Assembly: GCA_046290225.1 (NCBI GenBank)
Contig: JBKAGE010000044.1
Coordinates: forward strand, 34,431-98,430
Origin: Bradymonadia bacterium
Lineage (GTDB): Bacteria > Myxococcota_A > Bradymonadia > UBA7976 > UBA1532
Direction: 5' to 3'
Length of the DNA stretch: 64,000 bases
The notes beneath the pieces are model-generated. The model was not told the origin of the DNA, did no database searches, and was given only the letters and a program-made list of their open reading frames with translations. This document shows positions 1 through 64,000 of the stretch, piece by piece. Position numbers and translations under genes: made by a program. Positions within the stretch are counted from its first letter, which is position 1. Each line of letters begins with the position of its first letter.

Positions 1-1140
1 ATCATCGAGGCCCGATCTCGGGCGGAGTACGGCCTGGGCTTCGGCGCCGACGAGCTGCTGGCAGAGCAGCTTCGGGTCTGGGTGCTGCCCAAAGGGCTCT
101 ACAAGATCATTCAGGCCGGCGGCACGTATCGCGATCGCACGAACTTCGTCACCGTGAACGTCAACGGCGGAGAGCTGACCCCTTACACCCTGGTCATCGA
201 CGAGGATGACGAAGAGGGGAACACCTTTCGCGGAGGCGGCATCCTGGTGAACCCCGTGCTCCAGGGCAACTCCAACGTGGCGCAAGCTGCGGACCCCTGG
301 CAGATCCGGGCGCTCCTCGGCGGCGACCTGCAGTTCGACCGCTCGAACGAGATCGGCGCTCAGCAGGGCTGGTCTCTGGCGCTCAACGTGTTCCTCGACA
401 GCCGGGCCCGCTACCTCGAGGGACCCCACCTCTCGATCACCCGCCTGGAGATCGAGCAGGGACAGCTACGACCTGCGGGGCAGGACGAGTTCCGGACCCA
501 GACCGATCGCGCCTTCTTGAACACGGTCTACACCTATCGCTTGGTGTCGTGGTTCGGCCCTTATGGCCGCCTGGGCCTGGAGACGAAGCTGCTGGCCCGC
601 TACCAGGACTACGACGAGCCCACCACCATCACCCTCGTGGACGAAGACGGGAACGAGACGGTCCTCGACACGCCGCGGGAGCGCGTGCGTCTCGGCGGGG
701 CGTTCTCGCCTACAGAGCCCCTCATCGGCGCCGGCGGCAACTTCATCGTATTGCAGACTCAGGCCCTCGATTTGAGCCTGCGCACGGGCTTCGGCGCCCG
801 GCCCACCTTCGCCTTCGGCCTGCGGGCCGTGGACAACAACGACAGCAGCCGCATCATCGACGTGGAGGACAGCTTCCCCTGGGGGCTCGAGGGCACCATC
901 GTGGCCCTGGGGCGTGTGTCGCGCTATGTGACCATCGCCACGGAGTTCGATGGCCTGATGGCGCTGTCGCCGGGCGACAAGAGCGTGTTCACGTGGCGCA
1001 ACCAGCTCAACGTGCGCCTGTCGAGCTTCCTGTCGCTGATCTATCGCCTGAACCTGGAGCGCAACCCCAACCTGGGCCTCGGTGATCAGGTGACCACTGA
1101 TCACGACGTGCAGCTGCGCTTCTCGTACAACCTGTTCTGA
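1..1140 (+). CDS. 5'-truncated probable outer-membrane beta-barrel protein
   Basis: Frame is open from base 1. Amphipathic strands and a C-terminal ...VQLRFSYNLF (terminal Phe, BAM-signal-like). Confidence 0.6.
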   Translation: MIEARSRAEYGLGFGADELLAEQLRVWVLPKGLYKIIQAGGTYRDRTNFVTVNVNGGELTPYTLVIDEDDEEGNTFRGGGILVNPVLQGNSNVAQAADPWQIRALLGGDLQFDRSNEIGAQQGWSLALNVFLDSRARYLEGPHLSITRLEIEQGQLRPAGQDEFRTQTDRAFLNTVYTYRLVSWFGPYGRLGLETKLLARYQDYDEPTTITLVDEDGNETVLDTPRERVRLGGAFSPTEPLIGAGGNFIVLQTQALDLSLRTGFGARPTFAFGLRAVDNNDSSRIIDVEDSFPWGLEGTIVALGRVSRYVTIATEFDGLMALSPGDKSVFTWRNQLNVRLSSFLSLIYRLNLERNPNLGLGDQVTTDHDVQLRFSYNLF

Positions 1141-1220
1141 GGCACCGCTCACAGCGCTGGACACGGGCACCTCGAGCCCGGAGACTTGTGCGCACTGTCT
1201 TTGATGAAGTCTGACCCTCC

Positions 1221-1415
1221 ATGACCGAACCACAAAAGCCCGTCGACAGCCTCTTCAAACCCCTGTGGGCCCGCGTCGGCGCCATGTTGCTCGCCATCAC
1301 CTGGGCGGTCATCGAGGCCCAGCAGGGCAGCTGGGTCTGGACCGTCATCGCCGGGGGCATGGTGATCCTTGCCGCCTGGATGGTGATCTACGGCCCTGGG
1401 GAAGACGAGGCGTGA
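1221..1415 (+). CDS. Small membrane protein with two TM segments
   Basis: 64 aa with two hydrophobic segments; its stop overlaps the next GTG (GTGA). Confidence 0.65.
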   Translation: MTEPQKPVDSLFKPLWARVGAMLLAITWAVIEAQQGSWVWTVIAGGMVILAAWMVIYGPGEDEA

Positions 1416-3169
1416 GCACCGTCTCCGGCGGGCGGCCCGCCTTCTCGCTGCGCAACAAGCTCATGATCATGGGCGCCCTGCTCACCGTGCTGCCCCTCGG
1501 CGCCGTGGGCCTCGCCCTGGTGGACATCAATGCCGACGCCTTGGAGCACACCACCCGGGAGTTCCAGCTCGCCATCACCAATGACGTGAGCCGCGCAGTA
1601 GAAGGCACATTCGAACGGGTGCAGGACACCCTCGACGCCGTGGCCCGCACCCTCACCGATGCCGACCTCCCTGGGCAGGCCCGCGTGGGCAACGCCCTGC
1701 GCCTCGTGGCCTCAGCGGCGGCGGTGGATCACGTGACGCTGTATGGCCCCGAGGGGCAGCTGCTCGACACCATCCGCGAAGCCGCCGCCAGCACAGTGCA
1801 ACCCTTGCAGACTTTGCCCGAGGCACTGCGCGCCCAGGCCGCCGATCCAAAGCAGAACGTGGCCACGGGCCGCGCAGTGCTCGTCGACGGGGGCGTGCGG
1901 GTGCCGCTGGTGGTGCCGCTACGCGCCGAGGGCAAGCTCACGGGCTATGCCGGCACGTTGATGTCGGTGGGGCCGGTACAGGATCGCCTCGAGCGGTTGA
2001 TCGCGCTGCACTTCGAGGGCCTGCCCGATCCGCTGTGGATCATCGACGATCAAGAACGCCTCATCGCCGGCCCCACGGGCTCTGCGCCTCTGGGGCCAGC
2101 GCCGAAGTTGCCGCTGTTGGAGCTCGCCGCCCCGGAGGGCGGCCAGATGCTGGTGTCGCAGGTTTACGAGCAGGGCGATGGCGAGACCATGGTGGGGGCC
2201 CTGGTGCCCCTCACCGGGCGGCCGTGGCGCGTGATCCTGCAGCAGCCTCAGGCGGTCATCTATCACAGCCTGCGGCAGATGCGGCTCATCATCATCAGCA
2301 CCATCATCGGGGCGATCCTCATCGCCCTCGTGGGGGCCTTGATGCTCGCCCGCCGAATCACCGCCCCCCTCGACCGGCTCTCGAAGTTCGCCGCAGCTTT
2401 GTCTCAACGACGCTTCAGCGAGCGCGTCACGGTGGACACCCGAGACGAGCTGTCTTTGTTGGGCCAGGCCCTGAGCAACGCCGCCGCCGATCTGGAGGCC
2501 AGCGAGGCCCGGATTCAGCGGGAGGTGGCCATCCGCAGCGACCTGGGCCGCTACCTGCCCTCCGAGCTCGTCGACCGTGTTGTGGCCCGAGAGCAGGACA
2601 TGGGCCTCGGCGGTAGGCGTATGCCCATCACCGTGCTCTTCGCCGACGTGGTGGCCTTCACCCCCATGACTGAGCAGCTCGCGCCAGAGCAGGTGGTCTC
2701 CCTGCTCAACGAGCTGTTCACCCTCATGACCGAGGTGGTCTTTCGCCACGGCGGCACCGTAGACAAATTCGTGGGTGACTGCGTCATGGCCATCTGGGGA
2801 GCGCCCCGGCCCGAACCCGAGCACGCCGCCCAGGCCCTTGCCGCCGCCGAAGACATGATGCGCTGGCTCGAGATCGGCAACGAGGGCTGGTCGAAGACCT
2901 ATGGCACCACGATCCAGCTCGCCATCGGCCTCAACACCGGCGAGTGCATCGTGGGCAACATCGGATCCGAGAGCCGCATGGAGTACACCGCCATCGGCGA
3001 CGCGGTGAACGTCGCCGCCCGCCTCGAGGCCATCGCCCGCCCGCAGCAGATCGTCGTCTCCGAGACCACGCGAGCCGCCGCCGGTGACGACTTCGAATAC
3101 ATCGATCTCGGTACGCACCCCATCGCCGGCAAGGGCACAGGCATGCAACTCTTCGAGGTGCGGCCGTGA
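1412..3169 (+). CDS. Membrane class III adenylate cyclase (TM, periplasmic Cache-like sensor, TM, HAMP, cyclase)
   Basis: LFADVVAFT, DKFVGD, EYTAIGDAVNVAARLE motifs; HAMP (ITAPLDRL...DELSLLGQAL). Start placed at GTG 1412. Confidence 0.92.
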   Translation: MSTVSGGRPAFSLRNKLMIMGALLTVLPLGAVGLALVDINADALEHTTREFQLAITNDVSRAVEGTFERVQDTLDAVARTLTDADLPGQARVGNALRLVASAAAVDHVTLYGPEGQLLDTIREAAASTVQPLQTLPEALRAQAADPKQNVATGRAVLVDGGVRVPLVVPLRAEGKLTGYAGTLMSVGPVQDRLERLIALHFEGLPDPLWIIDDQERLIAGPTGSAPLGPAPKLPLLELAAPEGGQMLVSQVYEQGDGETMVGALVPLTGRPWRVILQQPQAVIYHSLRQMRLIIISTIIGAILIALVGALMLARRITAPLDRLSKFAAALSQRRFSERVTVDTRDELSLLGQALSNAAADLEASEARIQREVAIRSDLGRYLPSELVDRVVAREQDMGLGGRRMPITVLFADVVAFTPMTEQLAPEQVVSLLNELFTLMTEVVFRHGGTVDKFVGDCVMAIWGAPRPEPEHAAQALAAAEDMMRWLEIGNEGWSKTYGTTIQLAIGLNTGECIVGNIGSESRMEYTAIGDAVNVAARLEAIARPQQIVVSETTRAAAGDDFEYIDLGTHPIAGKGTGMQLFEVRP

Positions 3170-4497
3170 GCGCCGACCTGGGCCCGCCTGGGGGTCTGCA
3201 GATCGGCCAGATTGTCGCTGGTCGTTACCGTATCGAGGGTCAAATCGGCCAGGGGGGCACCGGCACGGTCTATCGAGCCACCCACCTCGCCCTGGAGCGC
3301 GAGGTGGCGGTGAAGATCCTGCTGCCTCAACGCCAGACCATGTCGGTCTATCGGGCCCGCTTCGAGCGCGAGGCTCGGGTGGCCAGCGCACTGCAGCACC
3401 CCGGCGCGGTGCACATCTACGACTTCGGAGAAGACGAAGGGGCGCTGTACCTCGTGATGGCGCTGCTCACGGGGCAGACCCTGCGGCAGGCCCTCGGTAC
3501 GGGCAACGCGCTGCCGTACGCCCAGACGCTGCAGGTGACCCGGGGCCTCGTCGACTTGCTGGTGGCGGCCCACGGTATGGGGCTGGTCCATCGGGATCTC
3601 AAGCCGGAGAACATCTTCCTGGAGCCCATCGCCCACCCACGAAGAGACGGCCCGGAGTCACAGGTCATGGTGGTGGACTTCGGGCTGGCCTACATCGAGG
3701 ACGACGACACTCGAGGCCGGGTGACGGAGAGCGGCATGATGTCGGGCACCCCCCAATACATGTCCCCTGAGCAGTGCCGGTCAAAAGAGGTAGGGGCGCC
3801 CTCCGACATCTACGCCCTGGGCTGTATTCTGTATGAGCTGCTCACAGGGCAGCTGCCCTTCGATGGTGCCCTCTTCGAGATCATGAGCGCCCACCTCTAC
3901 ACCCCACCAGTGGCACCGAGCCTGTTGCCCGGCGCCGAAGAGATTCCCCGAGTCATGGACGATCTGGTCATGCGGCTGTTGCGCAAACGACCCTCTGATC
4001 GACCCTCTGCCCCAGACGTCCTACGGGTGGTGGACGCCATCATCGGCCGCGCTGGCGGTCGTGAGCGTGGTCGAGACATCCGCATGCTCGGCGATCGCGC
4101 CACCCGCATGCTGGCCACGCCGCCGCCGAGGCTCGTGGCCAGCACGCCAGCGCCGTTGCCCACCGGCGGCGCCCAGGTGGGCGTGTGCGGCACGCTGAGC
4201 AATGATCTACAGCTGGCCCTGAAGCTGAACGGGGTGGTGCCGGTGTCACTCTCGGATCCCACTGAAGAGGCCCCACCGGTCATCCTGGCGCTCACCCTCG
4301 AGCCCGAGGCCCTGCCGGCGTGGCTGGCCACGGGTCGTCAGGTGGTGACCGCAGGAGATCCGAGCGATGTCGAAGGGCTGACCCGGCTACTGCGCATGGG
4401 CGTGGCCGAGGTGGTGCCCCACACAGCGACGGCAGCCGAGGTGGTCTCTCGAGTCAAACGGGCCCTACGGCGCGCCAAGCGAGGGCAACGTCGCTGA
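3166..4497 (+). CDS. Hanks-type Ser/Thr protein kinase with C-terminal receiver-like domain
   Basis: GQGGTG, VAVK, HRDLKPEN, DFG, GTPQYMSPE, SDIYALG motifs; GTGA overlap with the cyclase stop. Confidence 0.95.
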   Translation: MSADLGPPGGLQIGQIVAGRYRIEGQIGQGGTGTVYRATHLALEREVAVKILLPQRQTMSVYRARFEREARVASALQHPGAVHIYDFGEDEGALYLVMALLTGQTLRQALGTGNALPYAQTLQVTRGLVDLLVAAHGMGLVHRDLKPENIFLEPIAHPRRDGPESQVMVVDFGLAYIEDDDTRGRVTESGMMSGTPQYMSPEQCRSKEVGAPSDIYALGCILYELLTGQLPFDGALFEIMSAHLYTPPVAPSLLPGAEEIPRVMDDLVMRLLRKRPSDRPSAPDVLRVVDAIIGRAGGRERGRDIRMLGDRATRMLATPPPRLVASTPAPLPTGGAQVGVCGTLSNDLQLALKLNGVVPVSLSDPTEEAPPVILALTLEPEALPAWLATGRQVVTAGDPSDVEGLTRLLRMGVAEVVPHTATAAEVVSRVKRALRRAKRGQRR

Positions 4498-4510
4498 GCG
4501 CGCCTTGTGT

Positions 4511-5308
4511 TCAGTTGAGGACGAACATGGGCAGGGGGGTGTGGCCGAGGGCCTCGAGGCTCTGAGACAGCTCCTGAGCGTCCATCGGGCGGTAGAGGAT
4601 CTCCATGGGCAGCCCCCGACCATCTACAGGTGGGTCGAAGGGCATGCTGAGCAGCGGCCCGGGGCCCGGGCGAGCGGCGAGAGCGAGTGCCAGGGCGTCG
4701 ACGACGTCGGTGCGATCGAGGACCGAGCGCGGGTAGCGTTGGACCATCTCGTCCACGAGGGCCACTGTGCCCGGCAACAACATCTCCAACACCGCGAGGC
4801 GATCGGTGAACCCTTCGTCGTGGTGCTTGTTGCGTCGCATGGGCTCACCACACAAAGCCCTGAAAATCACCTCAGGGTGGCTCTCTCTCACCACGGCCTG
4901 GGCCTCAAGCTCTTTTTGCAGCAGGGCGTCGACCTCGCGTATCCCGGGCACAATGTTCCAGGTTTGCTTGGCGAGCTTTTTCCCAGTGAGGCGGGCATTG
5001 ATCTCACAGGCCTCATCGTACGTGTCGGCGTACACCGCCTCGCGGCAGGGTACCCGAAAAACACTCGACGAGCGTGGCCCGATGAGGCGCCGGGCGGCGC
5101 GATCACAACGCCGCTCTTCTTCACCCCCTTCGGGCAGGCCGATGGGCATGTCCACCAGGATCAAGGCCGCCTGGCTGTAGGCCGTCCACAGAGACTCGAA
5201 GGTCTCGAAGACCTCCACGAGAGGGGGCGCGCCCATGATCAGTCGGGCGGCCACCCAGCCACCGCGACAGCCATCGACACCGACATAGGCCCTGGGCGCA
5301 CCTCTCAT
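4511..5308 (-). CDS. DUF429-family predicted nuclease
   Basis: YVGVDGCRGGW, DMPIGL, RRCDRAAR, ESHPE, DVVDA motifs; TGATG coupling to the upstream gene. Confidence 0.85.
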   Translation of the reverse strand: MRGAPRAYVGVDGCRGGWVAARLIMGAPPLVEVFETFESLWTAYSQAALILVDMPIGLPEGGEEERRCDRAARRLIGPRSSSVFRVPCREAVYADTYDEACEINARLTGKKLAKQTWNIVPGIREVDALLQKELEAQAVVRESHPEVIFRALCGEPMRRNKHHDEGFTDRLAVLEMLLPGTVALVDEMVQRYPRSVLDRTDVVDALALALAARPGPGPLLSMPFDPPVDGRGLPMEILYRPMDAQELSQSLEALGHTPLPMFVLN

Positions 5309-6459
5309 CACTGCCCTTCTCCTCTCTGGAGCGTCTCCGTCGCCCGACTCCACACCCGAGCCATTTGACGCTGCGCTGCGCGGCGAGCAGGACCCTCGAT
5401 GGCCCGCGCCAGAACTTCCAGAGCTTCCCCTGGTGGACGCGTCCTGAGCCGTGACGCCAGGGCGCCATGGACCACGAGGCGATCTGCTCGCATGGTTGCT
5501 TCATCGGCACCGGCGTCGCCCCATTCAAGTGGAATTGCTTCGAGAATCGCCGCGAGGGCCGGCGCCATGAGCTGTGGCGCCCTGGGCGGAAGGGCCCGAA
5601 CGAGGGCATTCCGGAAGCTCGCAGGCAACGGCTGACCGACGATGGGACCCTCAACTTCGGGCAAAGAGTGAGGCCCGTCGACGAGGGTGCCCACACCATC
5701 GAGGGTGGCCACGGTGGCCCAGTGCTCACCAGCAAGAAAAACCTCGGCGCTGAAGCCTTCTTCGGTGCGCACCAGCCTCCGGGTGCGACCTCGGGTGCTG
5801 AACATCTGGCCGTTGACGTAGACCGCTTCGACCTCGTCCCGCCGCTGCACGCACACCTGTGGGTGGGTCCACGACCACATGAACGGTCGCGGGTGCCAGT
5901 CCACGGCAGGGGTCTTGTTGGCCGTGGTCAGCGCGCTTTCTTCCACCCCCTCTGTAAACCGCGCGCAGGTGGCCACGAGATCGATGGCGTCCTCCTCACC
6001 CAGCGCGAAAGACGTGTGCAGCGCATCGAACAAGGCCTCTGTCGGATAGGGCCCGGTGTAGCGCAGAGACGACAACCCCGCGATCTGGGCCGTGATGGAG
6101 ACAGCATTGAGGATGGCAGCCCCACCCCCTTGAGGCAGCCGCCCGGGCTCGGCGAGAGGGGGGATGCACTTGGGGCGCGACCACTTCACCTGCCGAAATG
6201 GGGTGATGGGCCGCTCGATGGCTTCGTTGCTCATGGCCTCGGCCTGATCGTCGAAGGGGCCACAGACGAGATCGCACCGCCCGAGCACAGGATGTTGCGC
6301 CTGGGCGGTGAGCACGGTGATCCACTGCCCTCCGGGCAACTTGAGCGCCATCCGGCTCAACGTCTCCGAGCCCCACTGAGCGATGATGTAGGGGGTGTCG
6401 CCGCCCACGCTGAGCACACGGCCTTCTTCGGCGTGGATGTCGAGTTCGGACGAATGCAT
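5308..6459 (-). CDS. Hypothetical protein (383 aa)
   Basis: Long ORF with strong RBS (CAGGAGG) before ATG 6459; coupled to the DUF429 gene. Confidence 0.75.
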   Translation of the reverse strand: MHSSELDIHAEEGRVLSVGGDTPYIIAQWGSETLSRMALKLPGGQWITVLTAQAQHPVLGRCDLVCGPFDDQAEAMSNEAIERPITPFRQVKWSRPKCIPPLAEPGRLPQGGGAAILNAVSITAQIAGLSSLRYTGPYPTEALFDALHTSFALGEEDAIDLVATCARFTEGVEESALTTANKTPAVDWHPRPFMWSWTHPQVCVQRRDEVEAVYVNGQMFSTRGRTRRLVRTEEGFSAEVFLAGEHWATVATLDGVGTLVDGPHSLPEVEGPIVGQPLPASFRNALVRALPPRAPQLMAPALAAILEAIPLEWGDAGADEATMRADRLVVHGALASRLRTRPPGEALEVLARAIEGPARRAAQRQMARVWSRATETLQRGEGQ

Positions 6460-6523
6460 GTTACCTCCTGGCCGCCGATCAAAGATGCCCGGGCGATATG
6501 GTGGTTGTGGGGGTGCACGCTGA

Positions 6524-6557
6524 CCCACGGGGTCCCACGGTGTATCACACCCCACGG
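6524..6557. promoter_or_regulatory. Direct repeats (CCCACGG x3), candidate enhancer-binding-protein site
   Basis: CCCACGG at 6524, 6534 and 6551, about 125-155 bp upstream of a sigma54 -24 box. Confidence 0.5.
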
Positions 6558-6637
6558 CAGAGGCTGACGCGCTAAATTGCGCACCCAGCTATCCAGATGG
6601 CGCCACAGCATGACATTCGATACAGAACAACACGACG

Positions 6638-6650
6638 TAAACCACTGAAA
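6638..6650. promoter_or_regulatory. Possible IHF site
   Basis: TAAACCACTGAAA versus YAANNNNTTGATW (2 mismatches), between the repeats and the sigma54 promoter. Confidence 0.4.
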
Positions 6651-6679
6651 TCACCTCCCGACAGCCATCCCCGGCTTTT

Positions 6680-6696
6680 CTGGCACGCCCTCTGCT
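6680..6696 (+). promoter_or_regulatory. Sigma54 (-24/-12) promoter of the tRNA operon
   Basis: CTGGCACGCCCTCTGCT matches YTGGCACG-N4-TTGCW with correct GG/GC spacing. Confidence 0.8.
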
Positions 6697-6794
6697 CTAG
6701 TGCTGGGCGCCGCATCGAAGCGGACCGGGGGCGCCACTCTCGCCCCGCTTCGAGAAGGCCTGAGCAGCTGCTTTCATGCACGTATTGCTCATGT

Positions 6795-6866
<72 letters not shown>

Positions 6867-6876
6867 CAGTGGATTT

Positions 6877-6990
6877 GGGCGGGGCCTCGCGGGGGCGGGG
6901 TTTCGGGGTGCGGGCACGCCAGAGGTGGTGATTCTCATGTCACCGCCTCTGACGTGAGGTCCTCTGATGGCTTGACCATCAGGCGACCTT
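6877..6990 (+). ncRNA. Structured inter-tRNA spacer (six G-tracts plus two hairpins)
   Basis: G3-G5 tracts at 6877-6914; 12-bp stem 6920-6931/6940-6951; interrupted stem 6957-6989. Confidence 0.4.
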
Positions 6991-6993
6991 GTT

Positions 6994-7068
6994 TCCAGGG
7001 TAGCTCAGGGGTAGAGCATCCGGTTGTGATCCGGTGAGTCACGGGTTCGAATCCCGTCCTTGGAACCA
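6994..7068 (+). tRNA. tRNA-His(GTG), atypical (T at -1, U1:A72, A73, CCA encoded)
   Basis: Acceptor TCCAGGG/CCTTGGA, anticodon arm TCCGG-TTGTGAT-CCGGT, T-arm ACGGG-TTCGAAT-CCCGT, then A-CCA. Confidence 0.9.
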
Positions 7069-7073
7069 TGTAG

Positions 7074-7100
7074 AGCCCAGGTCGTCGACCTGGGCTTTTT
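7074..7100 (+). terminator. Intrinsic terminator closing the tRNA operon
   Basis: AGCCCAGGTC-GTC-GACCTGGGCT followed by TTTT. Confidence 0.85.
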
Positions 7101-7234
7101 CATTCCGTGCGCCACTGAGTTTGGCGCGATCACTCAAGTCGAGCCTGATCACGGCCCCTACCTTTCGAGTGTGCGCTGCGGATGATGCACATCCGCAGCC
7201 TGGCGTCTTCTCACGCGTACACTCGGAGGTCTCC

Positions 7235-8146
7235 ATGCGCCCGACCAGACTGACTCCAAAACTCCTTGTCTCTACCACTTCATGGGTGGTCCTTCTGGTG
7301 TGCCTGCTCTGGGCAGGCTCCGGCTGCGCACCCAACGCGGCGTATCGTGTCGATGTGCCTCAGAGCGATCAGGCCAAGGTGCGGAGGCGGCCCGCTGGCG
7401 AAGTCCTGATGGTCTTGTCGGCGGCCCCGATACAGACGCTCGCTGACGGCACCACGAGAGAAACCGGATACTTCCTCAACGAGTTCTACGAGCCATATCA
7501 GGCCCTCGTCGGCGCCGGTTACAGCATCACCATCGCCACGCTTGACGGCCAACCCCCGAGCCTCGATCCCGAGAGCCTCCAGGAAAAGTACTGGAATGAA
7601 GGCCCTGAGACGCTGGCCCAGGCCCGGGCCCTCGTCGAGACTCTGCCTCAGATGAGATCTCCCGTGCCCCTCGCAGAGGCAGCTCGTCGGGCAGATGCCT
7701 TCCAGGCCCTCGTCGTCCCCGGAGGTCAGGGGGTCATGGTCGATCTGCTCGACGCGCCGACGCTGCATGCCCTCATTCGAGACTTCGCCGCCACGGATCG
7801 ACCCATCGGCCTCATCTGCCATGCGCCAGCGATCTTGAGCCGGGTGAACAACCTCCCTGCTTCGTTTACCAACCGACACGTCACCTCGGTCTCGGGCATC
7901 GAGGAATGGTACATCGAGTCGTTCGTCATGGACGCCGAGGCCCAGGTGCGAGGCATCGGCGATCGACTGGAGACTGCAGGCTTTCGCCACGAGAGCGGCT
8001 TCCCGGGCAAGTCGCACGCAGTGCGGGACTGCAACCTCGTCACCGATCAAAACCCCTTCTCTGGTGAAGCGTTCAATACACTGTTCCTCGATGCACTTCG
8101 GGATTGGCGACGGGGCGGACGCTGTGTGCCCAACGTGGATGGCTAG
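7235..8146 (+). CDS. DJ-1/PfpI (type 1 glutamine amidotransferase-like) protein with lipoprotein-type signal
   Basis: ETGYFLNE, VPGGQG, ICHAP, DQNPFS motifs; RBS GGAGG before ATG 7235; AGSGC lipobox-like. Confidence 0.88.
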   Translation: MRPTRLTPKLLVSTTSWVVLLVCLLWAGSGCAPNAAYRVDVPQSDQAKVRRRPAGEVLMVLSAAPIQTLADGTTRETGYFLNEFYEPYQALVGAGYSITIATLDGQPPSLDPESLQEKYWNEGPETLAQARALVETLPQMRSPVPLAEAARRADAFQALVVPGGQGVMVDLLDAPTLHALIRDFAATDRPIGLICHAPAILSRVNNLPASFTNRHVTSVSGIEEWYIESFVMDAEAQVRGIGDRLETAGFRHESGFPGKSHAVRDCNLVTDQNPFSGEAFNTLFLDALRDWRRGGRCVPNVDG

Positions 8147-8149
8147 ACG

Positions 8150-9085
8150 ATGAACCACGAAGATCAAGGCAGCATGACGAGCCAGACGCTCACCGCCATG
8201 CTCAGGCAATCCGTATCGAGCACTTATCCAGATCTGGTGGTCGACGGCCTCGACAAGGTCGAGATCCTCGACGCCGTGTACCAACGAGCGGGCTGGACCG
8301 CCGTCGTCTCGTTGGGGCGGGCGCTGCGCACCCTCACGTGGCACCCGGTCATCCGTGCTCTGCTGGCGGCACGGAGTCTCGAGGCGATCGCCGAGCGCTG
8401 GATGCGCCTCGAGCGGTTCGGGCACTCGCGTAATTACACCAAGTTGCTCGACTGCCGACGCGATGGTGGCATCACGACACTGAGGCTGCGCCACGTAGCG
8501 AGAGATGGTGGCGCCATCGCCGCCGTGAACGACCTCTTCGTCTGGGGCATCTTCATCGGCCTCATGGAGGCAGCCCACGTCGAACATCTCGAAGCCGGCT
8601 TGCAGGTCGACGCATCAAGCCCGCTCTTCTCGCTCTATGGCGAGATGCAGGCGCCCTCTTCTGCCCCCCTGCCAGAGATCACCCACACCCTTGTCCTCAG
8701 TGGCCACTTGCCTGCCACAGCTTTCAGCGCTGAGGTCGAGGTGCTCGACGAGGGAGATCCATCGATGAAGGGCCGTCTTGCCGCGCTCCAACGACACGAT
8801 CTGCTCGAAGTGTGGCAGCTCGCCGATGCCGCCCGGTTGCTCGGTGTCTCCGGGCGCTCTCTGCAACGCGCTCTGCACCAGGAGGGCACCACTTTCTCAA
8901 TGGTGGTGCACCACACCCGGATCGAGGCCGCCCAGCATCTCATGTCGGATCCTCAGCTCAAGCTCACCGACATCGCGTTCTGCGTCGGCTTTGCCGATCA
9001 GGCCCACTTCACCCGAACGTTCCGCACGCTCTGTGATGTGCCCCCTTCAGCCTTTCGCGCGCTGCTCCTCACATCTCAGGCGTGA
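8150..9085 (+). CDS. AraC-family transcriptional regulator
   Basis: C-terminal double HTH (SGRSLQRAL...IAFCVGFADQAHFTRTF). Confidence 0.92.
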   Translation: MNHEDQGSMTSQTLTAMLRQSVSSTYPDLVVDGLDKVEILDAVYQRAGWTAVVSLGRALRTLTWHPVIRALLAARSLEAIAERWMRLERFGHSRNYTKLLDCRRDGGITTLRLRHVARDGGAIAAVNDLFVWGIFIGLMEAAHVEHLEAGLQVDASSPLFSLYGEMQAPSSAPLPEITHTLVLSGHLPATAFSAEVEVLDEGDPSMKGRLAALQRHDLLEVWQLADAARLLGVSGRSLQRALHQEGTTFSMVVHHTRIEAAQHLMSDPQLKLTDIAFCVGFADQAHFTRTFRTLCDVPPSAFRALLLTSQA

Positions 9086-9112
9086 GCACCCGAAGGTGCC
9101 CGCCCGCTTGCC

Positions 9113-9817
9113 TCACAGCTCCGCTGGCCTGTCATCGAGGATCTGCCCCAGGGCGTCGTCGAAAGGCACACGCTGAAAGGTCCAGGCCTCGTAGACATCG
9201 ACGCGCTCGACGCACCGATCAGTCGCCCGAGGCTCGCCAAAGGTGAGGCCAGCAGGGTTGATGTCGACGAAGTCCATCAGCGTGCAGTCCCGGAACGGGA
9301 AGAAAGGCTCACCGCAGTTGTCCGTGGCGGTGCTCATGGGCACGTTCATCGTGGCGTTGCAGTCGTCCACCCCCAGAATTTCGAGGATTTGAGGCACGTC
9401 GACATAGGTGGTGACGTAGCTGCTGACATCTTGCCAGTCCAGCTCCACCGCGGTGTCGGAGATGGCCGCCGGGCCACCGAGACGGTACCCCCGAACGATG
9501 TCCCATCGAGCCAGAGGTACAGTCTGCGCCTCATCTGCGTAGACCAGGACCGCATGCCAGGCGTGGGTCTCCCCGACGATCCAGATGAGATCGGCCCACG
9601 CGGTGACGCCATTGCCTTCCACGGGCGACAGCACACGCCATATCCCCTTGAAATCAGACCCCTCCGGATCTCGCTCGCTGCCCGCTCGAGCGTCTTGAAT
9701 CAACTCATCCATCGAAGGTGGAGCGGTCTCTTCTGGCGTCGTAGTGTCCTCACCACAGCCTGTGGTGAGGCTGATCCACAACGCGGTGACGGCAAAAAGG
9801 GCGATTTGGCTGCTCAT
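9113..9817 (-). CDS. Lipoprotein, possibly APCDD1-like domain
   Basis: RBS GAAGGAG; LTTGC lipobox; W..VYAD...PL...GY.LG.P and LTFGE.R pattern recalls APCDD1 domains. Confidence 0.6.
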   Translation of the reverse strand: MSSQIALFAVTALWISLTTGCGEDTTTPEETAPPSMDELIQDARAGSERDPEGSDFKGIWRVLSPVEGNGVTAWADLIWIVGETHAWHAVLVYADEAQTVPLARWDIVRGYRLGGPAAISDTAVELDWQDVSSYVTTYVDVPQILEILGVDDCNATMNVPMSTATDNCGEPFFPFRDCTLMDFVDINPAGLTFGEPRATDRCVERVDVYEAWTFQRVPFDDALGQILDDRPAEL

Positions 9818-10019
9818 GAGCATCTCCTTCGGGTGACATGGGCTCTGCAAGAGCCTGAAAGGAGACTAGAAATGTGGTGAGACCAGAGCTTGTACGATGG
9901 CGCCAGCTCTCTCCTGGCTGCCTGAGTGCATGTCTGTGGTAAACGCTTTTTTTGCTGGAAGCCGCAGCGCGCTCCGTTAGGGTCGGTGCCCTTGACACTT
10001 GCCCTGCGGAGCCGACGCG

Positions 10020-10841
10020 ATGTCGACCAACCTTATCCTCGCACATACGCAGAACAGGGTACGCACCCTGACCATGAACAACCCGCGCCGCCTCAATGGG
10101 TGGACCCTCGAGATGATGGAGGCCCTCTTCGAAGCGATGAAGGTCGCCGCCGCAGACGACAACGTGGCGGTCCTCGTGCTCACGGGCACCGGCGACTACT
10201 ACAGCGCCGGGGTCAACCTGTCCTCCACCATCCAGTTGGGGCATCCCAAGGCGCTCCGGGAGCAGATCCGCAGCCACAACCAGCAGCTCTTCGATCAGTT
10301 CATCGACTTCCCAAAGCCGATCCTGGTGGCCTTCAACGGCCCCGCCATCGGTGCCACGGTGACCTCTTCGACGCTCTGCGACGGCGCCATCGCCTCGGAG
10401 AACGCCAACTTCCTGACCCCCTTCGCCCGCCTCGGCGTGCCCCCCGAGGGCTGCTCCAGTGAGCACTTGCCTCGCCTGATCGGCGAGGCGGCTGCGGAAC
10501 GCATGCTGGGCCGCGAAGGGTGGAAGCCCACCGCCGCCGAGGCCCTCGAGATGAACTTCCTCGACGAGGTCGTCGCCCCACAGGATCTCGCCAACCGCGC
10601 CCAGGCCATCGCCGAGTCCTGGATAGAGGCTGGCCATACCCGGAGCTTCCGCGCCGGGGCCACTGCCGAGCAGCTCAAGGCGATCAACGCCCGTGAGTCG
10701 GAAGATCTCGCCGACGCCTTCCTCGCACCGCCATTTCTCATGGGGCAGTTCAAGTTCTTGTGGAGTCGCAAGAAGTATGGCCCGGCCCTCACGTTCCTTG
10801 GCCTCCGCGCCACTCGACCTGGGTGGTCACGCCTGCTCTGA
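10020..10841 (+). CDS. Enoyl-CoA hydratase/isomerase (crotonase) family
   Basis: YYSAGVNL, PKPILVAFNGPAIG, TPFARLGVPPEGCSS motifs. Confidence 0.92.
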   Translation: MSTNLILAHTQNRVRTLTMNNPRRLNGWTLEMMEALFEAMKVAAADDNVAVLVLTGTGDYYSAGVNLSSTIQLGHPKALREQIRSHNQQLFDQFIDFPKPILVAFNGPAIGATVTSSTLCDGAIASENANFLTPFARLGVPPEGCSSEHLPRLIGEAAAERMLGREGWKPTAAEALEMNFLDEVVAPQDLANRAQAIAESWIEAGHTRSFRAGATAEQLKAINARESEDLADAFLAPPFLMGQFKFLWSRKKYGPALTFLGLRATRPGWSRLL

Positions 10842-10873
10842 AGACTGTTGTCTTCAACGTTGGGTGCGTGACT

Positions 10874-11527
10874 ATGAGTCTGCTACATTGCCCGCGCACC
10901 ACAGCTGGATCACCACAGGCAGTGAAGAACACCACAGGCAAATCAACGCAGCCCACCGCCCTCCGTGCGCTGTTATGCCTCGAAAAAGTCGCCCTCAAAA
11001 AAAGTCTCGATGGCCTGTCGATGCGTGGCGTGGCCGAGCAGCTCGGGATCTCTCTGGCGGCGCTGCAGTACCACTACCCGACGAAGTCGAAGCTGATCGA
11101 AGCCTTCATCGAGCAAAAACTCGAAGAGCACCGCAGCCGAACTCGGGCGCTCATCGAGCAGATCGACGGTTCGGAGAGTCTCGCTCAGGTGATCCGACGC
11201 ATCCTCGACGAGAGCAGAGCCACCGAAGCAGAGTTCAGCATCATGATGATGATCGAGGCCCGGGCTCTGCACGACGAGGGCACAGCACAGACGCTTCACC
11301 GCGGCATGTGTATGTACGTGCAGACGATGCAGGAGGCTGTCTCCGCGTGTGATCCCACCCTCGATGAGGCCCAATCGCTGAAGGCCGCCACCCTCATCAT
11401 CTCGCTCATCGAGGGCACGTACACCACCTTCGATGCCGCACACACGCTCGGTGCGCAGACGCCCGACCTCATCGATGCCATGGTCAATGCAGTGCTGGCC
11501 ATCCCCGAAGTCGTTAAGACGATCTGA
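10874..11527 (+). CDS. TetR/AcrR-family regulator (5' end uncertain or damaged)
   Basis: LDGLSMRGVAEQLGISLAALQYHYPTKSKL HTH; the preceding sequence is atypical. Confidence 0.75.
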   Translation: MSLLHCPRTTAGSPQAVKNTTGKSTQPTALRALLCLEKVALKKSLDGLSMRGVAEQLGISLAALQYHYPTKSKLIEAFIEQKLEEHRSRTRALIEQIDGSESLAQVIRRILDESRATEAEFSIMMMIEARALHDEGTAQTLHRGMCMYVQTMQEAVSACDPTLDEAQSLKAATLIISLIEGTYTTFDAAHTLGAQTPDLIDAMVNAVLAIPEVVKTI

Positions 11528-11627
11528 GCCTAAGCTCACACACCCCCCTGAGGCATCCAGGGCAGGCTTGCATGTTGTATCGGCTCGGTTATGTTGAAGA
11601 TCCACGCGAGATTCAGGAGTCGTTCAG

Positions 11628-12023
11628 ATGGCGCGAGTCACCGGCATCGGTGGTGTGTTCTTCAAATCCAACACGCCCAAAGAGCTCTCTGCCTGGTATG
11701 CCCGACATCTCGGTATGCGCCTCGAGCCGTGGGGCGGCGCGATCCTCAAGTGGCCTGAGGACACCGCGGAAGATCGAGGCGTGACCGTGTGGAACCTGTC
11801 GGCGAAGGACTCAGACTGGTTTGCACCGAGCACATCGACGTTCATGATCAATTATCGCGTCGACGATCTGGATGCGCTGCTCTCACAGTTGCGTGATGCC
11901 GGTGTGGAGATTCTGGGCGGCCCGGAAACCCACGAGAATGGCAAATTTGCGTGGCTCATGGATCCGGAGGGCAACAAGCTCGAACTCTGGGAGCCCATGC
12001 TCTGGGACGAGGCGAACGGCTGA
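11628..12023 (+). CDS. VOC/glyoxalase family protein
   Basis: RVTGIGGVFFK, MINYRVDDLD, GKFAWLMDPEGNKLELWEP motifs. Confidence 0.93.
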   Translation: MARVTGIGGVFFKSNTPKELSAWYARHLGMRLEPWGGAILKWPEDTAEDRGVTVWNLSAKDSDWFAPSTSTFMINYRVDDLDALLSQLRDAGVEILGGPETHENGKFAWLMDPEGNKLELWEPMLWDEANG

Positions 12024-12046
12024 TCATGTGTGGGTAAGAATGCGCC

Positions 12047-13021
12047 ATGACGTCCACTGATCTCACCGGGCTCAACACGCTGCACGCCCTGCTCGAAGAG
12101 GAGAGCGTCTCTGGCGCAGCCCGCCGGCTGGGGCTCTCCACACCAGCGGTGAGTCACGCCCTTGCCAAGCTGAGGGCACGACTCGACGATCCGCTCCTCG
12201 TACGGGCCGGACGGCGCATGGTCCTCACGCCGAGAGCCGTGGCCCTCAAGCCACGGGTACGACAGGCCATCGCCACAGCTGCACTGGTCTTCGACCCCGA
12301 GACCCCCTTCAGCCCGGCGACGCTCGAACACACATTCACCGTGAGCGCCACCGACTATGTGCTGCTCGTCTTTGGTGGAGCGCTCGACGCTGCATTGCAG
12401 GCGGAGGCGCCAGGGCTGAACCTGAGGATTGTGCCCAATGTGGTCGATGACGCCGCGCGGTTGCGGGCGGGAGAGACTGATCTCGCGATTGGCATCTATG
12501 GCGATCTGCCACCTGAGCTGAAGATCCGTCCAATCATCACTGATCGCTTCGTCTGCGTCGTACGCCAGGGGCATCCCCTGCTCGGTGAAGCGCTCACCGT
12601 CGAAGCCTATGCAGCCCTCGAGCATGTGCAGGTGGCACCGAGAGGCCGCCCGGGTGGCTACCTGGACGAGTGCCTCGCCGAGTTGGGCCTGAGCCGACGC
12701 GTGGCCCGAGCGGTGCCGTACTTTCAGTCGGCCCTCGAGCTGACGGCGCGCTCTGACCGCATCCTCACCGTCTCTGAACGCATCGCCCGACGGCTCGGAC
12801 CAGGCCTCGCCCTTGAGATCCTCGAGCCGCCTCTGCCCCTGGAGCCCTTCGCGCTCTCCATGATCTGGCACCCTCGCCACGATGCCGATCCAGGGCACCG
12901 CTGGCTGCGCGCACAACTGGCCCACGTCACCGGCTCCATGGGGGGCATGGCCCACGCAGAGCCTCGCCGACGCCTCAGCCGCTCTGATCCCACGACCGGT
13001 ATGGGCACACGTAAAGATTGA
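12047..13021 (+). CDS. LysR-family transcriptional regulator
   Basis: N-terminal HTH (SVSGAARRLGLSTPAVSHAL) plus substrate-binding domain. Confidence 0.95.
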   Translation: MTSTDLTGLNTLHALLEEESVSGAARRLGLSTPAVSHALAKLRARLDDPLLVRAGRRMVLTPRAVALKPRVRQAIATAALVFDPETPFSPATLEHTFTVSATDYVLLVFGGALDAALQAEAPGLNLRIVPNVVDDAARLRAGETDLAIGIYGDLPPELKIRPIITDRFVCVVRQGHPLLGEALTVEAYAALEHVQVAPRGRPGGYLDECLAELGLSRRVARAVPYFQSALELTARSDRILTVSERIARRLGPGLALEILEPPLPLEPFALSMIWHPRHDADPGHRWLRAQLAHVTGSMGGMAHAEPRRRLSRSDPTTGMGTRKD

Positions 13022-13066
13022 ATCGTGTGCAACTATAAATTGAATTCCGTTCTATTGTTGAAACAT
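13017..13066. promoter_or_regulatory. AT-rich probable LysR operator and promoter for the downstream operon
   Basis: Abrupt AT-rich patch with ATTGAAT repeated and T-N11-A spacing between lysR and the DJ-1 gene. Confidence 0.45.
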
Positions 13067-13117
13067 CCTTAGATCAGAACACTGGCTCTGTACCCACCTC
13101 ACAGCAGGAGCCAGCGC

Positions 13118-13864
13118 ATGAGCGCCAACGCCAACATCACCCAGCCAGAGCGCAAGAAGCGCATCCTCATCATCGCAGCCAACCCCTCCACCTCCACGGT
13201 GACCCAATGGCCCGTGGGCTTCTGGTGGGCTGAGCTCACCCACCCCTACTGGGCCTTCACCGAAGCGGGCTACGAGGTGGAAATCCGCAGCCCTGACGGC
13301 GGCGCGCTGCAGGCTGACGGGTTCAGCGATCCAGAAGACGATAGTGGCTACTCGGCCCACGACATCCTGAGCCTCGGGTTCAAGCACTCGGCGCAGCACA
13401 TGGCCCTCCTCAACGACACCAGGAGCATCGACGACGTTAACCCTGCCCACTACGACGCCATCTTCCTCGCCGGCGGGCAGTCCCCAATGTTCACCTTCCG
13501 CGGCAACGAGAAGCTCCAGAAGCTCGTGGCGGTCTTCTATGAAGCGGGCAAAATCACGGCCCTGGTCTGTCACGCCACCTGCATGCTCCTCGAGACGAAG
13601 CTCAGCTCCGGTGAGCTGCTTGTGAAGGGGAAGACCTGGACGGGCTTCACCGATGCTGAAGAGGCCTTCGCCGACAACTATGTGGGCCTGCACATCCAAC
13701 CTTTCTGGATCGAGAGCGAGGCCCGCACACTCGAAGACACCAACTTCGTCGTGGATCAGATGTTCCGGCCCTTCGCGGTCCGTGACGGTCGGCTGATCAC
13801 AGGACAGCAGCAGTTCTCCGGAGCCGAAACCGCCAACCTCGTCATCGAAGCCCTCGGCCGCTGA
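13118..13864 (+). CDS. DJ-1/PfpI-family protein
   Basis: GFWWAELTHP, LAGGQSP, VCHA, LITGQQ motifs; RBS AGGAG. Confidence 0.93.
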   Translation: MSANANITQPERKKRILIIAANPSTSTVTQWPVGFWWAELTHPYWAFTEAGYEVEIRSPDGGALQADGFSDPEDDSGYSAHDILSLGFKHSAQHMALLNDTRSIDDVNPAHYDAIFLAGGQSPMFTFRGNEKLQKLVAVFYEAGKITALVCHATCMLLETKLSSGELLVKGKTWTGFTDAEEAFADNYVGLHIQPFWIESEARTLEDTNFVVDQMFRPFAVRDGRLITGQQQFSGAETANLVIEALGR

Positions 13865-13878
13865 GCATAGGAGGCAAC

Positions 13879-14523
13879 ATGAAGATCGCGTTCATCGGCG
13901 CTGGTAGGGTCGGCGCCCCCCTCGCAGCTCACCTCGCCGAAGCCGGGCACACAGTCTGGCTGGCTCAAACAAAAGATGACTCCAAGAGTCTCGATACAGC
14001 CCTCGCACGCTCGCTCCGCCTCTCTGCGCGCCCCCTCGACGAGGCCATTCGAGACGCAGATGCGGTCTTTCTCGCGATCCCCTTCGGCGCTCACGAGACA
14101 CTGTTGCCCACGATCGCCGACGCCCTGGCGGGCAAGGTGCTCGTCGACTGCACCAACCCCGTGGGCCCAGGGCTCTCTCACGGCCTCGGAGATCGCTCGG
14201 GCAGTGCGTACGTGCAAAGCCTCGTGCCCGGCGCCCGGGTGGTGAAGGCCTTCTCCATCTATGGGTTCGAGAACTTCGAGGACCCAGGATTTCCCGGCTA
14301 TGGCATACGCCCAGTGATGCTCTTCTGCGGTGAAGACCCTTCGGCCAAGGCAACTGTGGCGACATTTATCAATGATTGCGGATTTGAGCCGATGGATGTT
14401 GGCGGACTCGCCCAGGCCCTGCACCTCGAGCACATGACCCTGATGTGGGTGCGCATGGTGCGGGTGGACCGACACTCACCCCACCTGACCTGGGCGGCGC
14501 TCCGGCGCATCAAGGCATCCTGA
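13879..14523 (+). CDS. NADPH-dependent F420 reductase-like NADP oxidoreductase
   Basis: IGAGRVG, LVDCTNP, VVKAF, DVGGL motifs. Confidence 0.9.
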   Translation: MKIAFIGAGRVGAPLAAHLAEAGHTVWLAQTKDDSKSLDTALARSLRLSARPLDEAIRDADAVFLAIPFGAHETLLPTIADALAGKVLVDCTNPVGPGLSHGLGDRSGSAYVQSLVPGARVVKAFSIYGFENFEDPGFPGYGIRPVMLFCGEDPSAKATVATFINDCGFEPMDVGGLAQALHLEHMTLMWVRMVRVDRHSPHLTWAALRRIKAS

Positions 14524-14645
14524 AACGCACAGCCTGCCTGAGGAAGACTGAGTAGAAACACGCTTCAGCGTGCCCATGAGGCCGGGTATGGTCGCTCTGT
14601 CCCGGAGAGTTGGGCTCAGTATTCCAGTCCAGGAAGGCATACTCA

Positions 14646-15410
14646 TTGAGTTCGAAGCGCAAACAGGCCATCCGCACCCTGCTCAAGGGCATCGAGAGCG
14701 GAGATCCCGCTGCAGCCGCCGTGGTCAACGAGGCGAAGTACATTCAGCACAACCCGCAGACTCACGAGGGCAGTGAGGGGCTCGCCGCCCTCTTCGCACG
14801 GCTGTCGAAGACCAACCCTCGGGTGAACATCGTGCGCATCTTCTCCGACGGTGACTTTGTCTTCGGCCACACCGAGTATGACTTCTCGACGCGACGCATC
14901 GGATTCGAAGTCTTCCGCTTCGAGGGCGATCAGGCCGTAGAGCACTGGGACAACATTCAGCCCCGTAAGGGGCCCAACCCTGCGGGCCGTAGTATGGTGG
15001 ACGGCCCCACTGAAGTGGTGGATCTGCCACACACCGAGGCCAACCGGGCCCGGGTGGTGGACTTTGTGCGAGAGGTGCTCATCGCAAGGCGACCAGAGCG
15101 CATCGCCGAGTTCGTCGACGTCGATCGCTTCGTGGAGCACAACCCGGGCATGACAGATGACTTGTCAGCGCTGCGAGAGGCGCTGACGGCCCCTGAGGGC
15201 TCAGCGGACGCCATCGACTATCGGCAGCAGCACCGCGTGCTCGCCGAGGGCAATTTCGTCTTGTCGGTGTGCGAGGGTGCTGTTGGGGGCGAGCACTCGG
15301 CGCTCTATGATCTGTTCCGGCTCGAAGCCGGCAAGATCGTCGAACATTGGGACACGACGGAGCACGTGGCACCGCGCTCGGAGTGGAAGAACGACAACGG
15401 TAAGTTCTGA
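14646..15410 (+). CDS. Tandem SnoaL/NTF2-like domain protein
   Basis: Two copies of Y/F-x-Q/E-HNP ... FR.E.G...EHWD. Start TTG 14646 after AGGAAGG (uncertain). Confidence 0.88.
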   Translation: MSSKRKQAIRTLLKGIESGDPAAAAVVNEAKYIQHNPQTHEGSEGLAALFARLSKTNPRVNIVRIFSDGDFVFGHTEYDFSTRRIGFEVFRFEGDQAVEHWDNIQPRKGPNPAGRSMVDGPTEVVDLPHTEANRARVVDFVREVLIARRPERIAEFVDVDRFVEHNPGMTDDLSALREALTAPEGSADAIDYRQQHRVLAEGNFVLSVCEGAVGGEHSALYDLFRLEAGKIVEHWDTTEHVAPRSEWKNDNGKF

Positions 15411-15413
15411 GAA

Positions 15414-16085
15414 TCAGTCGAGGCCCGACTTGCCCTCGACCCAGTAGGCCTTCACCTTGAAGTCGCTCACCCCACGGGCCCTGAGCTCGCCTCGCACGCG
15501 CTTGATCATCGCGCCGCCGCCGGCCATCCCCACCCGAGCCCCCGAGGCCACCGCGTCGAGGAGCGCTGGATCTGTCCGGGCGCCTCGTCGAAAGACCTGG
15601 GCGTCGCTCAGCCCCAGCTGTTCGAGGGCCGGCGCGACATCGAGCTCGGGCGCCACTTCGAGGATCGTCTCGAAGCCCTGCGGCCGGGCGCGCTTGAAGG
15701 CGGCGGCCACGGCGATGGCGGTCTCATCGCCGATGAAGGTGATGGGCCCTGCAGGCAGGCTGAGGGAGCGCGACGGGCCTACGAACCTGATCTTCTGACC
15801 TGCCTCGAGCCCCTTGAGCCACCGCGTCGCCGGCGTTGACCCACCATGGTCGAAGGCCAGCAGCTCGAACCGGCCGTTGTCCCAGCCCACAGGGGTGTAC
15901 GTGCGCACATCCCGAGAAGGGAAGACGATCTGCACCTTCGCCCCGGGCGTATACCCCTTGGCAGGCGCCCCACGGACCTCGAGGTACACAAAGCGCTCGC
16001 CGAGCACCTCGACGCGACTGAGCTCGGCTTCGGAGAGCACGAGGCCTCCGAGCAGATTCAAGATGCGGCCTTTCGCAGATGACAT
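15414..16085 (-). CDS. Siderophore-interacting / FAD-binding ferric reductase-like protein
   Basis: RTYTP, HG...ATRW, GP, GDETA, KAYW motifs. Confidence 0.88.
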   Translation of the reverse strand: MSSAKGRILNLLGGLVLSEAELSRVEVLGERFVYLEVRGAPAKGYTPGAKVQIVFPSRDVRTYTPVGWDNGRFELLAFDHGGSTPATRWLKGLEAGQKIRFVGPSRSLSLPAGPITFIGDETAIAVAAAFKRARPQGFETILEVAPELDVAPALEQLGLSDAQVFRRGARTDPALLDAVASGARVGMAGGGAMIKRVRGELRARGVSDFKVKAYWVEGKSGLD

Positions 16086-16152
16086 GCACGCTCCCGTTGT
16101 GCAGTTCAGAGAGTTGAACGCGCTGATGAGATGGTCGAGCGGCAGGATCGGT

Positions 16153-16926
16153 TCAGAACTTGCCAGAGTTGGCCCACTCTTCTCGGGGTGGCACCGGTTC
16201 CGAGTTGTCCCAGTGTTCGACGATCTTGCCGTCTTCGAGCCGGAACAGATCCACTTGGCAGAGATCCTGCTCTTCCCAGCGAGCGCGGTTGAGGGTGGCG
16301 ACGAAGTTCCCCTCCCCCACCATCATGAAGCACGACTGGTAGCTCAACGGATCATCTTCTTTGTCGGCGAGCTTGAGGAACGCGTCGAGGCCGTCGCCCA
16401 CCACGGCGTTGTGTTGCAGATACTTCTCGCTGTTGATGAAGTCGGTGACGCGATCGAACCGTCGCCCGATCAGGCATGTCTCGATGAACTCGCGCACCAC
16501 AGCCTTGTTGGCCTCGGTCTTGTCGAGATCGACGATCTCCGTGGGGCCATCGGTCAAAGTCCGGCCTGAGGGGTTCGGAGGTGTATCAGCGGCGATGACA
16601 TCCCAGTGCTCGATGATTTTGCCGTCGGCGTCACTGTCGAAGAAGTCCGTAGTCACCCACTTGCTCTCTCCGTCATTCAAGACCTGATGGGCGTGAATGA
16701 AGACGTTGGGGCCGTCTTGCAGCGCCCGCACCACGCGGATGTCCCGCTTGGGGTTCCGGGCGATGAAGGGCTCGAAGAAAGCCACAAAGCCTTCGACGCC
16801 GTCGGCGACCCCCGTGGAGTGCTGGGTGTAGCGGTCTCCGGTGTACTTTTCGACTGCGGCGCGGGCGTTGCCGTCGCGGATCCCGTCCATGTAGAGGGCG
16901 ATGGCGTTGTCTCTCGGTGAAGCCAC
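16153..16926 (-). CDS. Tandem SnoaL/NTF2-like domain protein (paralog of 14646-15410)
   Basis: YTQHS/YLQHN and two KI.EHWD motifs; GTG 16926 with RBS AAGGGAG. Confidence 0.88.
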   Translation of the reverse strand: MASPRDNAIALYMDGIRDGNARAAVEKYTGDRYTQHSTGVADGVEGFVAFFEPFIARNPKRDIRVVRALQDGPNVFIHAHQVLNDGESKWVTTDFFDSDADGKIIEHWDVIAADTPPNPSGRTLTDGPTEIVDLDKTEANKAVVREFIETCLIGRRFDRVTDFINSEKYLQHNAVVGDGLDAFLKLADKEDDPLSYQSCFMMVGEGNFVATLNRARWEEQDLCQVDLFRLEDGKIVEHWDNSEPVPPREEWANSGKF

Positions 16927-17016
16927 AAGGTCTCCCTTGTTGTATGAATGAGGTGCATGAGAGTGCACCTCATTCACAGTGCGTCGTCGAGCCTTCTGTC
17001 TCATTGTCATCAAACT

Positions 17017-17345
17017 TCACATTTCAAGATCTGGCACAAAGCCTCTGAGCAACACTTCCAGGTGGGACTCCAGCGCCTCAAAGGCCTCTGCCTTCGAAGT
17101 CACGCCTCGGCCTTCGTTGGCCAGCGTCACCAGGCCATGCACCTGCGACGGGAGGTGAAGCGCGAGTGAGGCAGTCGAAAGACCCGCAGGCGATGCCGGC
17201 TAACGCCTTTAAAGCATCGTCGAGGACGCTTTCGGCTGCATCGCGAAGTGCTGATGCCCAGACAGGCGAAGGTATCTGGCTTTGCCAGACAACTCGTAGT
17301 CGACAGAGGCGAAGCCGACGGAGCGAAGAGTTGCCCATCGGGTGC
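17017..17345 (-). pseudogene. Decayed TetR-family (WHG-type C-terminal domain) regulator
   Basis: Fragments in three frames: LRSVGFASVDYELSGKARY, ALRDAAESVLDDALKAL, ALHLPSQVHGLVTL...LESHLEVLLRGF-stop. Confidence 0.65.
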
Positions 17346-17412
17346 CTTCGTCTGGCTGAGCTAGACAGCACTGCCTTTCTGGCGATGGGAGCAGTTGTGT
17401 TAGAACCTCTTT

Positions 17413-18207
17413 ATGCTTTTGAGGAGGCTGGTCTTGCACTCCAAACTGATCTGCGCGCTGGTCTTTAGCTGGGCAGCCATCGGTGCCGGCTGCGCTTCGG
17501 ACTACACCCGCACGCAGTTGCCCCAAGGTGAGGTGCACTCGGTCCGCATTGCGTACAACAACGCCCACGTGCTCGTAGGGCCCGCTGGGGCGGTACTCAT
17601 CGACTCGGGGCTCGAACGGGATGCCTCGGAGTTGCTCGAAGAGATCGCTGACGCTGATGTGTCCCCTGCTTCGATCAAGGCTGTCATCATCACCCATGGT
17701 CACGCAGATCATGCCGGTGGGGCCCGCCTGCTGCGCGAGCGTCACGGCGCGCAGATCATCGCAGGTCAGGCAGAGCGCCCCATGCTCGAGGCAGGGCAGA
17801 ACGATCGCCTTTGCCCCACAGGAGATCGGGCCCGTGACGACCTCGAGAAGTATCAAAACGAGACTTACACGGGCTATGCCGCCGACATCTGGATCTCAGA
17901 GCAGATGGATCTGGCGCCGCTCACGGGCATCGAGGGACACATCGTGGCTCTGCCAGGTCACACGCCTGGCTCCCTGGTTGTGATCGCAGGCAAGGTGGCC
18001 TTCGTCGGGGATCTCTTCCGCGGAGCCATCGTGGGCGCCTCGGCGGAGACACACTTCTACATGTGCGATCTCGCCGACAACCGCCGCGACATCGAGTGGC
18101 TGCTCGCCACGTACCCTCAGGTGCACACCTTCTTCGCGGGGCACTTCGGCCCGGTCTCGCGAGAGGCAATCACCGAATATCTCGATCGCTCGAAGAGCGA
18201 AGGCTGA
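17413..18207 (+). CDS. MBL-fold metallo-hydrolase, probable lipoprotein
   Basis: THGHADHAGG, PGHTPGS, VGD, GHFG motifs; GAGC lipobox. Confidence 0.92.
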   Translation: MLLRRLVLHSKLICALVFSWAAIGAGCASDYTRTQLPQGEVHSVRIAYNNAHVLVGPAGAVLIDSGLERDASELLEEIADADVSPASIKAVIITHGHADHAGGARLLRERHGAQIIAGQAERPMLEAGQNDRLCPTGDRARDDLEKYQNETYTGYAADIWISEQMDLAPLTGIEGHIVALPGHTPGSLVVIAGKVAFVGDLFRGAIVGASAETHFYMCDLADNRRDIEWLLATYPQVHTFFAGHFGPVSREAITEYLDRSKSEG

Positions 18208-18816
18208 TCAGGTCACCTCGGGGCGCCGACCCACAGCCCACATGACCTCCGCTTCTCCTTTGGGAGTCTCCATCGTAAAGGCGGGCTCCAAACGCACACG
18301 CTCCAAGTCGGCTCCATCGAGCGCTTCGCTGATCTCCTGACTCGTCAACCCATAGGGATCGTCTCCCCCCGTCCATGCCCAGTCCCACTGAACGAAGAGG
18401 CCGCCAGGCTGGAGCGCCCCAGCCAGTGTACGCAGAACGCCAGGGTAACCTTTACCGAGGAATGCACACACTGACGACGCCACGATGAGGCCATACGGCC
18501 CGGAGATCTCCTCAGGCAGCACGCCGTCGGCGGGCACCGTACCCACCCGAGCATCCACGTGGGGGAGCCCCTTCGCCCTGAGCACCTCGATCATCGCCAG
18601 CGATCCGTCGAGAGCCAGCACCTGAGCTGGGGCGAGCTTCTCGGAGAGAAGCCCGGTGCCGCAGCCGAAGTCCAATACACGAGCGCCGTCGAGCGAGCGC
18701 CCGAGGGACGTCAACAGCTCGCTCAACAAGGCGTAGGCCTGCTCCGCATATGACCGCGCCCCTGGATCCTCGTCCCAGCCCTCGGCATAGGCATCCCAGC
18801 TGTTGTCTTCGCTCAT
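18208..18816 (-). CDS. Class I SAM-dependent methyltransferase
   Basis: VLDFGCGTG, LIVASSV, LQPGG motifs. Confidence 0.92.
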   Translation of the reverse strand: MSEDNSWDAYAEGWDEDPGARSYAEQAYALLSELLTSLGRSLDGARVLDFGCGTGLLSEKLAPAQVLALDGSLAMIEVLRAKGLPHVDARVGTVPADGVLPEEISGPYGLIVASSVCAFLGKGYPGVLRTLAGALQPGGLFVQWDWAWTGGDDPYGLTSQEISEALDGADLERVRLEPAFTMETPKGEAEVMWAVGRRPEVT

Positions 18817-18903
18817 CTACAACCTCCCAATCCGATTGAACCCGACGCGACCGTCGGTGTAGAGCTTCGCCATCTCCGACCACGCCCGTGAAAACTACGT
18901 CTC

Positions 18904-19713
18904 GTGAAGATATCTGGCCAGAGGCACACGCACGCTCATCGAGCAGGTCTGCTCGTGCTCTGCTTTTCTGTGCTCTGCTTTTCTGTGCTCGGCTGTCGCG
19001 AAGCCGAGAAGCGAGCACCCAAGACCACCCTCCATGTGCTCGCCGCTTCATCGCTCACTGAAGCGTTCCACGATCTTGCCCGCGAGTTCGAAGCTCGGCA
19101 CCCCGATGTCGATGTGCGGTTGAGCTTCGCTGGCAGTCAAATCCTGCGCATGCAGATCGAGCAAGGGGCAACGGCAGACATCTTTGCCTCTGCAGACGAG
19201 GCACACCTCGACGCTCTGGTGAAAGCCGGGCTCGCCCTCGCGCCTCGCCCCTTCGCGCGCAACAGGCTGGTGGTGATTGTGCCTTCTGAGCACGCGCCCG
19301 CCGCTGATGGTCTTGAGGCGCTCTCACAGGCTCGACGCATCGTCGTAGGCACCGAAGGGGTGCCCATCGGGCGTTACACGTCACAGTTGCTCGCCCGCGT
19401 ACGAGAGTTGCGTGGGCCGCACTTCGTGAACGCCATTGAAGGGCACATCGTCTCTCGGGAAGCCAACGTACGCCTGGTCCGGGCCAAGGTGGCTCTCGGA
19501 GAGGCCGACGCCGCCGTCGTGTACCGCACCGACGTCAATGAGCAGGTCCGGGCCGTGGAGATGCCCTCGGGGCTCGACGTGCAGGCCCGATATCTCATGG
19601 GCCGGATGTCAGCGAGCGCCCACGCCGAGGTGGCCGCGGCGTTCATCGATTACGCCCGCTCTCCTGAAGGACAACGCGTACTTCGGGGGCGGGGGTTCGA
19701 CACCTTCGAGTGA
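18904..19713 (+). CDS. modA: Molybdate ABC transporter substrate-binding lipoprotein
   Basis: AASSLTEAF, SFAGSQIL..QIEQGA.ADIFASAD, VPIGRY, GEADAAVVY.TD motifs. Confidence 0.93.
   Translation: MKISGQRHTHAHRAGLLVLCFSVLCFSVLGCREAEKRAPKTTLHVLAASSLTEAFHDLAREFEARHPDVDVRLSFAGSQILRMQIEQGATADIFASADEAHLDALVKAGLALAPRPFARNRLVVIVPSEHAPAADGLEALSQARRIVVGTEGVPIGRYTSQLLARVRELRGPHFVNAIEGHIVSREANVRLVRAKVALGEADAAVVYRTDVNEQVRAVEMPSGLDVQARYLMGRMSASAHAEVAAAFIDYARSPEGQRVLRGRGFDTFE
18955..18990. repeat. 15-bp tandem repeat (GTGCTCTGCTTTTCT x2.4) in the modA signal peptide
   Basis: Exact duplication encoding VLCFS-VLCFS-VL. Confidence 0.9.
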
Positions 19714-19732
19714 TGCGCATCGCGCAGTCTGT

Positions 19733-20497
19733 TCAAAACTCGAAGTGACCGCCGAGGGTGATGGAGCGGCCCACCACGAGGCTGCCGAGATCGTCAGCCA
19801 CCCGTGAGTAGGACCGCCACACCAGGGAGAGGCTCCCGAGAGGCATGTCGTAGTAGCTGGCCACCCCCCAGGCGTTGCCCCAGGGCAACCCGTCGAAGAT
19901 GGAGTCGACGGCAGAGAACAGGTCTGCTTCGCCGCGGAGCCCCACGCGCACCCGGTCGGCATACACCCCCGCCTCGAGGTTGAAGTTCCACATGAAGCGG
20001 TCAATGCGGGTGGGGCCTGTGAGATCGCGCCAGACCATGTCGATGAAGTCGAAGTCGATGTAGAGGTTTTCGTCGGCGAACTGGCCGCCTACGGCGAACC
20101 GCCACTCACTGTAGGCCGCTGTGACTTCTTCCACAGGGCCACCGGTGCGCTGCGTGTCGACGTCGGCGCCAGACCACGCGTGTACCAACTGCACGCGCAT
20201 GCCTTGGGGCATCGGCGTGTATTCGGACCAGAAGGTCTCGGTGGTCGTGGTGGAGTATCGCTTCGTCACCACCTTACGGTCGTATCGCGTGCTGGCGATG
20301 ATGCTGGCGAGCAGCCCGGTGGAGTCGATGATCTTCACCCGATGTACCGGCAACTGCACCTTGACGTTGGGCTGACCCTCGATCCTGCGATGCTCGAACT
20401 GATGCAGCTCGTAGGCGTAGCCCAAACCAAAGGCACCGGCGACGGTGGGCGTGCCGAGCAGGGCCAGGGCGAGCAGGGTGAGCATCGAGGGGCGCAT
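19733..20497 (-). CDS. Secreted, probable outer-membrane beta-barrel protein
   Basis: Signal peptide, amphipathic strands, C-terminal ...GGHFEF. Confidence 0.65.
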   Translation of the reverse strand: MRPSMLTLLALALLGTPTVAGAFGLGYAYELHQFEHRRIEGQPNVKVQLPVHRVKIIDSTGLLASIIASTRYDRKVVTKRYSTTTTETFWSEYTPMPQGMRVQLVHAWSGADVDTQRTGGPVEEVTAAYSEWRFAVGGQFADENLYIDFDFIDMVWRDLTGPTRIDRFMWNFNLEAGVYADRVRVGLRGEADLFSAVDSIFDGLPWGNAWGVASYYDMPLGSLSLVWRSYSRVADDLGSLVVGRSITLGGHFEF

Positions 20498-20564
20498 ACC
20501 TCGAATTTAAGAGGAGCGCATTCGAATGTCGAGATGAGCGGCCATCGCAGTTAACATCATCCGC

Positions 20565-22025
20565 ATGCGTCGCCCAATCCACCTTCGACGACTCTGCATC
20601 TGGTCACTGGCTCTGAGCTGGCTGCTTTCGGGCTGTGTCTGGGACACCAACTTCTTCGACGACTACAGCGAAGCAGGCCTGATGGACTTCGCCGACATGG
20701 GCGCCGAAGGCCCGTTGGCGGACATGGCCCTGCCTGCAGACGCAGCCCCACCGCCGACGACGAGCGGTCTGGGGCCTGACTGCAGCGTTGGAGGATGCGG
20801 CCTGGTCACCTTCACCGGGAGCGCTCAGCTCGCGGGTCTCGCCGCCGATGACGGCGGTGGCGCCTGGGTGTTGATCAACGGCCCAGTGTCCTCTGCCCGC
20901 TCTGGCGGACAAGATGAGGCCCTCGACCCCAACGCACCGGGGCACCTGATCCACATCACTGGTGGAGGCTTCGTCGTCGACTTCGTCGCGCCGCTGCCGT
21001 TTCGCGGCACAGGCCTCGCTGCCACAAATACGGCGGTCTTCGTCAGCGGACACAATGTTCAGGCCGGCGAGTTCCTCGATCGCTCACTCGACCCGGCCCA
21101 GGGCAACGCCATCATCGCCCGGATCGCCAACCAGCAACTGCAGTGGTGGGTGACATGGTCCAGCTCTACTCCGCCGAAGCTGGGCAGTGAAGGCCCCACG
21201 GCGGTCTGGATCGCAGGCAGCCCGGGCAACCCCACCTTCACCCGCGATGGTGCGGCGACACCTTTCTTCGAAGGCTCGGCTCCTGATGCACCCGGGCAGT
21301 TCGTCGCCCGCTTCACGGGGCTGGGCGACCTGGAATGGCTACAGCCCTTTGGGGCACCTGATGCGTCCACCGCCCTCTTCGACGTCGGACCAGGCGGTCA
21401 CGGTGTCATCGCCGCAACAGGCAATGGCACCTTCTGGGACGGTACGGCGCTGTCACCGGTGATGTTCACGCTGGCGCAAATCAACAGCGCCGGCGGCATC
21501 ATCTGGACACAGCCTTCCACAGCGATGCCCACCGCCCTCGCCGTCGATCCCGGCGGCCGCACCTGGATGACCGCCCGAGTCTCTGGGGATCCCGGTGAGT
21601 TGCCGGTGGAGCATCCTGAGGGTGAAGCAGGTTATTCGGCGTTGGGGCTCTTGCTGCCCAACGGGATCGCATCAGGCGCTTCAGCGCTGGTGGGCCCTCA
21701 AGGAGGCACGATCGACGCGATCGGCGCATCAGGCTCTCCCCTGGTGCTGGGGCAGACCTATGGTGAGGGCAGCACCACCCTCGCCGAGCGTACCGTCGGT
21801 GCCACAGGGCTCTTCATCGCCGGGGTCAACGCCAATGTACGGTCCACCTGGATGCAGCGCATCGGCCCACCGAGCCCCAACGCCCCTCAGGGTCGCGCCG
21901 TCTCCGAGGGTGGTCAGTTCCAGTTCATCGCAGCTGACGCCTTCGCCCCCATCGAGTGGGGGGGTGAGACCTCACCGTACGCCGGCCAGCCCACGGTGGT
22001 GGTCCTGCGGTTCCCCACCCCCTGA
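20565..22025 (+). CDS. Lipoprotein with beta-propeller-like repeats
   Basis: LLSGC lipobox, acidic linker, repeated F/I-x-A-R...G...W units. Confidence 0.7.
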   Translation: MRRPIHLRRLCIWSLALSWLLSGCVWDTNFFDDYSEAGLMDFADMGAEGPLADMALPADAAPPPTTSGLGPDCSVGGCGLVTFTGSAQLAGLAADDGGGAWVLINGPVSSARSGGQDEALDPNAPGHLIHITGGGFVVDFVAPLPFRGTGLAATNTAVFVSGHNVQAGEFLDRSLDPAQGNAIIARIANQQLQWWVTWSSSTPPKLGSEGPTAVWIAGSPGNPTFTRDGAATPFFEGSAPDAPGQFVARFTGLGDLEWLQPFGAPDASTALFDVGPGGHGVIAATGNGTFWDGTALSPVMFTLAQINSAGGIIWTQPSTAMPTALAVDPGGRTWMTARVSGDPGELPVEHPEGEAGYSALGLLLPNGIASGASALVGPQGGTIDAIGASGSPLVLGQTYGEGSTTLAERTVGATGLFIAGVNANVRSTWMQRIGPPSPNAPQGRAVSEGGQFQFIAADAFAPIEWGGETSPYAGQPTVVVLRFPTP

Positions 22026-22059
22026 TCCACAACAGCTCACCCAGGAACTGACGCCTCTG

Positions 22060-24378
22060 GTGCATCCCGCCCTACAGCCACGCATCAGCCGGACCATTCA
22101 GGCGATCATCGCTGATCTCCTCAGGCACCTGCGCCGACTTCCGACAGCTCAACGGGCCCGATGGTCCGATCATCTGCGCTATGTCTATGGCCCCCTCAAC
22201 GGTCAGAGAGGGCTCGACCTCCCGGGCTTGATGCACAGCGCCCCATGGCTGCAGGGGGCACATAACCTTGAAGAGGTGATCATCGCCCTGCAGACGGGCT
22301 TCGCGTTCATGTGCGAAGCCCTCGTGATCACCCTGACGGGGCATGGCGGGTTGCTCGACGATCTGCCCTTTCATTGGGCACTTGAGCTCGCCGACGATGC
22401 CTCCCGAGATCTCTGGCAAGCGTATGTCGGCGAGTTGGAGTCTCTTTCGGACGCCTTTGCTGATGAGTTGTGCCATCACTCGGATCTCTGCGGCCAGCTC
22501 TACGCCGAGATGTTGCCCCGAGAGGTCCGCCATGCCCTCGGCGAGTTCTACACCCCCCGCTGGCTCGCAGCGCAGCTCATCGACGATCTCCAGCTCGAGG
22601 GCCCAACGCGCGTGGTTGATCCGTTCTGCGGATCGGGCGTGTTTCTGCTCGCAGCCCTCGACGCTCAGATCTCTGCAGGCCAGCCACCGGCCATGGCATG
22701 CGCCAATGTCTTTGGCGCTGACATCAATCCTGCAGCCTGCGTCGCCGCCCGTGGCAACCTCGCCCTCGCCTGGCACCGCCATGGCATCTCTTCAGAGCAC
22801 CGCCCACGTCAGTGGCCAGTCTGGTGGTCCGACAGCCTGCAGCCCGCGCTGTCCCGTGCCCATGATGGCGCTCGGCAGACCGTCGATGCGCCTCTATGGC
22901 AGCGCGCCCCCTTCGACGTCGTCGCCACCAACCCGCCCTGGGTCGGGTGGGAATACCAATCACGGGCGCTGAGGACCGCTGTTCAACCGGCCTGGGATCA
23001 CTACGCTCTCTCGTCTTCGAGAGGCACCGCCCGGGCGTTCCTCAAGGAAGACCTCTCTACCCTGGCCATGGTGGCCACCTGGGACACACTGCTCGCCGAG
23101 GGCGGACGATCGGTGGCGGTGCTTCGCAGCTCCACCATGACGTCGAGCGTGGCCTCCTCGGGCCTGCGCAGGTTATCGATCCATCCAGAGGCAGCGGCAG
23201 TCGACCAGATGGCGCTGGAGCACGTACACGTGCTCGATGATCTGCGTGTGTTCCACGGCGCCCGAGTAGAAGCCTGCGCGTGGATGCTCACCAAAGGGGC
23301 CCCCACCACCTTCCCAGTGCCCGGGCAGATCTGGCAACGGAAGCACTCCTCGGCACACCCTTCTCCCTGGGCACCGTTGTCAGAAGTGCTTGATCACGTA
23401 CACCTCACCCCAGCAGCGGTGACCCCCACAGATCCACAGCGCCAAGCGGATCGGTGGATGGTGGGCGCGCGGCGATGTGTCGAACTGAGCGCCGAGATGA
23501 GCGGCGTGTGTGCCTATCGCGGCCGCGCCGGGGTCTTCACTGGGGGCGCCAACGCGGTGTACTACCTCGAGCGGCAAGGGCCCCATGCGCCGGGGTGCTC
23601 TCGATACACCAACATCGTGAAGCGGAGCCGACGCCCGGCGCCGAAGATCTCGGCCATCCTCGAAGACGCCTGGGTGTACGAGATCATCCGCGGGCGTGAC
23701 GTTCAACGCTGGCACACCTCGGGTCACAGCCTGTTGCTCTGCCCCCACACGGCGGACACGCGTTTGCACGCCATCGACCCCACGGCCCTTGGGCAGATAG
23801 CACCCCATGCCCTCGCCTACCTCACCTCGATGCGGGCGACCCTCGACGCCCGCAAGGGCTTCACCCGCTGGGAGCAGCCCTATCGTGAGCAGGCGTTCTA
23901 TGTGTTGCAGCGCATCGGCGCGTATACCTTCGCGCCGTACAAGGTGTGCTGGCGCTACATCGCCACCGACTTCGTCGTCGCCGTGGTGGGCCCCGACGCT
24001 CTGGGGCGCCCCCGGCTGCCCAATGACAAAGTGATGAGCGTGGGGGTCGCATCTATAGAGGAGGCCCACTATCTGTGTGGGGTGCTGTCATCGAGCCCTG
24101 TGCGATGGCGGGTGCTCGCCCACTCCTCGGGCAAGCAAATCTCCGCGAGCGCCATCTCGTCGATCAAGGTGCCGAGGTATGACGCGGACGATACACTCCA
24201 CCGGCGAATCGCTGCGATCAGCCTTGAGGGCCATGGGCAAATCACCACCGCTTCTTCCAGCGCCAGAGCAGAGTGGGCCTGGGCGCTCGATGCCCTCATC
24301 GCAGACATGTTCCAGTGGCCCGTGGAACACATCGACACCTTCAGAGACGACCTGCATCGTTGGGGACTGACGTTTTGA
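22060..24378 (+). CDS. Amino (m6A-type) DNA methyltransferase, gamma class, with C-terminal target-recognition region
   Basis: RHALGEFYTP, DPFCGSG (motif I), GADINP, NPPW (motif IV), then a TaqI/Eco57I-like C-terminus (YTFAPYKVCWR). Confidence 0.88.
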   Translation: MHPALQPRISRTIQAIIADLLRHLRRLPTAQRARWSDHLRYVYGPLNGQRGLDLPGLMHSAPWLQGAHNLEEVIIALQTGFAFMCEALVITLTGHGGLLDDLPFHWALELADDASRDLWQAYVGELESLSDAFADELCHHSDLCGQLYAEMLPREVRHALGEFYTPRWLAAQLIDDLQLEGPTRVVDPFCGSGVFLLAALDAQISAGQPPAMACANVFGADINPAACVAARGNLALAWHRHGISSEHRPRQWPVWWSDSLQPALSRAHDGARQTVDAPLWQRAPFDVVATNPPWVGWEYQSRALRTAVQPAWDHYALSSSRGTARAFLKEDLSTLAMVATWDTLLAEGGRSVAVLRSSTMTSSVASSGLRRLSIHPEAAAVDQMALEHVHVLDDLRVFHGARVEACAWMLTKGAPTTFPVPGQIWQRKHSSAHPSPWAPLSEVLDHVHLTPAAVTPTDPQRQADRWMVGARRCVELSAEMSGVCAYRGRAGVFTGGANAVYYLERQGPHAPGCSRYTNIVKRSRRPAPKISAILEDAWVYEIIRGRDVQRWHTSGHSLLLCPHTADTRLHAIDPTALGQIAPHALAYLTSMRATLDARKGFTRWEQPYREQAFYVLQRIGAYTFAPYKVCWRYIATDFVVAVVGPDALGRPRLPNDKVMSVGVASIEEAHYLCGVLSSSPVRWRVLAHSSGKQISASAISSIKVPRYDADDTLHRRIAAISLEGHGQITTASSSARAEWAWALDALIADMFQWPVEHIDTFRDDLHRWGLTF

Positions 24379-25151
24379 GCCACACACGCCGAGCGCCCAG
24401 CTTGCTGCCCCGAGAGCACGGCGCCTACGCCGAGATCGGGTTCCCCCTCCTCGGCGCGCTGATCGCAGGCACGCCGAGTGTCGGCAGCATCTGCCTCACC
24501 CTGGCCACCCTCGCGGCCTTCCTCGCCCACGAGCCCTTGCTTGTGCTCTTGGGCCGGCGAGGTCCCCGAGCGCTGGAAGCTCTCCAAACACGCGCACGGC
24601 GTCGGCTGCTCATCCTCGCGCTGTTCACTGTGCTCAGCGGGGTGGCGGGGCTTGTCATGGCGCCAGCATCGGTCTGGGTGGTGGTCGTGGTGCTCGCCAC
24701 CCTGACCCTGCCCCTAAGCCGACTGATCGTGCACAAGCGAGAGAAGACGCTCTTTGGCGAGAGCCTCGTGGTGGTGATGTTCTCCGGTGCAGGGGCCATG
24801 GTGGCCCTCGCCGGTGGCGTACCCTGGCTCGATGCCCTGATCACTGCCTGGATCTGGTCGGCGACCTTCACGTTGAGCACGGCGGCGGTGCACGCCATCC
24901 TCGCCCGAACCAAACGCCGTGGCCGCAAGTGGCTCCCCACTGTGGTCTTGTGCATCGCGTTGGCGCTGGGGCTGCTCTCGCCCATCGGGTTCGTCTTCGA
25001 CGCCCCCTGGACCATGGCGTTGTTGCCTGGCGCCCTCACCACGGCAGGGCTCGTGATCTCCGGCGTGACTGCCAGACACCTTAAGCGTGTGGGCATCGTG
25101 GTGGTGATCTCGAGTGTGGCGACGCTGGTGTGCCTCGTGTTGCTCGTTTGA
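24375..25151 (+). CDS. YwiC-like membrane protein
   Basis: PREHGAY motif, multiple TM segments, GE motif; TTGA overlap with the MTase stop. Confidence 0.8.
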   Translation: MSHTRRAPSLLPREHGAYAEIGFPLLGALIAGTPSVGSICLTLATLAAFLAHEPLLVLLGRRGPRALEALQTRARRRLLILALFTVLSGVAGLVMAPASVWVVVVVLATLTLPLSRLIVHKREKTLFGESLVVVMFSGAGAMVALAGGVPWLDALITAWIWSATFTLSTAAVHAILARTKRRGRKWLPTVVLCIALALGLLSPIGFVFDAPWTMALLPGALTTAGLVISGVTARHLKRVGIVVVISSVATLVCLVLLV

Positions 25152-25292
25152 GCGCCCCGAAGATTCCCCCGTCACGCTCAAACTTTCCTTGACGCCTGCA
25201 GCACGCTCGTCATCAAAGAGGCCGTCTGAGAGGCCCCATCACATCCGGCTCGCCCAGATACACCTCAACTCATGATGTAGACAGGAGTCTTT

Positions 25293-26639
25293 ATGTACTT
25301 CGTGCACCGCTGCGCCTTGCCCGCTCTGATCTTCACGATGGCTCTTGGGGGCTGTGATGATGGCGAGGATGGCGTCGAACCCATCCCCGACGCAGCCCCA
25401 TCTGGTGGCTCTGGTGGTGAGGCTGATGCTGGGGGTGTGGGCGGCACCGGCGGTGGTGAAGCCGGCTCTGGTGGAGGTCAGGGCGGCGCAGGTGGCGCTC
25501 CCGACCTTTCAGATGCGCTTCGAGAGGCCCTCGAAGCCCGAGGACAGAGCGCATGGGAGAGCGCTGACCTCCCAGGGTTTTCCATCGCCGTGGTTCAGGG
25601 CAGCGAGGTCGTCTGGTCTCGAGGTTGGGGCTTCGCGGACATCGAGGGGCAAGTGCCCGCGACACCTGAGACCCCCTACACTCTGGGCTCGATCAGCAAG
25701 GCGATCATGGCTGTGGGCGTGATGCAGGCTGTCGATGCCGGACACCTCACCCTCAACACGCCGCTCTCCGAGCTGCCCATGCCCTTCGCGATCACCAACC
25801 CCAGGGCCCCCGAGGGGCAGATCACGCTGGAGCATCTCGTCACGCACACTTCAGGGATCCGCGATGGTGATGCATATGACTGCGCCTACGCCATCGATGA
25901 TGACGGCAGCGCCCTCTATCACCTCGCCGATCCAGACTTGGGATGCCCAGAGCCGGTTCAGATGGACCAGGCCCTGTTCGTCGAGAGTCACCTGACGCCC
26001 GAGGGCGCTCTCTACGACGAGGGGCACTGGGCAGCACATGCCCCTGGTGCACGATACAGCTACACCAACGTAGGCTCCGCCCTCACCGCTGTGGCCTTCC
26101 AAGCCGCCACGGGCCAGGGGCTCGACATGTGGACCTCTTCGAAGATCTTCGACCCACTGGGCATGACGTCGACATACTGGCACGCCGAGGGTGCCACGAT
26201 GCCCATGGCCGTACGATACTACCGACCTGAAGACGACGGGCCCCTGGAGCCCTTGCCCGCCTACAGCCTGTCCACGTGGGCCGATGGCGGTCTCAAGTCG
26301 AGCGCACAGGATTTGGGCGCATTCCTCGGGGCCGTGGTCAGCGCCTATGAAGGCACCGAGACGGTGCTCACACCCACGGCTGCTCAGGCGATGCTGGCCT
26401 CTCGGCTCGACATCCCCTCTGAGAGCGACTGGCAGGGCGTCTTCTGGAGCGGCGCAGGCGGCGTCTTCGGCCACTCGGGGAGCGATCCTGGTGCCGACAC
26501 TCTGATGTTCTACGATCGTACCAGCGCAGTGGGCGTCGTACTGCTGACGAACGCCGACGACGACTTCGCCGATCTCACGCCAGTGCACAGCCTCTTCTTC
26601 GATGTCTTCGAGATCATGGGCAGCGACTTCGAGCTGTGA
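25293..26639 (+). CDS. Serine hydrolase (beta-lactamase class C-like) lipoprotein
   Basis: SISK, LVTHTSG, YSYTN, GHSG motifs; LGGC lipobox and Gly-rich linker. Confidence 0.92.
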   Translation: MYFVHRCALPALIFTMALGGCDDGEDGVEPIPDAAPSGGSGGEADAGGVGGTGGGEAGSGGGQGGAGGAPDLSDALREALEARGQSAWESADLPGFSIAVVQGSEVVWSRGWGFADIEGQVPATPETPYTLGSISKAIMAVGVMQAVDAGHLTLNTPLSELPMPFAITNPRAPEGQITLEHLVTHTSGIRDGDAYDCAYAIDDDGSALYHLADPDLGCPEPVQMDQALFVESHLTPEGALYDEGHWAAHAPGARYSYTNVGSALTAVAFQAATGQGLDMWTSSKIFDPLGMTSTYWHAEGATMPMAVRYYRPEDDGPLEPLPAYSLSTWADGGLKSSAQDLGAFLGAVVSAYEGTETVLTPTAAQAMLASRLDIPSESDWQGVFWSGAGGVFGHSGSDPGADTLMFYDRTSAVGVVLLTNADDDFADLTPVHSLFFDVFEIMGSDFEL

Positions 26640-26789
26640 GCAGGGACTGCACCACTCACCCGAACCGCCGAGCGCCCATGCATGAAATGCACAGATGCAG
26701 AAACCTCGATGCCTTGGGCGGCTTCCCTTTGCTGCCCCCATCAGAGGATGGGGGATTCACCCATCTGATTTTCCGAGGAGCCCCCTGAC

Positions 26790-27308
26790 GTGAGCGTCTC
26801 CATCTACGACCTGACTGTCCCCTTCTTCATCAGCGGTTTGAGCACCTTGAAGGGTGTGCTTCAGAAAGCTGAGAGCTACGCCACCGAGGGCAACATCGAG
26901 CCTGGAGTGCTGCTCAACGCCCGGCTGTTCCCTGACATGTTCCCGCTGGTCCGTCAGGTGTGGGCCTGCACCGACACCGCTCGCCGCGGCACGCAGCGCG
27001 TGGCCGGCCTCGAGCCCTCAAGTGTAGAAGACAACGAGACCTCTTTCGAAGAGCTGTACGCCCGCATCGACAGCACCATCGCCACCCTCAAAGAGATCGA
27101 CGTGGCCCTCTTCGAAGAGGCCGAGACCCGCGCGTTCACCATGAACCTGGGTCAGGAGATGCACTTCACCGGCCGCAGCTTCGTGCTCGGCTTTGCCCAG
27201 CCCAACTTCCTGTTCCACGTGGCCACGGCCTACAACATCTTGCGCCACAATGGCGTGCAGATCGGCAAGCGCGACTTCATCGCCCCCTTCATGATGGCTC
27301 AGATGTAA
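26790..27308 (+). CDS. DUF1993-family protein
   Basis: RLFPDMFPL, PNFLFHVATAYNILRHNGV.IGKRDF motifs. Confidence 0.92.
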   Translation: MSVSIYDLTVPFFISGLSTLKGVLQKAESYATEGNIEPGVLLNARLFPDMFPLVRQVWACTDTARRGTQRVAGLEPSSVEDNETSFEELYARIDSTIATLKEIDVALFEEAETRAFTMNLGQEMHFTGRSFVLGFAQPNFLFHVATAYNILRHNGVQIGKRDFIAPFMMAQM

Positions 27309-27446
27309 CCCGCCCATCATCGCTCTGATGCATGACTCATGTAGAGCGTTCGTTTCTCTGCATACCCCACCCTCGCCATCTTGCCTCTCGACGGACCAGC
27401 ACACAGGCCCTTGAGAGGAGACCCCATGTTCAAGAAGACTCACACG

Positions 27447-28691
27447 TTACTCTGCTTTGAATGCTGGGTGACTCCATCCCATCCCGAAGCACTCGAAACA
27501 CATCATCTCGACGCCAGCGTGCTGATGCCTCCCCCGACCTTGACAATGTGTGCACTCAAGACTGCAGTCAGGCCGGCGCGGTAGGAGTGTGGTCAACTCG
27601 GCGCATTGTCGAATCTTCGCACCCGCATGAATGGCCAGGCACACCTCTCCCAAATGTTTTGCGGGGCGCACTGGCACCTCACCCTCGAGATCGTCCATAT
27701 ACGGGTGAAAGAACACGTCGCCATGCATTGATAGATAGACTGCGTCGCCCAGACCATGGGTCATCACGACAGCGTCATGCTCAATCTCAAGCTGATCTTG
27801 AGAGCCTGTGTGCCTGAGTCTCGACAACGTGCGCCTCATGTCGTCGGAAAACACCCGCCTCCACGAAGTCTGCATGAGTGCCTGAAACGGCGGCGCCGTC
27901 TGGCGGCGCTTTACCGGCTCGTACACGGCGAAGATCACCCAATCGAAAGCACCCGCAAAGCGTGGGCTGCTCAAAAGCTCGCCCCAGATGCCCGCCACCA
28001 TCTCTGGTGGGCATCCGAATACGCCACATCCCCACGCCCCGAGCAACACAGTGCGGTGTCCTTCGGCCTCGGCCACGGCGAGGACCCCGGCAGCCCGACG
28101 ACGTAACGCCTGCTCCACTTCGGGCATACAGTCGGGATCTCGCCGCATGGCTTGTGTGGCGTTCGGAGCGGGCGCGGTGATGACCGACGCCTCGAAGGGG
28201 GCAGAGAGCAGATCGCGGTTCTTGCGCCTGAAGAAGGGCACCTTGGGTGAATAGATGATGTGATCGGTATAGAGCATGGACCGGCAGGCCTCGTTGCTCT
28301 CGTAGTATTCACGTTGCGGACCCACACAACGATACAGCGCCGAGCAGCGGGCGAGATCTTCTTCTTGGGCCTTGGCCCCTCTGAGAAAACCCCCGCTGGG
28401 ATTCCGGGCCGAGGCAAAGCTGAGCAGAGCCAGATCGGTGACCCCCATCTGCGTCACCAGCTGCCAGGCAGCTTCTTGAGTCCGCATGTCCATGAAGGTG
28501 ACCAGGGGGTGCTGCCCAGGCCGATCAGGGCCGTCGCACAGCCGCATCACCTCGTGGGGTGTATAGGTGCAGGTGTCTTCGATGGCGTGCTGCACCGAGG
28601 CAGAGATGTCCACCCACTCACCCTCGGGGTTCTGGTATCGACCCTCGTCGGTGATGTGCATTGTGTCTTTGGCAACGCCTCGCAGCGACAT
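27447..28691 (-). CDS. TIGR02452/DUF2263 bacterial PARG-type macrodomain fused to a C-terminal Cys4 domain
   Basis: FASARNPSGGFLRGAKAQEE, YSPKVP, ITAPAPN, LGAWGCGVF; extra ~135 aa ending CTHCQGRG...CFECFGMGW. Confidence 0.88.
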   Translation of the reverse strand: MSLRGVAKDTMHITDEGRYQNPEGEWVDISASVQHAIEDTCTYTPHEVMRLCDGPDRPGQHPLVTFMDMRTQEAAWQLVTQMGVTDLALLSFASARNPSGGFLRGAKAQEEDLARCSALYRCVGPQREYYESNEACRSMLYTDHIIYSPKVPFFRRKNRDLLSAPFEASVITAPAPNATQAMRRDPDCMPEVEQALRRRAAGVLAVAEAEGHRTVLLGAWGCGVFGCPPEMVAGIWGELLSSPRFAGAFDWVIFAVYEPVKRRQTAPPFQALMQTSWRRVFSDDMRRTLSRLRHTGSQDQLEIEHDAVVMTHGLGDAVYLSMHGDVFFHPYMDDLEGEVPVRPAKHLGEVCLAIHAGAKIRQCAELTTLLPRRPDCSLECTHCQGRGRHQHAGVEMMCFECFGMGWSHPAFKAE

Positions 28692-28779
28692 GGGACCCCC
28701 TGTGTGAACCGCACTTACTGTAGCGTTCACACGAAGAGGGTTCTACCTCGATTTTTCGCAGGGGGCTCTACGAGGTGGA

Positions 28780-29691
28780 TCAGGGCAGCAACTGAAGAGG
28801 GGCCTCGCCCCTGGGGTGACGCTGTTCGATGAGCCACTTCTCCGCGGCGGGGCGATCCCACATCTTCTTCTGACGCTCGGCCCAAAGCTCGGCGCCACGG
28901 CGAGCGTGGGCCTGCAGCCGCGGGCTGAGAGGAGAGGCGCTCTTGGGGGTCCTGGCCGACTTCGTGGTCATCACCGAGACCCGGGGGCCGGTGATCCACA
29001 TCTCGCCGCCGCTGGGATTGTCTACGAGAAGATAGCTCTGGCCCAGCAGCTCCACGTCGACGAGGCCGCTGTACTTCTGCCACTTGATCTTGCCCTGGCG
29101 CAGGCCCTCGAGGCTGATCTCGCCACCTTCCGGGCTCAGGCTGACGCCTTCTGGATCTTCGCCCTCGTTGCGCGAGAGCGCCAACAGCGTCACCGAGCGG
29201 TTCAGGTCAGCATCTCCGGTGGTGCCCAGCCACACGCTGGCCTCGAGCACGCCCGCCTGAGCCTGGAACGAGATGAGCAACCCCTCGGCGTTGAACAGCC
29301 GCACCGCGGGCTGCCGCGTAGGCGAAGCCGGCAGCACGAAGTGATCGGCGCCAAAGCCCTGGGGCAAGGCAATGGGGGCCAGGGCCGAGGTGATCTCGAG
29401 AGGCGGGTTCATCACGAGGTTGCCTGCAGGATCATCACCGAAGGGCGAGCGCTCGATGAGGGCCCGCCGCGGGGGCCCGGCGTCGGGCACCATCATGTCG
29501 GGCAGCGCTGCATCAGGTGTGGGCTCTGCGTCGGGGATCACCTCGGCGTCAGCTGCGGTCATGGCGTCGGGGGTGACTGTGGCATCAAAGGCCATGTCCG
29601 GGGTCTCGTCCTGGCTGGTGGCCGACTCGGAGCAACCGAGGGCCAGCGCACCCACCATCAACAGCCATGCATTGCGTGTCGTGAAGCTCAT
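28780..29691 (-). CDS. Lipoprotein of unknown function
   Basis: LALGC lipobox, PDA/PDM-repeat linker, beta-rich domain; immediately downstream of the S41-like gene. Confidence 0.75.
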   Translation of the reverse strand: MSFTTRNAWLLMVGALALGCSESATSQDETPDMAFDATVTPDAMTAADAEVIPDAEPTPDAALPDMMVPDAGPPRRALIERSPFGDDPAGNLVMNPPLEITSALAPIALPQGFGADHFVLPASPTRQPAVRLFNAEGLLISFQAQAGVLEASVWLGTTGDADLNRSVTLLALSRNEGEDPEGVSLSPEGGEISLEGLRQGKIKWQKYSGLVDVELLGQSYLLVDNPSGGEMWITGPRVSVMTTKSARTPKSASPLSPRLQAHARRGAELWAERQKKMWDRPAAEKWLIEQRHPRGEAPLQLLP

Positions 29692-29692
29692 G

Positions 29693-31888
29693 TCACTCCT
29701 CCCCTTCCATCAGCCAGGCCCGAGCGGCCTCCATCACAGTGTCCACGCCCAACAGCAGATCGCTCTGCTTCTGATAGATCTCCACGTCGGGCTCCACCCC
29801 GAAGCCCGTTGAGAACTCGGAGATGGTCCCGTCGGCGTCGATGAACTGGGTGTCGTGCAGCTGGAAGCTGCCGCCGAAGACCTCGTTGAGCAGTTTGGGC
29901 AGCGAGGCGATGGGCCCGAAGGCACCGTAGGTCGGCGCCGGGCCGAAGATGCGGGTCAGCTCCGGATCGCGGAACTGCTGCAGCGCCCGGGGCAGGTAGT
30001 CGTTGCCCGAGACGTCGAGGCCGTTGACGATGGCCAGCTTCGCCTGGGCGAAGGTGCCCCGCCGAGGGCCACGGCCCCCGATCTCCTGGCTGAAGAAGCC
30101 ACCACACGCAGCAAAGAAACCGAAGCCCGAGGCACACTCCACGAGGCGCTGACGATCCGCGTCGGTCATCTCAGGGTCGATCTGCGGCACGATGTGCGCA
30201 TCGAAGAACAGCTCGGCGTCGAGGAAGGGCTCGAGGATGGTGTTGAGGCCTTGGAACGTGCCTCCGCCTCCCTGGCGCTGATCGAGGATGACCCGATCGG
30301 TGAGGGCGCTCATGGCGGCCTCGGCGAGGTTGGCCCACCGCCCCTGACCAGAGACACCGTTGATGTAGAGGGTGGTCACGCCGTCGTCTTCGCGCTGACC
30401 CACGAAGCTGCCTCGCAAGGCGTCGGGCAGGTCGAAGCCCCGCTGGAACCGGAAGTCGCACGAGGGGCTGCCGAAGCGCCAATCGAGCAGCTCGCCCTCC
30501 CACAGGCCCGAAGACAGCGCCGCGAGATCGACGTCGAAGCGCTCCACGGTCTCATCGGTGCACGGCACCGCCGCCTCGCCGTCGTACGGACAACGCTCGA
30601 AGGTCACCGTAGCCCCGGCCTTCATGGCGGCCTCGAGCAACTGCGGAGTGGTGATCACGTCTCGGGCTCGGGGATCACCGGGGTAGCTCAGGTTGCGATC
30701 AGAGAGCGCTCGGAAGTCGTCGATGGAGGCACCATCTACAGCCACCCAGGCATCGCCCGGGAGCAGCTGCGCCCCGAGGGGGTGCTCGGCATTCACCTCG
30801 TACACCAGCGGGTGCCGGCCGCCTCGGGGCAGCAAATCGGCCTCACCGATGTACAGGCAGGCCCCACCGCCGAGGCTGTACCCCTGGCTGCGAGGGGGCA
30901 GGCTGGCGTGACCATCGGCGAGATCGTCGTAGGCTCGACGGATGCCCGACCAGTAGGTCACTGTGTCGGCCTCGGCGAGGCCCATCATCTGCTCTTCAAA
31001 GGCGTCCATGACCGAGAGGGCGTACCGGGCCCCCATCATCAAGCGCGCCCGAGCCACCTGGCGGGCGAGGTACTCGCGGCGCACTGCGCTGTTGGGCACG
31101 GTGCCGTGCACCGGCAGCGCGTCGACGCATCGACCGATGAAGCATGTGGCCTCAGCGGCGCAGGTTTCGGACTCCGTGCCCCGGGTGCAGGCCTCCCCCG
31201 TACCAATGGCCGGGCCCAGATCGCGCACGGTGAGGCCGTCCACCAGAGTGGTGCCCTCGGTGTTGCTGGCGAACCGGAAGATCTGCCGCTCGAGGCTGGT
31301 GGTGCCGATGATGCTGATCGCTCGGGCCTCCACGGCGCCGGCGAGGGTGAAGTCCACGGGGCCCGAGGAGATCTCGATCCAGCCGTCATCGGTGGCGCGG
31401 CCCGTGGGCAGCAGCTGCACCGTGCCTGGGGCCGAGAAGAGCTCGGGGCTGTCTTCGGGCAGCTCACCCACGGGCATCGAGAGATAGCGTACGAAGGCGT
31501 AGAGGTCCGACCCTTCAGGGCGGTACCACATACGGAACTCCACCCGGCGGCCCTGCAACGCTGGGGCGGCGTTGTCGAAGGTCACCAGCAGGCTGCCCAC
31601 TTGCGTGCCCAGGCTCATGGCCCGCTGGCCCTCGATCATCCCTCGGGGATCACGCTCGAGCACGGCCTCGAGAGCCTCCGGCGCCAACGGGGTGCCATCA
31701 GGGGCGGCGACGATGATCGAGCCGAAGGCGTCGAGATCGCTCAAGGCCTCGAAGCCAACTCCGATCTCGTCATCGCCGAAGGCCTCGTAGCCGGTGCGGG
31801 TGTCAAATTCCGCCTGTGCAGGCGAGGTGAAGGCGAGCAGCGCCCCCAAAATCATCGGACCCGAGGCCCGAGCGGTCATCCACGACAT
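29693..31888 (-). CDS. Secreted S41-family (tail-specific protease-like) peptidase
   Basis: ILDQRQGGGG, DVSGND, IFG.APTYGA, GVEPDVEI motifs; PDZ-like LLPGD..VAVDG; signal peptide. Confidence 0.75.
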   Translation of the reverse strand: MSWMTARASGPMILGALLAFTSPAQAEFDTRTGYEAFGDDEIGVGFEALSDLDAFGSIIVAAPDGTPLAPEALEAVLERDPRGMIEGQRAMSLGTQVGSLLVTFDNAAPALQGRRVEFRMWYRPEGSDLYAFVRYLSMPVGELPEDSPELFSAPGTVQLLPTGRATDDGWIEISSGPVDFTLAGAVEARAISIIGTTSLERQIFRFASNTEGTTLVDGLTVRDLGPAIGTGEACTRGTESETCAAEATCFIGRCVDALPVHGTVPNSAVRREYLARQVARARLMMGARYALSVMDAFEEQMMGLAEADTVTYWSGIRRAYDDLADGHASLPPRSQGYSLGGGACLYIGEADLLPRGGRHPLVYEVNAEHPLGAQLLPGDAWVAVDGASIDDFRALSDRNLSYPGDPRARDVITTPQLLEAAMKAGATVTFERCPYDGEAAVPCTDETVERFDVDLAALSSGLWEGELLDWRFGSPSCDFRFQRGFDLPDALRGSFVGQREDDGVTTLYINGVSGQGRWANLAEAAMSALTDRVILDQRQGGGGTFQGLNTILEPFLDAELFFDAHIVPQIDPEMTDADRQRLVECASGFGFFAACGGFFSQEIGGRGPRRGTFAQAKLAIVNGLDVSGNDYLPRALQQFRDPELTRIFGPAPTYGAFGPIASLPKLLNEVFGGSFQLHDTQFIDADGTISEFSTGFGVEPDVEIYQKQSDLLLGVDTVMEAARAWLMEGEE

Positions 31889-31988
31889 GGCAAGTTCCCA
31901 ATCAATGCAGATGCTCATCAATGGGCGCCGTTTATGACGAGGAAGCACGCCAACCTCAAGGGCAGCCACCTGCCCTCGCAGTCTCGAC

Positions 31989-32582
31989 TCAGCCCTCGAG
32001 TGCTCGCATCTGCTCGAGATCGGCAGGGGTGTCGAGATCGAGCGCGCCGTGGGGCATCTGCACCGGCACGATGTCGAGAGGCCCGCCCCGCAGCAGCTTT
32101 CGGGCACCAGACTCAGGTGGCAGGCCAATCAAGTGAGGCCAGGCGGATGGCCGAAAGCACGCTGGCGGACCGAGCACTCCGGCATAGGCAGCAGCAGATC
32201 CATCCGCACTCGGCGTCGAAAAAGCTGCGGAGATCAAAGCGCTTAAATCTTCCGTCTCCACCCGTGGCTGATCACACAACATGACCATGAGGTGGTCCAC
32301 CGACGCCCCGCCCCTGGTCATGGCGTGTCGCACTCCACTGACAATGGAGGCCCCCATCCCGAGGGCCCACGCCTCAGACCAAATCACCTCGGCCTCTGGG
32401 GGTACATGCGGCGCGATGACCTCTCGATGCGCTCCGAGCACCACCCATGGCTCGAGACCAGCGCTCGCGGCCACCCGCACCGCCCGCTCCACGAGGGTGG
32501 TCCCATCGAGGGTGATCAGGGGCTTGATGCGTCCCATACGACGCCCTTCGCCGGCGGCGAGGATCAGCGCTGCGCCCTTCAC
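31989..32582 (-). CDS. MocA/MobA-like nucleotidyltransferase
   Basis: ILAAGEGRRMG..K, GMGASI, LCDQP, GPPACF, DLDTPAD motifs. Confidence 0.9.
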   Translation of the reverse strand: MKGAALILAAGEGRRMGRIKPLITLDGTTLVERAVRVAASAGLEPWVVLGAHREVIAPHVPPEAEVIWSEAWALGMGASIVSGVRHAMTRGGASVDHLMVMLCDQPRVETEDLSALISAAFSTPSADGSAAAYAGVLGPPACFRPSAWPHLIGLPPESGARKLLRGGPLDIVPVQMPHGALDLDTPADLEQMRALEG

Positions 32583-32723
32583 CGTGTCCCCCGGGTTTCG
32601 CCTCTGTAACAAATCATCAACACCCTCTCGGAGCTGTCGACCTCGGCGGGGCTGTGACACTACCCTCCCCGCGCCTTTGACTGATGCGCTCATTGTGGCC
32701 ACACCTCACCGGGGAGATCGACC

Positions 32724-34289
32724 ATGAAGCACCTGACCTTGCTCGCGCTCGGCGCAGCCCTCACCCTCAGCGCCTGCTCGGAAGCCAGTGACGACGACGG
32801 GCCTATGCCTGCGGGCGCAGGTGGAAGCGCTGGCAACGCAGGCGGCTCGAGCGGTGGCACCGCTGGGGCTGGTGGTACGGCAGGGGGTGAAGGGGGTGCT
32901 GGCGGCATGGCCGGTGCTGGTGGTGCCATTGGTGGCGCTGGAGGCGAGGCTGGCTCAGGGGGCGAGGCGGGTATGGGCGGCGCCGGCGGCGCCGCTGGTG
33001 CTGGGGGTACTGGTGGCGAAGCCGGCGCAGGTGGATCTGCTCTGGGCACGCTCACCTGCCCCGACTACTGCGAGGCCTTCGAGGCCCAATGCCCCGAGGC
33101 CTTCGCAGTCCGTGGCAATTGCGACGACTGCCCTGATGTCTTCGCCGGTGAGGGGCCCACATTCACCCGCGCGCAGTCCATCTGCCAGGGGGCCTTCAAC
33201 GCAGCGCCTGATGAGGCTGCATGTACCGCCTTCTATGCCTGTCTTGGTGACAGCGACGGTTTGAGCGGCGTGGGACAGAGCCTCACAGCCACCCTCACTG
33301 GCACCCTCACCAGCACCCTCGAAGAGACTGCAGATCTCGACATCGAGCGTGCAGATGCGTGGGCCATCGTGGGCACCAAGAACAGTGGTAACCCTGGCGA
33401 TCTCGAGCTGCTCATCGCCATCGAGGGCGAGTTCTATCGGCTGGAGTTCGACGATCTCGGCGGTGAAGATGGCGGCAGCAGCTATGCAGCCTCTGACTTC
33501 CCCGTCACTCTGGAGAGCTCCACCCTCGATCTGGAGTTCACCGTCGGCGACATCGTCCTCGACGCGCTCAGTCTCGATCCCTTCGCGTTGCACATCAGCG
33601 GCACTTTCACCGCACCGGATGGAAGCACCATCACCCTGAGCGCCACCACCGCGGCCGCACCACCACCACCTGGCGCGCTGGACTGTGGCGCGCTGTGCGA
33701 TACCTTCGCCGAGGACTGCCCTGGCGCTGCAGCCATCAACGACACCTGTGCTGCCGACTGCGCAGTCATCCTCGAAGGCGTGGACGGCGAAGCGCACCCC
33801 GAGACCTTCACGCGCGCCGAAGCTGTGTGCACTGGTGCCCAGGCGAGCGCGTCCTGCCAGGCCATCTACACCTGTATTCTCGACGACGACGGCCTCAACG
33901 CTGTGGCTGAAGGCGGTGTGGACATGGTCATCACCGGTGAGGCCGGAGGCACGGCGTACAATCTGACCCAGGACAACGCCTGGGCTGGCGTGGGCAGCAA
34001 AGGCAGCGGCGCCCTCGCAGATCTCGAGCTGGTCATTGCCGAAGGGGTGGACTTCTACACCATCGAGATCGACGACTTCGCCGCGGAGGCCGCTGACGGC
34101 ATCACCCTCGACGCCGCTGATCACCGCGTACGCATCAAGCGAGGCGGCGAAGAGGTGGATCTCGAGATGGGGACCATCGAAGTGCAGACCTTCTCCATCG
34201 AGGGTGACTTCGACTTCTCGGCCACGGTGAACATCGTGGGCGCCGACGAGTCGCTCAGCATCTCCGCCTCGGGCAGCTTCGCAGAGTAA
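32724..34289 (+). CDS. Lipoprotein with Gly-rich linker and two ~200-aa internal repeats
   Basis: LSAC lipobox; duplicated C..C..F...CP...TFTRA..C...Y.C..D.DGL and AWA.VG.K.SG...DLEL.IA blocks. Confidence 0.8.
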   Translation: MKHLTLLALGAALTLSACSEASDDDGPMPAGAGGSAGNAGGSSGGTAGAGGTAGGEGGAGGMAGAGGAIGGAGGEAGSGGEAGMGGAGGAAGAGGTGGEAGAGGSALGTLTCPDYCEAFEAQCPEAFAVRGNCDDCPDVFAGEGPTFTRAQSICQGAFNAAPDEAACTAFYACLGDSDGLSGVGQSLTATLTGTLTSTLEETADLDIERADAWAIVGTKNSGNPGDLELLIAIEGEFYRLEFDDLGGEDGGSSYAASDFPVTLESSTLDLEFTVGDIVLDALSLDPFALHISGTFTAPDGSTITLSATTAAAPPPPGALDCGALCDTFAEDCPGAAAINDTCAADCAVILEGVDGEAHPETFTRAEAVCTGAQASASCQAIYTCILDDDGLNAVAEGGVDMVITGEAGGTAYNLTQDNAWAGVGSKGSGALADLELVIAEGVDFYTIEIDDFAAEAADGITLDAADHRVRIKRGGEEVDLEMGTIEVQTFSIEGDFDFSATVNIVGADESLSISASGSFAE

Positions 34290-34370
34290 ACTCGACTCCG
34301 CGGCCCTTCTCCCGACCTCCTACCGCTGATACGGTGCAGGCCTTCTCATCCTCTCGAAAGGCCGGGTTCC

Positions 34371-35144
34371 ATGGCTCATACCCTCGACTTCACAGGTAAA
34401 CGCGTCCTCGTCACTGGTGGCTCGGGCGACATCGGGCGGGCCCTCTGCGCCGCCTTCGCCGGCCAGGGCGCCCGGGTCGGGTTCACCTACTTCTCGAGTC
34501 ACGAGGGGCAAGCCGCCACCGAAGCGGCGATCCGTGAAGCGCGGCCTGAAGGTGGCCCCGAGCCCACCTCGTGGCGGGTCAACCTCAAGGGCAAGGGCGC
34601 GGCTGAAGAGCTCGCTGAGCAGGTGCAGGCTGAGTTCGGCGGCCTCGACATCTTCATCAGCAACGCCGCCTCTGGGGTGCTCAAGCCCGCCACCGAGCTC
34701 ACCGGCAAGCACTGGGACTGGACCCTCACCATCAACGCCAAGTCGTTCCTGGGGCTCACCGGCGCCCTGGCGCCGCTCATGAGTGAAGGCGGCCGCATCA
34801 TGGCCCTCAGCTCTGCTGGCGCCACCCGAGCCATCGAGAACTATGCCGCCATCGGCGCCTCGAAGGCTGCCCTGGAGAGCCTCGTGCGCCACTTCGCCAT
34901 GGAGCTCGGCCCCAAGGGGATCACCGTGAACGCTCTGTGCCCAGGTGTCGTCGACACTCAGGCCCTCGATCACTTCCCCAACCGGGACCAGTTGTTGAAC
35001 ATCGCCGGCATCCGCACCCCCAATGGTCGCATCGCCACCCCCACCGACGTCGCCGAGGTGGCCCTGCTCGTAGCCAGCCCCCTCGCGGGGATGATCCAGG
35101 GGCAGACCATCAACATCGACGGGGGCTACGGCATCCTGGCGTGA
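34371..35144 (+). CDS. fabL: FabL-type enoyl-ACP reductase (SDR)
   Basis: TGGSGDIG, NAASGVLKP, NYAAIGASKAALESLVR, DTQALDHFPNR motifs. Confidence 0.82.
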   Translation: MAHTLDFTGKRVLVTGGSGDIGRALCAAFAGQGARVGFTYFSSHEGQAATEAAIREARPEGGPEPTSWRVNLKGKGAAEELAEQVQAEFGGLDIFISNAASGVLKPATELTGKHWDWTLTINAKSFLGLTGALAPLMSEGGRIMALSSAGATRAIENYAAIGASKAALESLVRHFAMELGPKGITVNALCPGVVDTQALDHFPNRDQLLNIAGIRTPNGRIATPTDVAEVALLVASPLAGMIQGQTINIDGGYGILA

Positions 35145-35153
35145 CGCGGTCGA

Positions 35154-35942
35154 TTACTTCTTCATGGCCACAGAGCTGATCTTGTGCAGGGCCCCCTTGG
35201 GCCCGGCGAAGATCATCTGCATGCCCTGGTAAGGACAGGTGGCCACAGTGGCACCGCGGTTACGCTGGATATCGCAGGTGTTGAACCGCAGCTTGCCCAG
35301 TACGTCAGCCTCCACCAGCTCGGTGGTGAACTGGCGGCTGCCACCGCAGTACGTCTTGCCTGGCTCGACGTCGATCATATCCACCTTGCCCTTGCCGGGC
35401 AGCCAGGCCCCCTGCCCCGGAGCCACATAGCCAGCGCACTTCGCCTGCTTGCTCTGCGTGGCTGCATCTGCCCGCACCTCGATGTCGACGCCGCCCATGT
35501 GCTGCAGCACCGTCACCCCCTTCTCGCAGGTGAGGACGTTCCCACCGGTCCGGGTCTCCAACGCGCCACAGTTGCCGAGCCAGGAGGCGATGGCCTCAGG
35601 CACATTCACGTCGCTCTCCAGCCTCGGCTGGGTGCCCATCTCCAAGCAGGTCTCGCTGTTGAGGCTGTGGCGCACCGCCACCACCTTGCGATCGTCGCCG
35701 TCAGCCTTGTCGAACTGCAGCTCGGTGTGGCCCACCTTCTTCCACACGTCGATGCCGCCATCCTCGACGGCGCCGATCTTCTCGACATCTTTGATGGTCA
35801 TCCCCAGATCGAAGGGTCCGATGGCCTTGGTGGGCTGCACCTGCACGCAGGCCTTCTTCGCCGTGTTGGCTTCTGCATCCTGGCTCGCCATGGACACGGT
35901 GGACACGACACTCAGGCAGAACAAAAAGCGGGGGGTGAACAT
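35154..35942 (-). CDS. Secreted hypothetical protein
   Basis: Signal peptide (AEA), paired Cys, weak internal duplication (CGALETRTGGNVLTC / CDIQRNRGATVATC). Confidence 0.7.
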   Translation of the reverse strand: MFTPRFLFCLSVVSTVSMASQDAEANTAKKACVQVQPTKAIGPFDLGMTIKDVEKIGAVEDGGIDVWKKVGHTELQFDKADGDDRKVVAVRHSLNSETCLEMGTQPRLESDVNVPEAIASWLGNCGALETRTGGNVLTCEKGVTVLQHMGGVDIEVRADAATQSKQAKCAGYVAPGQGAWLPGKGKVDMIDVEPGKTYCGGSRQFTTELVEADVLGKLRFNTCDIQRNRGATVATCPYQGMQMIFAGPKGALHKISSVAMKK

Positions 35943-36073
35943 CTTCGCCAGTCTCCTCGTTGAATGCTCAGGCGGTCTACGCCCGAGCCCCTCTTACGAT
36001 CTGAGGGGCTTGCAGAAAATCACTCTAGAGGGCACACCACAAGACCATGTTGTCTGCTTCGAAAGGCCTGTTG

Positions 36074-36571
36074 ATGCGTCGATCCCTCTCATCGCTGTTC
36101 ATCACTGGAGCCCTCCTGGGCTCTGCCTGGCTCTCCACCGCACAGGCAGCACCGCCCCCCGACACCACCCGAGTGGCCCCTCTGCTCGATCAGGGTCGGT
36201 ATGCCGAGGCGGCCAAAGTGTACGCTGATTTGTACGAGGCCAAGGGCAGCAACGACACGCTCTTCAACGCCGCTTTCTACTATGGCCGCGCCCGGCAGCC
36301 CGAGAAGGCCATGCCCTTCGCCAAGGCCTACCTCGAGAAAGTGGCGTGCCAGAGCCCCGCTCAGCTGACGCCGCGTCAGGTGCGTCACTGCGCCCTCTCT
36401 GCAGAGATGCTCGGGCATCTCGAGCAGGCCCTCGCTCTCTTCGAGGGCTACCAGAAGCGCGCCAAGGTCTGGGCCCACCGCAGCCGGGCCGAGGACGACA
36501 TCCATCGGGTTCAGCTCAAGATGAAGGTGAAGGCCCTCGAGGCCGAGCTCGCCGCCCTCAAGGGCAAATGA
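36074..36571 (+). CDS. Secreted TPR-like helical protein
   Basis: Signal peptide (AQA); TPR-like helices GRYAEAAKVY and LGHLEQALALF. Confidence 0.7.
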   Translation: MRRSLSSLFITGALLGSAWLSTAQAAPPPDTTRVAPLLDQGRYAEAAKVYADLYEAKGSNDTLFNAAFYYGRARQPEKAMPFAKAYLEKVACQSPAQLTPRQVRHCALSAEMLGHLEQALALFEGYQKRAKVWAHRSRAEDDIHRVQLKMKVKALEAELAALKGK

Positions 36572-36722
36572 GTCACCGGTCACCAGAGTGGCCACTCCAC
36601 TGACCACTTCCACCACCCCTGGCGAGGCCGGTGGCCCCCTGCCCGACCCATATATCCAGAACTTATGATTGGAATGGCCCTTGCACCTCTCTGCCACCGA
36701 GGATTGGAGAAGGCTGGGATAC

Positions 36723-38561
36723 ATGAACACTCTGAAGACTTGCTGGATGCGCCGTCGAACACTCACCGCCCTGATGCTGGCCATGGGTGCCCTGATGGGC
36801 GGAGGCTGTGACAGCGCCGAAGACGAGACCGTCGAAGGGCCCGCACTGCCCTTCGAGCACGCCGAGGACGGCGTCGAGCCTGATTATACGGGCAAGAACG
36901 ACGACGCCATCCCGCTGACCCTCGTCACCAGCAAGCCCGAGATCAACGTCTATGCGCGCCTCGACGCCGATCGCATGGGCAACCTCAGCCGCGGCAAGAC
37001 CGCCATGTTCAACCTCGACGGCATGAAGCTCTCTGATCACACCGTGCTGATCATCGACGGCGACCTGCACACCTACGAGGGCGACGTGGAGACCCACCGC
37101 TTGGTGGTGAAGCCCGAGCACATCTCTGCAAAGGAAGGCGCCGCCAACCCCGACGGCTTCTTCATCGTCGACCTCAAAGACGAAGACAACATCCAGGTCA
37201 TCAAGGCCGACGGCGCCCCCTTCGGCAGCAACCCCGGCGTGTTCCGGGGTCGCATCATCGCCACCGAGGCCATCGCCCCGGGCGATGTGGTGAGCGAGAG
37301 CCTCTACGACTACTACCTGGAGCCTGCCGCCTTCGGCCAGCGGGCCCCCAACGTGCTCAGCTTCCCCGGGCGCAACCGCAGCTTCAACATCCGCCCCGCC
37401 ATGGGCCTGACCATGCTCTCCCCCACGGGGAACTGCCTCGGCTCCGACCTGGTTCAGACCACCCTCGCCGGTGAGAAGCTCAACATCGAGGCCGGCTTCC
37501 AGGGCTTCCCCGCAGGGCGGAAGATCACCGTCGAAGCCCGCCTGCTCATGCCCCACTACACCGCCGAGAGCACCCTCGGTCAGCTGTGGAACTACGCTGA
37601 AGGTCTCTTCGGAGACGAGGCCGACGTGGTGGTCTTCCGGGAGCAGGTCACCCCCAACGAGAACGGCGAGGTGCGGATCAGCTTCGACAAGTTCACCGTG
37701 CGCCACCCGGGCTTCGGCGAGGACTACTACACCTTGAGCATCGACGTGCTCGCCTACAGCGCCGACGGCAACGTGCAGCCCTCCGCTCAGTCCCCTGCCC
37801 ACCACCTCGTCGTGGTGCGCCCCGACACCCTCGTGCCCGTGGACGCCTTCGAGCTGTGCCCCCCCGGGGACGACGAGTGCAAAGATCTGCGCGATCGCTA
37901 CGCCTCTGAAGATGTGCTCGCCCGCCGCCAGATCGTGGAGTGGAAGGCAGAGCGCGACGGCCTCTACGACACCATCACCCGCCCCCTCGGCCGCTGCGCC
38001 GGTGGCGACCAGGTGGCCGGTGAGTTCACCGAGAGCTGCACCTACTACCACGAGTCCAGCGACATGGAGCTCGCCGCCAGCGTGGAGGCCGAGCTGAACT
38101 TCGAGCTGAGCGTGAACGGCCAGGCCAGCGGCGAGGGCAGCTGGGGTGGCAGCATCGACGGCCTCGCCACGGGCTCCATCGAGGGGGCCTTCAAGGCCGC
38201 CTTCTCCCTCGAGGCCGACCTCAAGGGCAAGTTCAAGACCTCCCGGGTCTGGAAGAACCGCCGCAGCCTCGACGTGCTCTACGACCCTTCCTCCACTCAG
38301 ATCCAGTGGTGGCGCGTGGTCACCCCCCGCGTGCGCTACCTCGAGCTGGCCCAGTTCGATGCCTGCGGCGCCCGCCACGCCGAGTACAAGATGTACCTCT
38401 CCGATCTGCGGGACTCCCGCCTCGTGCTCGCCTGCGAAGAGGTGCCCAGCTTCGACTCCGTGTGCCACGCCGTGGAGCCCACCGCCGAGCGCGTCCAGGC
38501 CTGCAACACCCTGCTCCTCGATCCCGAGAGCGCAGAGGGCCAGGCCTGCCTCGGCGAGTAA
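36723..38561 (+). CDS. Lipoprotein of unknown function with an amphipathic beta-hairpin region
   Basis: GGGC lipobox, GKND motif, strongly GC3-biased frame. Confidence 0.75.
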   Translation: MNTLKTCWMRRRTLTALMLAMGALMGGGCDSAEDETVEGPALPFEHAEDGVEPDYTGKNDDAIPLTLVTSKPEINVYARLDADRMGNLSRGKTAMFNLDGMKLSDHTVLIIDGDLHTYEGDVETHRLVVKPEHISAKEGAANPDGFFIVDLKDEDNIQVIKADGAPFGSNPGVFRGRIIATEAIAPGDVVSESLYDYYLEPAAFGQRAPNVLSFPGRNRSFNIRPAMGLTMLSPTGNCLGSDLVQTTLAGEKLNIEAGFQGFPAGRKITVEARLLMPHYTAESTLGQLWNYAEGLFGDEADVVVFREQVTPNENGEVRISFDKFTVRHPGFGEDYYTLSIDVLAYSADGNVQPSAQSPAHHLVVVRPDTLVPVDAFELCPPGDDECKDLRDRYASEDVLARRQIVEWKAERDGLYDTITRPLGRCAGGDQVAGEFTESCTYYHESSDMELAASVEAELNFELSVNGQASGEGSWGGSIDGLATGSIEGAFKAAFSLEADLKGKFKTSRVWKNRRSLDVLYDPSSTQIQWWRVVTPRVRYLELAQFDACGARHAEYKMYLSDLRDSRLVLACEEVPSFDSVCHAVEPTAERVQACNTLLLDPESAEGQACLGE

Positions 38562-38661
38562 TCAGCCCCGGGAACACCCCACCCCCACCCCGGGGTTGCA
38601 GACCTTGCAGCTCAGCCTCAGCTGAGCCAAGGTGTCAGCCACCTTCAGCCCCCGGGATCAC

Positions 38662-40377
38662 ATGGCGCGCTCCAGCCTCTTCACCGTTGCTTTTGCCCCT
38701 GTCGTATTGCTGACGCTGGCGCCCCTCGGCGACGCAGCAGCCCAGCGCGGCAACCGCCCGCCCATGATCCGGCTGCCTGCTCGCACCGAGATCCCCGAGG
38801 GCATGCCCTGGAGCGGCCGTATCTCGGCCCCGGATCCAGAGGGATCTCCGGTGACCATCTCGGTGAGCGGCCTGCCTCCAGGGGCCCGGTGGTTGCCTCA
38901 CGAAGGCCGCGTCACCTTCACCCCGGACTTCATCCAAGGCGGCTACACGTGGCCTGTCACGGTCACCGCCAGCGATGGGCAGGCTGTTTCCGAAGGGCGC
39001 TTCAACCTCACCGTCTTCGACACCCTCAAGCCCCCTGAGCCTCGGGTGCTCAGCGAAGAGCGCGTGGGCAGCTGCACGGTGCTCAAGATGCACCAGATCA
39101 CCGACGTGTTCCTCGACGAAGAGCGCAAGGCTGGCCGTGGCATCCCTGCGGCGGTGGCGATCCCCAACCGCCGTGGACCTCATCCGGTGAAGATCACCCT
39201 GCACGGCTTCGGTGGTGGTCCGAGGGCCCGCTGTGACGGACGCTCCATCGTCATCGCACCGTACGATCCGCAGAACAGTTACTGGTGGGGGCACGGTCAG
39301 CATGCCCTCGGTGGGGTCGGCGCCCCGGATTACACCGCCCGCCGTGTGTTGCACCTGTTGGAGTGGGTGCTCAAGAACGTCGATGGTGCAGATCCTCAGC
39401 GGGTGTATGTGAGCGGGCACTCCATGGGCGGCGCAGGGGCTGCCACCATCGGGCTGCTGCACAGCCGACATTTTGCATGGATACATGCCCGCGAAGGTCA
39501 GAGCGTGCCCCGGAACCACCGCCCGAGCCGTCTGATGCAACTGAAAGCGCTTTGGGGCCCCATCGTGCCCGACGCCCGGAAGCGCCATGGCATCTGGGAT
39601 CACATGGATCTCACCCGCATAGTCACTGAGCAGCCCGATGCCCGTGATCAGTTCATCAGTCTCGAGCATGGCAAAGATGATCCAGTGATTCACTTTGGCG
39701 CAGCTGTGCAGCCCAGCCCACTCACGGGTCTCAACCTGTATCAAGCCCTACAAAAGCATCACGTGGGACACTTCGCCAGCTGGGACGAGGGCGGTCATGG
39801 TCCGCCGGATCCCATTTTGGGTCACCGTTGGTGGACCGAGGGCTGGCACCCGATCTTCGACGAGGTGACGTTTCTACGGCGCGATCTGGCGTTCCCAGCT
39901 TTCTCTGGTTTCAGCCTCGACGGAAACCCTGGGGGATTCGTGGGCAACGGCACCCTGCTCTGGCACGAAGAGACGGGCTATGCCGGCGATCACACCACCG
40001 CCGGTGACACAGGCTGGGAAGGCGACATCGCCGGCGCGCTGAACCGCTTCCTCCGCTGGGACGCCACCACCATCGTCGACACCCCCGACCGCTTCGAGAT
40101 CGCCTTCAAGCTCGTCGACGGGCGTGGTGGCCCTGCGCCGCGATCGGGCTACCCTACGACGGGCGATCGACTGCCCGAGCCCAAGTCGGGCACAGTGAGT
40201 GTCACCCCCCGCCGCGTGCAGGCATTCCTCTGCACCCCTGGTGAGAAGGTGAGATGGCGTCTGCAAGGGGACTCAAAGGCCTCCGGGCACGTCACAGCAG
40301 GTGACGATGGCAGCATTACGGTTCCAGATTTACCGGTGAACACTCAGTGGCAACGGCTCGTGCTCTCTCGACGCTGA
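38662..40377 (+). CDS. Secreted Ig-like domain plus alpha/beta hydrolase
   Basis: NRPP..DPEG..GLPPGA Ig domain; LHGFG, GHSMG, HGKDD, GGHG catalytic motifs. Confidence 0.82.
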   Translation: MARSSLFTVAFAPVVLLTLAPLGDAAAQRGNRPPMIRLPARTEIPEGMPWSGRISAPDPEGSPVTISVSGLPPGARWLPHEGRVTFTPDFIQGGYTWPVTVTASDGQAVSEGRFNLTVFDTLKPPEPRVLSEERVGSCTVLKMHQITDVFLDEERKAGRGIPAAVAIPNRRGPHPVKITLHGFGGGPRARCDGRSIVIAPYDPQNSYWWGHGQHALGGVGAPDYTARRVLHLLEWVLKNVDGADPQRVYVSGHSMGGAGAATIGLLHSRHFAWIHAREGQSVPRNHRPSRLMQLKALWGPIVPDARKRHGIWDHMDLTRIVTEQPDARDQFISLEHGKDDPVIHFGAAVQPSPLTGLNLYQALQKHHVGHFASWDEGGHGPPDPILGHRWWTEGWHPIFDEVTFLRRDLAFPAFSGFSLDGNPGGFVGNGTLLWHEETGYAGDHTTAGDTGWEGDIAGALNRFLRWDATTIVDTPDRFEIAFKLVDGRGGPAPRSGYPTTGDRLPEPKSGTVSVTPRRVQAFLCTPGEKVRWRLQGDSKASGHVTAGDDGSITVPDLPVNTQWQRLVLSRR

Positions 40378-40542
40378 TTACACACCTGCAGCAAACAACA
40401 AACACACCTTTGTATCGTCAAGTCTGATTGCTGCATTTTCCATGGCGGATCGACACATCTGCCGATAGCATGTATGGCTAAGTCTGTTTCGTTCGCACAT
40501 CGATGACTTCACCCATAGCTGTGGGTGAAGAGGACCTGCTGT

Positions 40543-43500
40543 ATGCGCAATCTTCACCTCCTCGCCTTGTCCAGCCTGGGCTTGGGACTCGCCATCACCG
40601 CCCTCCCAACGGCCGCATCTGCAGAGCATCGCTGTGCAGTGTTGAGCGATGGCAGCGTCAAATGCTGGGGCAACAACGGCAATGGCCAGCTCGGTCAGGG
40701 CGACACCTCCAACCGCGGCATCTATGCGCCAGAGACCTATGGGGCACTCCCAGGTATCTCGCTCGATGGCCAAGCCACGGCGATCTCCACCGGTGGAGAT
40801 CACGCCTGCGCAGTGTTGGACGATGGCAGCGTCAAATGCTGGGGGCTCAACAACTACGGCCAGCTCGGTCAGGGTGACACCTCATATCGTGGGGATCACG
40901 CCAACGAGATGGGGGCCAACCTCGCGCCCATCTCTCTCGGTGCCGGCGCTGCAGCGGTGGACGTCACCGGCGGCGCCCAGCACACCTGTGCCACCCGTGC
41001 CGACGGCAGCGTCAAATGCTGGGGCCGCAACGACTATGGCCAGCTCGGCCTTGGCCACACCACCCGCACCGGCGATCACGCCAACGAGATGGGCGACAAC
41101 CTCGCACACATCGACTTCGGTGATGGCCGCTCGGCGGTCTCGGTGTTCTCCAGCGCCGAGAGTGACTTCAGCTGTGCGATCCTGAACGACGGCGCCGTGA
41201 AGTGCTGGGGCTACAACTCCAATGGCCAGCTCGGCCAGGGTGATACCCAGAACCGCGGCTGGCGGCCCCCGGAGATGGGCGGCGATCTCACCGCCATCGA
41301 TCTCGATGGAGACGCCACTCAGGTGTCTACTGGTGAGCACCATGTCTGCGCCCTGCTCGATGACGGCAGCGTCAAGTGCTGGGGCCGCAACAACTATGGC
41401 CAGCTCGGTCAATCGGACACAGCTCAGCGGGGCGATCACGCCAACGAGATGGGCGCAGCGCTCGATGGCGTCGATCTCGGTACCAACCGTACGGCCACTG
41501 ATGTCGCCACAGGTGCCCAGCACAACTGTGTCCTGCTCGACGACAACAGCATCAAATGTTGGGGCCGCAACGACTATGGTCAGCTCGGCCTCGGCCACAC
41601 GACTCGCCTCGGCGATCACGCCAATGAGATGGGTGACAACCTCGGCACCGTGAACCTCGGCACGGGCTATACCGCCGCTGACGTCGACGCCAACAACCAG
41701 ACCGCATGCGCGATCCTGAACAATGGCGACGTGAAGTGCTGGGGCTACAACGCCAATGGCCAGCTCGGCCAGGGTGACACCCACAACCGTGGCAACATCG
41801 CCCCCGAGATGGGCGGTGACCTGCCCGATACGGTGCCTGATGGCTCGCAGGCTGTGGCTCAGGCCGACGCGGGCCTCTTCTCCATGTGCGCCCGCCTCGC
41901 TGACGGCAGCGTGAGATGCTGGGGCCGCAACAACTATGGCCAGCTCGGCTATGGCGACACCACCCAACGGGGTGATCATGCCGGTGAGATGAGCGGCCTC
42001 GGCAACGTGGATCTCGGCACAGGTCGCACTGCCACTGACATCACCAGCGCCGACTACCATGCCTGTGCGGTGTTGGATCATGGCGGCATCAAGTGCTGGG
42101 GCCGCAATGACTATGGTCAGCTCGGCATCGGCAGCACCACCCGCCTCGGCGATCACGCCAACGAGATGGGTGACAACCTGCCCACCATCAACCTCGGCAC
42201 TGGCTACACCGCCGCTGACGTGGTGAGCAACGGCAACACCAGCTGCGCGATCCTGAACACAGGCGAGGTGAAGTGCTGGGGTTACAACTCCAATGGCCAG
42301 CTCGGCCAGGGCGACACCCACAACCGCGGCATCATCCCCCCGGAGATGGGTGGTGATCTGCCTGACGTGGAGATCACCCCCGGACTGGAGACCACCCAGC
42401 TCTCTGGTGGTGACAACTACACCTGCGCCCTGCTCGAAGACGGCACGGTGAAGTGCTGGGGTCGCAACAACTACGGCCAGCTCGGCTACGGCGACACCAC
42501 CCAACGGGGTGATCACGCCGGCGAGATGAGCGGCCTCAACCCTGTGGACCTCGGCACGGGCGCTCTGGCCTCGGCCCTCGGCAACGGCGGCCAGCACAGC
42601 TGCGCTCTCCTCAACAATGGCAGCATCAAATGCTGGGGCCGCAATGATTATGGTCAGCTCGGCATCGGCAGCACCACCCGCCTGGGCGATCACGCCAACG
42701 AGATGGGCGACAACCTGCCCACCATCAATCTCGGCACTGGCTACACCGCAGCCGCCATCGCCTCGGGCAACCAGAGCAACTGCGCGATCCTGAACAATGG
42801 CGATGTGAAGTGTTGGGGCTACAACGCCAATGGCCAGCTCGGCCAGGGCGATACCCACAACCGTGGCAACACCCCCGAAGAGATGGGTGGCCAGCTGACC
42901 GACATCGACGTGGGCACGGGCCTCACGCTGCTCAAGGCAGCCGGCGGACTTCATCACACCTGTGGTCTCACCGCTGGTGGTGAGGTGAAGTGCTGGGGCC
43001 GCAACAGCAACGGCGCCCTCGGCCTCGGTGACACCTCACATCGCGGGGATCACGCCAACGAGATGGGCGACGCCTTGGACCCTGTCGATCTCGGCACGGG
43101 GCTCACCGCCACCGACATCGCAACGGGCAACTATCACGGCTGCGCGGTGCTCAACACGGGTGACGTAAAGTGCTGGGGCTACAACGGCCTGGGCCAGCTC
43201 GGCATCGGCAACACCACCAATCAGGGTGATCATCTCAACGAGCTGGGCGACAACCAGCCCACCGTCAACCTCGGCACTGGCTACACCGCCACCTCCATCG
43301 ATGCCCAGGAGGATACGAGCTGTGCACTCTTGAACGACGGCTCGGTGAAGTGCTGGGGCTCCAACAGCTACGGGCAGCTGGGCCAGGGCGACAGCATCAA
43401 CCGTGGCACCATCTCCCCTGAGATGGGTGGCGAGCTGCCTGACGTCGCTTTGGGCACGAACCTGGCGCTGACCAAGGCGGTGGCGGGGCAGGATCACACC

Positions 43501-46500
43501 TGCGGCCTGACGGAAGACGGCGAAATCAAGTGCTGGGGCCGCAACACTCACGGCGTGCTCGGCCTCGGTGACACCTCTCATCGCGGCGACCACGCCAACG
43601 AGATGGGCGATGCCCTGGACCCTGTGGACCTCGGCACCGGCCGCACCGCCACTGACGTTGCCACGGGCGGCTACCATGGTTGCGCCATCCTCGACACCGG
43701 CGACGTGAAGTGTTGGGGCTACAACGGACTTGGCAACCTCGGCATCGGCAACACCACCAATCAAGGTGATCATCTCAACGAACTCGGTGACAACCTGCCC
43801 GCCGTCAACCTTGGCACTGGCTACACAGCCACCTCCATCGACGCCAAAGAGAGCACCACCTGCGCCATCCTCAACACTGGTGACGTCAAGTGCTGGGGCT
43901 CCAACAGCAATGGCCAGCTCGGTCAGGGTGACACCCTCAGCCGCGGCACGGTCACAGAAGAGATGGGCGGCAAGCTCCCCGATGTCGTTTTGGGGACGAA
44001 CGTGGCGCTGACCAAAGCGGTTGCGGGTCAGGATCACACCTGCGGTCTGACAGAAGACGGCGAGATCAAATGCTGGGGGCGCAACACTCACGGCGTACTC
44101 GGCCTCGGCGACACCTCCCATCGTGGTGACCACCCCAACGAGATGGGCGATGCCCTGGACCCTGTGGACCTCGGCACCGGCCGCACCGCCACTGACGTCG
44201 CCACGGGCGGCTACCATGGCTGCGCCATCCTCGACACCGGCGATGTCAAATGCTGGGGCTACAACGGACTCGGCAACCTCGGCATCGGCAACACCACAAA
44301 CCAGGGTGATCACCCCAACGAGCTCGGTGACAACCAGCCCGTCGTGAACCTCGGCACCGGCTACACAGCCACCTCCATCGACGCCAAAGAGAGCACCACC
44401 TGTGCGATCTTGAACGACGGCTCTGTGAAGTGCTGGGGTGCCAACGACTACGGGCAGCTGGGTCAGGGCGACACGCTCAGTCGCGGCACCATCGCCTCCG
44501 AGATGGGCGGTGCTCTGCCCGATGTCGCTTTGGGGACGAACGTAGCGCTGACCAAGGCGGTTGCGGGTCAGGATCACACCTGCGGCCTGACGGAAGACGG
44601 CGAAATCAAGTGCTGGGGCCGCAACACTCACGGCGTGCTCGGCCTCGGCGACACCTCCCATCGTGGTGACCACGCCAACGAGATGGGTGATGCCCTGGAC
44701 CCTGTGGACCTCGGCACCGGCCGCACCGCCACTGACGTTGCCACGGGCGGCTACCACGGTTGCGCCATCCTCGACACCGGCGACGTGAAGTGTTGGGGCT
44801 ACAACGGACTTGGCAACCTCGGCATCGGCAACACCACCAATCAAGGTGATCATCTCAACGAACTCGGTGACAACCTGCCCGCCGTCAACCTTGGCACTGG
44901 CTACACAGCCACCTCCATCGACGCCAAAGAGAGCACCACCTGCGCCATCCTCAACACTGGTGACGTCAAGTGCTGGGGCTCCAACAGCAATGGCCAGCTC
45001 GGTCAGGGCGACGCCATCAGCCGCGGCACCATCACCCCCGAGATGGGTGGTGCTCTGTCCAACATCGATCTCGGCCCTGGGCTGACCGTCACCAAGGCCG
45101 TCTCGGGCACAGGTCACACGTGCGCTCAGTTGAGCGACGGGGTCGATACGGGCATCGTGAAGTGCTGGGGCCGCAACAGCTATGGCAACCTCGGCCTCGG
45201 TGACACCGCGCACCGTGGGGATCACGCCAACGAGATGGGCGCCCCCCTGCCCGCTGTCGATCTCGGCACGGGCCGGAGCGCATCGGATCTGATCTCAGGT
45301 GCACACCATACGTGCGCCGTCCTCGATGACGACACGTTGAAGTGCTGGGGGCTCAACGCCAACGGCCAGCTCGGCCAGGGCGACACCACCTACCGCGGTG
45401 ATCATGCCAACGAGATGGGCGACAACCTCACCACCATCGACCTGGGTACTCAGGGCACTCTGGCCTCGGCAGCAGCGGGTGGCTCCACCAGCTGCGCCCT
45501 GTTGAGCAATGGCGACGTGAAGTGCTGGGGCTACAATGGCTACGGCAACCTCGGCCAGGACGACACCCTCGACCGCGGCACCATCGCCCCGGAGATGGGC
45601 CGAGATTTGCTCGATGTCGATCTGAACGGTGCAGTGACCGCGCTGGCCACTGGTCAGGACTTCGCCTGTGCTCTGCTTCAGAGTGGCCAGGTCCAGTGTT
45701 GGGGCCGGAACAACTATGGCCAGCTCGGCCTCGGTGACACCTCGCATCGTGGCGATCATGCCAATGAGATGGGCGTGGCGCTGCCCACAGTCGACCTCGG
45801 CACTGGGCGCTCTGCTCAGCAAATCGCCGCCGGTGACTTCCACACTTGTGCGATCCTCGACGACGGTACGCTGAAGTGCTGGGGCCTCAACAACTATGGT
45901 CAGCTCGGCCAGGGCGACACCACCTACCGCGGTGATCACGCCAACGAGATGGGCGACAACCTCTCCGCCATCGACCTGGGTGCTGGTCGCTCCGCCGTGG
46001 CTGTCACGGTGGGCGCCAGCCACACGTGTGCCCTGCTCGATGACGACACGGTGAAATGCTGGGGCTACAACGGCTATGGCAACCTCGGCTATGGCGACAC
46101 CGCCAGCCGCGGTGACGCCGCCAACGAGATGGGCGACAACCTCGCCGCCATCGATCTCGGCGATGGCGCCCAAGCCATCTCTGCCAGCACGCATCACACC
46201 TGCGCCCTGCTGAACAGCGGCGCGGTGAAGTGCTGGGGTCGCAACAACAATGGGCAGCTCGGCGTCGGCAACACCACCCAATACGGTGACGGCGCCAACG
46301 AAATGGGCGCCAACCTGCCTGCCGTCAACCTCGGCACCGGCCTCACCGCCCAGCAGATCACCACTGGCTTGCATTACACCTGCGCTCTGTTGAGCGACGA
46401 CAACGTGAAGTGTTGGGGTCGCAACAACTATGGCCAGCTCGGTGTCGGCCACACCAGCGCTCGAGGCACCAGCGGCGGCCACATGGGCGACAACCTCGCC

Positions 46501-49500
46501 TACGTCGACCTCGGTGCAGGTGCAACGGTCAGCGACATCAGCGCCACCCACGATCACACCTGCGCCACCCTCACCAATGGCGACGTAAAATGCTGGGGCT
46601 ACAACGCCAACGGTCAGCTCGGCGTGCTCAGCACCGACAACCGCGGTGATGCAGCAAACGAGATGGGTGATCTTCTCCCAGCAGCGCGCGTGGCCCCCGG
46701 CTTGAACCTCACGTCGGCTTCAGCCGGTGGTCGATTCAGCTGTGGCATCACCCAGGCAGGGGCTGTGAAGTGTTGGGGCTACAACGGCTACGGCAACCTC
46801 GGCTATGGCGACACCACTCAACGTGGTGATGTGACCGGCGGCCTCGGTGACGACACGCCCCCCATCCTCTTGGGACAGGCAGCCACGCAACTCTCTGTCG
46901 GCCAGCATCACACCTGCGCCCTGCTCGACGACGGCTCAGCAAAGTGCTGGGGCCGCAACAACTACGGCCAGCTCGGTGTCGGCAACACCACTCAGTACGG
47001 TGACAGCCGCGGTGAAATGGCCAGTCTGCCCACCATCAGCGTCGGCACGGGTCGTACCGTCGCCGAGATAGGCGTCGGCCATCATCACACGTGTGCGCTG
47101 CTGGACAATGGCGGTGTGAAGTGCTGGGGCCGTAATGACTTTGGCCAGCTCGGTGTGAGTCACAGCAGCGCCCGAGGCTCCAGCAGCAGTCACATGGGTG
47201 ACAACCTCGCTTACGTTGACCTCGGCACGGGCCGCACCGCCACTGACATCGAGGTGGGCAACCATCACACCTGCGCCGTGCTCGACAACGGCCGCACCAA
47301 GTGCTGGGGCTACAACAACAATGGCCAGCTCGGTGTACTCAGCACCGACAACCGCGGTGACGCCGCCAACGAGATGGGTGATCTCTTGCCTGAGGTCAGC
47401 CTGCTCTACACGCAGGGCGTATCGCAGGTCACCACAGGCGATCTGCACAGCTGCGCTGTCTTCTCAGGAGGCCAGATGCAGTGCTGGGGCTACAACGGCT
47501 ATGGCCAGCTCGGGCAGAACGACACCACGCAGCGTGGCGATGTCACTGGCGGCCTGGGCGACGACACACCCCCCATCCTCCTCGGTCAGGCTGCAACTCA
47601 GGTCTCAGTGGGCACGTATCACGCATGCGCGGTGCTGGCAGACGGCTCAGCGAAGTGCTGGGGCTACAACGGCTACGGCAACCTCGGCGTCGGCAACACG
47701 ACTCAGTATGGTGACAGCCGCGGCGAGATGGCCGCCCTGCCCACCATCAACCTTGGCGCTGGTCGTACAGTCACTGAGATCGACCTCGGCCATCATCACA
47801 CGTGCGCACTGCTCGACAATGGCGGTGTGAAGTGCTGGGGTCGCAATGACTTTGGCCAGCTCGGTGTCGGTCACACCAGCACCCGAGGCTCCAGCAACAG
47901 CCATATGGGCGACAACCTTGCCTACGTCGACCTCGGTACGGGGCGCACCGCTGTCGACATCGAGGTGGGCGGTCACCATGCTTGCGCCACCTTGGACAAC
48001 GGCCGCACCAAGTGCTGGGGCCGCAACAGCAACGGTCAGCTCGGCGTGCTCAGCACCGACAACCGCGGTGATGCAGCAAACGAGATGGGTGATCTCCTGC
48101 CTGAGGTGAACCTGCTCTACACGCGGAACGTGATTCAGTCTGTTTCGGGCATCAATCACAGCTGCGCCGTCTTCGCTGATGGTCAGATTCAGTGCTGGGG
48201 CTACAACGGCTACGGCCAGCTTGGCCAGAACAACACCACACAGCTCGGCGATGTCACAGGCGGTATGGGCGACGATACGCCCCCCATCCTCCTTGGTCAG
48301 GCCGCTACGCAGGTCTCTGTGGGCACGTATCACGCATGCGCGGTGCTGGCAGACGGCTCAGCGAAGTGCTGGGGCTACAACGGCTACGGCAACCTCGGCA
48401 CCGGCAACACCACTCAATACGGTGACAGCCGCGGCGAGATGGCCGCCCTGCCCACCATCAACCTCGGCGCCGGCCTCACTGTTGCCGAAATCGGCGCAGG
48501 CCATCATCACACATGTGCACTGCTCAACAATGGCGGGGTGAAGTGCTGGGGCCGCAACGACTTCGGCCAGCTCGGCCAGGGCAACACCAGCACCCGTGGC
48601 GACAGCATCAGCGAGATGGGCGACAACCTCGCCTATGTCGATCTTGGCACTGGCCGTACCGCTGTCGACATCGAGGTGGGCGGTCACCATGCTTGCGCCA
48701 CCTTGGACAACGGCCGCACCAAGTGCTGGGGCCGCAACAACCATGGCCAGCTTGGCGTGCTCAGCACCGACAACCGCGGTGACGCCGCCAACGAGATGGG
48801 CGATCTCCTGCCTGAGGTCAATCTGCTCTACACGCGGAACGTGATTCAGTCTGTTTCGGGCATCAATCACAGCTGCGCAGTCTTCGCTGATGGTCAGATT
48901 CAGTGTTGGGGCTACAATGGCTACGGCCAGCTCGGCCAGGAAGACACCCAAGCACGTGGTGATGTCACTGGCGGTATGGGCGACGACACGCCCCCCATCC
49001 TCCTGGGTCAGGCAGCCACGCAGGTCTCAGTGGGTACGTATCACGCGTGCGCGGTGCTGGCAGACGGCTCGGCAAAGTGCTGGGGCTACAACGGCTACGG
49101 CAACCTCGGCACTGGTAACACCACTCAATACGGTGACAGCCGCGGTGAGATGGCCGCCCTGCCCACCATCAACCTCGGCGCCGGCCTCACTGTCTCTGAG
49201 ATCGGTGCAGGGGTACATCACACGTGTGCGCTGCTCAACAACGGTGGGGTGAAGTGCTGGGGCCGAAACGATTATGGCCAGCTCGGTGTGAGTCACAGCA
49301 GCACTCGAGGCTCCAGCAGCAGTCACATGGGTGACAACCTCGCCTATGTCGACCTTGGCACCGGACGTACCGCCACCGACATCGAGGTGGGCGGTCACCA
49401 TGCTTGCGCTACTTTGGATAACGGCCGCACCAAGTGCTGGGGCCGTAACAACCATGGCCAGCTTGGCGTGCTCAGCACCGACAACCGCGGTGACGCCGCC

Positions 49501-52500
49501 AACGAGATGGGCGATCTCCTGCCTGAGGTCAATCTGCTCTACACGCGGAACGTGATTCAGTCTGTTTCGGGCATCAATCACAGCTGCGCCGTCTTCGACG
49601 ATGGTCAGATTCAGTGCTGGGGCTACAACGGCTACGGCCAGCTCGGCCAGAGCGACACTCAAACACGTGGCGATGTCACTGGTGGTATGGGCGACGACAC
49701 GCCTCCCATCCTCCTTGGTCAGGCCGCTACGCAGGTCTCCGTCGGCAACTACCATGTGTGTGCAGTGCTGGCGGATGGCTCGGCGAAGTGCTGGGGTTAC
49801 AATGGCTACGGTAACCTCGGCGTCGGCAACACGACTCAGTATGGTGACAGCCGCGGCGAAATGGCCGCCCTGCCCACCATCAATCTCGGCGCCGGCCGCA
49901 CTGTCTCTGAGATCGGCACAGGCATCCATCACACGTGCGCGCTGCTGGACAATGGCGGTGTGAAGTGCTGGGGCCGTAACAACTATGGCCAGCTCGGCCA
50001 GGGGAACACCAGCCAGCGCGGCGACAGCATCAGCGAGATGGGCGACAACCTCGCCTATGTCGATCTCGGCGCGGGCCGTACCGCCACCGACATCGAGGTG
50101 GGCGGTCATCATGCCTGCGCAGTGCTCGACAACGGACGCACCAAGTGCTGGGGCCGCAACAACACTGGCCAGCTTGGCGTGCTCGGCACCGACAACCGCG
50201 GTGACGCAGCCAACGAGATGGGTGATCTCCTGCCTGAGGTCAACCTGCTCTACACCCGTAACGTCACGCACACCATCACGGGCACGAACCACAGCTGTGC
50301 CCTCTTCACTGATGGCCAGATGCAGTGCTGGGGCTACAACGGCTATGGCCAGCTCGGCACCGAGAGCACAACACAGATCGGCGATGTCACGGGTGGCATG
50401 GGCGATGACACGGCGCCGGTCATCCTGGGGCAAGCGGCGACGCAGGTGTCGGTGGGCGATCATCACACGTGCGCGGTGTTGGCTGACGGCTCAGCGAAGT
50501 GCTGGGGCTACAACGGCTATGGCCAGCTCGGCCAGGGCAACTCGACGCAGTACGGTGACAACCCTGGCGAGATGGCCAGCCTCACACCCATCAGCCTCGG
50601 CGCGGGCCGCACCGTCACCCAGATCGGCGCCGGGCAGTATCACACCTGCGCTTTGCTCGATAACGGCCGCGTGAAGTGCTTCGGCTACAACAACGTCGGC
50701 CAGCTTGGCTACGGCTACACCAGCAACCGTGGCACCAGCCACAGCCACCTGGGTGACAACCTCGCCTATGTCGACCTCGGCAATGACGCCAATGGTGATC
50801 CGTTGCTCGCCACGCAGATCTCGGTGGTGAACGATCACAGCTGCGCCCGACTCAGCACCGGCCGGGTGAAGTGCTGGGGCCGCAACAGCAACGGTCAGCT
50901 CGGCGTGCTCAGCACCGCTCACCGCGGCGACAACAGCAACGAGATGGGTGATCTCCTGCCCGAGGTCAGCCTGCTCTACGATCGGCCAGTGGCGGCGGTC
51001 ACAGCCTTTGGCCACCAGGCCTGCGCCCTGCTCGCTGACGGCGCGGTGCAGTGCTGGGGCTACAACGGCTATGGCCAGCTCGGATATGACGACACTCAGC
51101 GGCGCGGTGATGTCACCGGCGGCATCGGCGACGACACACCCCCGATCTTCCTGGGTACGGGCCGCACCGCTACGCAGGTGTCGGTGGGTGCGCTCCACGC
51201 CTGTGCCGTGCTCGACGACCAGACTTTGAAGTGTTGGGGCTACAATGGCTATGGCCAGCTCGGCCTGGGCAACACCACTCAGTACGGTGACAACCCCGGC
51301 GAGATGGTCAGCCTCAACACCGTCAACCTCGGCACCCAGGGCTTCCCGGTTCAGGTGGGTACCGGTGACAACCACAGCTGCGCCCGCCTCAACACCGGCC
51401 GCATCAAGTGCTGGGGTCGCAACAACTACGGCCAGCTGGGTCAGGGGAACACCAGCCAGCGCGGCGACAGCATCAGCGAGATGGGCGACAACCTCGCCTT
51501 CACCGACCTGGGCACTGACGGCAACGGCGATCCGCTCACAGCCACGCACCTCGACGTGGGCCCCAACCACGCCTGCGCCACCCTCACCACGGGCCGCATC
51601 AAGTGCTGGGGCCGTAACAACACGGGTCAGCTGGGCGTTCAGGCCACCGACAGCCGCGGTGATTCAGCCAACGAGATGGGCAACCTGCTGCCTGAGGTCA
51701 ACCTGCTCACCGATCGAGCAGCGGTCTCCACCCTGGCCGGTGGCAACTACACCTGCGCCCATCTCGAAGATGGTGCCCTCAAGTGCTGGGGCTACAACGG
51801 CTACGGCAACCTCGGCCTCGAGAACACTGTGCAGCGCGGCGATGCCACGGGCGGTATGGGCGACGACACGGCGCCGATCATCCTGGGGCAGGCAGCGACG
51901 CAGGTGTCGGTGGGGGATCATCACACGTGCGCGGTGCTGGCAGACGGCTCGGCGAAGTGCTGGGGCTACAACGGCTACGGCCAGCTCGGCCAGGGCAACT
52001 CGACGCAGTACGGCGACAACCCTGGCGAGATGGCCAACCTTTCGGCCATCAACCTCGGCGCGGGCCGCACCGTCACTCAGATCGGCGCCGGGCAGTATCA
52101 CACCTGTGCTTTGCTCGATAACGGCCGCGTGAAGTGCTTCGGCTACAACAACGTCGGCCAGCTTGGCTACGGCTACACCAGTAATCGCGGCACCAGCAGC
52201 AGCCACATGGGCGACAATCTCGCCTACGTCGACCTCGGCAATGATGCCCTTGGAGATCCGCTCACAGCTCTGAGCATCGACGTGGATTACGATCACACCT
52301 GTGCACAGCTCGCCAACGACACTGTTCGGTGCTGGGGTCGTAACAGCAACGGCCAGCTCGGCGCCCTCGACACCGCCCACCGCGGAGACAACAGCAACGA
52401 GATGGGCGACAACCTGCGCCCCACGCAGATCCCTGCAGGGGTGGCCGCGCTCTCCATGGGCGGCTCTTCCAGCTGCGCCCTCTATGCCGACGGCGCCGTG

Positions 52501-55500
52501 CGGTGCTGGGGCTACAACGGCTACGGCAACCTCGGACAAGGCGACACCAACACGCGAGGGAACGACGCTGGCGGTCTCGGCGACGAGCTCCAGCCGATCC
52601 GTCTGGGCACCGGCCGCACGGCCACTCAGGTGGCCCTCGGCTGGGGTCACGCCTGTGCCCTGCTCGATGATGGTGGGGTGAAGTGCTGGGGCTACAACGG
52701 CTACGGTCAGCTCGGCACTGGCAACACCACTCAGTACGGTGACGCCTACGTGGAGATGGGCGACAACCTCGCCTATGTGAACCTCGGCGGCGTGGCCGCG
52801 GTGGACATCAGCGCCAACTACAACTCCACCTGCGCCCTGCTCAGCAACGGCGACACCAAGTGCTGGGGTCGCAGCAACGTCGGCCAGCTCGGCCAGGGCA
52901 GCACCAGCACCCGAGGCGACAGCAGCAGCGAGCTGGGCAACAACCTCGCCACCACCGATCTCGGCTCGGGTGTGGTCACCGGCAGCCTCTACGGTGGCTA
53001 CCAGCACAGCTGTGCCCTTTTCGCAGACGGCACCGCCCGATGCTGGGGCCGCAACAGTTATGGTCAGCTCGGCATCATGACCACCGATCATCGCGGCGAT
53101 GCTGCGAACGAGATGGGTGATCGCCTGCCCCTCGCCCGCGTGGATCGTACGCGGGCCATGACCGAGATGGCCCTGGGCACGCACTTCAGTTGTGGTCTGC
53201 TCGCGGACGGCACGGTGAAGTGCTGGGGCCAGAACAACTACGGCCAGCTCGGCTATGGCGACACGCTCACTCGGGCAGAGCTGCGCGGTGGCTTCGGCGA
53301 AGACACCGACATCCTCGATCTGGGCACAGGCCGTACGGCGCAGACCGTCACTCAGGGGCGCTACCACAGCTGCGCCATCCTCGACGATGACACACTGAAG
53401 TGCTGGGGCTACAACGGCTATGGCCAGCTCGGCCAGGGCAACTCGACCCAGATGGGCGATCACTATGGCGAGATGGGCGATGACCTCCCGGCCATCAACC
53501 TCGGCACAGACGAGGCCGGTGACACCCACACCGTGGCTGCGGTCACCGGCGGCGAGTATCACACCTGCGCGCTGCTGGGGAACGACCGGGTGAAGTGCTG
53601 GGGCTACAACAACTATGGCAACCTCGGCCTCGGCTACACCAGCACCCGCGGCACCAGCAGCAGCCACATGGGCGACAACCTCGCCTATCTCGACCTCGGC
53701 ACCGACGGCAACGGAGATCCCCTTGCAGTCTCGGCGATCTCTGCTGGCGCACATCACACCTGCGCCATGTTCGAGAGCGGCGGGGTGAAGTGCTGGGGCC
53801 GCAACAACAACGGTCAGCTCGGCTACGGCGACACCAGCTCCCGTGGGGATCACGCCAACGAGATGGGCGACAGCCTCGCCTATGTCGACCTTGGGGTCGG
53901 CCGCACAGCGCAGATGATCACCACCGGCGACCGTCACAGCTGCGCCATGCTCGACAACAACCAGGTGAAGTGCTGGGGCTACAACCACTATGGCAACCTC
54001 GGCCTCGGCGACAACAACGCCCGCGGTGACGCCGCCAACGAGATGGGCGACGATCTGCCCCCGGTGGATCTCGGCACGGGCCGGGTGGCCCGCTCGGTGA
54101 CGGGTGGCCAGTTCTCCACCTGTGCCATCCTCGACACGGGCGACGTGAAGTGCTGGGGCTATAACAGCTACGGCGATCTCGGCCTCGGCGATACGTCTCA
54201 CCGAGGCGATCATGGGGGTGAGCTCGGCGATAACTTGCCCACTGTGGATCTCGGCACCGACGAGGCGGGCGACCCGCTCACAGCGGCGGTGCTCAGTGCC
54301 AGCATCTACAACGTCTGCGCCCTGCTCAGCGACGACACGGTGAAGTGCTGGGGCCGCAACAATGCCGGTCAGCTCGGTCAGAACGACACCGCCAACCGCG
54401 GGGATCACGCCAACGAGCTCGGCGACAACCTGCCCCCCATCGACTTCGGTGATGGGCTGTCCATCGACCTGTACAATGGTCTGTCGAATGGTCGCCCGGG
54501 CATCGGTTGTGACGACGCAGATCGCGACGGGCTCTGCGACGGGGGCGACAACTGCCCCCTCGTGCCCAACGTCACTCAGTCCGATCTCGATCAGGATGGC
54601 CAGGGCGACGCCTGCGACGCTTGCCCCACCGACGCCCTCAACGACGTGGATGGTGATGGCGTCTGCGGCGACGTGGACAACTGCCCTGTGACGAACAACC
54701 CCTTGCAGATCGACGCCGATCTCGACGGGGCGGGTGACGCCTGTGACCTGTGCGCCTACGACTTCTACGATGACATCGACAACGATGGCATCTGCGGCGA
54801 CGTGGACAACTGCCCCACGGTCATCAACCCGGATCAGGTCGACGACAACGGCGACGGCTATGGCGACGCCTGCGTGAGCCCCACGGCGGACATCGGCGAC
54901 GACGTGCGCATCGAGGGTGACGTGGTCCTGGGCCCCAACGCCGTCATCGGCGACGAGTCGATCATCCAGAACGGCGCCAACGTCGGCGGCATCCTCGGCC
55001 GCAAGAACTTCATCGGTGAGAATGCCATCGTACCCGAAGGCTGCGTGCTGGCCGATCTGGTGTACATCGGTGCGAACACAGTGCTCGAGGCGCCCTGCAA
55101 CATCGGTGAGCTGACCCGCATCGAGGCCAACAGCCACGTCTCGAGCGACGCGGTCATCGGCGCCCGGAACGCCATCGGCTCAGGCACCACCATCCACCCC
55201 AGGGTGCAGACCTCTGGCGGCGTGATCATCGGTGCTGACTCCACCATCGGCGCTGACACCGTCTTGGGGACCAACGCCGCCTTCGGCGCTCGGGCCAACA
55301 TCGGTGAGGACACCACCGTCGAGTCCAACGTGATCGTCGGCGACGATGTGCAGACCGGCACGGGGGTGAGCCTGCTGGCCAACGCAGTCATGGGTCATCG
55401 TGTCACCCTCGCCGACGCAGTGGTGGTCTCCACCTATGCCCGGGTGAGCGACGATGTCTCTGTCGGTGCCCGCAGCCGCCTCGCAAGCGGCTCCGTCGTC

Positions 55501-56130
55501 GGCGCGAGCTCCACCATCGGGGCCGACTCCGAGGTCCGCGGTGCTGTGGGCGACTCGGTGCAGCTGGGCAACAACGTCTTCATAGGGAACCAGAGCAGCG
55601 TCGGTGATCTGAGCACCCTCGACGACGGCGTCACACTGGGGATCTTCGTGCAGATCGACGTGCAGAACCACCTGCGGGCCAACGTGACGGTCTACGACAA
55701 GGTCACCATCGGCCCCGACGGCGACCTCGGTGCCAACACCCTGGTGCTCTTCTTTGCGGAGATCGGCGCCCGGGCCCAGGTGGGCGCCGAGGGCCTCATC
55801 GACGAAGCCAATGTCATCGGCGACGACTTCACCATGGGCACCAACAGCCGCATCTGGCCTCGGGGGCAGCTGGGCAACAACGTCACCTTCGGCGACGGTG
55901 TGCTGGTGCGGGATCACAGCAACATCGGCGACGATGTCACGCTGGAAGACGGCGTCATCGCCTACCCCTACACCACCATCGGTGCTCAGACGACGGTCCG
56001 GGCGGGGGTGGGCCTCGGGGTGGCGATTTGCGCCACTCAGCGATGTGGTGAGGTCACCCTCGGGGGCTGCCTCGACATCGACTCGGACGTCGACGTCGGC
56101 GTGGAGATGGCCGACGCCTGCAACCCCTGA
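40543..56130 (+). CDS. Giant secreted RCC1-repeat protein (77 blades) with thrombospondin type-3 repeats and a C-terminal left-handed beta-helix
   Basis: Signal peptide; 77 C-W/F-G.N..G.LG repeats by manual count; DNCP/GDACD repeats at 54508-54873; hexapeptide I/V-G repeats at 54874-56130. Confidence 0.95.
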   Translation: MRNLHLLALSSLGLGLAITALPTAASAEHRCAVLSDGSVKCWGNNGNGQLGQGDTSNRGIYAPETYGALPGISLDGQATAISTGGDHACAVLDDGSVKCWGLNNYGQLGQGDTSYRGDHANEMGANLAPISLGAGAAAVDVTGGAQHTCATRADGSVKCWGRNDYGQLGLGHTTRTGDHANEMGDNLAHIDFGDGRSAVSVFSSAESDFSCAILNDGAVKCWGYNSNGQLGQGDTQNRGWRPPEMGGDLTAIDLDGDATQVSTGEHHVCALLDDGSVKCWGRNNYGQLGQSDTAQRGDHANEMGAALDGVDLGTNRTATDVATGAQHNCVLLDDNSIKCWGRNDYGQLGLGHTTRLGDHANEMGDNLGTVNLGTGYTAADVDANNQTACAILNNGDVKCWGYNANGQLGQGDTHNRGNIAPEMGGDLPDTVPDGSQAVAQADAGLFSMCARLADGSVRCWGRNNYGQLGYGDTTQRGDHAGEMSGLGNVDLGTGRTATDITSADYHACAVLDHGGIKCWGRNDYGQLGIGSTTRLGDHANEMGDNLPTINLGTGYTAADVVSNGNTSCAILNTGEVKCWGYNSNGQLGQGDTHNRGIIPPEMGGDLPDVEITPGLETTQLSGGDNYTCALLEDGTVKCWGRNNYGQLGYGDTTQRGDHAGEMSGLNPVDLGTGALASALGNGGQHSCALLNNGSIKCWGRNDYGQLGIGSTTRLGDHANEMGDNLPTINLGTGYTAAAIASGNQSNCAILNNGDVKCWGYNANGQLGQGDTHNRGNTPEEMGGQLTDIDVGTGLTLLKAAGGLHHTCGLTAGGEVKCWGRNSNGALGLGDTSHRGDHANEMGDALDPVDLGTGLTATDIATGNYHGCAVLNTGDVKCWGYNGLGQLGIGNTTNQGDHLNELGDNQPTVNLGTGYTATSIDAQEDTSCALLNDGSVKCWGSNSYGQLGQGDSINRGTISPEMGGELPDVALGTNLALTKAVAGQDHTCGLTEDGEIKCWGRNTHGVLGLGDTSHRGDHANEMGDALDPVDLGTGRTATDVATGGYHGCAILDTGDVKCWGYNGLGNLGIGNTTNQGDHLNELGDNLPAVNLGTGYTATSIDAKESTTCAILNTGDVKCWGSNSNGQLGQGDTLSRGTVTEEMGGKLPDVVLGTNVALTKAVAGQDHTCGLTEDGEIKCWGRNTHGVLGLGDTSHRGDHPNEMGDALDPVDLGTGRTATDVATGGYHGCAILDTGDVKCWGYNGLGNLGIGNTTNQGDHPNELGDNQPVVNLGTGYTATSIDAKESTTCAILNDGSVKCWGANDYGQLGQGDTLSRGTIASEMGGALPDVALGTNVALTKAVAGQDHTCGLTEDGEIKCWGRNTHGVLGLGDTSHRGDHANEMGDALDPVDLGTGRTATDVATGGYHGCAILDTGDVKCWGYNGLGNLGIGNTTNQGDHLNELGDNLPAVNLGTGYTATSIDAKESTTCAILNTGDVKCWGSNSNGQLGQGDAISRGTITPEMGGALSNIDLGPGLTVTKAVSGTGHTCAQLSDGVDTGIVKCWGRNSYGNLGLGDTAHRGDHANEMGAPLPAVDLGTGRSASDLISGAHHTCAVLDDDTLKCWGLNANGQLGQGDTTYRGDHANEMGDNLTTIDLGTQGTLASAAAGGSTSCALLSNGDVKCWGYNGYGNLGQDDTLDRGTIAPEMGRDLLDVDLNGAVTALATGQDFACALLQSGQVQCWGRNNYGQLGLGDTSHRGDHANEMGVALPTVDLGTGRSAQQIAAGDFHTCAILDDGTLKCWGLNNYGQLGQGDTTYRGDHANEMGDNLSAIDLGAGRSAVAVTVGASHTCALLDDDTVKCWGYNGYGNLGYGDTASRGDAANEMGDNLAAIDLGDGAQAISASTHHTCALLNSGAVKCWGRNNNGQLGVGNTTQYGDGANEMGANLPAVNLGTGLTAQQITTGLHYTCALLSDDNVKCWGRNNYGQLGVGHTSARGTSGGHMGDNLAYVDLGAGATVSDISATHDHTCATLTNGDVKCWGYNANGQLGVLSTDNRGDAANEMGDLLPAARVAPGLNLTSASAGGRFSCGITQAGAVKCWGYNGYGNLGYGDTTQRGDVTGGLGDDTPPILLGQAATQLSVGQHHTCALLDDGSAKCWGRNNYGQLGVGNTTQYGDSRGEMASLPTISVGTGRTVAEIGVGHHHTCALLDNGGVKCWGRNDFGQLGVSHSSARGSSSSHMGDNLAYVDLGTGRTATDIEVGNHHTCAVLDNGRTKCWGYNNNGQLGVLSTDNRGDAANEMGDLLPEVSLLYTQGVSQVTTGDLHSCAVFSGGQMQCWGYNGYGQLGQNDTTQRGDVTGGLGDDTPPILLGQAATQVSVGTYHACAVLADGSAKCWGYNGYGNLGVGNTTQYGDSRGEMAALPTINLGAGRTVTEIDLGHHHTCALLDNGGVKCWGRNDFGQLGVGHTSTRGSSNSHMGDNLAYVDLGTGRTAVDIEVGGHHACATLDNGRTKCWGRNSNGQLGVLSTDNRGDAANEMGDLLPEVNLLYTRNVIQSVSGINHSCAVFADGQIQCWGYNGYGQLGQNNTTQLGDVTGGMGDDTPPILLGQAATQVSVGTYHACAVLADGSAKCWGYNGYGNLGTGNTTQYGDSRGEMAALPTINLGAGLTVAEIGAGHHHTCALLNNGGVKCWGRNDFGQLGQGNTSTRGDSISEMGDNLAYVDLGTGRTAVDIEVGGHHACATLDNGRTKCWGRNNHGQLGVLSTDNRGDAANEMGDLLPEVNLLYTRNVIQSVSGINHSCAVFADGQIQCWGYNGYGQLGQEDTQARGDVTGGMGDDTPPILLGQAATQVSVGTYHACAVLADGSAKCWGYNGYGNLGTGNTTQYGDSRGEMAALPTINLGAGLTVSEIGAGVHHTCALLNNGGVKCWGRNDYGQLGVSHSSTRGSSSSHMGDNLAYVDLGTGRTATDIEVGGHHACATLDNGRTKCWGRNNHGQLGVLSTDNRGDAANEMGDLLPEVNLLYTRNVIQSVSGINHSCAVFDDGQIQCWGYNGYGQLGQSDTQTRGDVTGGMGDDTPPILLGQAATQVSVGNYHVCAVLADGSAKCWGYNGYGNLGVGNTTQYGDSRGEMAALPTINLGAGRTVSEIGTGIHHTCALLDNGGVKCWGRNNYGQLGQGNTSQRGDSISEMGDNLAYVDLGAGRTATDIEVGGHHACAVLDNGRTKCWGRNNTGQLGVLGTDNRGDAANEMGDLLPEVNLLYTRNVTHTITGTNHSCALFTDGQMQCWGYNGYGQLGTESTTQIGDVTGGMGDDTAPVILGQAATQVSVGDHHTCAVLADGSAKCWGYNGYGQLGQGNSTQYGDNPGEMASLTPISLGAGRTVTQIGAGQYHTCALLDNGRVKCFGYNNVGQLGYGYTSNRGTSHSHLGDNLAYVDLGNDANGDPLLATQISVVNDHSCARLSTGRVKCWGRNSNGQLGVLSTAHRGDNSNEMGDLLPEVSLLYDRPVAAVTAFGHQACALLADGAVQCWGYNGYGQLGYDDTQRRGDVTGGIGDDTPPIFLGTGRTATQVSVGALHACAVLDDQTLKCWGYNGYGQLGLGNTTQYGDNPGEMVSLNTVNLGTQGFPVQVGTGDNHSCARLNTGRIKCWGRNNYGQLGQGNTSQRGDSISEMGDNLAFTDLGTDGNGDPLTATHLDVGPNHACATLTTGRIKCWGRNNTGQLGVQATDSRGDSANEMGNLLPEVNLLTDRAAVSTLAGGNYTCAHLEDGALKCWGYNGYGNLGLENTVQRGDATGGMGDDTAPIILGQAATQVSVGDHHTCAVLADGSAKCWGYNGYGQLGQGNSTQYGDNPGEMANLSAINLGAGRTVTQIGAGQYHTCALLDNGRVKCFGYNNVGQLGYGYTSNRGTSSSHMGDNLAYVDLGNDALGDPLTALSIDVDYDHTCAQLANDTVRCWGRNSNGQLGALDTAHRGDNSNEMGDNLRPTQIPAGVAALSMGGSSSCALYADGAVRCWGYNGYGNLGQGDTNTRGNDAGGLGDELQPIRLGTGRTATQVALGWGHACALLDDGGVKCWGYNGYGQLGTGNTTQYGDAYVEMGDNLAYVNLGGVAAVDISANYNSTCALLSNGDTKCWGRSNVGQLGQGSTSTRGDSSSELGNNLATTDLGSGVVTGSLYGGYQHSCALFADGTARCWGRNSYGQLGIMTTDHRGDAANEMGDRLPLARVDRTRAMTEMALGTHFSCGLLADGTVKCWGQNNYGQLGYGDTLTRAELRGGFGEDTDILDLGTGRTAQTVTQGRYHSCAILDDDTLKCWGYNGYGQLGQGNSTQMGDHYGEMGDDLPAINLGTDEAGDTHTVAAVTGGEYHTCALLGNDRVKCWGYNNYGNLGLGYTSTRGTSSSHMGDNLAYLDLGTDGNGDPLAVSAISAGAHHTCAMFESGGVKCWGRNNNGQLGYGDTSSRGDHANEMGDSLAYVDLGVGRTAQMITTGDRHSCAMLDNNQVKCWGYNHYGNLGLGDNNARGDAANEMGDDLPPVDLGTGRVARSVTGGQFSTCAILDTGDVKCWGYNSYGDLGLGDTSHRGDHGGELGDNLPTVDLGTDEAGDPLTAAVLSASIYNVCALLSDDTVKCWGRNNAGQLGQNDTANRGDHANELGDNLPPIDFGDGLSIDLYNGLSNGRPGIGCDDADRDGLCDGGDNCPLVPNVTQSDLDQDGQGDACDACPTDALNDVDGDGVCGDVDNCPVTNNPLQIDADLDGAGDACDLCAYDFYDDIDNDGICGDVDNCPTVINPDQVDDNGDGYGDACVSPTADIGDDVRIEGDVVLGPNAVIGDESIIQNGANVGGILGRKNFIGENAIVPEGCVLADLVYIGANTVLEAPCNIGELTRIEANSHVSSDAVIGARNAIGSGTTIHPRVQTSGGVIIGADSTIGADTVLGTNAAFGARANIGEDTTVESNVIVGDDVQTGTGVSLLANAVMGHRVTLADAVVVSTYARVSDDVSVGARSRLASGSVVGASSTIGADSEVRGAVGDSVQLGNNVFIGNQSSVGDLSTLDDGVTLGIFVQIDVQNHLRANVTVYDKVTIGPDGDLGANTLVLFFAEIGARAQVGAEGLIDEANVIGDDFTMGTNSRIWPRGQLGNNVTFGDGVLVRDHSNIGDDVTLEDGVIAYPYTTIGAQTTVRAGVGLGVAICATQRCGEVTLGGCLDIDSDVDVGVEMADACNP
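43441..45060 (+). repeat. Three near-identical 540-bp (3-blade) units
   Basis: GGATCACACCTGCGG recurs at 43491, 44031 and 44571. Confidence 0.92.
47540..49690 (+). repeat. Three near-identical 711-bp (4-blade) units
   Basis: ACGCGGAACGTGATTCAGTC recurs at 48121, 48832 and 49543. Confidence 0.92.
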
Positions 56131-56285
56131 GCAGGCTGACTTACCCTCGAAATCCACCCACCGAAAAACCCCACCTCGAGCCCCGCGTTCTGCTTGCTGG
56201 CCCGACCCTCAAATGGTACGCGTCTCCAGGGCTGGTCCACGCTGACCACCTGCACTTTTCACGTACTGATTCGAGGAGTCCCCAC

Positions 56286-56729
56286 ATGGGTCTGCTGTCT
56301 CGCCTGACCGCCAAGGCTACCCCCGCCCGCCAAATGTCCGACGACGCGCTGCTGCTGCACGCCATGCTGCTCATGTGCGGGGCCGACGGCGCCTTCGACG
56401 ACGAAGAGATCGCCACCGTCGAGGCCTACTTTGCGCAGCTGCCCGAGTTCCGCGGCAAGCACTTCAACGAGGTCTACAACGAGGCCATCAAGATCCTGCG
56501 CAAGTACCCTGATCTCGCAGCCTCGGTGCAGTCCCTCGCCAACCTCTCCACTCAGGGCCTCAAGAAGAAGTGCTATGTGCTCGCCGCCGACATTGCCATG
56601 TCTTCGGGTGACGTGGACGAGAACGAGGACGCCATGCTCGAGTCGATGCAGCGTGTGATGCAGATCGACGACGGCTTCGCCACCAAGGCCCTCGAGATCC
56701 TCGCGGTGAAGTACCAGCCCGCAGAGTAG
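56286..56729 (+). CDS. TerB-family protein
   Basis: ADGAFDDEE and SSGDVDENE motifs; RBS GAGGAG. Confidence 0.88.
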   Translation: MGLLSRLTAKATPARQMSDDALLLHAMLLMCGADGAFDDEEIATVEAYFAQLPEFRGKHFNEVYNEAIKILRKYPDLAASVQSLANLSTQGLKKKCYVLAADIAMSSGDVDENEDAMLESMQRVMQIDDGFATKALEILAVKYQPAE

Positions 56730-56782
56730 TCTGCCTCTTGCCGGGGGTGCGGTGCCCCCGGCGCCCTTCTCAAGGCCCCACC

Positions 56783-58096
56783 ATGAAGCTCGTCCCCCTC
56801 GTCCGCACTGTGTGTCAGCGGGATCGCACCGCTCGGCCTCAACCCGATCTGCACGATCACGATGCATTCGAGCGCTGGCTCAACGGCACCCTCGAGCGGC
56901 GGGGCCACGCCTTTGGTATGCCCGAAGACATTCTCGGGATCCTCGGCGAGAACGGCGACAACGTCGCCTACAACATCTACACCCTGCAAAACGCCACCGC
57001 CCACATGCTCGACCTCGGCGCCGCGGTGCTCACTGCCCCGGGGCTCTCGATGGAGAGCGAAGAAATCCCTCGTCGGCTCGTGCTGGTGATTGCGCTGTGG
57101 CTCGACGAGGCCGGCTGGATCGAAGAGGCCACCCACCTCGTCGATGCAGAGCCCGATCAAGACATGTCCAAGCTGGTCACTCAGCTGGGCAGTCAGCTGG
57201 GCGCCGCCCTCGCTGATCGAGCGCTCCCTGCAGGGCACCCGTTGCTGGGTCACCCGTTCCATCAGATGTTGCTCTTCAACGACGCCCGGGCCTTCGCCCG
57301 CATCGCCCGCATCACGGCCCTGGCCACCGAGCGTCTAGGTGGTATGCCCGAGCAGGCAGAGGTCATGCGGGCCCTGGGCATCGCCCGCAGTGACCTGCAT
57401 CACGCCTTGTCGGCGTGTGTGGCCCTCACCGCCGCCGACGGGGTCATCGAGCCTCGAGAGCGACGCCTCATCGAGGCGCTCTCTGAAGCCTCTCGCCTCT
57501 CGGAAGAGGAGCAGGCCATGATGGAGTGGGAGTTCGACCACCCCGTCTCCCCGGCCCAGCTCGGCGAAGACGTCACCGATCCAGCCTGGCGGCGGGCGAT
57601 CCTCCGCTTGCTCTGTCTCGCTGCTGGCGTAGACGGTGAGGTCGCACCTCCAGAGCAGCTGTACCTCGAAGCCCTCGCCGAAGCCTTCGAGACCTCTGCA
57701 GAGGCACTGAGCGTCTACGAGGTCGAGGCCCTGATCCATCTACAACAACATGCTCGCCTCGACGAAGCCTTCACCCTCGCTGGCCGCCTGAGCCGGCTCA
57801 GGCTTCGGCTCTCCGATCGAATCGAAGATGTCATCCGAGAAAACTCGACCAGGCTCTGGTCGGAGATCAAGCAAACCAGCGAGCTGGGCCAGCTGCTCGC
57901 CAAAGCCAGCGTCGAGAACCTCACCGAGGCCGAGCGCGCTCAAGCGCAAAGACAACTGCTCGATCTCTGCCGCGCTGTGCCTGCCCTGGCCATCTTCGCC
58001 GCCCCTGGCGGCGCGATTCTCCTGCCCCTGCTCGTGAAGCATCTGCCATTTCAGATCGTACCGAGCAGCTTCGCCGATGAAGAGCAGACTCTGTAG
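56783..58096 (+). CDS. TerB-like domain plus LETM1-like C-terminal domain
   Basis: ADGVIEPRE and VDGEVAPPE; C-terminal QLLDLCRAVPALAIFAAPGGAILLP...PSSF. Confidence 0.78.
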   Translation: MKLVPLVRTVCQRDRTARPQPDLHDHDAFERWLNGTLERRGHAFGMPEDILGILGENGDNVAYNIYTLQNATAHMLDLGAAVLTAPGLSMESEEIPRRLVLVIALWLDEAGWIEEATHLVDAEPDQDMSKLVTQLGSQLGAALADRALPAGHPLLGHPFHQMLLFNDARAFARIARITALATERLGGMPEQAEVMRALGIARSDLHHALSACVALTAADGVIEPRERRLIEALSEASRLSEEEQAMMEWEFDHPVSPAQLGEDVTDPAWRRAILRLLCLAAGVDGEVAPPEQLYLEALAEAFETSAEALSVYEVEALIHLQQHARLDEAFTLAGRLSRLRLRLSDRIEDVIRENSTRLWSEIKQTSELGQLLAKASVENLTEAERAQAQRQLLDLCRAVPALAIFAAPGGAILLPLLVKHLPFQIVPSSFADEEQTL

Positions 58097-58286
58097 GATG
58101 AATCACTCTGCCTGGTGATGGGGTCGTCACTTCACACCCTGCCTGCTCGACACATCCCACACAGATTTCTCAAATCTCGATGCAACCAGCGGCGGTCTCA
58201 AACCACCTGATTTATGTCATCGCTTTTTTTGAGTGCTTGACAGCGTGGCCGCTCAGGTCGAACGCTGATTACACCGTTGTGGAGTT

Positions 58287-59618
58287 ATGCCCATGCCTTT
58301 CCCAGACACACAACACACCTTCCGATGGTTTGGTGTGTTGGCATGTGCTCTGGGGATGATGGCCTGTGTCGATCGAGGTCATCGGGCGCTGGATCCGGAT
58401 CAGATAGACGAGTCGGCTGTCATCGGTGCATGCCTGCAAATCGCCCCTGAAGTCCTGGATTTTGGCAGTGTGCCCCATGGCGAGCGGCTGACCCTAACCG
58501 TGACCTTGCAAGGGTGCGGTGAACACACCCCCACGATCCTCGACATCAACGTCTCTGGAGGTGATCTGTTCAGCCTCGCCGCTGATGCCAAGGGCGACAT
58601 GGTGGGCAGCCCCGTCATCGGTGAGCGCACTTTCGACGTGACCTTCCATGCCGCGACGCCCGGCAGCTACGAGGCGCAGCTCAACATCCGCACCAATCAC
58701 GACGAGCACGGGATGTACACCATACCTATGCTCGCCATCGCCGGCCGCCCCGATTGCCCGACCCCAGTCATCGCTCCCCTGCCCGCCAAGGCGCCTCCCT
58801 TGGAGATTCTGACCCTCGATGGCACTGAATCTGTGGGGGATGATCGCTCGGTGGTCCGGTGGTCGTGGGCTGTGGTGGAGCGCCCGGAAAACTCTTCGGC
58901 TCAGGTGGTGGAACGCTACGCAGATTTTGATCGTCCCGCTGATGGTGGCAATGCAGATGATCAGGCCACACCCACAGCCCGCTTCTTTCTCGACGTCGCT
59001 GGCCGATACACCTTCGAGCTGACCGTCACCGACAGCGAGGGCCTGAGGAGCCCTTCGGCAGAGTGTCCTGTGACTGCCCGGGCCGAGGTGGAGGTGGTGC
59101 CCACCGCCGATCTGCACTTGCAGATGACGTGGCACACGCCCCTCGACGACGACGAGACCGATGATGATGGTACTGATGTCGATCTCTACCTGCTGCACCC
59201 ACACGCTGAGGGTGAATGGCGTGCCCACACGTATGCTTGCTACTACCATCAGCCCAGCCCTGTATGGGGTGGTCCTGAAGCAGATGATGATCCCACCCTG
59301 GACATCGATGACGTGAACGGCGCAGGCCCCGAAAACATCAACCTTGCTCAGCCTGAGTTCACAGACCCCCTCGGTGCACCCTATCAAGTGGGTGTGCACT
59401 ACTACCGCTCCGGCTCCCGTGACCGCACCAGCACCTATGGAGCCAGCGAGGCGAGGCTCAAAATCTACATCGCCGGCGCCCTCGTCTGGGACGCCGAGGC
59501 CAGACTCCGACGCACCGATGACTTCTGGGACGCCGCTCGGGTGCACTGGGATGACGACGGCGGCCGGGTCGAGGTGATCGATCGTGTCTACGATCGCCTC
59601 GACAACATCATGCCCTGA
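58287..59618 (+). CDS. Lipoprotein with Ig-like (ASH), PKD-like and YfaP/DUF2135-like domains
   Basis: MMAC lipobox; PEVLDFG, LDGTES..WSW..GRYTFELTVTD, DVDLY..LDIDDVNGAGPENI..VHYY motifs. Confidence 0.8.
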   Translation: MPMPFPDTQHTFRWFGVLACALGMMACVDRGHRALDPDQIDESAVIGACLQIAPEVLDFGSVPHGERLTLTVTLQGCGEHTPTILDINVSGGDLFSLAADAKGDMVGSPVIGERTFDVTFHAATPGSYEAQLNIRTNHDEHGMYTIPMLAIAGRPDCPTPVIAPLPAKAPPLEILTLDGTESVGDDRSVVRWSWAVVERPENSSAQVVERYADFDRPADGGNADDQATPTARFFLDVAGRYTFELTVTDSEGLRSPSAECPVTARAEVEVVPTADLHLQMTWHTPLDDDETDDDGTDVDLYLLHPHAEGEWRAHTYACYYHQPSPVWGGPEADDDPTLDIDDVNGAGPENINLAQPEFTDPLGAPYQVGVHYYRSGSRDRTSTYGASEARLKIYIAGALVWDAEARLRRTDDFWDAARVHWDDDGGRVEVIDRVYDRLDNIMP

Positions 59619-59789
59619 TCAAACAGCCCGACAAGGCACTCTGTCCTCCTCTGACCCCCCTCATCACGCATTGCGTTCAGATGGATGATGTGTGGTGCAC
59701 CACACCAAAAAACACCTCTGCGCTTGAAACTTGCTCGGAGATCCACCATCCCTTTATCCGACACTCAGGTCGGAATATAGGGTTTTACA

Positions 59790-60953
59790 ATGGGCACCTC
59801 CCCTGCTGCAGTGCCGAAGGCCGGCGCCGCACCCCAACATCGTTGGGGGCAGCCCTCACCCACCATCACGCTGCCCGAGCCCTTCGAGATGCGTCATGGT
59901 GGCCTCTTGCCCCGAGTGCACATCGCCTACGAGACCTGGGGCACTCTGAATCCCGAGGGGAGCAACGCGCTTTTGCTCTTCACGGGGTTGTCGCCCAGAG
60001 CCCACGCCCGGTCATCGGCGGCGGATCCCTCTCCAGGTTGGTGGGAGGCCATGATCGGTCCCGGCCAGCCCATCGACACAGATCGCTGGTTCGTCGTCTG
60101 TGTGAACCATCTGGGCAGCTGCTTCGGATCTACAGGGCCGGCCTCACCGAGAGAGGCCGAGGTGGCCCACCTGCCTGGCCGGCCTCCCCGATGGGGGCTC
60201 GACTTCCCCGTACTCACCATCGAAGACATCGCCCGGGCCGCGCATGGTGCCCTCGAGGCGCTGAGCATCGAACGCCTCGGCGCGGTGGTCGGGCCCTCTA
60301 TGGGTGGCATGGTGGCGCTGGCCTATGCGCTGCAATACCCCGACGAGGTCGACGATCTGGTCCTCATCTCCTCTGCAGCGCACGCGTCTCCCTTCGCCAT
60401 TGCCGTGCACTCGCTGCAGCGCGAGTCGATCCGCTCTGATCCCGATTGGGCAGGGGGCCACTACGATCCGGCTCACCCACCACAACAAGGCATGCAGCTC
60501 GCCCGAAAGCTGGGCATGATCACCTACCGCTCTGCTCAAGAATGGGATACGCGCTTCGGTCGCGAGCGTACGGGGCAATGCCCGGACCAGCCTTTTGGCC
60601 CTGAGTTCGAGGTGGAGAGCTACCTCGACCATCACGCAGGCAAGTTCGTGGGGGCCTTTGATCCCAATTGCTACCTGTATCTCTCGAGGGCGATGGATCT
60701 CTTCGATGCCTCAGAGCACGGCGGGGATCTCGATCAGGCCATGGCGCGTCTGCAGATCAAACGGGCCCTCGTCGTCGGGGTGCACACCGACATCTTGTTC
60801 CCCCTCTCACAGCAGGAAGCCCTCGCCGATGCCATGCGGCGACAAGGTCACGATGTTCAGTGTGTGGCCCTGAACTCGATTCAAGGTCATGACGCCTTTC
60901 TCGTGGACATGGACCGCTTCCGCCCGGTGATCCACGGCTTCCTGAATCCGTGA
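59790..60953 (+). CDS. MetX-family O-acyltransferase, probably the serine O-acyl (succinyl) transferase subgroup
   Basis: YETWG.LN, TGLSP, GPSMGG, ITYRS, DILFP, GHDAFL motifs. Confidence 0.88.
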   Translation: MGTSPAAVPKAGAAPQHRWGQPSPTITLPEPFEMRHGGLLPRVHIAYETWGTLNPEGSNALLLFTGLSPRAHARSSAADPSPGWWEAMIGPGQPIDTDRWFVVCVNHLGSCFGSTGPASPREAEVAHLPGRPPRWGLDFPVLTIEDIARAAHGALEALSIERLGAVVGPSMGGMVALAYALQYPDEVDDLVLISSAAHASPFAIAVHSLQRESIRSDPDWAGGHYDPAHPPQQGMQLARKLGMITYRSAQEWDTRFGRERTGQCPDQPFGPEFEVESYLDHHAGKFVGAFDPNCYLYLSRAMDLFDASEHGGDLDQAMARLQIKRALVVGVHTDILFPLSQQEALADAMRRQGHDVQCVALNSIQGHDAFLVDMDRFRPVIHGFLNP

Positions 60954-61071
60954 ACCGGTCAATCTTGACAGGTTGACTCGGCTTTTCAGCCACCACTGCC
61001 CTGCCGTGGTATCTGGTTGTTCGAGGCCCTGATCGTCGGGGCTTCGAACAACCTCAGCTCAGGTCACGCTC

Positions 61072-61854
61072 ATGCTTCAGGGAAAGTCCGCCATCGTCAC
61101 CGGCTCGACGAGCGGCATCGGTCAGGGCATCGCCGCAGCCCTTGCCGGCGCCGGGGTCAACATCATGCTCAATGGCTTTGGCGACGCCGCTCAGATCGAG
61201 GCTGACCGCGTTGCCCTTTCTGAGGCGTCCGGGGTACAGGTGCGGTACAGCGACGCCGACATGACCCGCCCTGATCAAATCGAGCAGATGGTGGCCGAGG
61301 CTCAGGAAGCCTTTGGTGGGGTGGACATTCTGGTGAACAACGCCGGGATTCAATATGTGAGCCCCATCGAGGATTTCCCCACGGCAAAGTGGGACGCCAT
61401 CCTTGCCATCAACCTGTCGTCTGCATTTCACACCACGCGCTTGCTGCTCCCGACCATGAAAGAGCGCGGCTACGGCCGCATCATCAATTTGGCATCGGCC
61501 CACGGCCTTGTGGCGTCCCCCTACAAATCGGCCTATGTCGCCGCCAAGCACGGGATGGTGGGCCTCACCAAGACCGTGGCCCTCGAGGCGGCCCCCCACG
61601 GCGTCACCTGCAACGCGATCTGCCCGGGTTATGTGCGCACTCCTCTGGTGGAAAAACAGATCCCCAACACAGCGAAGGCACGGGGCATCACCGAGGAAGA
61701 GGTGGTCCGCGACGTCATGCTCGCCGCCCAGCCCACCAAGGCGTTCGTCACTGTAGAGCAGCTCGGCGCGCTGGCGGTGTTCTTGTGCTCAGAAGCTGGC
61801 GCATCGATCACCGGTACAACCCTGCCCGTGGACGGCGGGTGGACGGCGCAGTGA
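61072..61854 (+). CDS. bdhA: D-3-hydroxybutyrate dehydrogenase
   Basis: TGSTSGIG, NNAGIQYV, SAHGLVAS..KSAYVAAKHG, CPGYVRTPLVEKQI motifs. Confidence 0.93.
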   Translation: MLQGKSAIVTGSTSGIGQGIAAALAGAGVNIMLNGFGDAAQIEADRVALSEASGVQVRYSDADMTRPDQIEQMVAEAQEAFGGVDILVNNAGIQYVSPIEDFPTAKWDAILAINLSSAFHTTRLLLPTMKERGYGRIINLASAHGLVASPYKSAYVAAKHGMVGLTKTVALEAAPHGVTCNAICPGYVRTPLVEKQIPNTAKARGITEEEVVRDVMLAAQPTKAFVTVEQLGALAVFLCSEAGASITGTTLPVDGGWTAQ

Positions 61855-61897
61855 GACAGCATTCGGCCCACTGATCCCCTCGAATCTCTGTGGCCCA

Positions 61898-61931
61898 CAA
61901 AAATTCATGGGCACCTCTCGTGGAATTTTTG
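61898..61931. promoter_or_regulatory. Inverted repeat (CAAAAATTC-N16-GAATTTTTG), candidate activator site
   Basis: Perfect 9-bp arms about 65-95 bp upstream of a sigma54 box. Confidence 0.45.
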
Positions 61932-61993
61932 AATTTCCGACCCCCCTGAGGAAGGTGCTGACGCCGTTGTGCGGTTTTTGGGCTTTTTCGTTT

Positions 61994-62010
61994 TTGGCAC
62001 GCCCTGTGCT
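61994..62010 (+). promoter_or_regulatory. Sigma54 (-24/-12) promoter
   Basis: TTGGCACGCCCTGTGCT, 60 bp upstream of ATG 62070. Confidence 0.75.
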
Positions 62011-62069
62011 CATGGTCTCAGGTGTCACCGCGGCCCGGTAGAGCCGCCCCCAACCTCTGGAGATCACTC

Positions 62070-63182
62070 ATGTCTTTGTTGCTGACCCGCGCCGTTCGCG
62101 CCACCGTCTTCGTCTGTCTTTCCGCCGCCCTCACCGGCTGCCCCCTCATCGAAGAGGCCGAGAACCCCAACGTGGATCCTCAGCCGGAGCCTGCCTGTGA
62201 GGCCGGCACGACCCGCGACGCCGACGACGGCTGCAACACCTGTGTGTGCACGGATGATGGTCAGTGGGCCTGTACCGAGATGGCCTGCATTGATCCAGAG
62301 CCACGACCAGAGCCTCAACCCGAGCCCGCCTGTGAGGCTGGCACGACCCGTGACGCTGATGATGGTTGCAACACCTGTGTGTGTACCGACGATGGCTTCT
62401 GGGCCTGTACCGAGATGGCCTGTATTGATCCTGAGCCCGAGCCTGGTCCACCTCTCTGCGAAGAGGGCTCGATCCTCGTCGATGGCGAGTGCCGCTCCGG
62501 CTGCTACAGCGACGACGAGTGTGGCGCTGGCAGCTACTGCACTGCGGAGACTGAGTGTCTGGCTGATCCGAGCTGTCCTGAGTGTGCGGTCTGCTTCGGT
62601 TACTGCGCCCCGCTGGTCGGCCCCGAGCCGGAGCCCGAGCCTGACCACTGCGAGCCGGTGCTGTGCGAGATCTACTGTGAGTACGGCTTCGCCACGGATG
62701 AAGAGGGCTGCGCCATCTGCGCCTGCAACCCCGAGCCCGAGCCCCCGCTCTGCGAAGACGGCCCCAACCACGACTACATCGGCGACAGCGTCGAGGAGTG
62801 TGCCCTCATCGACTTCTTCTGCCCTGAAGGCGCCGAGTACTTCCAGAATGACTGCGGCTGCGGCTGTATCCTCCCTGAGGAGCCTGCGCCCGAGCCCGAG
62901 GAGTGTGTCTGCATCGAGATCTACGCCCCGGTGTGTGGTGCGGATGGCGTGACGTACAGCAACGACTGTCACGCGGAGTGTGCTGGCGTGGAGATCATCG
63001 CTGACGGCGAGTGCCTCGATCCGACCCCTCAGCCCGAGCCCGAGCCAGAAGAGTGCGCTTGCCCCCTCGTCTACGCCCCGGTCTGCGGTGAAGATGGTCA
63101 GGTCTACGGCAATGCCTGCGAGGCGGAGTGTGCTGGGGTGGGCATCATCGACGACGGGATGTGCGACATCCGCGCGGAGTAG
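62070..63182 (+). CDS. Cys-rich lipoprotein with 2 pacifastin, 1 antistasin and 2 Kazal protease-inhibitor domains
   Basis: LTGC lipobox; CNTCVC..G.W.CTEMAC x2; CEIYCEYGFATDEEGCAICAC; C...YAPVCG.DG..Y.N.C.AEC x2; (EP)n linkers. Confidence 0.88.
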   Translation: MSLLLTRAVRATVFVCLSAALTGCPLIEEAENPNVDPQPEPACEAGTTRDADDGCNTCVCTDDGQWACTEMACIDPEPRPEPQPEPACEAGTTRDADDGCNTCVCTDDGFWACTEMACIDPEPEPGPPLCEEGSILVDGECRSGCYSDDECGAGSYCTAETECLADPSCPECAVCFGYCAPLVGPEPEPEPDHCEPVLCEIYCEYGFATDEEGCAICACNPEPEPPLCEDGPNHDYIGDSVEECALIDFFCPEGAEYFQNDCGCGCILPEEPAPEPEECVCIEIYAPVCGADGVTYSNDCHAECAGVEIIADGECLDPTPQPEPEPEECACPLVYAPVCGEDGQVYGNACEAECAGVGIIDDGMCDIRAE

Positions 63183-63758
63183 TCAGAGCGATTCGGTCTG
63201 CATGAACACGGCAAAGTGCTGGACCGACAAGAAGAAGGTGTTGAAGAACTCCTGCACCCCCTCCTGAGTCACCCCGCCCTCCAAATCGAGATCGGCTTCC
63301 AAGACGGCATCGCCGGATGGGTCGAGATACGCCCTGCTGAACCGCCGCCTCTGATTCCACTCGTTGGTCCGCTGCAATGTGGGACGGGCCTTGAAGGCGG
63401 AGAGCATGCCCAATGATTTTCCATGGTTGACGAGCAAATGCCGAAAGCCCTTGGCTTCGACGACATAGGTGCCTGCTCTCAATTTGGTGAACCCGAGCTG
63501 GGCGCCATTGAGGAACTTCTCGAGCTCGTCATTGCTCATCTGCCGCATGATGCTGGCCTGCCTGGCGGCGACCTTGGCATTGGGCTCTGAGGGCCCTTTG
63601 CACTGCCCCATGATGGTCAAGTAGTCGTTGGTGAGGTTCCTGAAGTCACTGTTGCACTGCTCAAGGGCCTGCTGTTGCTGTTGAGCCCCACCACACCCCG
63701 AGAGGGCCAACACAACCAGAATCGACATGCTCTGCCACCTGGCCCATCTCTGCTTCAT
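63183..63758 (-). CDS. Lipoprotein with YbjN-like C-terminal domain
   Basis: LSGC lipobox; NEWNQRRRFSRAYLD...LEADLDLEGGVT motif. Confidence 0.78.
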   Translation of the reverse strand: MKQRWARWQSMSILVVLALSGCGGAQQQQQALEQCNSDFRNLTNDYLTIMGQCKGPSEPNAKVAARQASIMRQMSNDELEKFLNGAQLGFTKLRAGTYVVEAKGFRHLLVNHGKSLGMLSAFKARPTLQRTNEWNQRRRFSRAYLDPSGDAVLEADLDLEGGVTQEGVQEFFNTFFLSVQHFAVFMQTESL

Positions 63759-64000
63759 GCTTCCACCTTTCACCGACACCTATCTTCATGATGCGAGCCA
63801 GAGGGTAAAGGAATCAAGCTCCGGCGATTGCTCCGCCACTACGGCGGCGTCAGCCGTCGTGAGGCCCACGATTTCACGCACGGGGGTCACGAAAAACCAC
63901 TCGCCGTAGCCTCCGGCTCTGATCGTCCTACACATCTTTTGGTGTAGTGGTGGATTGGTTAGCGGCGAGCCAGCCCAGCTCGAACATGAGGATTTTTTCG

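Follow-up and report, generated by a model that had tools for sequence, protein, structure and literature searches.

The G-1:C73 pair is among the most nearly universal of tRNA identity marks, and the escapes from it that we know of couple an altered tRNA to an altered HisRS. A tRNA-His(GUG) gene in a 64,000-nucleotide stretch of DNA from a Bradymonadia bacterium (GCA_046290225.1, JBKAGE010000044.1:34431-98430; the whole stretch analyzed is called the window below) is distinguished by the loss of both G-1 and C73 while the cell keeps a C73 tRNA-His and a single HisRS. How such a tRNA could be made, matured, and charged is the question that this locus raises. Judged from its sequence, it is probably a histidine-accepting tRNA used in translation. 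The fuller account favored here, in which it would be a conditionally made reserve tRNA-His charged by the single HisRS without the G-1:C73 mark, is more tentative and falls somewhat short of probable.

The gene and its upstream base are as follows:

6994-7068, plus strand: tRNA-His(GUG), called by ARAGORN, with U1:A72, A73, an encoded CCA, and U27:U43
6993, plus strand: T at position -1 of the tRNA-His, read directly and able to pair with A73

The first-pass annotation had described a tRNA-His(GUG) with neither G-1 nor C73, and all of the features that it named are present. On the 5' side, T occupies both -1 (6993) and -2 (6992); on the 3' side, position 73 is A (7065), followed by the encoded CCA (7066-7068). 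The acceptor strands, UCCAGGG and CCUUGGA, give U1:A72, C2:G71, C3:G70, and a G5:U68 wobble, and the earlier description of this end as Asn-like is a fair one, as the housekeeping tRNA-Asn starts with UCC and finishes with GGA. The gene scores 63.1 bits over 6994-7065 against the Rfam tRNA gathering score of 29 and fits the 7/5 Rfam model end to end without gaps, with a T stem of five pairs (ACGGG/CCCGU) and a D-loop of 7 nt (AGGGGUA). G15:C48, the T-loop, CCA, and the full set of tertiary-pair positions are present, and in the Rfam alignment U27:U43, the first pair of the anticodon stem, is the sole nonstandard pair marked. Folding with U-1 included gives, at minimum energy, a cloverleaf whose acceptor stem has 8 pairs. 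Of the canonical bacterial tRNA-His set, the gene has GUG and a standard cloverleaf but not the encoded G-1, C73, or G1:C72.

The window's genome (G000; 8.58 Mb in 83 contigs, 64% G+C, rated 99.4% complete) has 96 tRNA genes in the ARAGORN calls, including two for tRNA-His and two for tRNA-Asn. The housekeeping tRNA-His, at C35:228775-228851, lies in a Pro-Arg-His-Arg-Lys-Lys-Leu cluster that is also found in relatives. It has G1:C72, C73, and CCA, with C rather than G at -1, so that the prospect raised in the first-pass annotation, namely that the housekeeping tRNA-His of the lineage has the same ends, can be set aside. The window tRNA-His is a second copy beside this housekeeping gene, with which it shares the anticodon loop UUGUGAU. 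The housekeeping gene is also its nearest paralog within the genome, with 54 of 72 positions alike; as no paralog is nearer than this, the window gene is no recent duplicate or anticodon switch of a resident tRNA, and an origin of this kind, including one from tRNA-Asn or tRNA-Gln, was rejected.

The second tRNA-His is preceded by a second copy of another tRNA:

6795-6867, plus strand: spare tRNA-Asn(GUU), called by ARAGORN (Rfam, 69.6 bits), with G1:C72, G73, and a U6:U67 mismatch

Its housekeeping counterpart on C39 combines U1:A72 with G73. Elsewhere, a G1:C72 tRNA-Asn also sits before the spare tRNA-His of genome G227 (L154). The Asn-His block resembles the other spare tRNA blocks of the genome in that second copies are clustered beside housekeeping genes. 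Because the spare tRNAs mostly keep the discriminator of their housekeeping counterparts, with exceptions seen for His, Gln, Ile, and one Arg, they look, as a set, built for charging.

Several other properties of the spare tRNAs were observed along the way. Spare blocks sorted by amino acid lie at C42:92366-93501, C20:227-1226, C37:77269-79067, and C79:72099-73132. Both spare tRNA-Gln genes (C42:92366-92441 and 92651-92723) have U73 in place of G73, and a spare tRNA-Ile (C20:559-633) has U1:A72 and U73. An 86-nt tRNA-Thr(UGU) with a long extra arm is situated within the Leu/Ser/Tyr spare block (G000:C37:77832-77917), and a CUA-anticodon tRNA labeled "Pyl" by ARAGORN (C14:27995-28067), which also occurs in genome G256 (L034), may be of the amber-suppressor type.

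The surroundings of the Asn-His block bear on when it might be expressed. The protein genes nearby (cyclase, kinase, DUF429, DJ-1/PfpI, and AraC) are of an ordinary chromosomal kind, and a search of 24 relatives at E <= 1e-30 gave no match to the DJ-1/PfpI-like protein downstream (7235-8146). Around and between the two tRNAs lie the following elements:

6610-6648, plus strand: candidate leader ORF, weak, of 12 codons and a stop, encoding MTFDTEQHDVNH
6681-6696, plus strand: sigma54-type promoter-like site (TGGCAC-N5-CTGCT), with the tRNA-Asn about 100 nt downstream
6715-6753, plus strand: long hairpin that would lie in the operon's 5' leader; no U-tract follows
6868-6993, plus strand: structured spacer of 126 nt with three hairpins, between tRNA-Asn and tRNA-His
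7072-7100, plus strand: intrinsic terminator, a 12-pair GC-rich hairpin and then a U run, directly 3' of the tRNA-His

The sigma54 pattern, TGGCACNNNNNYTGCW, has a single match on the two strands of the 64-kb window, and at least one match is found in 28 of 100 shuffles. A relaxed form of the motif has 63 matches genome-wide, of which only 6681-6696 falls within 400 nt upstream of a same-strand tRNA. The site combines -24 GG and -12 GC at the consensus spacing in a genome that encodes rpoN (222 bits), as expected of a sigma54 promoter, and it is a single motif match. A scan of 6300-7300 for sigma70-type promoters returned 0 sites.

The leader ORF offers a competing view of regulation, as it lies upstream of the sigma54-like site. 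It has 2 His codons and 1 Asn codon (3/11), and its last two sense codons are Asn-His; when 6568-6794 is dinucleotide-shuffled, 55 of 2000 shuffles have a short ORF with a His+Asn fraction as high. No clear Shine-Dalgarno sequence was found for this ORF, and no terminator-like site upstream of 6795, so that none lies between the ORF and the tRNA-Asn. Three other spare blocks of the genome have longer upstream ORFs that match the amino acids of the block (10, 29, and 15 of 1000 shuffles, respectively); in contrast to these leader-matched blocks, the Asn-His block has a shorter, weak leader with the sigma54-like site downstream of it. The leader reading is weak here, and the sigma54 reading is ranked above it because the ORF is short, lies upstream of the sigma54-like site, and is not followed by a terminator.

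The fold of 6705-6760, which includes the leader hairpin, has an energy of -30.5 kcal/mol (z = -2.16), and that of the spacer, a sequence unique within the genome, an energy of -69.2 kcal/mol (z = -4.15, with 0 of 200 shuffles as stable). The last spacer hairpin is followed by UUGUUU ending at the -1 base, with 6970-6984 flagged as terminator-like; together these could act in processing or as an attenuator inside the unit. At the 3' end, 7066-7106 folds with -21.8 kcal/mol (z = -5.8), although a simple terminator scan did not list 7072-7100.

Which synthetase might use the tRNA is constrained by the enzymes encoded in the genome. Among 13 candidates scored, only one matches the HisRS family over the cut-off (162 bits), and the second hisS contemplated in the first-pass annotation was not found. 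Compared with solved chains, this HisRS (436 aa, on C35) scores 290 bits with 6nhi, 275 with 3net, 258 with human cytoplasmic HisRS, 143 with 1kmm, and 114 with 4rdx, the last two being the E. coli and Thermus thermophilus enzymes; the nearest of these chains are of Bacteroidota, cyanobacterial, and eukaryote type. The other gene contemplated at that stage, one for a Thg1-like protein, is present once (Thg1 family, 106 bits). It is an ORF of 278 aa on C54, and its best solved chain is bacterial, 4kgk, a "Thg1-like uncharacterized protein" (149 bits).

AsnRS (634 bits) and GlnRS (735 bits) are both encoded as well, and no GatB candidate was found in this 99.4% complete genome. A role for GatCAB, to which the Asn-like end had pointed the first reading, loses its footing on these grounds: with both synthetases present and no GatB, feeding through U1:A72 does not apply. 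Nor is U1:A72 specifically Asn-like: a genome of the same phylum, G256, has a housekeeping tRNA-His in which it is combined with G-1 and C73, and 23 distinct phage tRNA-His show the same combination. That GlnRS or AsnRS mischarges the tRNA, so that Gln or Asn is placed at His codons, is very improbable. The GlnRS identity set overlaps U1:A72, U35, and G36, but G34, A73, and C2:G71/C3:G70 lie outside it; AsnRS, to which the acceptor end might appeal, needs U36 and G73, which G36 and A73 do not match. Both enzymes are available, but no GatB accompanies them, and a missense insertion at each His codon would come at a high cost.

Another issue for understanding this tRNA is how much weight its -1 and 73 positions can bear. 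T is at -1 in 51 of the 96 tRNA genes of the window's genome and is the commonest base there, and T-1 with A73 is, at 23/96, the most frequent combination of the two positions. The U-1:A73 pairing proposed in the first-pass annotation does form in the predicted fold, but as the default combination of the genome it says little by itself: the T-1/A73 tRNAs of this genome must be cut at +1, and U-1:A73 is thus no evidence of a retained -1 base. Position 73 pairs with the RNA of bacterial RNase P, which favors U at -1, in keeping with cutting at +1.

Relatives of the gene are few. No ortholog was found in 40 relatives, where BLAST matches to the core, at no more than 80% identity, are to other tRNAs, or in a further 27 genomes of the family. 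In 400 other genomes of the phylum, with 2 candidates scored per genome, a full-length U1:A72 tRNA-His was found only in G046, and the pattern of the body from anticodon to T-arm is shared by 3 of 401 phylum genomes (G000, G046, and G227). In each of these, the body belongs to a second tRNA-His within a small block, Asn-His, Arg-Asp-His, and Pro-Asn-His, respectively, and in G046 and G227 the canonical tRNA-His that accompanies it has G at -1. In an alignment, U1 and the T-arm are common to the three genes, which are distinct from the housekeeping copies. Their ends vary: the G227 copy has G-1:C73 with U1 opposite C72, and the G046 copy has C-1, U1:A72, and U73. No Thg1-family match was found in G227 or in G046, the latter 100% complete. 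On this shared pattern, the three make up a small family of second tRNA-His genes with a patchy distribution. The Arg-Asp-His block of G046 comes after a short ORF with His, Arg, and Asp codons and a terminator, which fits use in His decoding, and the codon match of the leader is not significant in either related block (218 of 2000 shuffles in G046, 615 of 2000 in G227).

Wider scans provide little more. In a scan of 185,579 species, with one genome per species and with the window genome's own records perhaps left out, the pattern GUG, A72, non-C73, and CCA has 9 loci, of which only that of G046 is like the window gene. A pattern scan of JGI metagenome contigs gave 3 loci, all G1:C72 with C73; blastn of phage records gave matches at 76-85% identity in the core, none of them a close relative; and a scan of viral sequences for the shared T-arm gave 8 loci, 7 of them called as tRNA-His and all 7 with C73. 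Viral contigs (IMG/VR) scanned with a pattern requiring A72 and CCA yielded 78 loci with 48 distinct tRNA-His sequences, among which 23 are G-1/U1:A72/C73, 11 are T-1/U1:A72/C73, and 9 are G-1/U1:A72/A73. Those with U1:A72 and C73 but without G at -1 make up 12 of the 48 (11 T, 1 C). None of the 48 is a clean case of T-1, U1:A72, and A73; one locus (L070) is ambiguous.

Two kinds of unusual tRNA-His in bacterial assemblies also came to light. An Aquificaceae MAG contig (WFPN01000216.1, L144) has a GUG tRNA on an Asn-type acceptor (UCCGGGG.../...CCCCGGA) with G73 and A-1. Polyangiaceae/Byssovorax MAG contigs (L139, L141, and L145) have dense tRNA arrays in which the tRNA-His is G-1, U1:A72, and A73, the same type as the 9 distinct phage sequences.

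Such a sparse distribution might suggest a decaying, functionless remnant of a horizontally acquired tRNA block. The lack of an ortholog in relatives, the -1/73 combination that is different in each of the three family members, and the U27:U43 mismatch are all consistent with decay. Against it stands the record of change in contigs from three metagenomic DNA runs, which were aligned on 6560-7110. One contig is identical over 6979-7110. Another, covering 6961-7101, differs away from its ends only at 7070 and 7071 and by a gap at 7074, with 6991-7069 identical. A diverged contig, X3 (6922-7069), has 14 differences, of which the 10 listed all fall in 6952-6989, with 0 at 6990-7039; the other 4 are within 30 nt of the contig ends, and the comparison covers positions up to 7039. 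The contrast between 10 changes in 38 spacer bases and 0 in 50 (-4 to -1 and tRNA positions 1-46) has a Fisher p = 1e-4 in this one contig, which argues for purifying selection on the tRNA-His as far as a single contig can. The absence of conservation that the first-pass annotation had named as fatal to its reading is not what is seen, as the tRNA-His is kept in diverged metagenome contigs. Decay is quite improbable given the 0 listed changes in tRNA positions 1-46 against 10 in the 38 nt upstream, the high Rfam score, and the intact terminator and CCA.

A conserved tRNA-like RNA need not serve translation. The transcript could be an uncharged or poorly charged, signal-induced RNA that has a regulatory role or serves tRNA-cutting enzymes as a decoy. 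In favor of this, both main HisRS determinants are absent, and the anticodon loop is identical to the housekeeping one, a match that a decoy would require. Such a role is nevertheless improbable: CCA, the full set of tertiary-pair positions, and a partner tRNA-Asn with GUU and G73 point to normal tRNA use, as does the His-containing leader ORF at the G046 block.

The account preferred here, a reserve tRNA-His charged by the resident HisRS, draws together the intact cloverleaf, the block's own terminator, the conservation of the gene, and the presence of one HisRS and one Thg1-like gene; counting against it are the heavy price of G-1 loss in the HisRS of E. coli and yeast, the G046 homolog with neither a -1:73 pair nor an adding enzyme, the lack of an ortholog in relatives, the weak leader, and a sigma54-like site that is one motif match. 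The sigma54-like site at 6681-6696 would drive transcription, so that the RNA would be made only on a signal. RNase P would cleave normally at +1, leaving no -1 base, as suggested by T-1/A73 being the default arrangement of the genome. The prediction is that the Thg1-like enzyme then adds a U templated by A73, by which the 5'-phosphate would be restored at -1. The housekeeping tRNA-His, with C-1 and C73, probably already needs the same enzyme for its G-1. Aided by the GUG anticodon, HisRS would then histidylate the spare tRNA, probably less efficiently than the housekeeping tRNA.

The biochemistry of related enzymes provides some guide to the plausibility of these steps. The -1 residue serves chiefly to position the 5'-phosphate in HisRS (PMC3245924, PMC9976931). 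Opposite A73, a bacterial Thg1-like protein favors U over G about 40-fold, and it adds U-1 there with a kcat/KM of about 230 M-1 s-1, compared with 5500 M-1 s-1 for G-1 opposite C73, so that the U-1 addition is about 24-fold less efficient in vitro (PMC3061083). That the window tRNA is a histidine acceptor with an added -1 base is on this footing possible, if doubtful.

Alternatively, the same reserve tRNA-His may stay bare at its 5' end after the +1 cut, with HisRS charging it weakly through its anticodon and overall shape and with high induced expression compensating. A histidine-accepting tRNA with a bare 5' end is unlikely, and so is this route as a whole. In its favor, the G046 homolog, with C-1/U73 and no Thg1-like match, indicates that the family can persist without a -1:73 pair or an adding enzyme, and T-1/A73 is the default of normally processed tRNAs in the window's genome. 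Yeast, moreover, lives on G-1-less tRNA-His when the tRNA and HisRS are overexpressed (PMC3064791), and the C. elegans HisRS copes with tRNA-His lacking G-1 (PMC9976931). It is opposed by the presence of a Thg1-like gene in the window's genome, by the ability of Thg1-like enzymes to add U opposite A73 in vitro (PMC3061083), and by the more than 100-fold cost of a missing -1 residue in the G-1-type enzymes tested, those of E. coli and yeast, for which C73 is also a determinant (PMC3064791).

A link between encoded G-1 and the Thg1-like gene is also apparent from comparison across the family of the window's genome. Thg1-like status could be paired with the -1 base of the housekeeping tRNA-His in 21 genomes, with no tRNA-His recovered for G002, G010, G012, G017, G024, G410, and G411. 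Four of the five Thg1-like-positive genomes have no G-1 (C in G000 and G019, T in G004 and G009), the fifth, G006, having G, whereas all 16 Thg1-like-negative genomes have G at -1. The association has a Fisher p = 8e-4 (4/5 vs 0/16) among kin that are not independent. Outside the family, the other 14 Thg1-like-positive genomes of the phylum sample all keep G at -1. In the family, encoded G-1 is thus lost only where the Thg1-like gene is present, and presence does not force the loss. According to a statement from 2010, all bacteria except 20 alphaproteobacteria encode G-1 (PMC3061083), and the portions of the literature covered contain no report of further bacteria of this kind.

Other tRNA-His arrangements in the sample are worth recording. 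Thg1-like-positive genome G216 has, on C27 (L203), a second tRNA-His with T-1 and C73 in an Asp-Glu-Glu-His block. In G013 (C1:281970-283439) and G021 (C15), the only tRNA-His detected has G-1, G1:C72, and A73 and lies directly upstream of hisS, an arrangement suggestive of a linked tRNA/synthetase pair whose discriminator is eukaryote-like. An argument for A73 tolerance from these two genomes was considered and dropped; their hisS product is only 41% identical to the HisRS of the window's genome and adjoins its tRNA, and it is uninformative on this HisRS.

Several systems already described come close to the window tRNA-His. The tRNA-His of Caulobacter crescentus-type alphaproteobacteria is likewise a bacterial GUG tRNA with A73 and no G-1, but it has G1:U72 and a 9-nt D-loop with U20a in place of U1:A72 and a 7-nt D-loop; no other tRNA-His accompanies it in the cell, and the HisRS that reads it is divergent and carries inserts (PMC3064791), whereas the window tRNA-His coexists with one of canonical body under one HisRS. 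In proteobacterial tRNA-His, G1:C72 is conserved (PMC3064791). The tRNA-His of phage T5, which the first-pass annotation had cited for its U-1, indeed begins with T before G1:C72 and C73 in the GenBank annotation (AY543070). Like the window gene, it has T-1 and is an extra tRNA beside the host's own, annotated as functional over a span that includes the T-1 base; unlike the window tRNA-His, in which A72 is joined by an A73 that can pair with U-1, it has G1:C72 and C73, leaving U-1 unpaired. The (8/4) tRNA-His of phages and one alphaproteobacterium also lack G-1, have A73 or U73, and occur in clustered irregular sets, but they have an 8-pair acceptor and a 4-pair T stem (PMC5389517), whereas the window tRNA-His fits 7/5. 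The U1:A72 phage tRNA-His from IMG/VR share U1:A72 and the encoded CCA, yet those with A73 keep G-1 and those with T-1 keep C73, while the window gene has lost both. Eukaryotic cytoplasmic tRNA-His resembles it in A73, in the absence of an encoded G-1, and in an encoded 3'-5' adding enzyme; eukaryotic Thg1, however, adds an untemplated G opposite A73 (PMC3245924), whereas bacterial Thg1-like proteins favor templated addition, which here would give U.

By the features compared, the window tRNA-His falls outside the canonical G-1:C73, the alphaproteobacterial G-1-less, the (8/4), and the T5-type sets. Analogy suggests that it would work most like a phage- or array-borne auxiliary tRNA-His.

What the locus may mean for this organism follows from the pairing of two tRNA-His species in one cell. 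A tRNA-His without the mark, alongside one of canonical body and a single HisRS, would allow the tolerance of a natural HisRS for a missing mark to be tested directly. The same genome would allow a test of whether a bacterial Thg1-like enzyme has a genuine part in tRNA-His maturation, a part that has been called unknown or redundant (PMC3245924, 2012; PMC6471195, 2019). The pair could also supply naturally orthogonal or inducible tRNA-His parts. The boldest form of the account, in which two His identity sets would be served by one HisRS and the Thg1-like enzyme would add both G-1 opposite C73 and U-1 opposite A73, is distinctly unlikely. Installation of the identity base on both tRNA-His species by the Thg1-like enzyme would raise the interest of the system; if true, this would be the first bacterium to need a Thg1-like enzyme for tRNA-His identity, and its spare tRNA would be the first natural U-1:A73 tRNA-His.

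Follow-up and report, generated by a model that had tools for sequence, protein, structure and literature searches.

How 77 beta-propeller blades in a single chain might fold, when their special loops recur at every third blade early in the chain and at every fourth blade later on, is the question raised by an open reading frame at 40525..56130 (+ strand) in the 64,000-nucleotide stretch of Bradymonadia bacterium DNA analyzed here (the window). Counted from a GTG codon at 40525, the frame encodes 5,201 aa; an ATG start at 40543 gives the 5,195-aa form on record as P0002. The blades are of the RCC1 type and stand back to back without linkers. In the arrangement that we consider somewhat better than an even bet, they would form eleven seven-bladed propellers nested one in the next, with three blades of a ring, in nine of the eleven, paired with four blades encoded further along the chain.

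The chain opens with a putative Sec signal peptide, read by eye (MRNLHLLALSSLGLGLAITALPTAASA, then EHRC...; 40543..40623, + strand, as for all features below). The anchor motif C[WF]G occurred 77 times in the whole ORF at a spacing of 58–65 aa, and the first 525 aa matched the Pfam profiles for RCC1, RCC1_2, and the RCC1-like domain far above threshold, with PF25390 (262.3 bits, cut-off 150), PF13540 (250.7 bits, cut-off 22), and PF00415 (157.2 bits, cut-off 21.7). Two classes of special loop, all of them C-D loops, were recognized: c-type loops resembling RG-xxx-(P/E/S)-E-M-G-G after anchors 1, 4, ..., 28 (10 loops), and A-type loops resembling G-D-V-T-G-G-x-G-D-D after anchors 35, 39, ..., 71 (10 loops). 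A strict regular expression caught nine of the ten c-type and eight of the ten A-type loops; those missed were the outermost loops 1, 67, and 71, which are degenerate (RGIYAPETYG, RGNDAGGLGDE, and RAELRGGFGED) and keep their positions. Used as cut points, the 20 loops divide the blades into 1, nine times 3, 7, nine times 4, and 6. The blade number, loop positions, and division given in a preliminary description of this DNA were thus confirmed by anchor count, loop scan, and blade typing, and the anchor count also placed the end of the last blade near 54480, as claimed there. The 3/4 loop pattern is not due to chance.

Blade 1 (40624..40746) comprises strands B and C only (HRCAVL, GSVKCWG), followed by the first, degenerate c-type loop. 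The outgoing arm (40747..45606), defined by a 540-nt period, blade typing, and loop scan, contains nine 3-blade groups of types a, b, and c, each closed by a c-type loop (anchors at 41203, 41737, 42274, 42811, 43351, 43891, 44431, 44971, and 45523). Seven contiguous central blades, 29–35 (45607..46854), typed a b c B C D A, close with the first A-type loop (anchor at 46771). The returning arm (46855..53304), defined likewise with a 711-nt period, contains nine 4-blade groups of types B, C, D, and A, each closed by an A-type loop (anchors at 47482, 48193, 48904, 49615, 50326, 51052, 51784, 52504, and 53221, the last two loops degenerate). The last six blades, 72–77, occupy 53305..54480 together with a lone segment, GLSIDLYNG, which lies ahead of thrombospondin type-3 (TSP3) repeats and may be read as an A-like strand by analogy with single-propeller paralogues.

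At the DNA level, self-identity peaked at an offset of 540 nt over blades 1–31 (0.58) and of 711 nt over blades 32–77 (0.59), the corresponding super-periods being 1080 and 1422 nt, and the closest matches to each blade are found three or six blades away, or else four, eight, or twelve. Seven-type leave-one-out blade typing was correct in 61 of 63 cases. Blade 29 was typed as a, blades 32–35 as B, C, D, and A, and blades 72 and 73 as B and C; blades 30, 31, and 74–77 were typed only as generic a/b, weakly. In the central ring, an a-b-c unit is succeeded by a B-C-D-A unit, and each proposed 3+4 pair would therefore have the cyclic make-up of the one undisputed contiguous ring.

Tandem duplication by itself gives periods of 3 and 4, and the observed periods and super-periods are as expected of it. 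They favor a collinear string, in which eleven seven-bladed propellers follow one another (1–7, 8–14, ...) and which we regard as possible but rather unlikely: the 3- and 4-blade periods would be leftovers of unequal crossing-over that gene conversion holds in register, the special loops would be surface features, for example calcium- or ligand-binding, and selection would act only for whole seven-blade rings. With a three-blade and b four-blade groups, the protein has 14+3a+4b blades, a multiple of 7 if and only if a = b (mod 7); equal group numbers are thus not independent of a whole number of seven-blade rings, and would be expected of the collinear string if duplications of 3- and 4-blade units alternate. 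The preliminary description went too far in denying that equal numbers can be accounted for by a collinear reading, since whole seven-blade rings and growth by one 3-unit and one 4-unit also keep a = b. Nevertheless, the viable step for a collinear string would be a single duplication of seven blades, as relatives show, with a clear super-period of 396–629 aa in 4 other proteins of 149 scanned.

The pattern was found in no more than three carriers, comprising two full-length proteins, both from one genome, and one fragment. The second full-length protein, encoded on contig C36 of the same genome, G000 (3,965-aa frame, P0003), has 56 blades, with seven c-type loops at 1, 4, ..., 19 and seven A-type loops at 26, 30, ..., 50, and thus divides into 1, six times 3, 7, six times 4, and 6. 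The matched numbers of 3- and 4-blade groups that the preliminary description had expected in homologues therefore held in the sole full-length homologue available, and the end of the fragment, P0254, was alike, with four 4-blade groups and then exactly six blades past the last A-type loop. The totals of 77 and 56 are each a multiple of 7, and blade 1 was typed c in both proteins. The two loop classes are conserved across these paralogues, which are ∼53% identical, and their upkeep as two classes argues against the collinear string.

Most same-genome paralogues differ from the giants in having a single propeller or another head (fibrinogen C, COLFI, or LamG by Pfam), but share with them the signal peptide, strand-B start, terminal A-like strand, TSP3 repeats, and beta-helix. 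The mature chain starts at strand B in 24 of the 27 listed RCC1 paralogues (a hydrophobic leader, then an H-x-C-A strand), the single-propeller paralogues have an additional A-like strand ahead of TSP3, and both giants retain the strand-B start and the terminal A-like strand. In a collinear string, strand A would be missing from the first blade, and the final A-like strand would stand alone ∼4,600 residues away.

Proteins with a collinear arrangement mark each seventh blade: the C77 paralogue, which differs from the 77-blade protein in having six propellers in a row with a linker after each closing A strand, does so by Cys- or Gly-rich linkers, Bdellovibrio 14-blade proteins by a 15-aa linker, and P0296 by divergent 7th and 14th units. 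No marking of seventh blades was found in the 77-blade protein, in which units are at most 65 aa long and those at 7, 14, ..., 70 measure 58–60 aa; units at multiples of 7 are thus unmarked by length or sequence, unlike those of C77, P0274, P0349, P0296, and P0298. Additionally, units 14 and 21 have 81–86% DNA identity to units that would be interior to rings in a collinear string, and near-identical units would have to serve as both boundary and interior. On the other side, P0296 has 21 blades in succession with almost no linker, and a consecutive arrangement is described as the rule for propellers in excerpts of PMC6805158.

The special loops behave as ten nested pairs of brackets. The loop pairs (1,71), (4,67), ..., (28,35) enclose multiples of 7 blades in 10 of 10 cases, and in the 56-blade paralogue this is true of 7 pairs out of 7. 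When c-type and A-type junction segments were compared in mirrored register, their similarity matrices correlated in both paralogues (C44: r 0.70, rank 2 of 14, p 0.002; C36: r 0.62, rank 1 of 14, p 0.008), with ranks taken among 14 orientation/shift alternatives and p from free permutation. Unit-level correlations were 0.73 at shift -1 vs. 0.68 at shift 0 in C44, and 0.93 vs. 0.37 in C36, and parallel shifts were also high (0.83 at shift -3 in C44, 15 pairs; 0.90 at shift -1 in C36, 10 pairs). Covariation was seen in the register predicted for nesting, and is partly a block effect; its peak in the mirrored register speaks against the collinear string.

All of the sequence evidence for 3+4 pairing, including an identical mirrored register, would fit equally an antiparallel domain-swapped dimer, in which the 3-blade groups are completed by the 4-blade groups of a partner chain, and propeller fragments can assemble as oligomers according to excerpts of PMC6805158 and the title of PDB entry 6r60. 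We consider such a dimer improbable, as the seven contiguous blades at the center lend themselves to a hairpin turn within one chain, and the N-terminal half-blade and C-terminal A strand correspond to the way in which single-propeller paralogues close intramolecularly.

Structure predictions were divided. A 14-blade fragment (blades 26–39), within which both the nested and the collinear readings complete, was modeled by AlphaFold2 with a pLDDT of 59.3 and a pTM of 0.50. The best structural matches of this model covered residues 442..830 or 514..846, corresponding to blades 33–39 (Z 13–14.6, rmsd 3.8–4.9 Å), and residues 2..448, corresponding to blades 26–32 (rmsd 7.7–7.9 Å); among the 50 matches listed, none was to a split ring, with about one propeller aligned from blades 26–28 at the start and blade 39 at the end. 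The model is therefore best described, at low confidence, as two consecutive seven-blade rings that disregard the special loops. This closure of consecutive seven-blade windows in silico favors the collinear string and is, at that low confidence, an outcome that the preliminary description had named as refuting its reading. A 17-blade fragment (pLDDT 61.0, pTM 0.51) gave matches over residues 195..595 and 619..990 that fit blades 29–35 and 36–42, respectively, again as expected of a collinear string, and seven matches extending from residues 20–28 to 939–1031, all at rmsd 5–8 Å, and was ambiguous overall.

AlphaFold2 modeled the loops and D strands of both fragments at pLDDT <50, and comparisons with RCC1, UVR8, and HERC2 chains gave Z 10–14.6 and rmsd 3.8–7.8 Å at a model pLDDT of 59–61. 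The ring phase shifted with the fragment ends (26–32/33–39 vs. matches fitting 29–35/36–42), which indicates that AlphaFold2 sensed no intrinsic boundary, and this dependence and the low confidence weaken the case for the collinear string. The nested eleven-propeller reading of the preliminary description thus drew support from the blade types, the lack of seventh-blade linkers, the mirrored covariation, and the Trm734 precedent discussed below, and was at odds with the low-confidence consecutive rings of AlphaFold2.

When blades 23–28 and blades 36–43 were co-folded as separate chains with ESMFold2, the ipSAE was 0.49, compared with 0.00 for the best of three controls, with a partner pLDDT of at least 85 and at least 92% contact agreement between runs; in calibration, 116 of 157 solved complexes reached the mark, compared with 2 of 215 mismatched pairs. 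The predicted complex weakly supports pairing of the two arms and fits 3+4/3+4 and 7 plus 6+1 equally, and the use of separate chains means that it also suits a swapped dimer.

Rings of another size, blades in an open spiral, or a repeat number falsified by assembly are together very improbable. The longest exact DNA repeat within the gene is 251 nt at an offset of 1080 and could mislead a short-read assembler, so that 6-blade units could have been miscounted; public reads spanning the repeats were looked for, and none was found. The 17-blade AlphaFold2 model may contain a ring wider than seven blades, and excerpts of PMC6805158 describe propeller fragments forming rings of different sizes. 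However, multiples of 7 and matched loop numbers at two independent loci are unlikely if misassembly is random, rings of six or eight blades fail on the 56-blade paralogue, in which seven 3-blade and seven 4-blade units cannot be halved, and an open spiral gives no reason to expect a multiple of 7.

The nested fold, as we picture it, is marginally favored in its details too: one chain running out and back as a straight rod, with ten recursive propeller-in-loop insertions, D-strand exchange at each junction, and growth by paired duplication. We infer the strand assignments, the D-strand exchange, and the rod shape. After the signal peptide, the chain would begin the base ring with the B and C strands of a single blade. 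On its way out it would place three blades (a, b, c) in every one of nine rings, then build a tip ring from seven contiguous blades, and on its way back contribute four blades (B, C, D, A) to each of those nine; the base ring would be finished by six blades and a final A strand completing the first blade. At an outbound junction, blade c of the outer ring would lead from its C strand through a c-type loop into the D strand belonging to blade A of the inner ring, and at a return junction the C strand of inner blade A would lead through an A-type loop into the D strand of outer blade c. Each inner ring would thus be inserted in the C-D loop of its host ring, as BPB is in BPA of Trm734. The entry blade A and exit blade c would lie 3/7 of a turn apart, the nearest to opposite in a seven-fold ring, so that the rings would align rim to rim as a rod, with both chain ends at its base, adjoining the TSP3 repeats and beta-helix. 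To lengthen, the array would duplicate a 3-blade unit and a 4-blade unit as a pair. Against the nested fold, such growth requires two duplications with an unpaired intermediate, and the outgoing arm must await the returning arm before folding.

The closest precedent is yeast Trm734, a WD40 triple propeller and cytosolic tRNA-methyltransferase subunit, for which excerpts of PMC6847430 describe strand c7 of BPA leading to d1 of BPB, and c1 of BPB returning to d7 of BPA. As described there, a complete seven-bladed BPB is inserted between c7 and d7 of BPA, which is the junction proposed here; the host blade gains its D strand after the guest ring is done, and the guest closes through the D strand with which it began. 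Trm734 differs in being WD40 rather than RCC1, in having one level of nesting, and in having linkers, whereas ten unbranched levels are proposed for the 77-blade protein, always through the same two blades and with loops that do not exceed ordinary length, on the strength of sequence and predictions. Single RCC1-like domains (human RCC1 1a12, UVR8, HERC2 RLDs, and BLIP-II) share the blade motif and were the top structural matches of the models, but each forms one seven-bladed ring, compared with 77 linker-free blades here. Excerpts of a propeller survey (PMC9218822) report amplification from one blade, with one 2-blade exception, and blade numbers of no more than 47; the rarity of multi-blade amplification in that text speaks for the nested reading. 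Highly repetitive propellers, as excerpted in PMC9218822 and PMC6805158, resemble the present protein in recent tandem amplification, near-identical blades, and difficulty for AlphaFold, but differ from its 3- and 4-blade units, two separate arrays, and 77 blades.

Beyond the blades lie the TSP3 repeats (54544..54882), calcium-binding by family and assigned by Pfam and PDB sequence matches. They matched PF02412 TSP_3, the profile of the calcium-binding D-x-D-x-D-G-x-x-D-x-x-D repeat, in three stretches (39.6 bits, cut-off 25), as well as thrombospondin-2 (E 4e-26) and COMP (E 5e-25) among PDB sequences. A left-handed parallel beta-helix of hexapeptide repeats follows (55012..55980), supported by PF00132 Hexapep (151.6 bits, cut-off 27), PF25084 LbH_EIF2B (89.7 bits, cut-off 54), and PDB sequence matches to LpxD and LpxA chains (E 7e-8 to 1e-5). 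LpxA and LpxD are trimers. The encoded protein is probably secreted and fiber-like, and the varied heads that the family carries on a common C-terminal module suggest a binding or adhesive role. No description of nesting beyond one level was found in the literature searched; if the nested fold is true, it would be the deepest nested domain architecture known.

The giant gene lies in a genome of 8.58 Mb in 83 contigs and was read from the window as a single open frame of 5201 codons (40525..56130, + strand); the 5195-aa database entry is the same frame begun at the ATG at 40543. The protein has a hydrophobic N-terminal leader finishing in ASA, followed by 77 RCC1 blades (Pfam), thrombospondin type-3 (TSP3) repeats (Pfam; PDB sequence matches to thrombospondin-2 and COMP), a left-handed beta-helix of hexapeptide repeats (Pfam; PDB sequence matches to LpxD and LpxA), and a short C-terminal tail with Cys. 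The blade number given in the preliminary description was reproduced, with the C[WF]G anchor occurring 77 times at spacings of 58–65 aa, as were both of its series of special linkers, RG-xxx-(P/E/S)-EMGG-like loops behind anchors 1, 4, ..., 28 (c-type) and GDVTGGxGDD-like loops behind anchors 35, 39, ..., 71 (A-type). A strict loop pattern caught nine of the ten c-type and eight of the ten A-type loops; the outermost special loops (1, 67, and 71) are degenerate. In DNA, the first arm matches itself best at an offset of 540 nt and the second at 711 nt (TRF is blind to periods >500 nt), blades found their best matches at lag 3/6 or lag 4/8/12, and assignment to seven types (a, b, and c in the three-blade units; B, C, D, and A in the four-blade units) was correct for 61 of 63 blades when each was left out in turn. 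Together, the anchor count, loop positions, DNA periods, and blade typing show that the partition 1, 3x9, 7, 4x9, 6 is real.

An exact 251-nt repeat links positions 43678..43928 and 44758..45008 of the window at an offset of 1080 nt (six blades); the DNA of blades 18 and 24 is identical and that of blades 17 and 23 is 97% identical. The exact repeat and the near-identical blades suggest that duplication or gene conversion took place recently, and the repeat is also a hazard for short-read assembly; assembly error, or folds of some other kind, is nevertheless a very improbable source of the pattern in our estimate. In public reads, 5% of sampled words were found in one seawater-metagenome run, whose contigs of 100–300 nt bridge no repeats and bear on neither copy number nor habitat, and the apparent joints in this run were cross-matches among repeats.

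The partition can be read as a nested out-and-back chain of 11 seven-bladed rings, in which three-blade units pair with four-blade units, or as a collinear string of consecutive rings (blades 1-7, 8-14, and so on). By strand positions taken from AlphaFold2 (A = xTxxVxxG, B = HxCAxL, C = GxVKCWG), the special segments fall within the long loop from strand C to the next strand D (LPxVDLG). The central seven blades were typed a, (a/b), (a/b), B, C, D, A, which is one three-blade unit followed by one four-blade unit, so any 3+4 pair would rebuild the same cyclic order. If each special loop were a crossing, the strand bookkeeping would close exactly: the neighbouring inner ring would have its blade A completed by the D strand behind a c-type loop, the ring outside its blade c by that behind an A-type loop, and every ring would have the order A-a-b-c-B-C-D, with a base ring of c(1)-72-...-77 shut by the terminal A strand. 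Blade 1 is of type c both in the window giant and in a same-genome paralogue (C36); in the window giant, blades 72 and 73 were typed B and C, and blades 74-77 were generic only. The mature chain begins at strand B in 24 of 27 paralogues, and single-propeller paralogues carry an additional A-like strand at their end, ahead of TSP3; this amounts to closure, the last strand completing the first blade. Both closure halves are kept in both giants, ~4,600 and ~3,400 residues apart.

A solved precedent for such a junction exists in yeast Trm734, in which the chain passes from strand c7 of BPA to d1 of BPB and from c1 of BPB to d7 of BPA, which is the same junction as that proposed here for the c-type and A-type loops, although its nesting is one level deep compared with the ten levels proposed for the window giant (PMC6847430). 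Open-access literature searched for discontinuous, nested, or non-contiguous propellers and for myxobacterial RCC1 proteins contained nothing on such an architecture, and nesting beyond one level was not found described there. Entry and exit blades would lie 3/7 of a turn apart, suggesting a rim-to-rim rod, and we infer this shape for the nest.

Three or more RCC1 anchors were counted in 30 frames of the genome, two of which, besides the window gene, are giants. The first, C36 (P0003; 3965-aa frame), is 53% identical to the window giant over the central region and has 56 anchors; as the preliminary description had proposed for homologs, its loop numbers match, with seven of the first type (1, 4, ..., 19) and seven of the second (26, 30, ..., 50), giving the partition 1, 3x6, 7, 4x6, 6. 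Every matched loop pair in both giants encloses a multiple of seven blades. A metagenomic C36-like fragment of 1691 aa (P0254), with its N-terminal part cut off, carries four A-type loops spaced four blades apart; the last of them is followed by exactly six blades, ahead of TSP3 and the beta-helix. Rings of six and eight blades, considered as a source of the periods of three and four, were rejected: the seven units of each kind in C36 cannot be halved. Contrary to the preliminary description, the equal loop numbers do not lie beyond the collinear reading; a total of 14+3a+4b blades is divisible by seven exactly if a = b (mod 7), and a collinear protein keeping whole rings through alternating three- and four-unit duplications would likewise maintain a = b.

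The second giant, C77 (L002, G000:C77:71800-82700; 3537-aa frame), is a collinear control from the same family, consisting of six seven-blade units in which strands B and C come first and a closing A-like strand is followed by a Cys-rich TSP-like linker; one blade per unit contains long poly-Gly insertions. In the Bdellovibrio 14-blade proteins P0274 and P0349 a 15-aa insert runs from D7 to A8, and in P0296 and P0298 the 7th units are divergent. Collinear RCC1 arrays, on these five examples, mark each seventh blade, whereas units 7, 14, ..., 70 of the window giant are unmarked, at 58–60 aa, and units 14 and 21 share 81–86% DNA identity with units that the collinear reading places inside rings. 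The maximal stretch free of long units peaked, across fetched proteins, at 7 (101/412) and 14 (60/412). Exactly 14 RCC1 blades occur in P0274, P0349, and ~60 more fetched bacterial proteins (Bdellovibrio and others), some with a 15-aa linker past blade 7 and others (P0261, L023-L025) without any long unit. Super-periods of other arrays were also surveyed, by an anchor-lag version confounded by missed anchors and by an offset version too strict for a census.

The two special loop types had no further carrier among 477 fetched proteins or among 141 frames with ≥5 anchors at other loci, drawn from 40 relatives' genomes, a set of 5.8 billion proteins, a HMMER scan of 1.84 billion representatives, genome_contigs, and metagenome_contigs. 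Beyond the two giants, P0254 alone had ≥2 special loops among the matches listed; the search covered the best 120–150 matches each time, and other carriers may exist. Frames of ~2450 aa in two relatives (G003 and G018) were rejected as intermediates, being single propellers parted by Cys-rich modules.

Similarity matrices of the junction segments, ten c-type against ten A-type in the window giant, correlate at the predicted mirrored register, with r = 0.70 (rank 2 of 14 orientation/shift alternatives; free-permutation p = 0.002), and the C36 junctions gave r = 0.62 (rank 1 of 14; p = 0.008). The youngest pair of three-blade units in C36 (U3/U4, 0.82 DNA identity) and its youngest pair of four-blade units (V2/V3, 0.82) sit at partner junctions, as coupled partner duplication would predict, though this is partly a block effect. 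Mirrored similarity of whole units is suggestive (Mantel r = 0.68, p = 0.003 in the window giant; r = 0.37, p = 0.14 in C36), but one-unit shifts and some parallel shifts score equally high, and only the junction-level version is relied on, cautiously.

Structure prediction was performed on fragments, with AlphaFold2 alignments containing solely the window giant and its paralogue. The model of blades 26-42 (pLDDT 61.0, pTM 0.51), a fragment leaving three blades over under the nested, global-collinear, and fragment-phase readings alike, is ambiguous: structural matches fit blades 29-35 (195..595) and 36-42 (619..990), seven match rows span residues 20-28 to 939-1031, and rmsd was 5–8 Å for all matches. 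For blades 26-39 (pLDDT 59.3, pTM 0.50), a fragment complete under both the nested and the collinear readings, the top matches covered blades 33-39 (Z 13–14.6, rmsd 3.8–4.9 Å) and 26-32 (rmsd 7.7–7.9 Å), and a split ring fitted none of the 50 match rows listed. Consecutive seven-blade windows, whose closure the preliminary description took to speak against nesting, were thus built as closed rings, in favor of the collinear reading, at low confidence. In these models, AlphaFold2 makes consecutive rings with a phase set by the fragment ends, and it is reported in a survey to fail on highly repetitive arrays (PMC9218822). Blades 36-43 and 23-28 were also co-folded with ESMFold2 as two chains, the centre left out, each of which could in principle shut alone as an 8-ring or 6-ring. 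The arms reached an ipSAE of 0.49 (runs 0.51, 0.46, and 0.49) versus 0.00 for the best of three controls, with partner pLDDT ≥85 and run agreement on ≥92% of contacts, which the tool rates as weak support; in calibration, its mark was reached by 116 of the 157 solved complexes used, against 2 of the 215 mismatches, with scores ≤0.60 accounting for 18 of the 157 and both mismatches. Since the score came without contacts, two 3+4 rings are indistinguishable from 7 plus 6+1.

Pairing of 3+4 blades accounts for the sequence pattern more easily than history alone does, because two conserved loop classes serve as brackets in two paralogues, the centre is made from one unit of each kind, seventh blades are unmarked, closure halves are retained at both termini, and junction covariation is mirrored. 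In our judgment the same pairing made between chains is improbable and a collinear string of consecutive rings rather unlikely. The nested reading is further backed by the one-level precedent of Trm734 and weakened by the lack of structural confirmation, the non-independence of the equal numbers, and its three carriers only; we consider an intramolecular nest somewhat probable.

The C-terminal module of TSP3, left-handed beta-helix, and Cys tail is common to at least 25 secreted same-genome paralogues, for example G000:C44:904 (1228-aa frame, upstream of the window) and others on C35, C82, C74, and C25, with heads that vary among a single RCC1 propeller, fibrinogen C, COLFI (fibrillar-collagen C-terminal domain), and LamG (Pfam). 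The family is probably one of secreted binding proteins, to which the window giant would add very long reach. Neighbouring genes gave no functional lead to the giant gene; the upstream neighbour (38632..40377, +; 581 aa) is matched weakly by the Pfam families for a putative esterase and the He_PIG Ig-like domain, with no evident functional link to it. Separately, a 386-aa protein (62022..63182, +) has protease-inhibitor domains of three kinds by Pfam (Pacifastin, Kazal, and Antistasin), an unusual combination in a bacterium.

Even if collinear, the window giant would be the longest uninterrupted propeller-blade array seen in this analysis; a published survey of repetitive propellers gives at most 47 blades (PMC9218822). 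If nested, it would be a natural test case on which present structure predictors appear to fail, and would pose a folding problem, since ~1,700 residues must await their partners. The special loops, as brackets, would provide a rule for reading further giant RCC1 arrays, and the gene would show how selection ties together duplications at two sites far apart within it. Both chain ends would lie at the base, leaving the contiguous tip ring free for binding, and a regular nest of ten levels would represent a new route from a globular fold to a long, stiff extracellular rod.

What the first reader, a model, noticed from the sequence alone, without database searches (positions are those of the whole stretch)
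43441..49690. Matched triplications in the two arms of the giant gene
Seen: three near-identical 540-bp units in the outgoing arm (TKAVAGQDHTCGLTEDGEIK x3; groups 17-19, 20-22, 23-25) and three near-identical 711-bp units in the returning arm (YTRNVIQSVSGINHSCAVF x3; groups 40-43, 44-47, 48-51). These are the groups that pair with each other in the nested model. Inference: lengthening needed two matched duplications kilobases apart, or repeated insertion of a propeller into a loop. This supports the topology independently and suggests an unusual, coupled mode of length change.
Basis: partly seen in the sequence, partly recalled or inferred. Interest (0 to 1): 0.8.

Follow-up and report, generated by a model that had tools for sequence, protein, structure and literature searches.

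The report
Nested out-and-back β-propeller ladder
A giant bacterial gene encodes 77 propeller blades that repeat in threes in its first half and in fours in its second half, with exactly ten 'junction' blades in each half. The protein likely folds out and back as eleven nested seven-bladed rings, so it would only lengthen when both halves gain a unit, an architecture I did not find described.

Summary
The 5,195-aa gene has 77 (11x7) RCC1-type repeats: period 3 in the first half, period 4 in the second. Ten variant 'C' loops sit at repeats 1, 4...28 and ten 'D' loops at 35, 39...71, with 7 repeats between the sets and 6 after. A paralog in the same genome obeys the same rule at another length: 56 repeats, 7 C and 7 D. 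This supports nested rings of 3 outgoing plus 4 returning blades (about 80%). Structure prediction did not confirm it: AlphaFold2 was uninformative and the two-chain fold gave weak support. The triplets are real (91-97% and 91-94% aa) and sit on the same three rings. They are the cores of longer graded arrays, diverged at silent sites, so not a simple assembly artefact. Their fine histories are not mirror images: the out arm groups rings 6/8 and 7/9, the return arm 7/8. In the paralog the youngest pairs are offset by one ring. Most likely ordinary repeat recombination, filtered by folding, keeps the counts equal. A one-step double crossover is not excluded. Growth by insertion at the tip is not supported. 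No reads or strains were available.

The parts
40543..56130 (+). Giant gene, 5,195 aa (P0002): signal peptide, 77 RCC1-type repeats, TSP3-like repeats, hexapeptide tail
   Evidence: ORF; repeats; Pfam
40543..40623 (+). Likely signal peptide, ending ...ASA; the mature chain would start at the second strand of repeat 1
   Evidence: Read by eye; same layout in most single-ring paralogs; no predictor run
40624..40719 (+). Repeat 1 (N-terminal part of inferred base ring 1), with the first C loop
40720..42867 (+). Out-arm 3-repeat units for rings 2-5 (534-540 bp each)
42868..43407 (+). Out-arm unit, ring 6 (540 bp; 78% aa to the triplet; shares its 3' part with ring 8)
43408..45027 (+). Out-arm triplet, rings 7, 8, 9 (3 x 540 bp; repeats 17-25); 251-nt exact tract shared by rings 7 and 9
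45028..45579 (+). Out-arm unit, ring 10 (58-60% aa to the triplet)
45580..46827 (+). Inferred tip ring 11: seven contiguous repeats (29-35); repeat 31 has the ordinary loop where the next C loop would fall
   Evidence: topology inferred
46828..47538 (+). Return-arm unit, ring 10 (711 bp; 79-83% aa to rings 6-9)
47539..49671 (+). Return-arm triplet, rings 9, 8, 7 (3 x 711 bp; repeats 40-51)
49672..50382 (+). Return-arm unit, ring 6 (711 bp; 85-87% aa to the triplet)
50383..53277 (+). Return-arm 4-repeat units for rings 5-2; rings 3 and 5 are 80% aa alike
53278..54495 (+). Six repeats (72-77) and a final strand that would close base ring 1 with repeat 1
   Evidence: closure inferred
54496..54890 (+). 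Asp/Cys-rich thrombospondin type 3-like repeats (approximate limits)
   Evidence: Pfam TSP_3, E 6.8e-08
54891..56127 (+). Hexapeptide (left-handed beta-helix-like) tail, shared with dozens of genes of this genome
   Evidence: Pfam Hexapep, E 2.6e-36; 49 matches in G000

Best explanation
The gene's 77 repeats come in ten 3-repeat and ten 4-repeat steps, and the likely secreted protein is predicted to fold out and back as eleven nested seven-bladed rings (three blades laid outward, four on the return), whose two arms likely stay equal in count because folding selects against unmatched products of ordinary repeat recombination. Shown: the repeat counts, periods, loop positions, the same rule in a shorter paralog, and the mosaic, non-mirror histories of the arms. 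Inferred: the chain leaves each ring in the long loop after the third strand (C loop outward, D loop on return). Each ring is thus joined to the next by two linkers on roughly opposite sides. Both termini lie at the base with the TSP3/hexapeptide tail, and ring 11 is the tip; the rod would be about 50 nm long if the rings lie edge to edge (ring size recalled). An extra 3-blade unit leaves a half ring unless a 4-blade unit is added too. It must be added at about the same rung, where its partner surfaces fit. That would put the youngest copies of both arms on the same or adjacent rings without any special machinery. Gene conversion within each arm then scrambles the fine history. The likely role is a surface stalk or adhesin that holds protein-binding RCC1-type faces away from the cell; the ligand is not known.
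For: Exactly 77 repeats; out-arm identity peaks at lag 3 (0.70 vs 0.48-0.49) and return-arm at lag 4 (0.70 vs 0.43-0.46), with none at lag 7. C loops at 1, 4...28 and D loops at 35, 39...71. The same loop rules hit 2 and 6 of 1,879 control repeats from 198 other proteins (the rules were written after seeing the ladder, so only the control counts are a test). Paralog G000:C36:69437-81331: 56 repeats, C at 1...19, D at 26...50, again 7 between and 6 after (my D rule catches 5 of those 7, repeats 26 and 30 were assigned by register and by eye). Fragment P0242 from another organism: D at 1, 5, 9, 13, 17, then 6 repeats and the same tail. The tip position has the ordinary loop in both genes. The family is otherwise 7-fold: 124 of 169 homologs have a multiple of 7 anchors, and the C77 paralog is plain tandem with linkers. 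Of 143 entries with 19 or more repeats, only the two ladder genes show both periods. Youngest units are age-matched between arms in both genes. Mosaic histories. Two-chain fold of rings 6+7 (out chain against return chain): weak support, score 0.37, best of 3 controls 0.00, runs agree in at least 25% of contacts, partner pLDDT at least 68. That mark was reached by 116 of 157 solved and 2 of 215 mismatched pairs, but at 0.60 or under by only 18 solved and both mismatches; likeness to solved RCC1 rings may explain it.
Against: No structure shows the nesting. The AlphaFold2 model of repeats 26-39 (pLDDT 81.7, pTM 0.65) gave no match range for the predicted tip ring (model residues about 190-605). 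Single-ring structures fitted ranges 44-461, 400-818, 441-841 and 20-841 alike. That is a sequential i/i+7 register and suggests the two rings overlap in space. 23 of the 30 alignment rows were 14-repeat homologs, presumably tandem, which biases it that way; I could not see coordinates. Equal counts also follow from any multiple-of-7 rule. Only two complete genes, both in one genome, test the count rule. Stepwise and one-step recombination cannot be told apart from these sequences. Both arms also carry traces of two-ring steps (lag 6 in the out arm; a lag-8 alternation in one return blade), which a coupled event would also give.
Confidence: 0.58

Rival explanations
1. Same nested ladder, but length changes in one step: a double crossover or double-strand gap repair between sister copies, with one end misaligned in the out arm and the other in the return arm, swaps the inner 'doll' for a larger one. 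This is the coupled mode the first reader suggests.
For: The youngest copies of both arms are of like age and on the same or adjacent rings in both genes. An offset of up to one ring is what arbitrary crossover points would give. Both arms hold traces of two-ring steps: 24 of 32 out-arm sites, and 8 clustered return-arm sites at unit positions 327-393.
Against: The dominant quartet differs between arms. Ring 10 is homogenised in the return arm only. No recombinase or transposase family appeared among the 38 window ORF translations scanned (not every ORF was scanned). Later conversion could hide a coupled event, so this is not excluded.
Confidence: 0.2
2. Ordinary tandem rings of seven consecutive repeats. 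The 3- and 4-repeat periods are only duplication history, and a 4-repeat gain restores the seven-fold register broken by a 3-repeat gain.
For: Arithmetic: total = 3nC + 4nD + 7 is a multiple of 7 whenever nC = nD mod 7. Homologs are mostly tandem. The AlphaFold2 model took a sequential register.
Against: No lag-7 signal and no linkers every seven repeats, unlike the C77 paralog. C and D loops are kept at strict periods in two paralogs whose units are about 50-60% alike and in another organism. The 1 / 7-between / 6-after boundaries have no reason under this reading.
Confidence: 0.11
3. The ladder grows by repeated insertion of a whole propeller into the loop of the tip ring.
For: The tip ring is contiguous and has an ordinary loop at the insertion register. 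A single such insertion is known in Trm734 (PMC6847430, passages) and may have founded the ladder.
Against: It predicts the youngest units at the tip. Ring 10 and the tip are only 65% (out) and 61% (return) alike, while the youngest units are mid-ladder in both genes.
Confidence: 0.04
4. The out arm forms six-bladed rings (2 x 3) and the return arm eight-bladed rings (2 x 4), with no pairing between arms.
For: Lag-6 and lag-8 identities are nearly as high as lag 3 and lag 4 in this gene (76 vs 78; 78 vs 78% nt).
Against: The paralog has 7 and 7 junction loops (odd) and weaker lag 6 and lag 8 (72 vs 75; 69 vs 74). The family is seven-fold. It does not explain equal counts.
Confidence: 0.03
5. 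The copy numbers are assembly artefacts.
For: A 251-nt exact repeat between rings 7 and 9 could mislead a short-read assembler. No reads could be laid on the gene.
Against: Every copy has private sites (55/12/8 of 540 and 24/49/34 of 711, over half of them silent). The frame is open throughout with no N. An error would have to land on exactly 10 = 10, and the far more diverged paralog gives 7 = 7.
Confidence: 0.04

Closest known systems
RCC1/BLIP-II beta-propeller repeats (Pfam PF00415, PF13540, PF25390; UVR8, HERC RLD)
   Same: Blade sequence and fold: Pfam hits; model fits UVR8 at Z 27.4, rmsd 1.8 A over 351 residues.
   Different: Known members build each ring from seven consecutive repeats; here the periods are 3 and 4 and the rings are inferred to be discontinuous.
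Giant RCC1-repeat proteins of Oscillospiraceae (10.1101/2023.11.21.568195; passages read)
   Same: Very long extracellular proteins made of RCC1 repeats.
   Different: The passages describe a single repeating domain along the length; no 3/4 periodicity or nesting is mentioned in what I read.
Highly repetitive propellers (Pereira and Lupas 2022, PMC9218822; passages and section 3.2 read)
   Same: Recent amplification of propeller blades; AlphaFold models of long arrays collapse into each other.
   Different: They report at most 47 similar blades and a single case of amplification from a 2-blade unit. Here the units are complementary 3- and 4-blade blocks kilobases apart. Their supplements were not read and could hold such a case.
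Trm734/WDR6 triple WD40 propeller (PMC6847430; passages)
   Same: One propeller (BPB) is entered by its d strand and left by its c strand, inserted between strands c and d of another: the same kind of crossing I infer.
   Different: One level of insertion, WD40 family, no repeat array; here 7 to 10 levels.
Streptococcal antigen I/II stalk (PMC3178794; passages) and chemoreceptor hairpins with symmetric heptad indels (PMC5907407; passages)
   Same: Out-and-back chains whose two arms pair, with a domain or turn at the tip; chemoreceptor length changes by matched indels in both arms.
   Different: Their arms are helices or polyproline; here each rung would be a globular ring completed from both arms. 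No homology is claimed.

Membership tests
RCC1/BLIP-II repeat propellers | RCC1 repeat sequence above the family cut-off | tested here: met
   RCC1_2 692 and 1,274 bits, RCC1 381 and 651 bits, WD40_RLD 749 and 1,609 bits for the two halves
RCC1/BLIP-II repeat propellers | Blades with the RCC1 fold closing a seven-bladed ring | tested here: met
   Predicted model only: UVR8 Z 27.4, rmsd 1.8 A, 351 aligned; 77 and 56 repeats are multiples of 7
Tandem multi-propeller RCC1 proteins | Period of seven repeats, often with linkers between rings | tested here: not met
   Lag-7 excess -0.05 and -0.04, lag-3 and lag-4 excess 0.22/0.24 and 0.11/0.15; spacing 58-65 residues throughout
Tandem multi-propeller RCC1 proteins | Each ring made of seven consecutive repeats in 3D | tested here: inconclusive
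   AlphaFold2 model fits single rings in overlapping registers, apparently collapsed; two-chain fold weakly supports arm pairing
Propeller-in-propeller insertion (Trm734/WDR6 type) | A ring entered and left through the c-d connection of another ring | tested here: inconclusive
   Variant loops lie after the third strand at the predicted positions; no coordinates or contacts were obtained
Propeller-in-propeller insertion (Trm734/WDR6 type) | WD40 family sequence | tested here: not met
   Repeats are RCC1-type; PF00400 not among the hits. It may work like Trm734 but is not a member.
Hairpin stalks with matched arms (antigen I/II, chemoreceptors) | Length classes that differ by matched changes in both arms | tested here: met
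   10/10 and 7/7 junction loops in two paralogs; n = 2, one genome
Hairpin stalks with matched arms (antigen I/II, chemoreceptors) | Helical or polyproline arms, family sequence | tested here: not met
   All-beta RCC1 repeats; no such Pfam hit. Analogy only.
Hairpin stalks with matched arms (antigen I/II, chemoreceptors) | Surface display and ligand binding at the tip | not testable with these tools
   Needs localisation and binding assays

The most novel reading that the evidence does not exclude
A recursively nested ('Russian doll') repeat-protein architecture: a double-stranded rod of up to eleven beta-propellers, each completed only when the returning chain meets the outgoing chain up to 12 kb of gene away. 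It gains or loses whole rings in single double-crossover events that duplicate a 540-bp and a 711-bp unit together.
Probability: 0.2. Interest if true: 0.9.

Novelty: new variant of a known kind. Interest (0 to 1): 0.74.

Why it matters
Propellers are 'almost always arranged sequentially' (PMC6805158; start of abstract in the search listing). A chain of 8 to 11 rings, each built from two distant segments, would be a new topology for a common fold. It raises a folding problem: up to 1,700 residues of half-rings wait for their partners during secretion. It gives a clean natural case of compensatory duplication, where two distant arrays in one gene must stay in register. It also offers a design principle: a doubly linked, length-tunable rod with both termini at one end, and split 3+4 propeller pairs. 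All of it is testable with fragments of 420-850 residues. The topology (about 80%) carries most of the interest. The special one-step length mechanism is the less likely part.

Tried and rejected
Reads: no run was listed for window 42500-51500; this is no evidence either way, and read laying was not used.

AlphaFold2 on the tip fragment without an alignment failed (pLDDT 31.9). Alignment A1 was not used for folding because all 13 out-arm rows landed on the return half. The fold with A2 was inconclusive.

More ladders were sought and not found in those searched:
- D-loop pattern: 19 single-match loci in genome contigs; 33 distinct loci in metagenome contigs, one with two matches that is an ordinary 7-repeat domain.
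- C-loop pattern: 3 of 112 other class genomes with one match each; 0 of 400 other phylum genomes with the stricter pattern.
- 40 relatives by protein: the long RCC1 proteins of G018 and G003 are separated 7-repeat blocks.
- Three homolog searches, best 120 each of 728, 7,703 and 6,941 hits, and the best 150 of 176,972 representatives (none of 105 new proteins had more than one C or D loop).
- The exact patterns miss diverged loops, and the ranked lists miss short fragments.

P0148 is an exact suffix of P0242, so the two count as one gene, and its out arm was not obtained. The ESM Atlas gave only generic RCC1 clusters. Earlier findings of the scan: none matched.

Literature: searches found no description of recursively nested propellers. 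The library lacks most subscription journals; no supplements were read. 10.64898/2026.05.19.725729 (passages) had nothing relevant.

Rejected: mirror-congruent unit trees at fine scale; recent growth at the tip; 6- and 8-bladed rings. I did not test residue covariation between arms: 15 related unit pairs are too few.
Full report
THE GENE. The finding lies inside one ORF, window 40525-56130 (+); the database's call is 5,195 aa, which fits the ATG at 40543. It has a likely signal peptide, RCC1-type repeats, TSP3-like repeats and a hexapeptide tail. Anchoring on C[WF]G gives exactly 77 repeats spaced 58-65 residues apart, with no linkers. Mean repeat identity peaks at lag 3 in repeats 1-33 (0.70 against 0.48-0.49 at lags 1, 2, 4, 5) and at lag 4 in repeats 34-77 (0.70 against 0.43-0.46). 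Lag 7 is at background (0.47, 0.45).

THE NESTED READING. The loop after the third strand departs from the family form (RGDxANEMGD-like) in two ways. A 'C' form occurs at repeats 1, 4...28 and a 'D' form at 35, 39...71, ten of each. Rules for these forms hit 2 and 6 of 1,879 control repeats from 198 other proteins; I wrote the rules after seeing the gene, so only the control counts test anything. Seven repeats separate the last C from the first D, and six follow the last D. This is what a ladder needs: ring 1 = repeats 1 + 72-77, ring 2 = 2-4 + 68-71, and so on to ring 10 = 26-28 + 36-39, with ring 11 = 29-35. The chain starts at the second strand of repeat 1, as most of the single-ring paralogs with the same tail do. 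Repeat 31, where an eleventh C loop would fall, has the ordinary loop (67% to ordinary repeats, 42% to C or D). The exact crossing point, in this loop rather than between blades, is inferred.

THE INDEPENDENT TEST. The same genome holds a paralog, G000:C36:69437-81331, with 56 = 8x7 repeats: C at 1...19, D at 26...50, 7 between and 6 after. My D rule catches 5 of these 7; repeats 26 and 30 carry a related variant and were assigned by register. A third long paralog (C77) is ordinary: blocks of seven with linkers. An unnamed fragment from another organism, P0242, has D loops at 1, 5, 9, 13, 17, then six repeats and the same tail. Its units match the C36 gene position by position (61-68%), but its out arm is missing. 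Among homologs 124 of 169 have a multiple of seven anchors, and of 143 entries with 19 or more repeats only the two ladder genes show both periods. In unit trees the out-arm units split by gene (SH-aLRT 99) and the return-arm units weakly so (66). So the two ladders were expanded or homogenised separately, differ by three units in each arm, and are both balanced. One caution: total = 3nC + 4nD + 7, so equal counts also follow from any need for a multiple of seven. The evidence that separates nesting from tandem rings is the missing lag-7 signal, the conserved 3- and 4-periodic loops and the boundary positions.

THE TRIPLETS. Rings 7-9 are the most alike in both arms: 91-97% aa and 87-96% nt (out), 91-94% aa and 87-91% nt (return). 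Ring 6 is next in both (78%; 85-87%). The two similarity matrices correlate in the nested register (Spearman 0.51, p 0.0015 for aa; 0.47, p 0.0013 for silent sites). Shifted registers give 0.08-0.36 for aa, but the reversed register gives 0.42 and the nt +1 shift 0.59 against 0.61, so this is modest support.

AGAINST STRICT MIRRORING. Ring 10 belongs to the cluster in the return arm (79-83%) and not in the out arm (58-60%). The closest pair is 7/9 in the out arm (96% nt) and 7/8 in the return arm (91% nt). Quartet sites for rings 6-9 favour 6,8|7,9 in the out arm (24 of 32) but 6,9|7,8 in the return arm (21 of 38; 9 for 6,8|7,9, eight of them in one 67-nt patch). Nearest neighbours change along the units, which is the pattern of gene conversion. 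In the paralog the youngest pairs are out rings 4/5 (84%) and return rings 5/6 (79%), and the best register is shifted by one (0.77 against 0.33). So counts match exactly, ages match roughly, positions match within one ring, and fine histories do not.

ARTEFACT? Unlikely. Each copy has private sites, over half of them silent. The longest exact repeat is 251 nt, the frame is open and there is no N. Reads could not be checked.

STRUCTURE PREDICTION. With a 30-row alignment, 23 rows of which were 14-repeat homologs (presumably tandem), repeats 26-39 folded at pLDDT 81.7, pTM 0.65. The blades match UVR8 (Z 27.4, rmsd 1.8 A, 351 aligned). Single-ring structures fit model ranges 44-461, 400-818, 441-841 and 20-841 equally well, and none fits the predicted tip ring alone. 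I read this as repeats i and i+7 overlapping, the collapse that Pereira and Lupas describe for long arrays (PMC9218822, section 3.2), but I could not see coordinates. It does not support nesting and, taken at face value, leans sequential. Folding the out chain of rings 6+7 against the return chain gave weak support: 0.37, best of three controls 0.00, runs agreeing in at least 25% of contacts, partner pLDDT at least 68. The mark was reached by 116 of 157 solved and 2 of 215 mismatched pairs, but at 0.60 or under by only 18 solved and both mismatches; no interface was given, and likeness to solved rings may explain the pass.

MECHANISM. Most likely (0.58): unequal recombination between direct repeats adds or removes units in either arm. 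An unmatched product leaves a half ring and is lost unless compensated, and compensation works best at the same or the next rung. Conversion within each arm then blurs the record. A one-step route exists (0.2): a double crossover with one misaligned end in each arm swaps the inner doll for a bigger one; these sequences cannot exclude it. Insertion at the tip may have founded the ladder but is not the recent mode, since the tip and ring 10 are 61-65% alike. The function is inferred to be a surface stalk or adhesin; the tail is shared by dozens of genes of this genome (49 matches). That hexapeptide helices often trimerise is recalled; if so, arms might also pair between chains.

NOVELTY AND RANGE. 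The blades are ordinary RCC1 repeats. One level of propeller-in-propeller insertion is known (Trm734, PMC6847430, passages). Matched length change in a hairpin is known for chemoreceptors (PMC5907407, passages), and an out-and-back stalk for antigen I/II (PMC3178794, passages). Eight literature searches found no recursively nested propeller chain; subscription journals and supplements were not covered. The architecture is rare in what was searched: two complete genes in this genome and one fragment elsewhere.

VERDICT. Observation partly confirmed; interpretation partly supported. Nested topology about 0.8; special one-step coupling about 0.2. Interest 0.74.

Noticed in passing
G000:C36:69437-81331 (L017:7438-19332): Second ladder gene: 56 repeats, 7 C and 7 D loops, same tail type; its youngest units are offset by one ring between arms.
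   Followed up: yes
G000:C77:71967-82577 (L018): A third giant RCC1 gene built the ordinary way: six blocks of seven repeats with Gly-rich linkers and the same tail.
   Followed up: partly
G000, many contigs (e.g. C35:168028-199067, C82:22988-43795): A large lineage-specific family of likely secreted proteins with a TSP3-like plus hexapeptide tail (49 matches), often in tandem clusters; about 20 carry a single RCC1 ring. In 30 other genomes of the order only the TSP3 part matched at E 1e-25.
   Followed up: partly
window 47122-53650 (repeats 37, 41, 45...73): One return-arm blade type alternates between two loop forms (His-type and Glu-type) from repeat 41 to 73, a two-ring period that the paralog lacks.
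   Followed up: partly
P0155, P0198, P0209, P0239 and 19 others: 23 homologs have 14 repeats with no linker between repeats 7 and 8; whether they are tandem or nested double propellers was not tested.
   Followed up: no
P0242 / P0148 (unnamed records): N-terminally truncated ortholog of the C36 ladder gene from another organism; the out arm may lie upstream on its 36-37 kb contig.
   Followed up: partly
window 62022-63182 (+): 386-aa ORF with Pacifastin, Kazal and Antistasin protease-inhibitor domains, an unusual animal-like mix for a bacterium.
   Followed up: no
window 27447-28730 (-) and 21595-24378 (+): Microbial-type PARG catalytic domain (E 1e-41) and an N6 DNA methylase-like protein, with several ORFs of no Pfam family nearby; possibly defence-related.
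   Followed up: no
window 25293-26639 (+) and 17413-18207 (+): Serine beta-lactamase-fold and metallo-beta-lactamase-fold proteins; family hits only, activity not examined.
   Followed up: no
window 56738-58096 (+): TerB/DUF533/LETM1-like protein just downstream of the giant gene.
   Followed up: no
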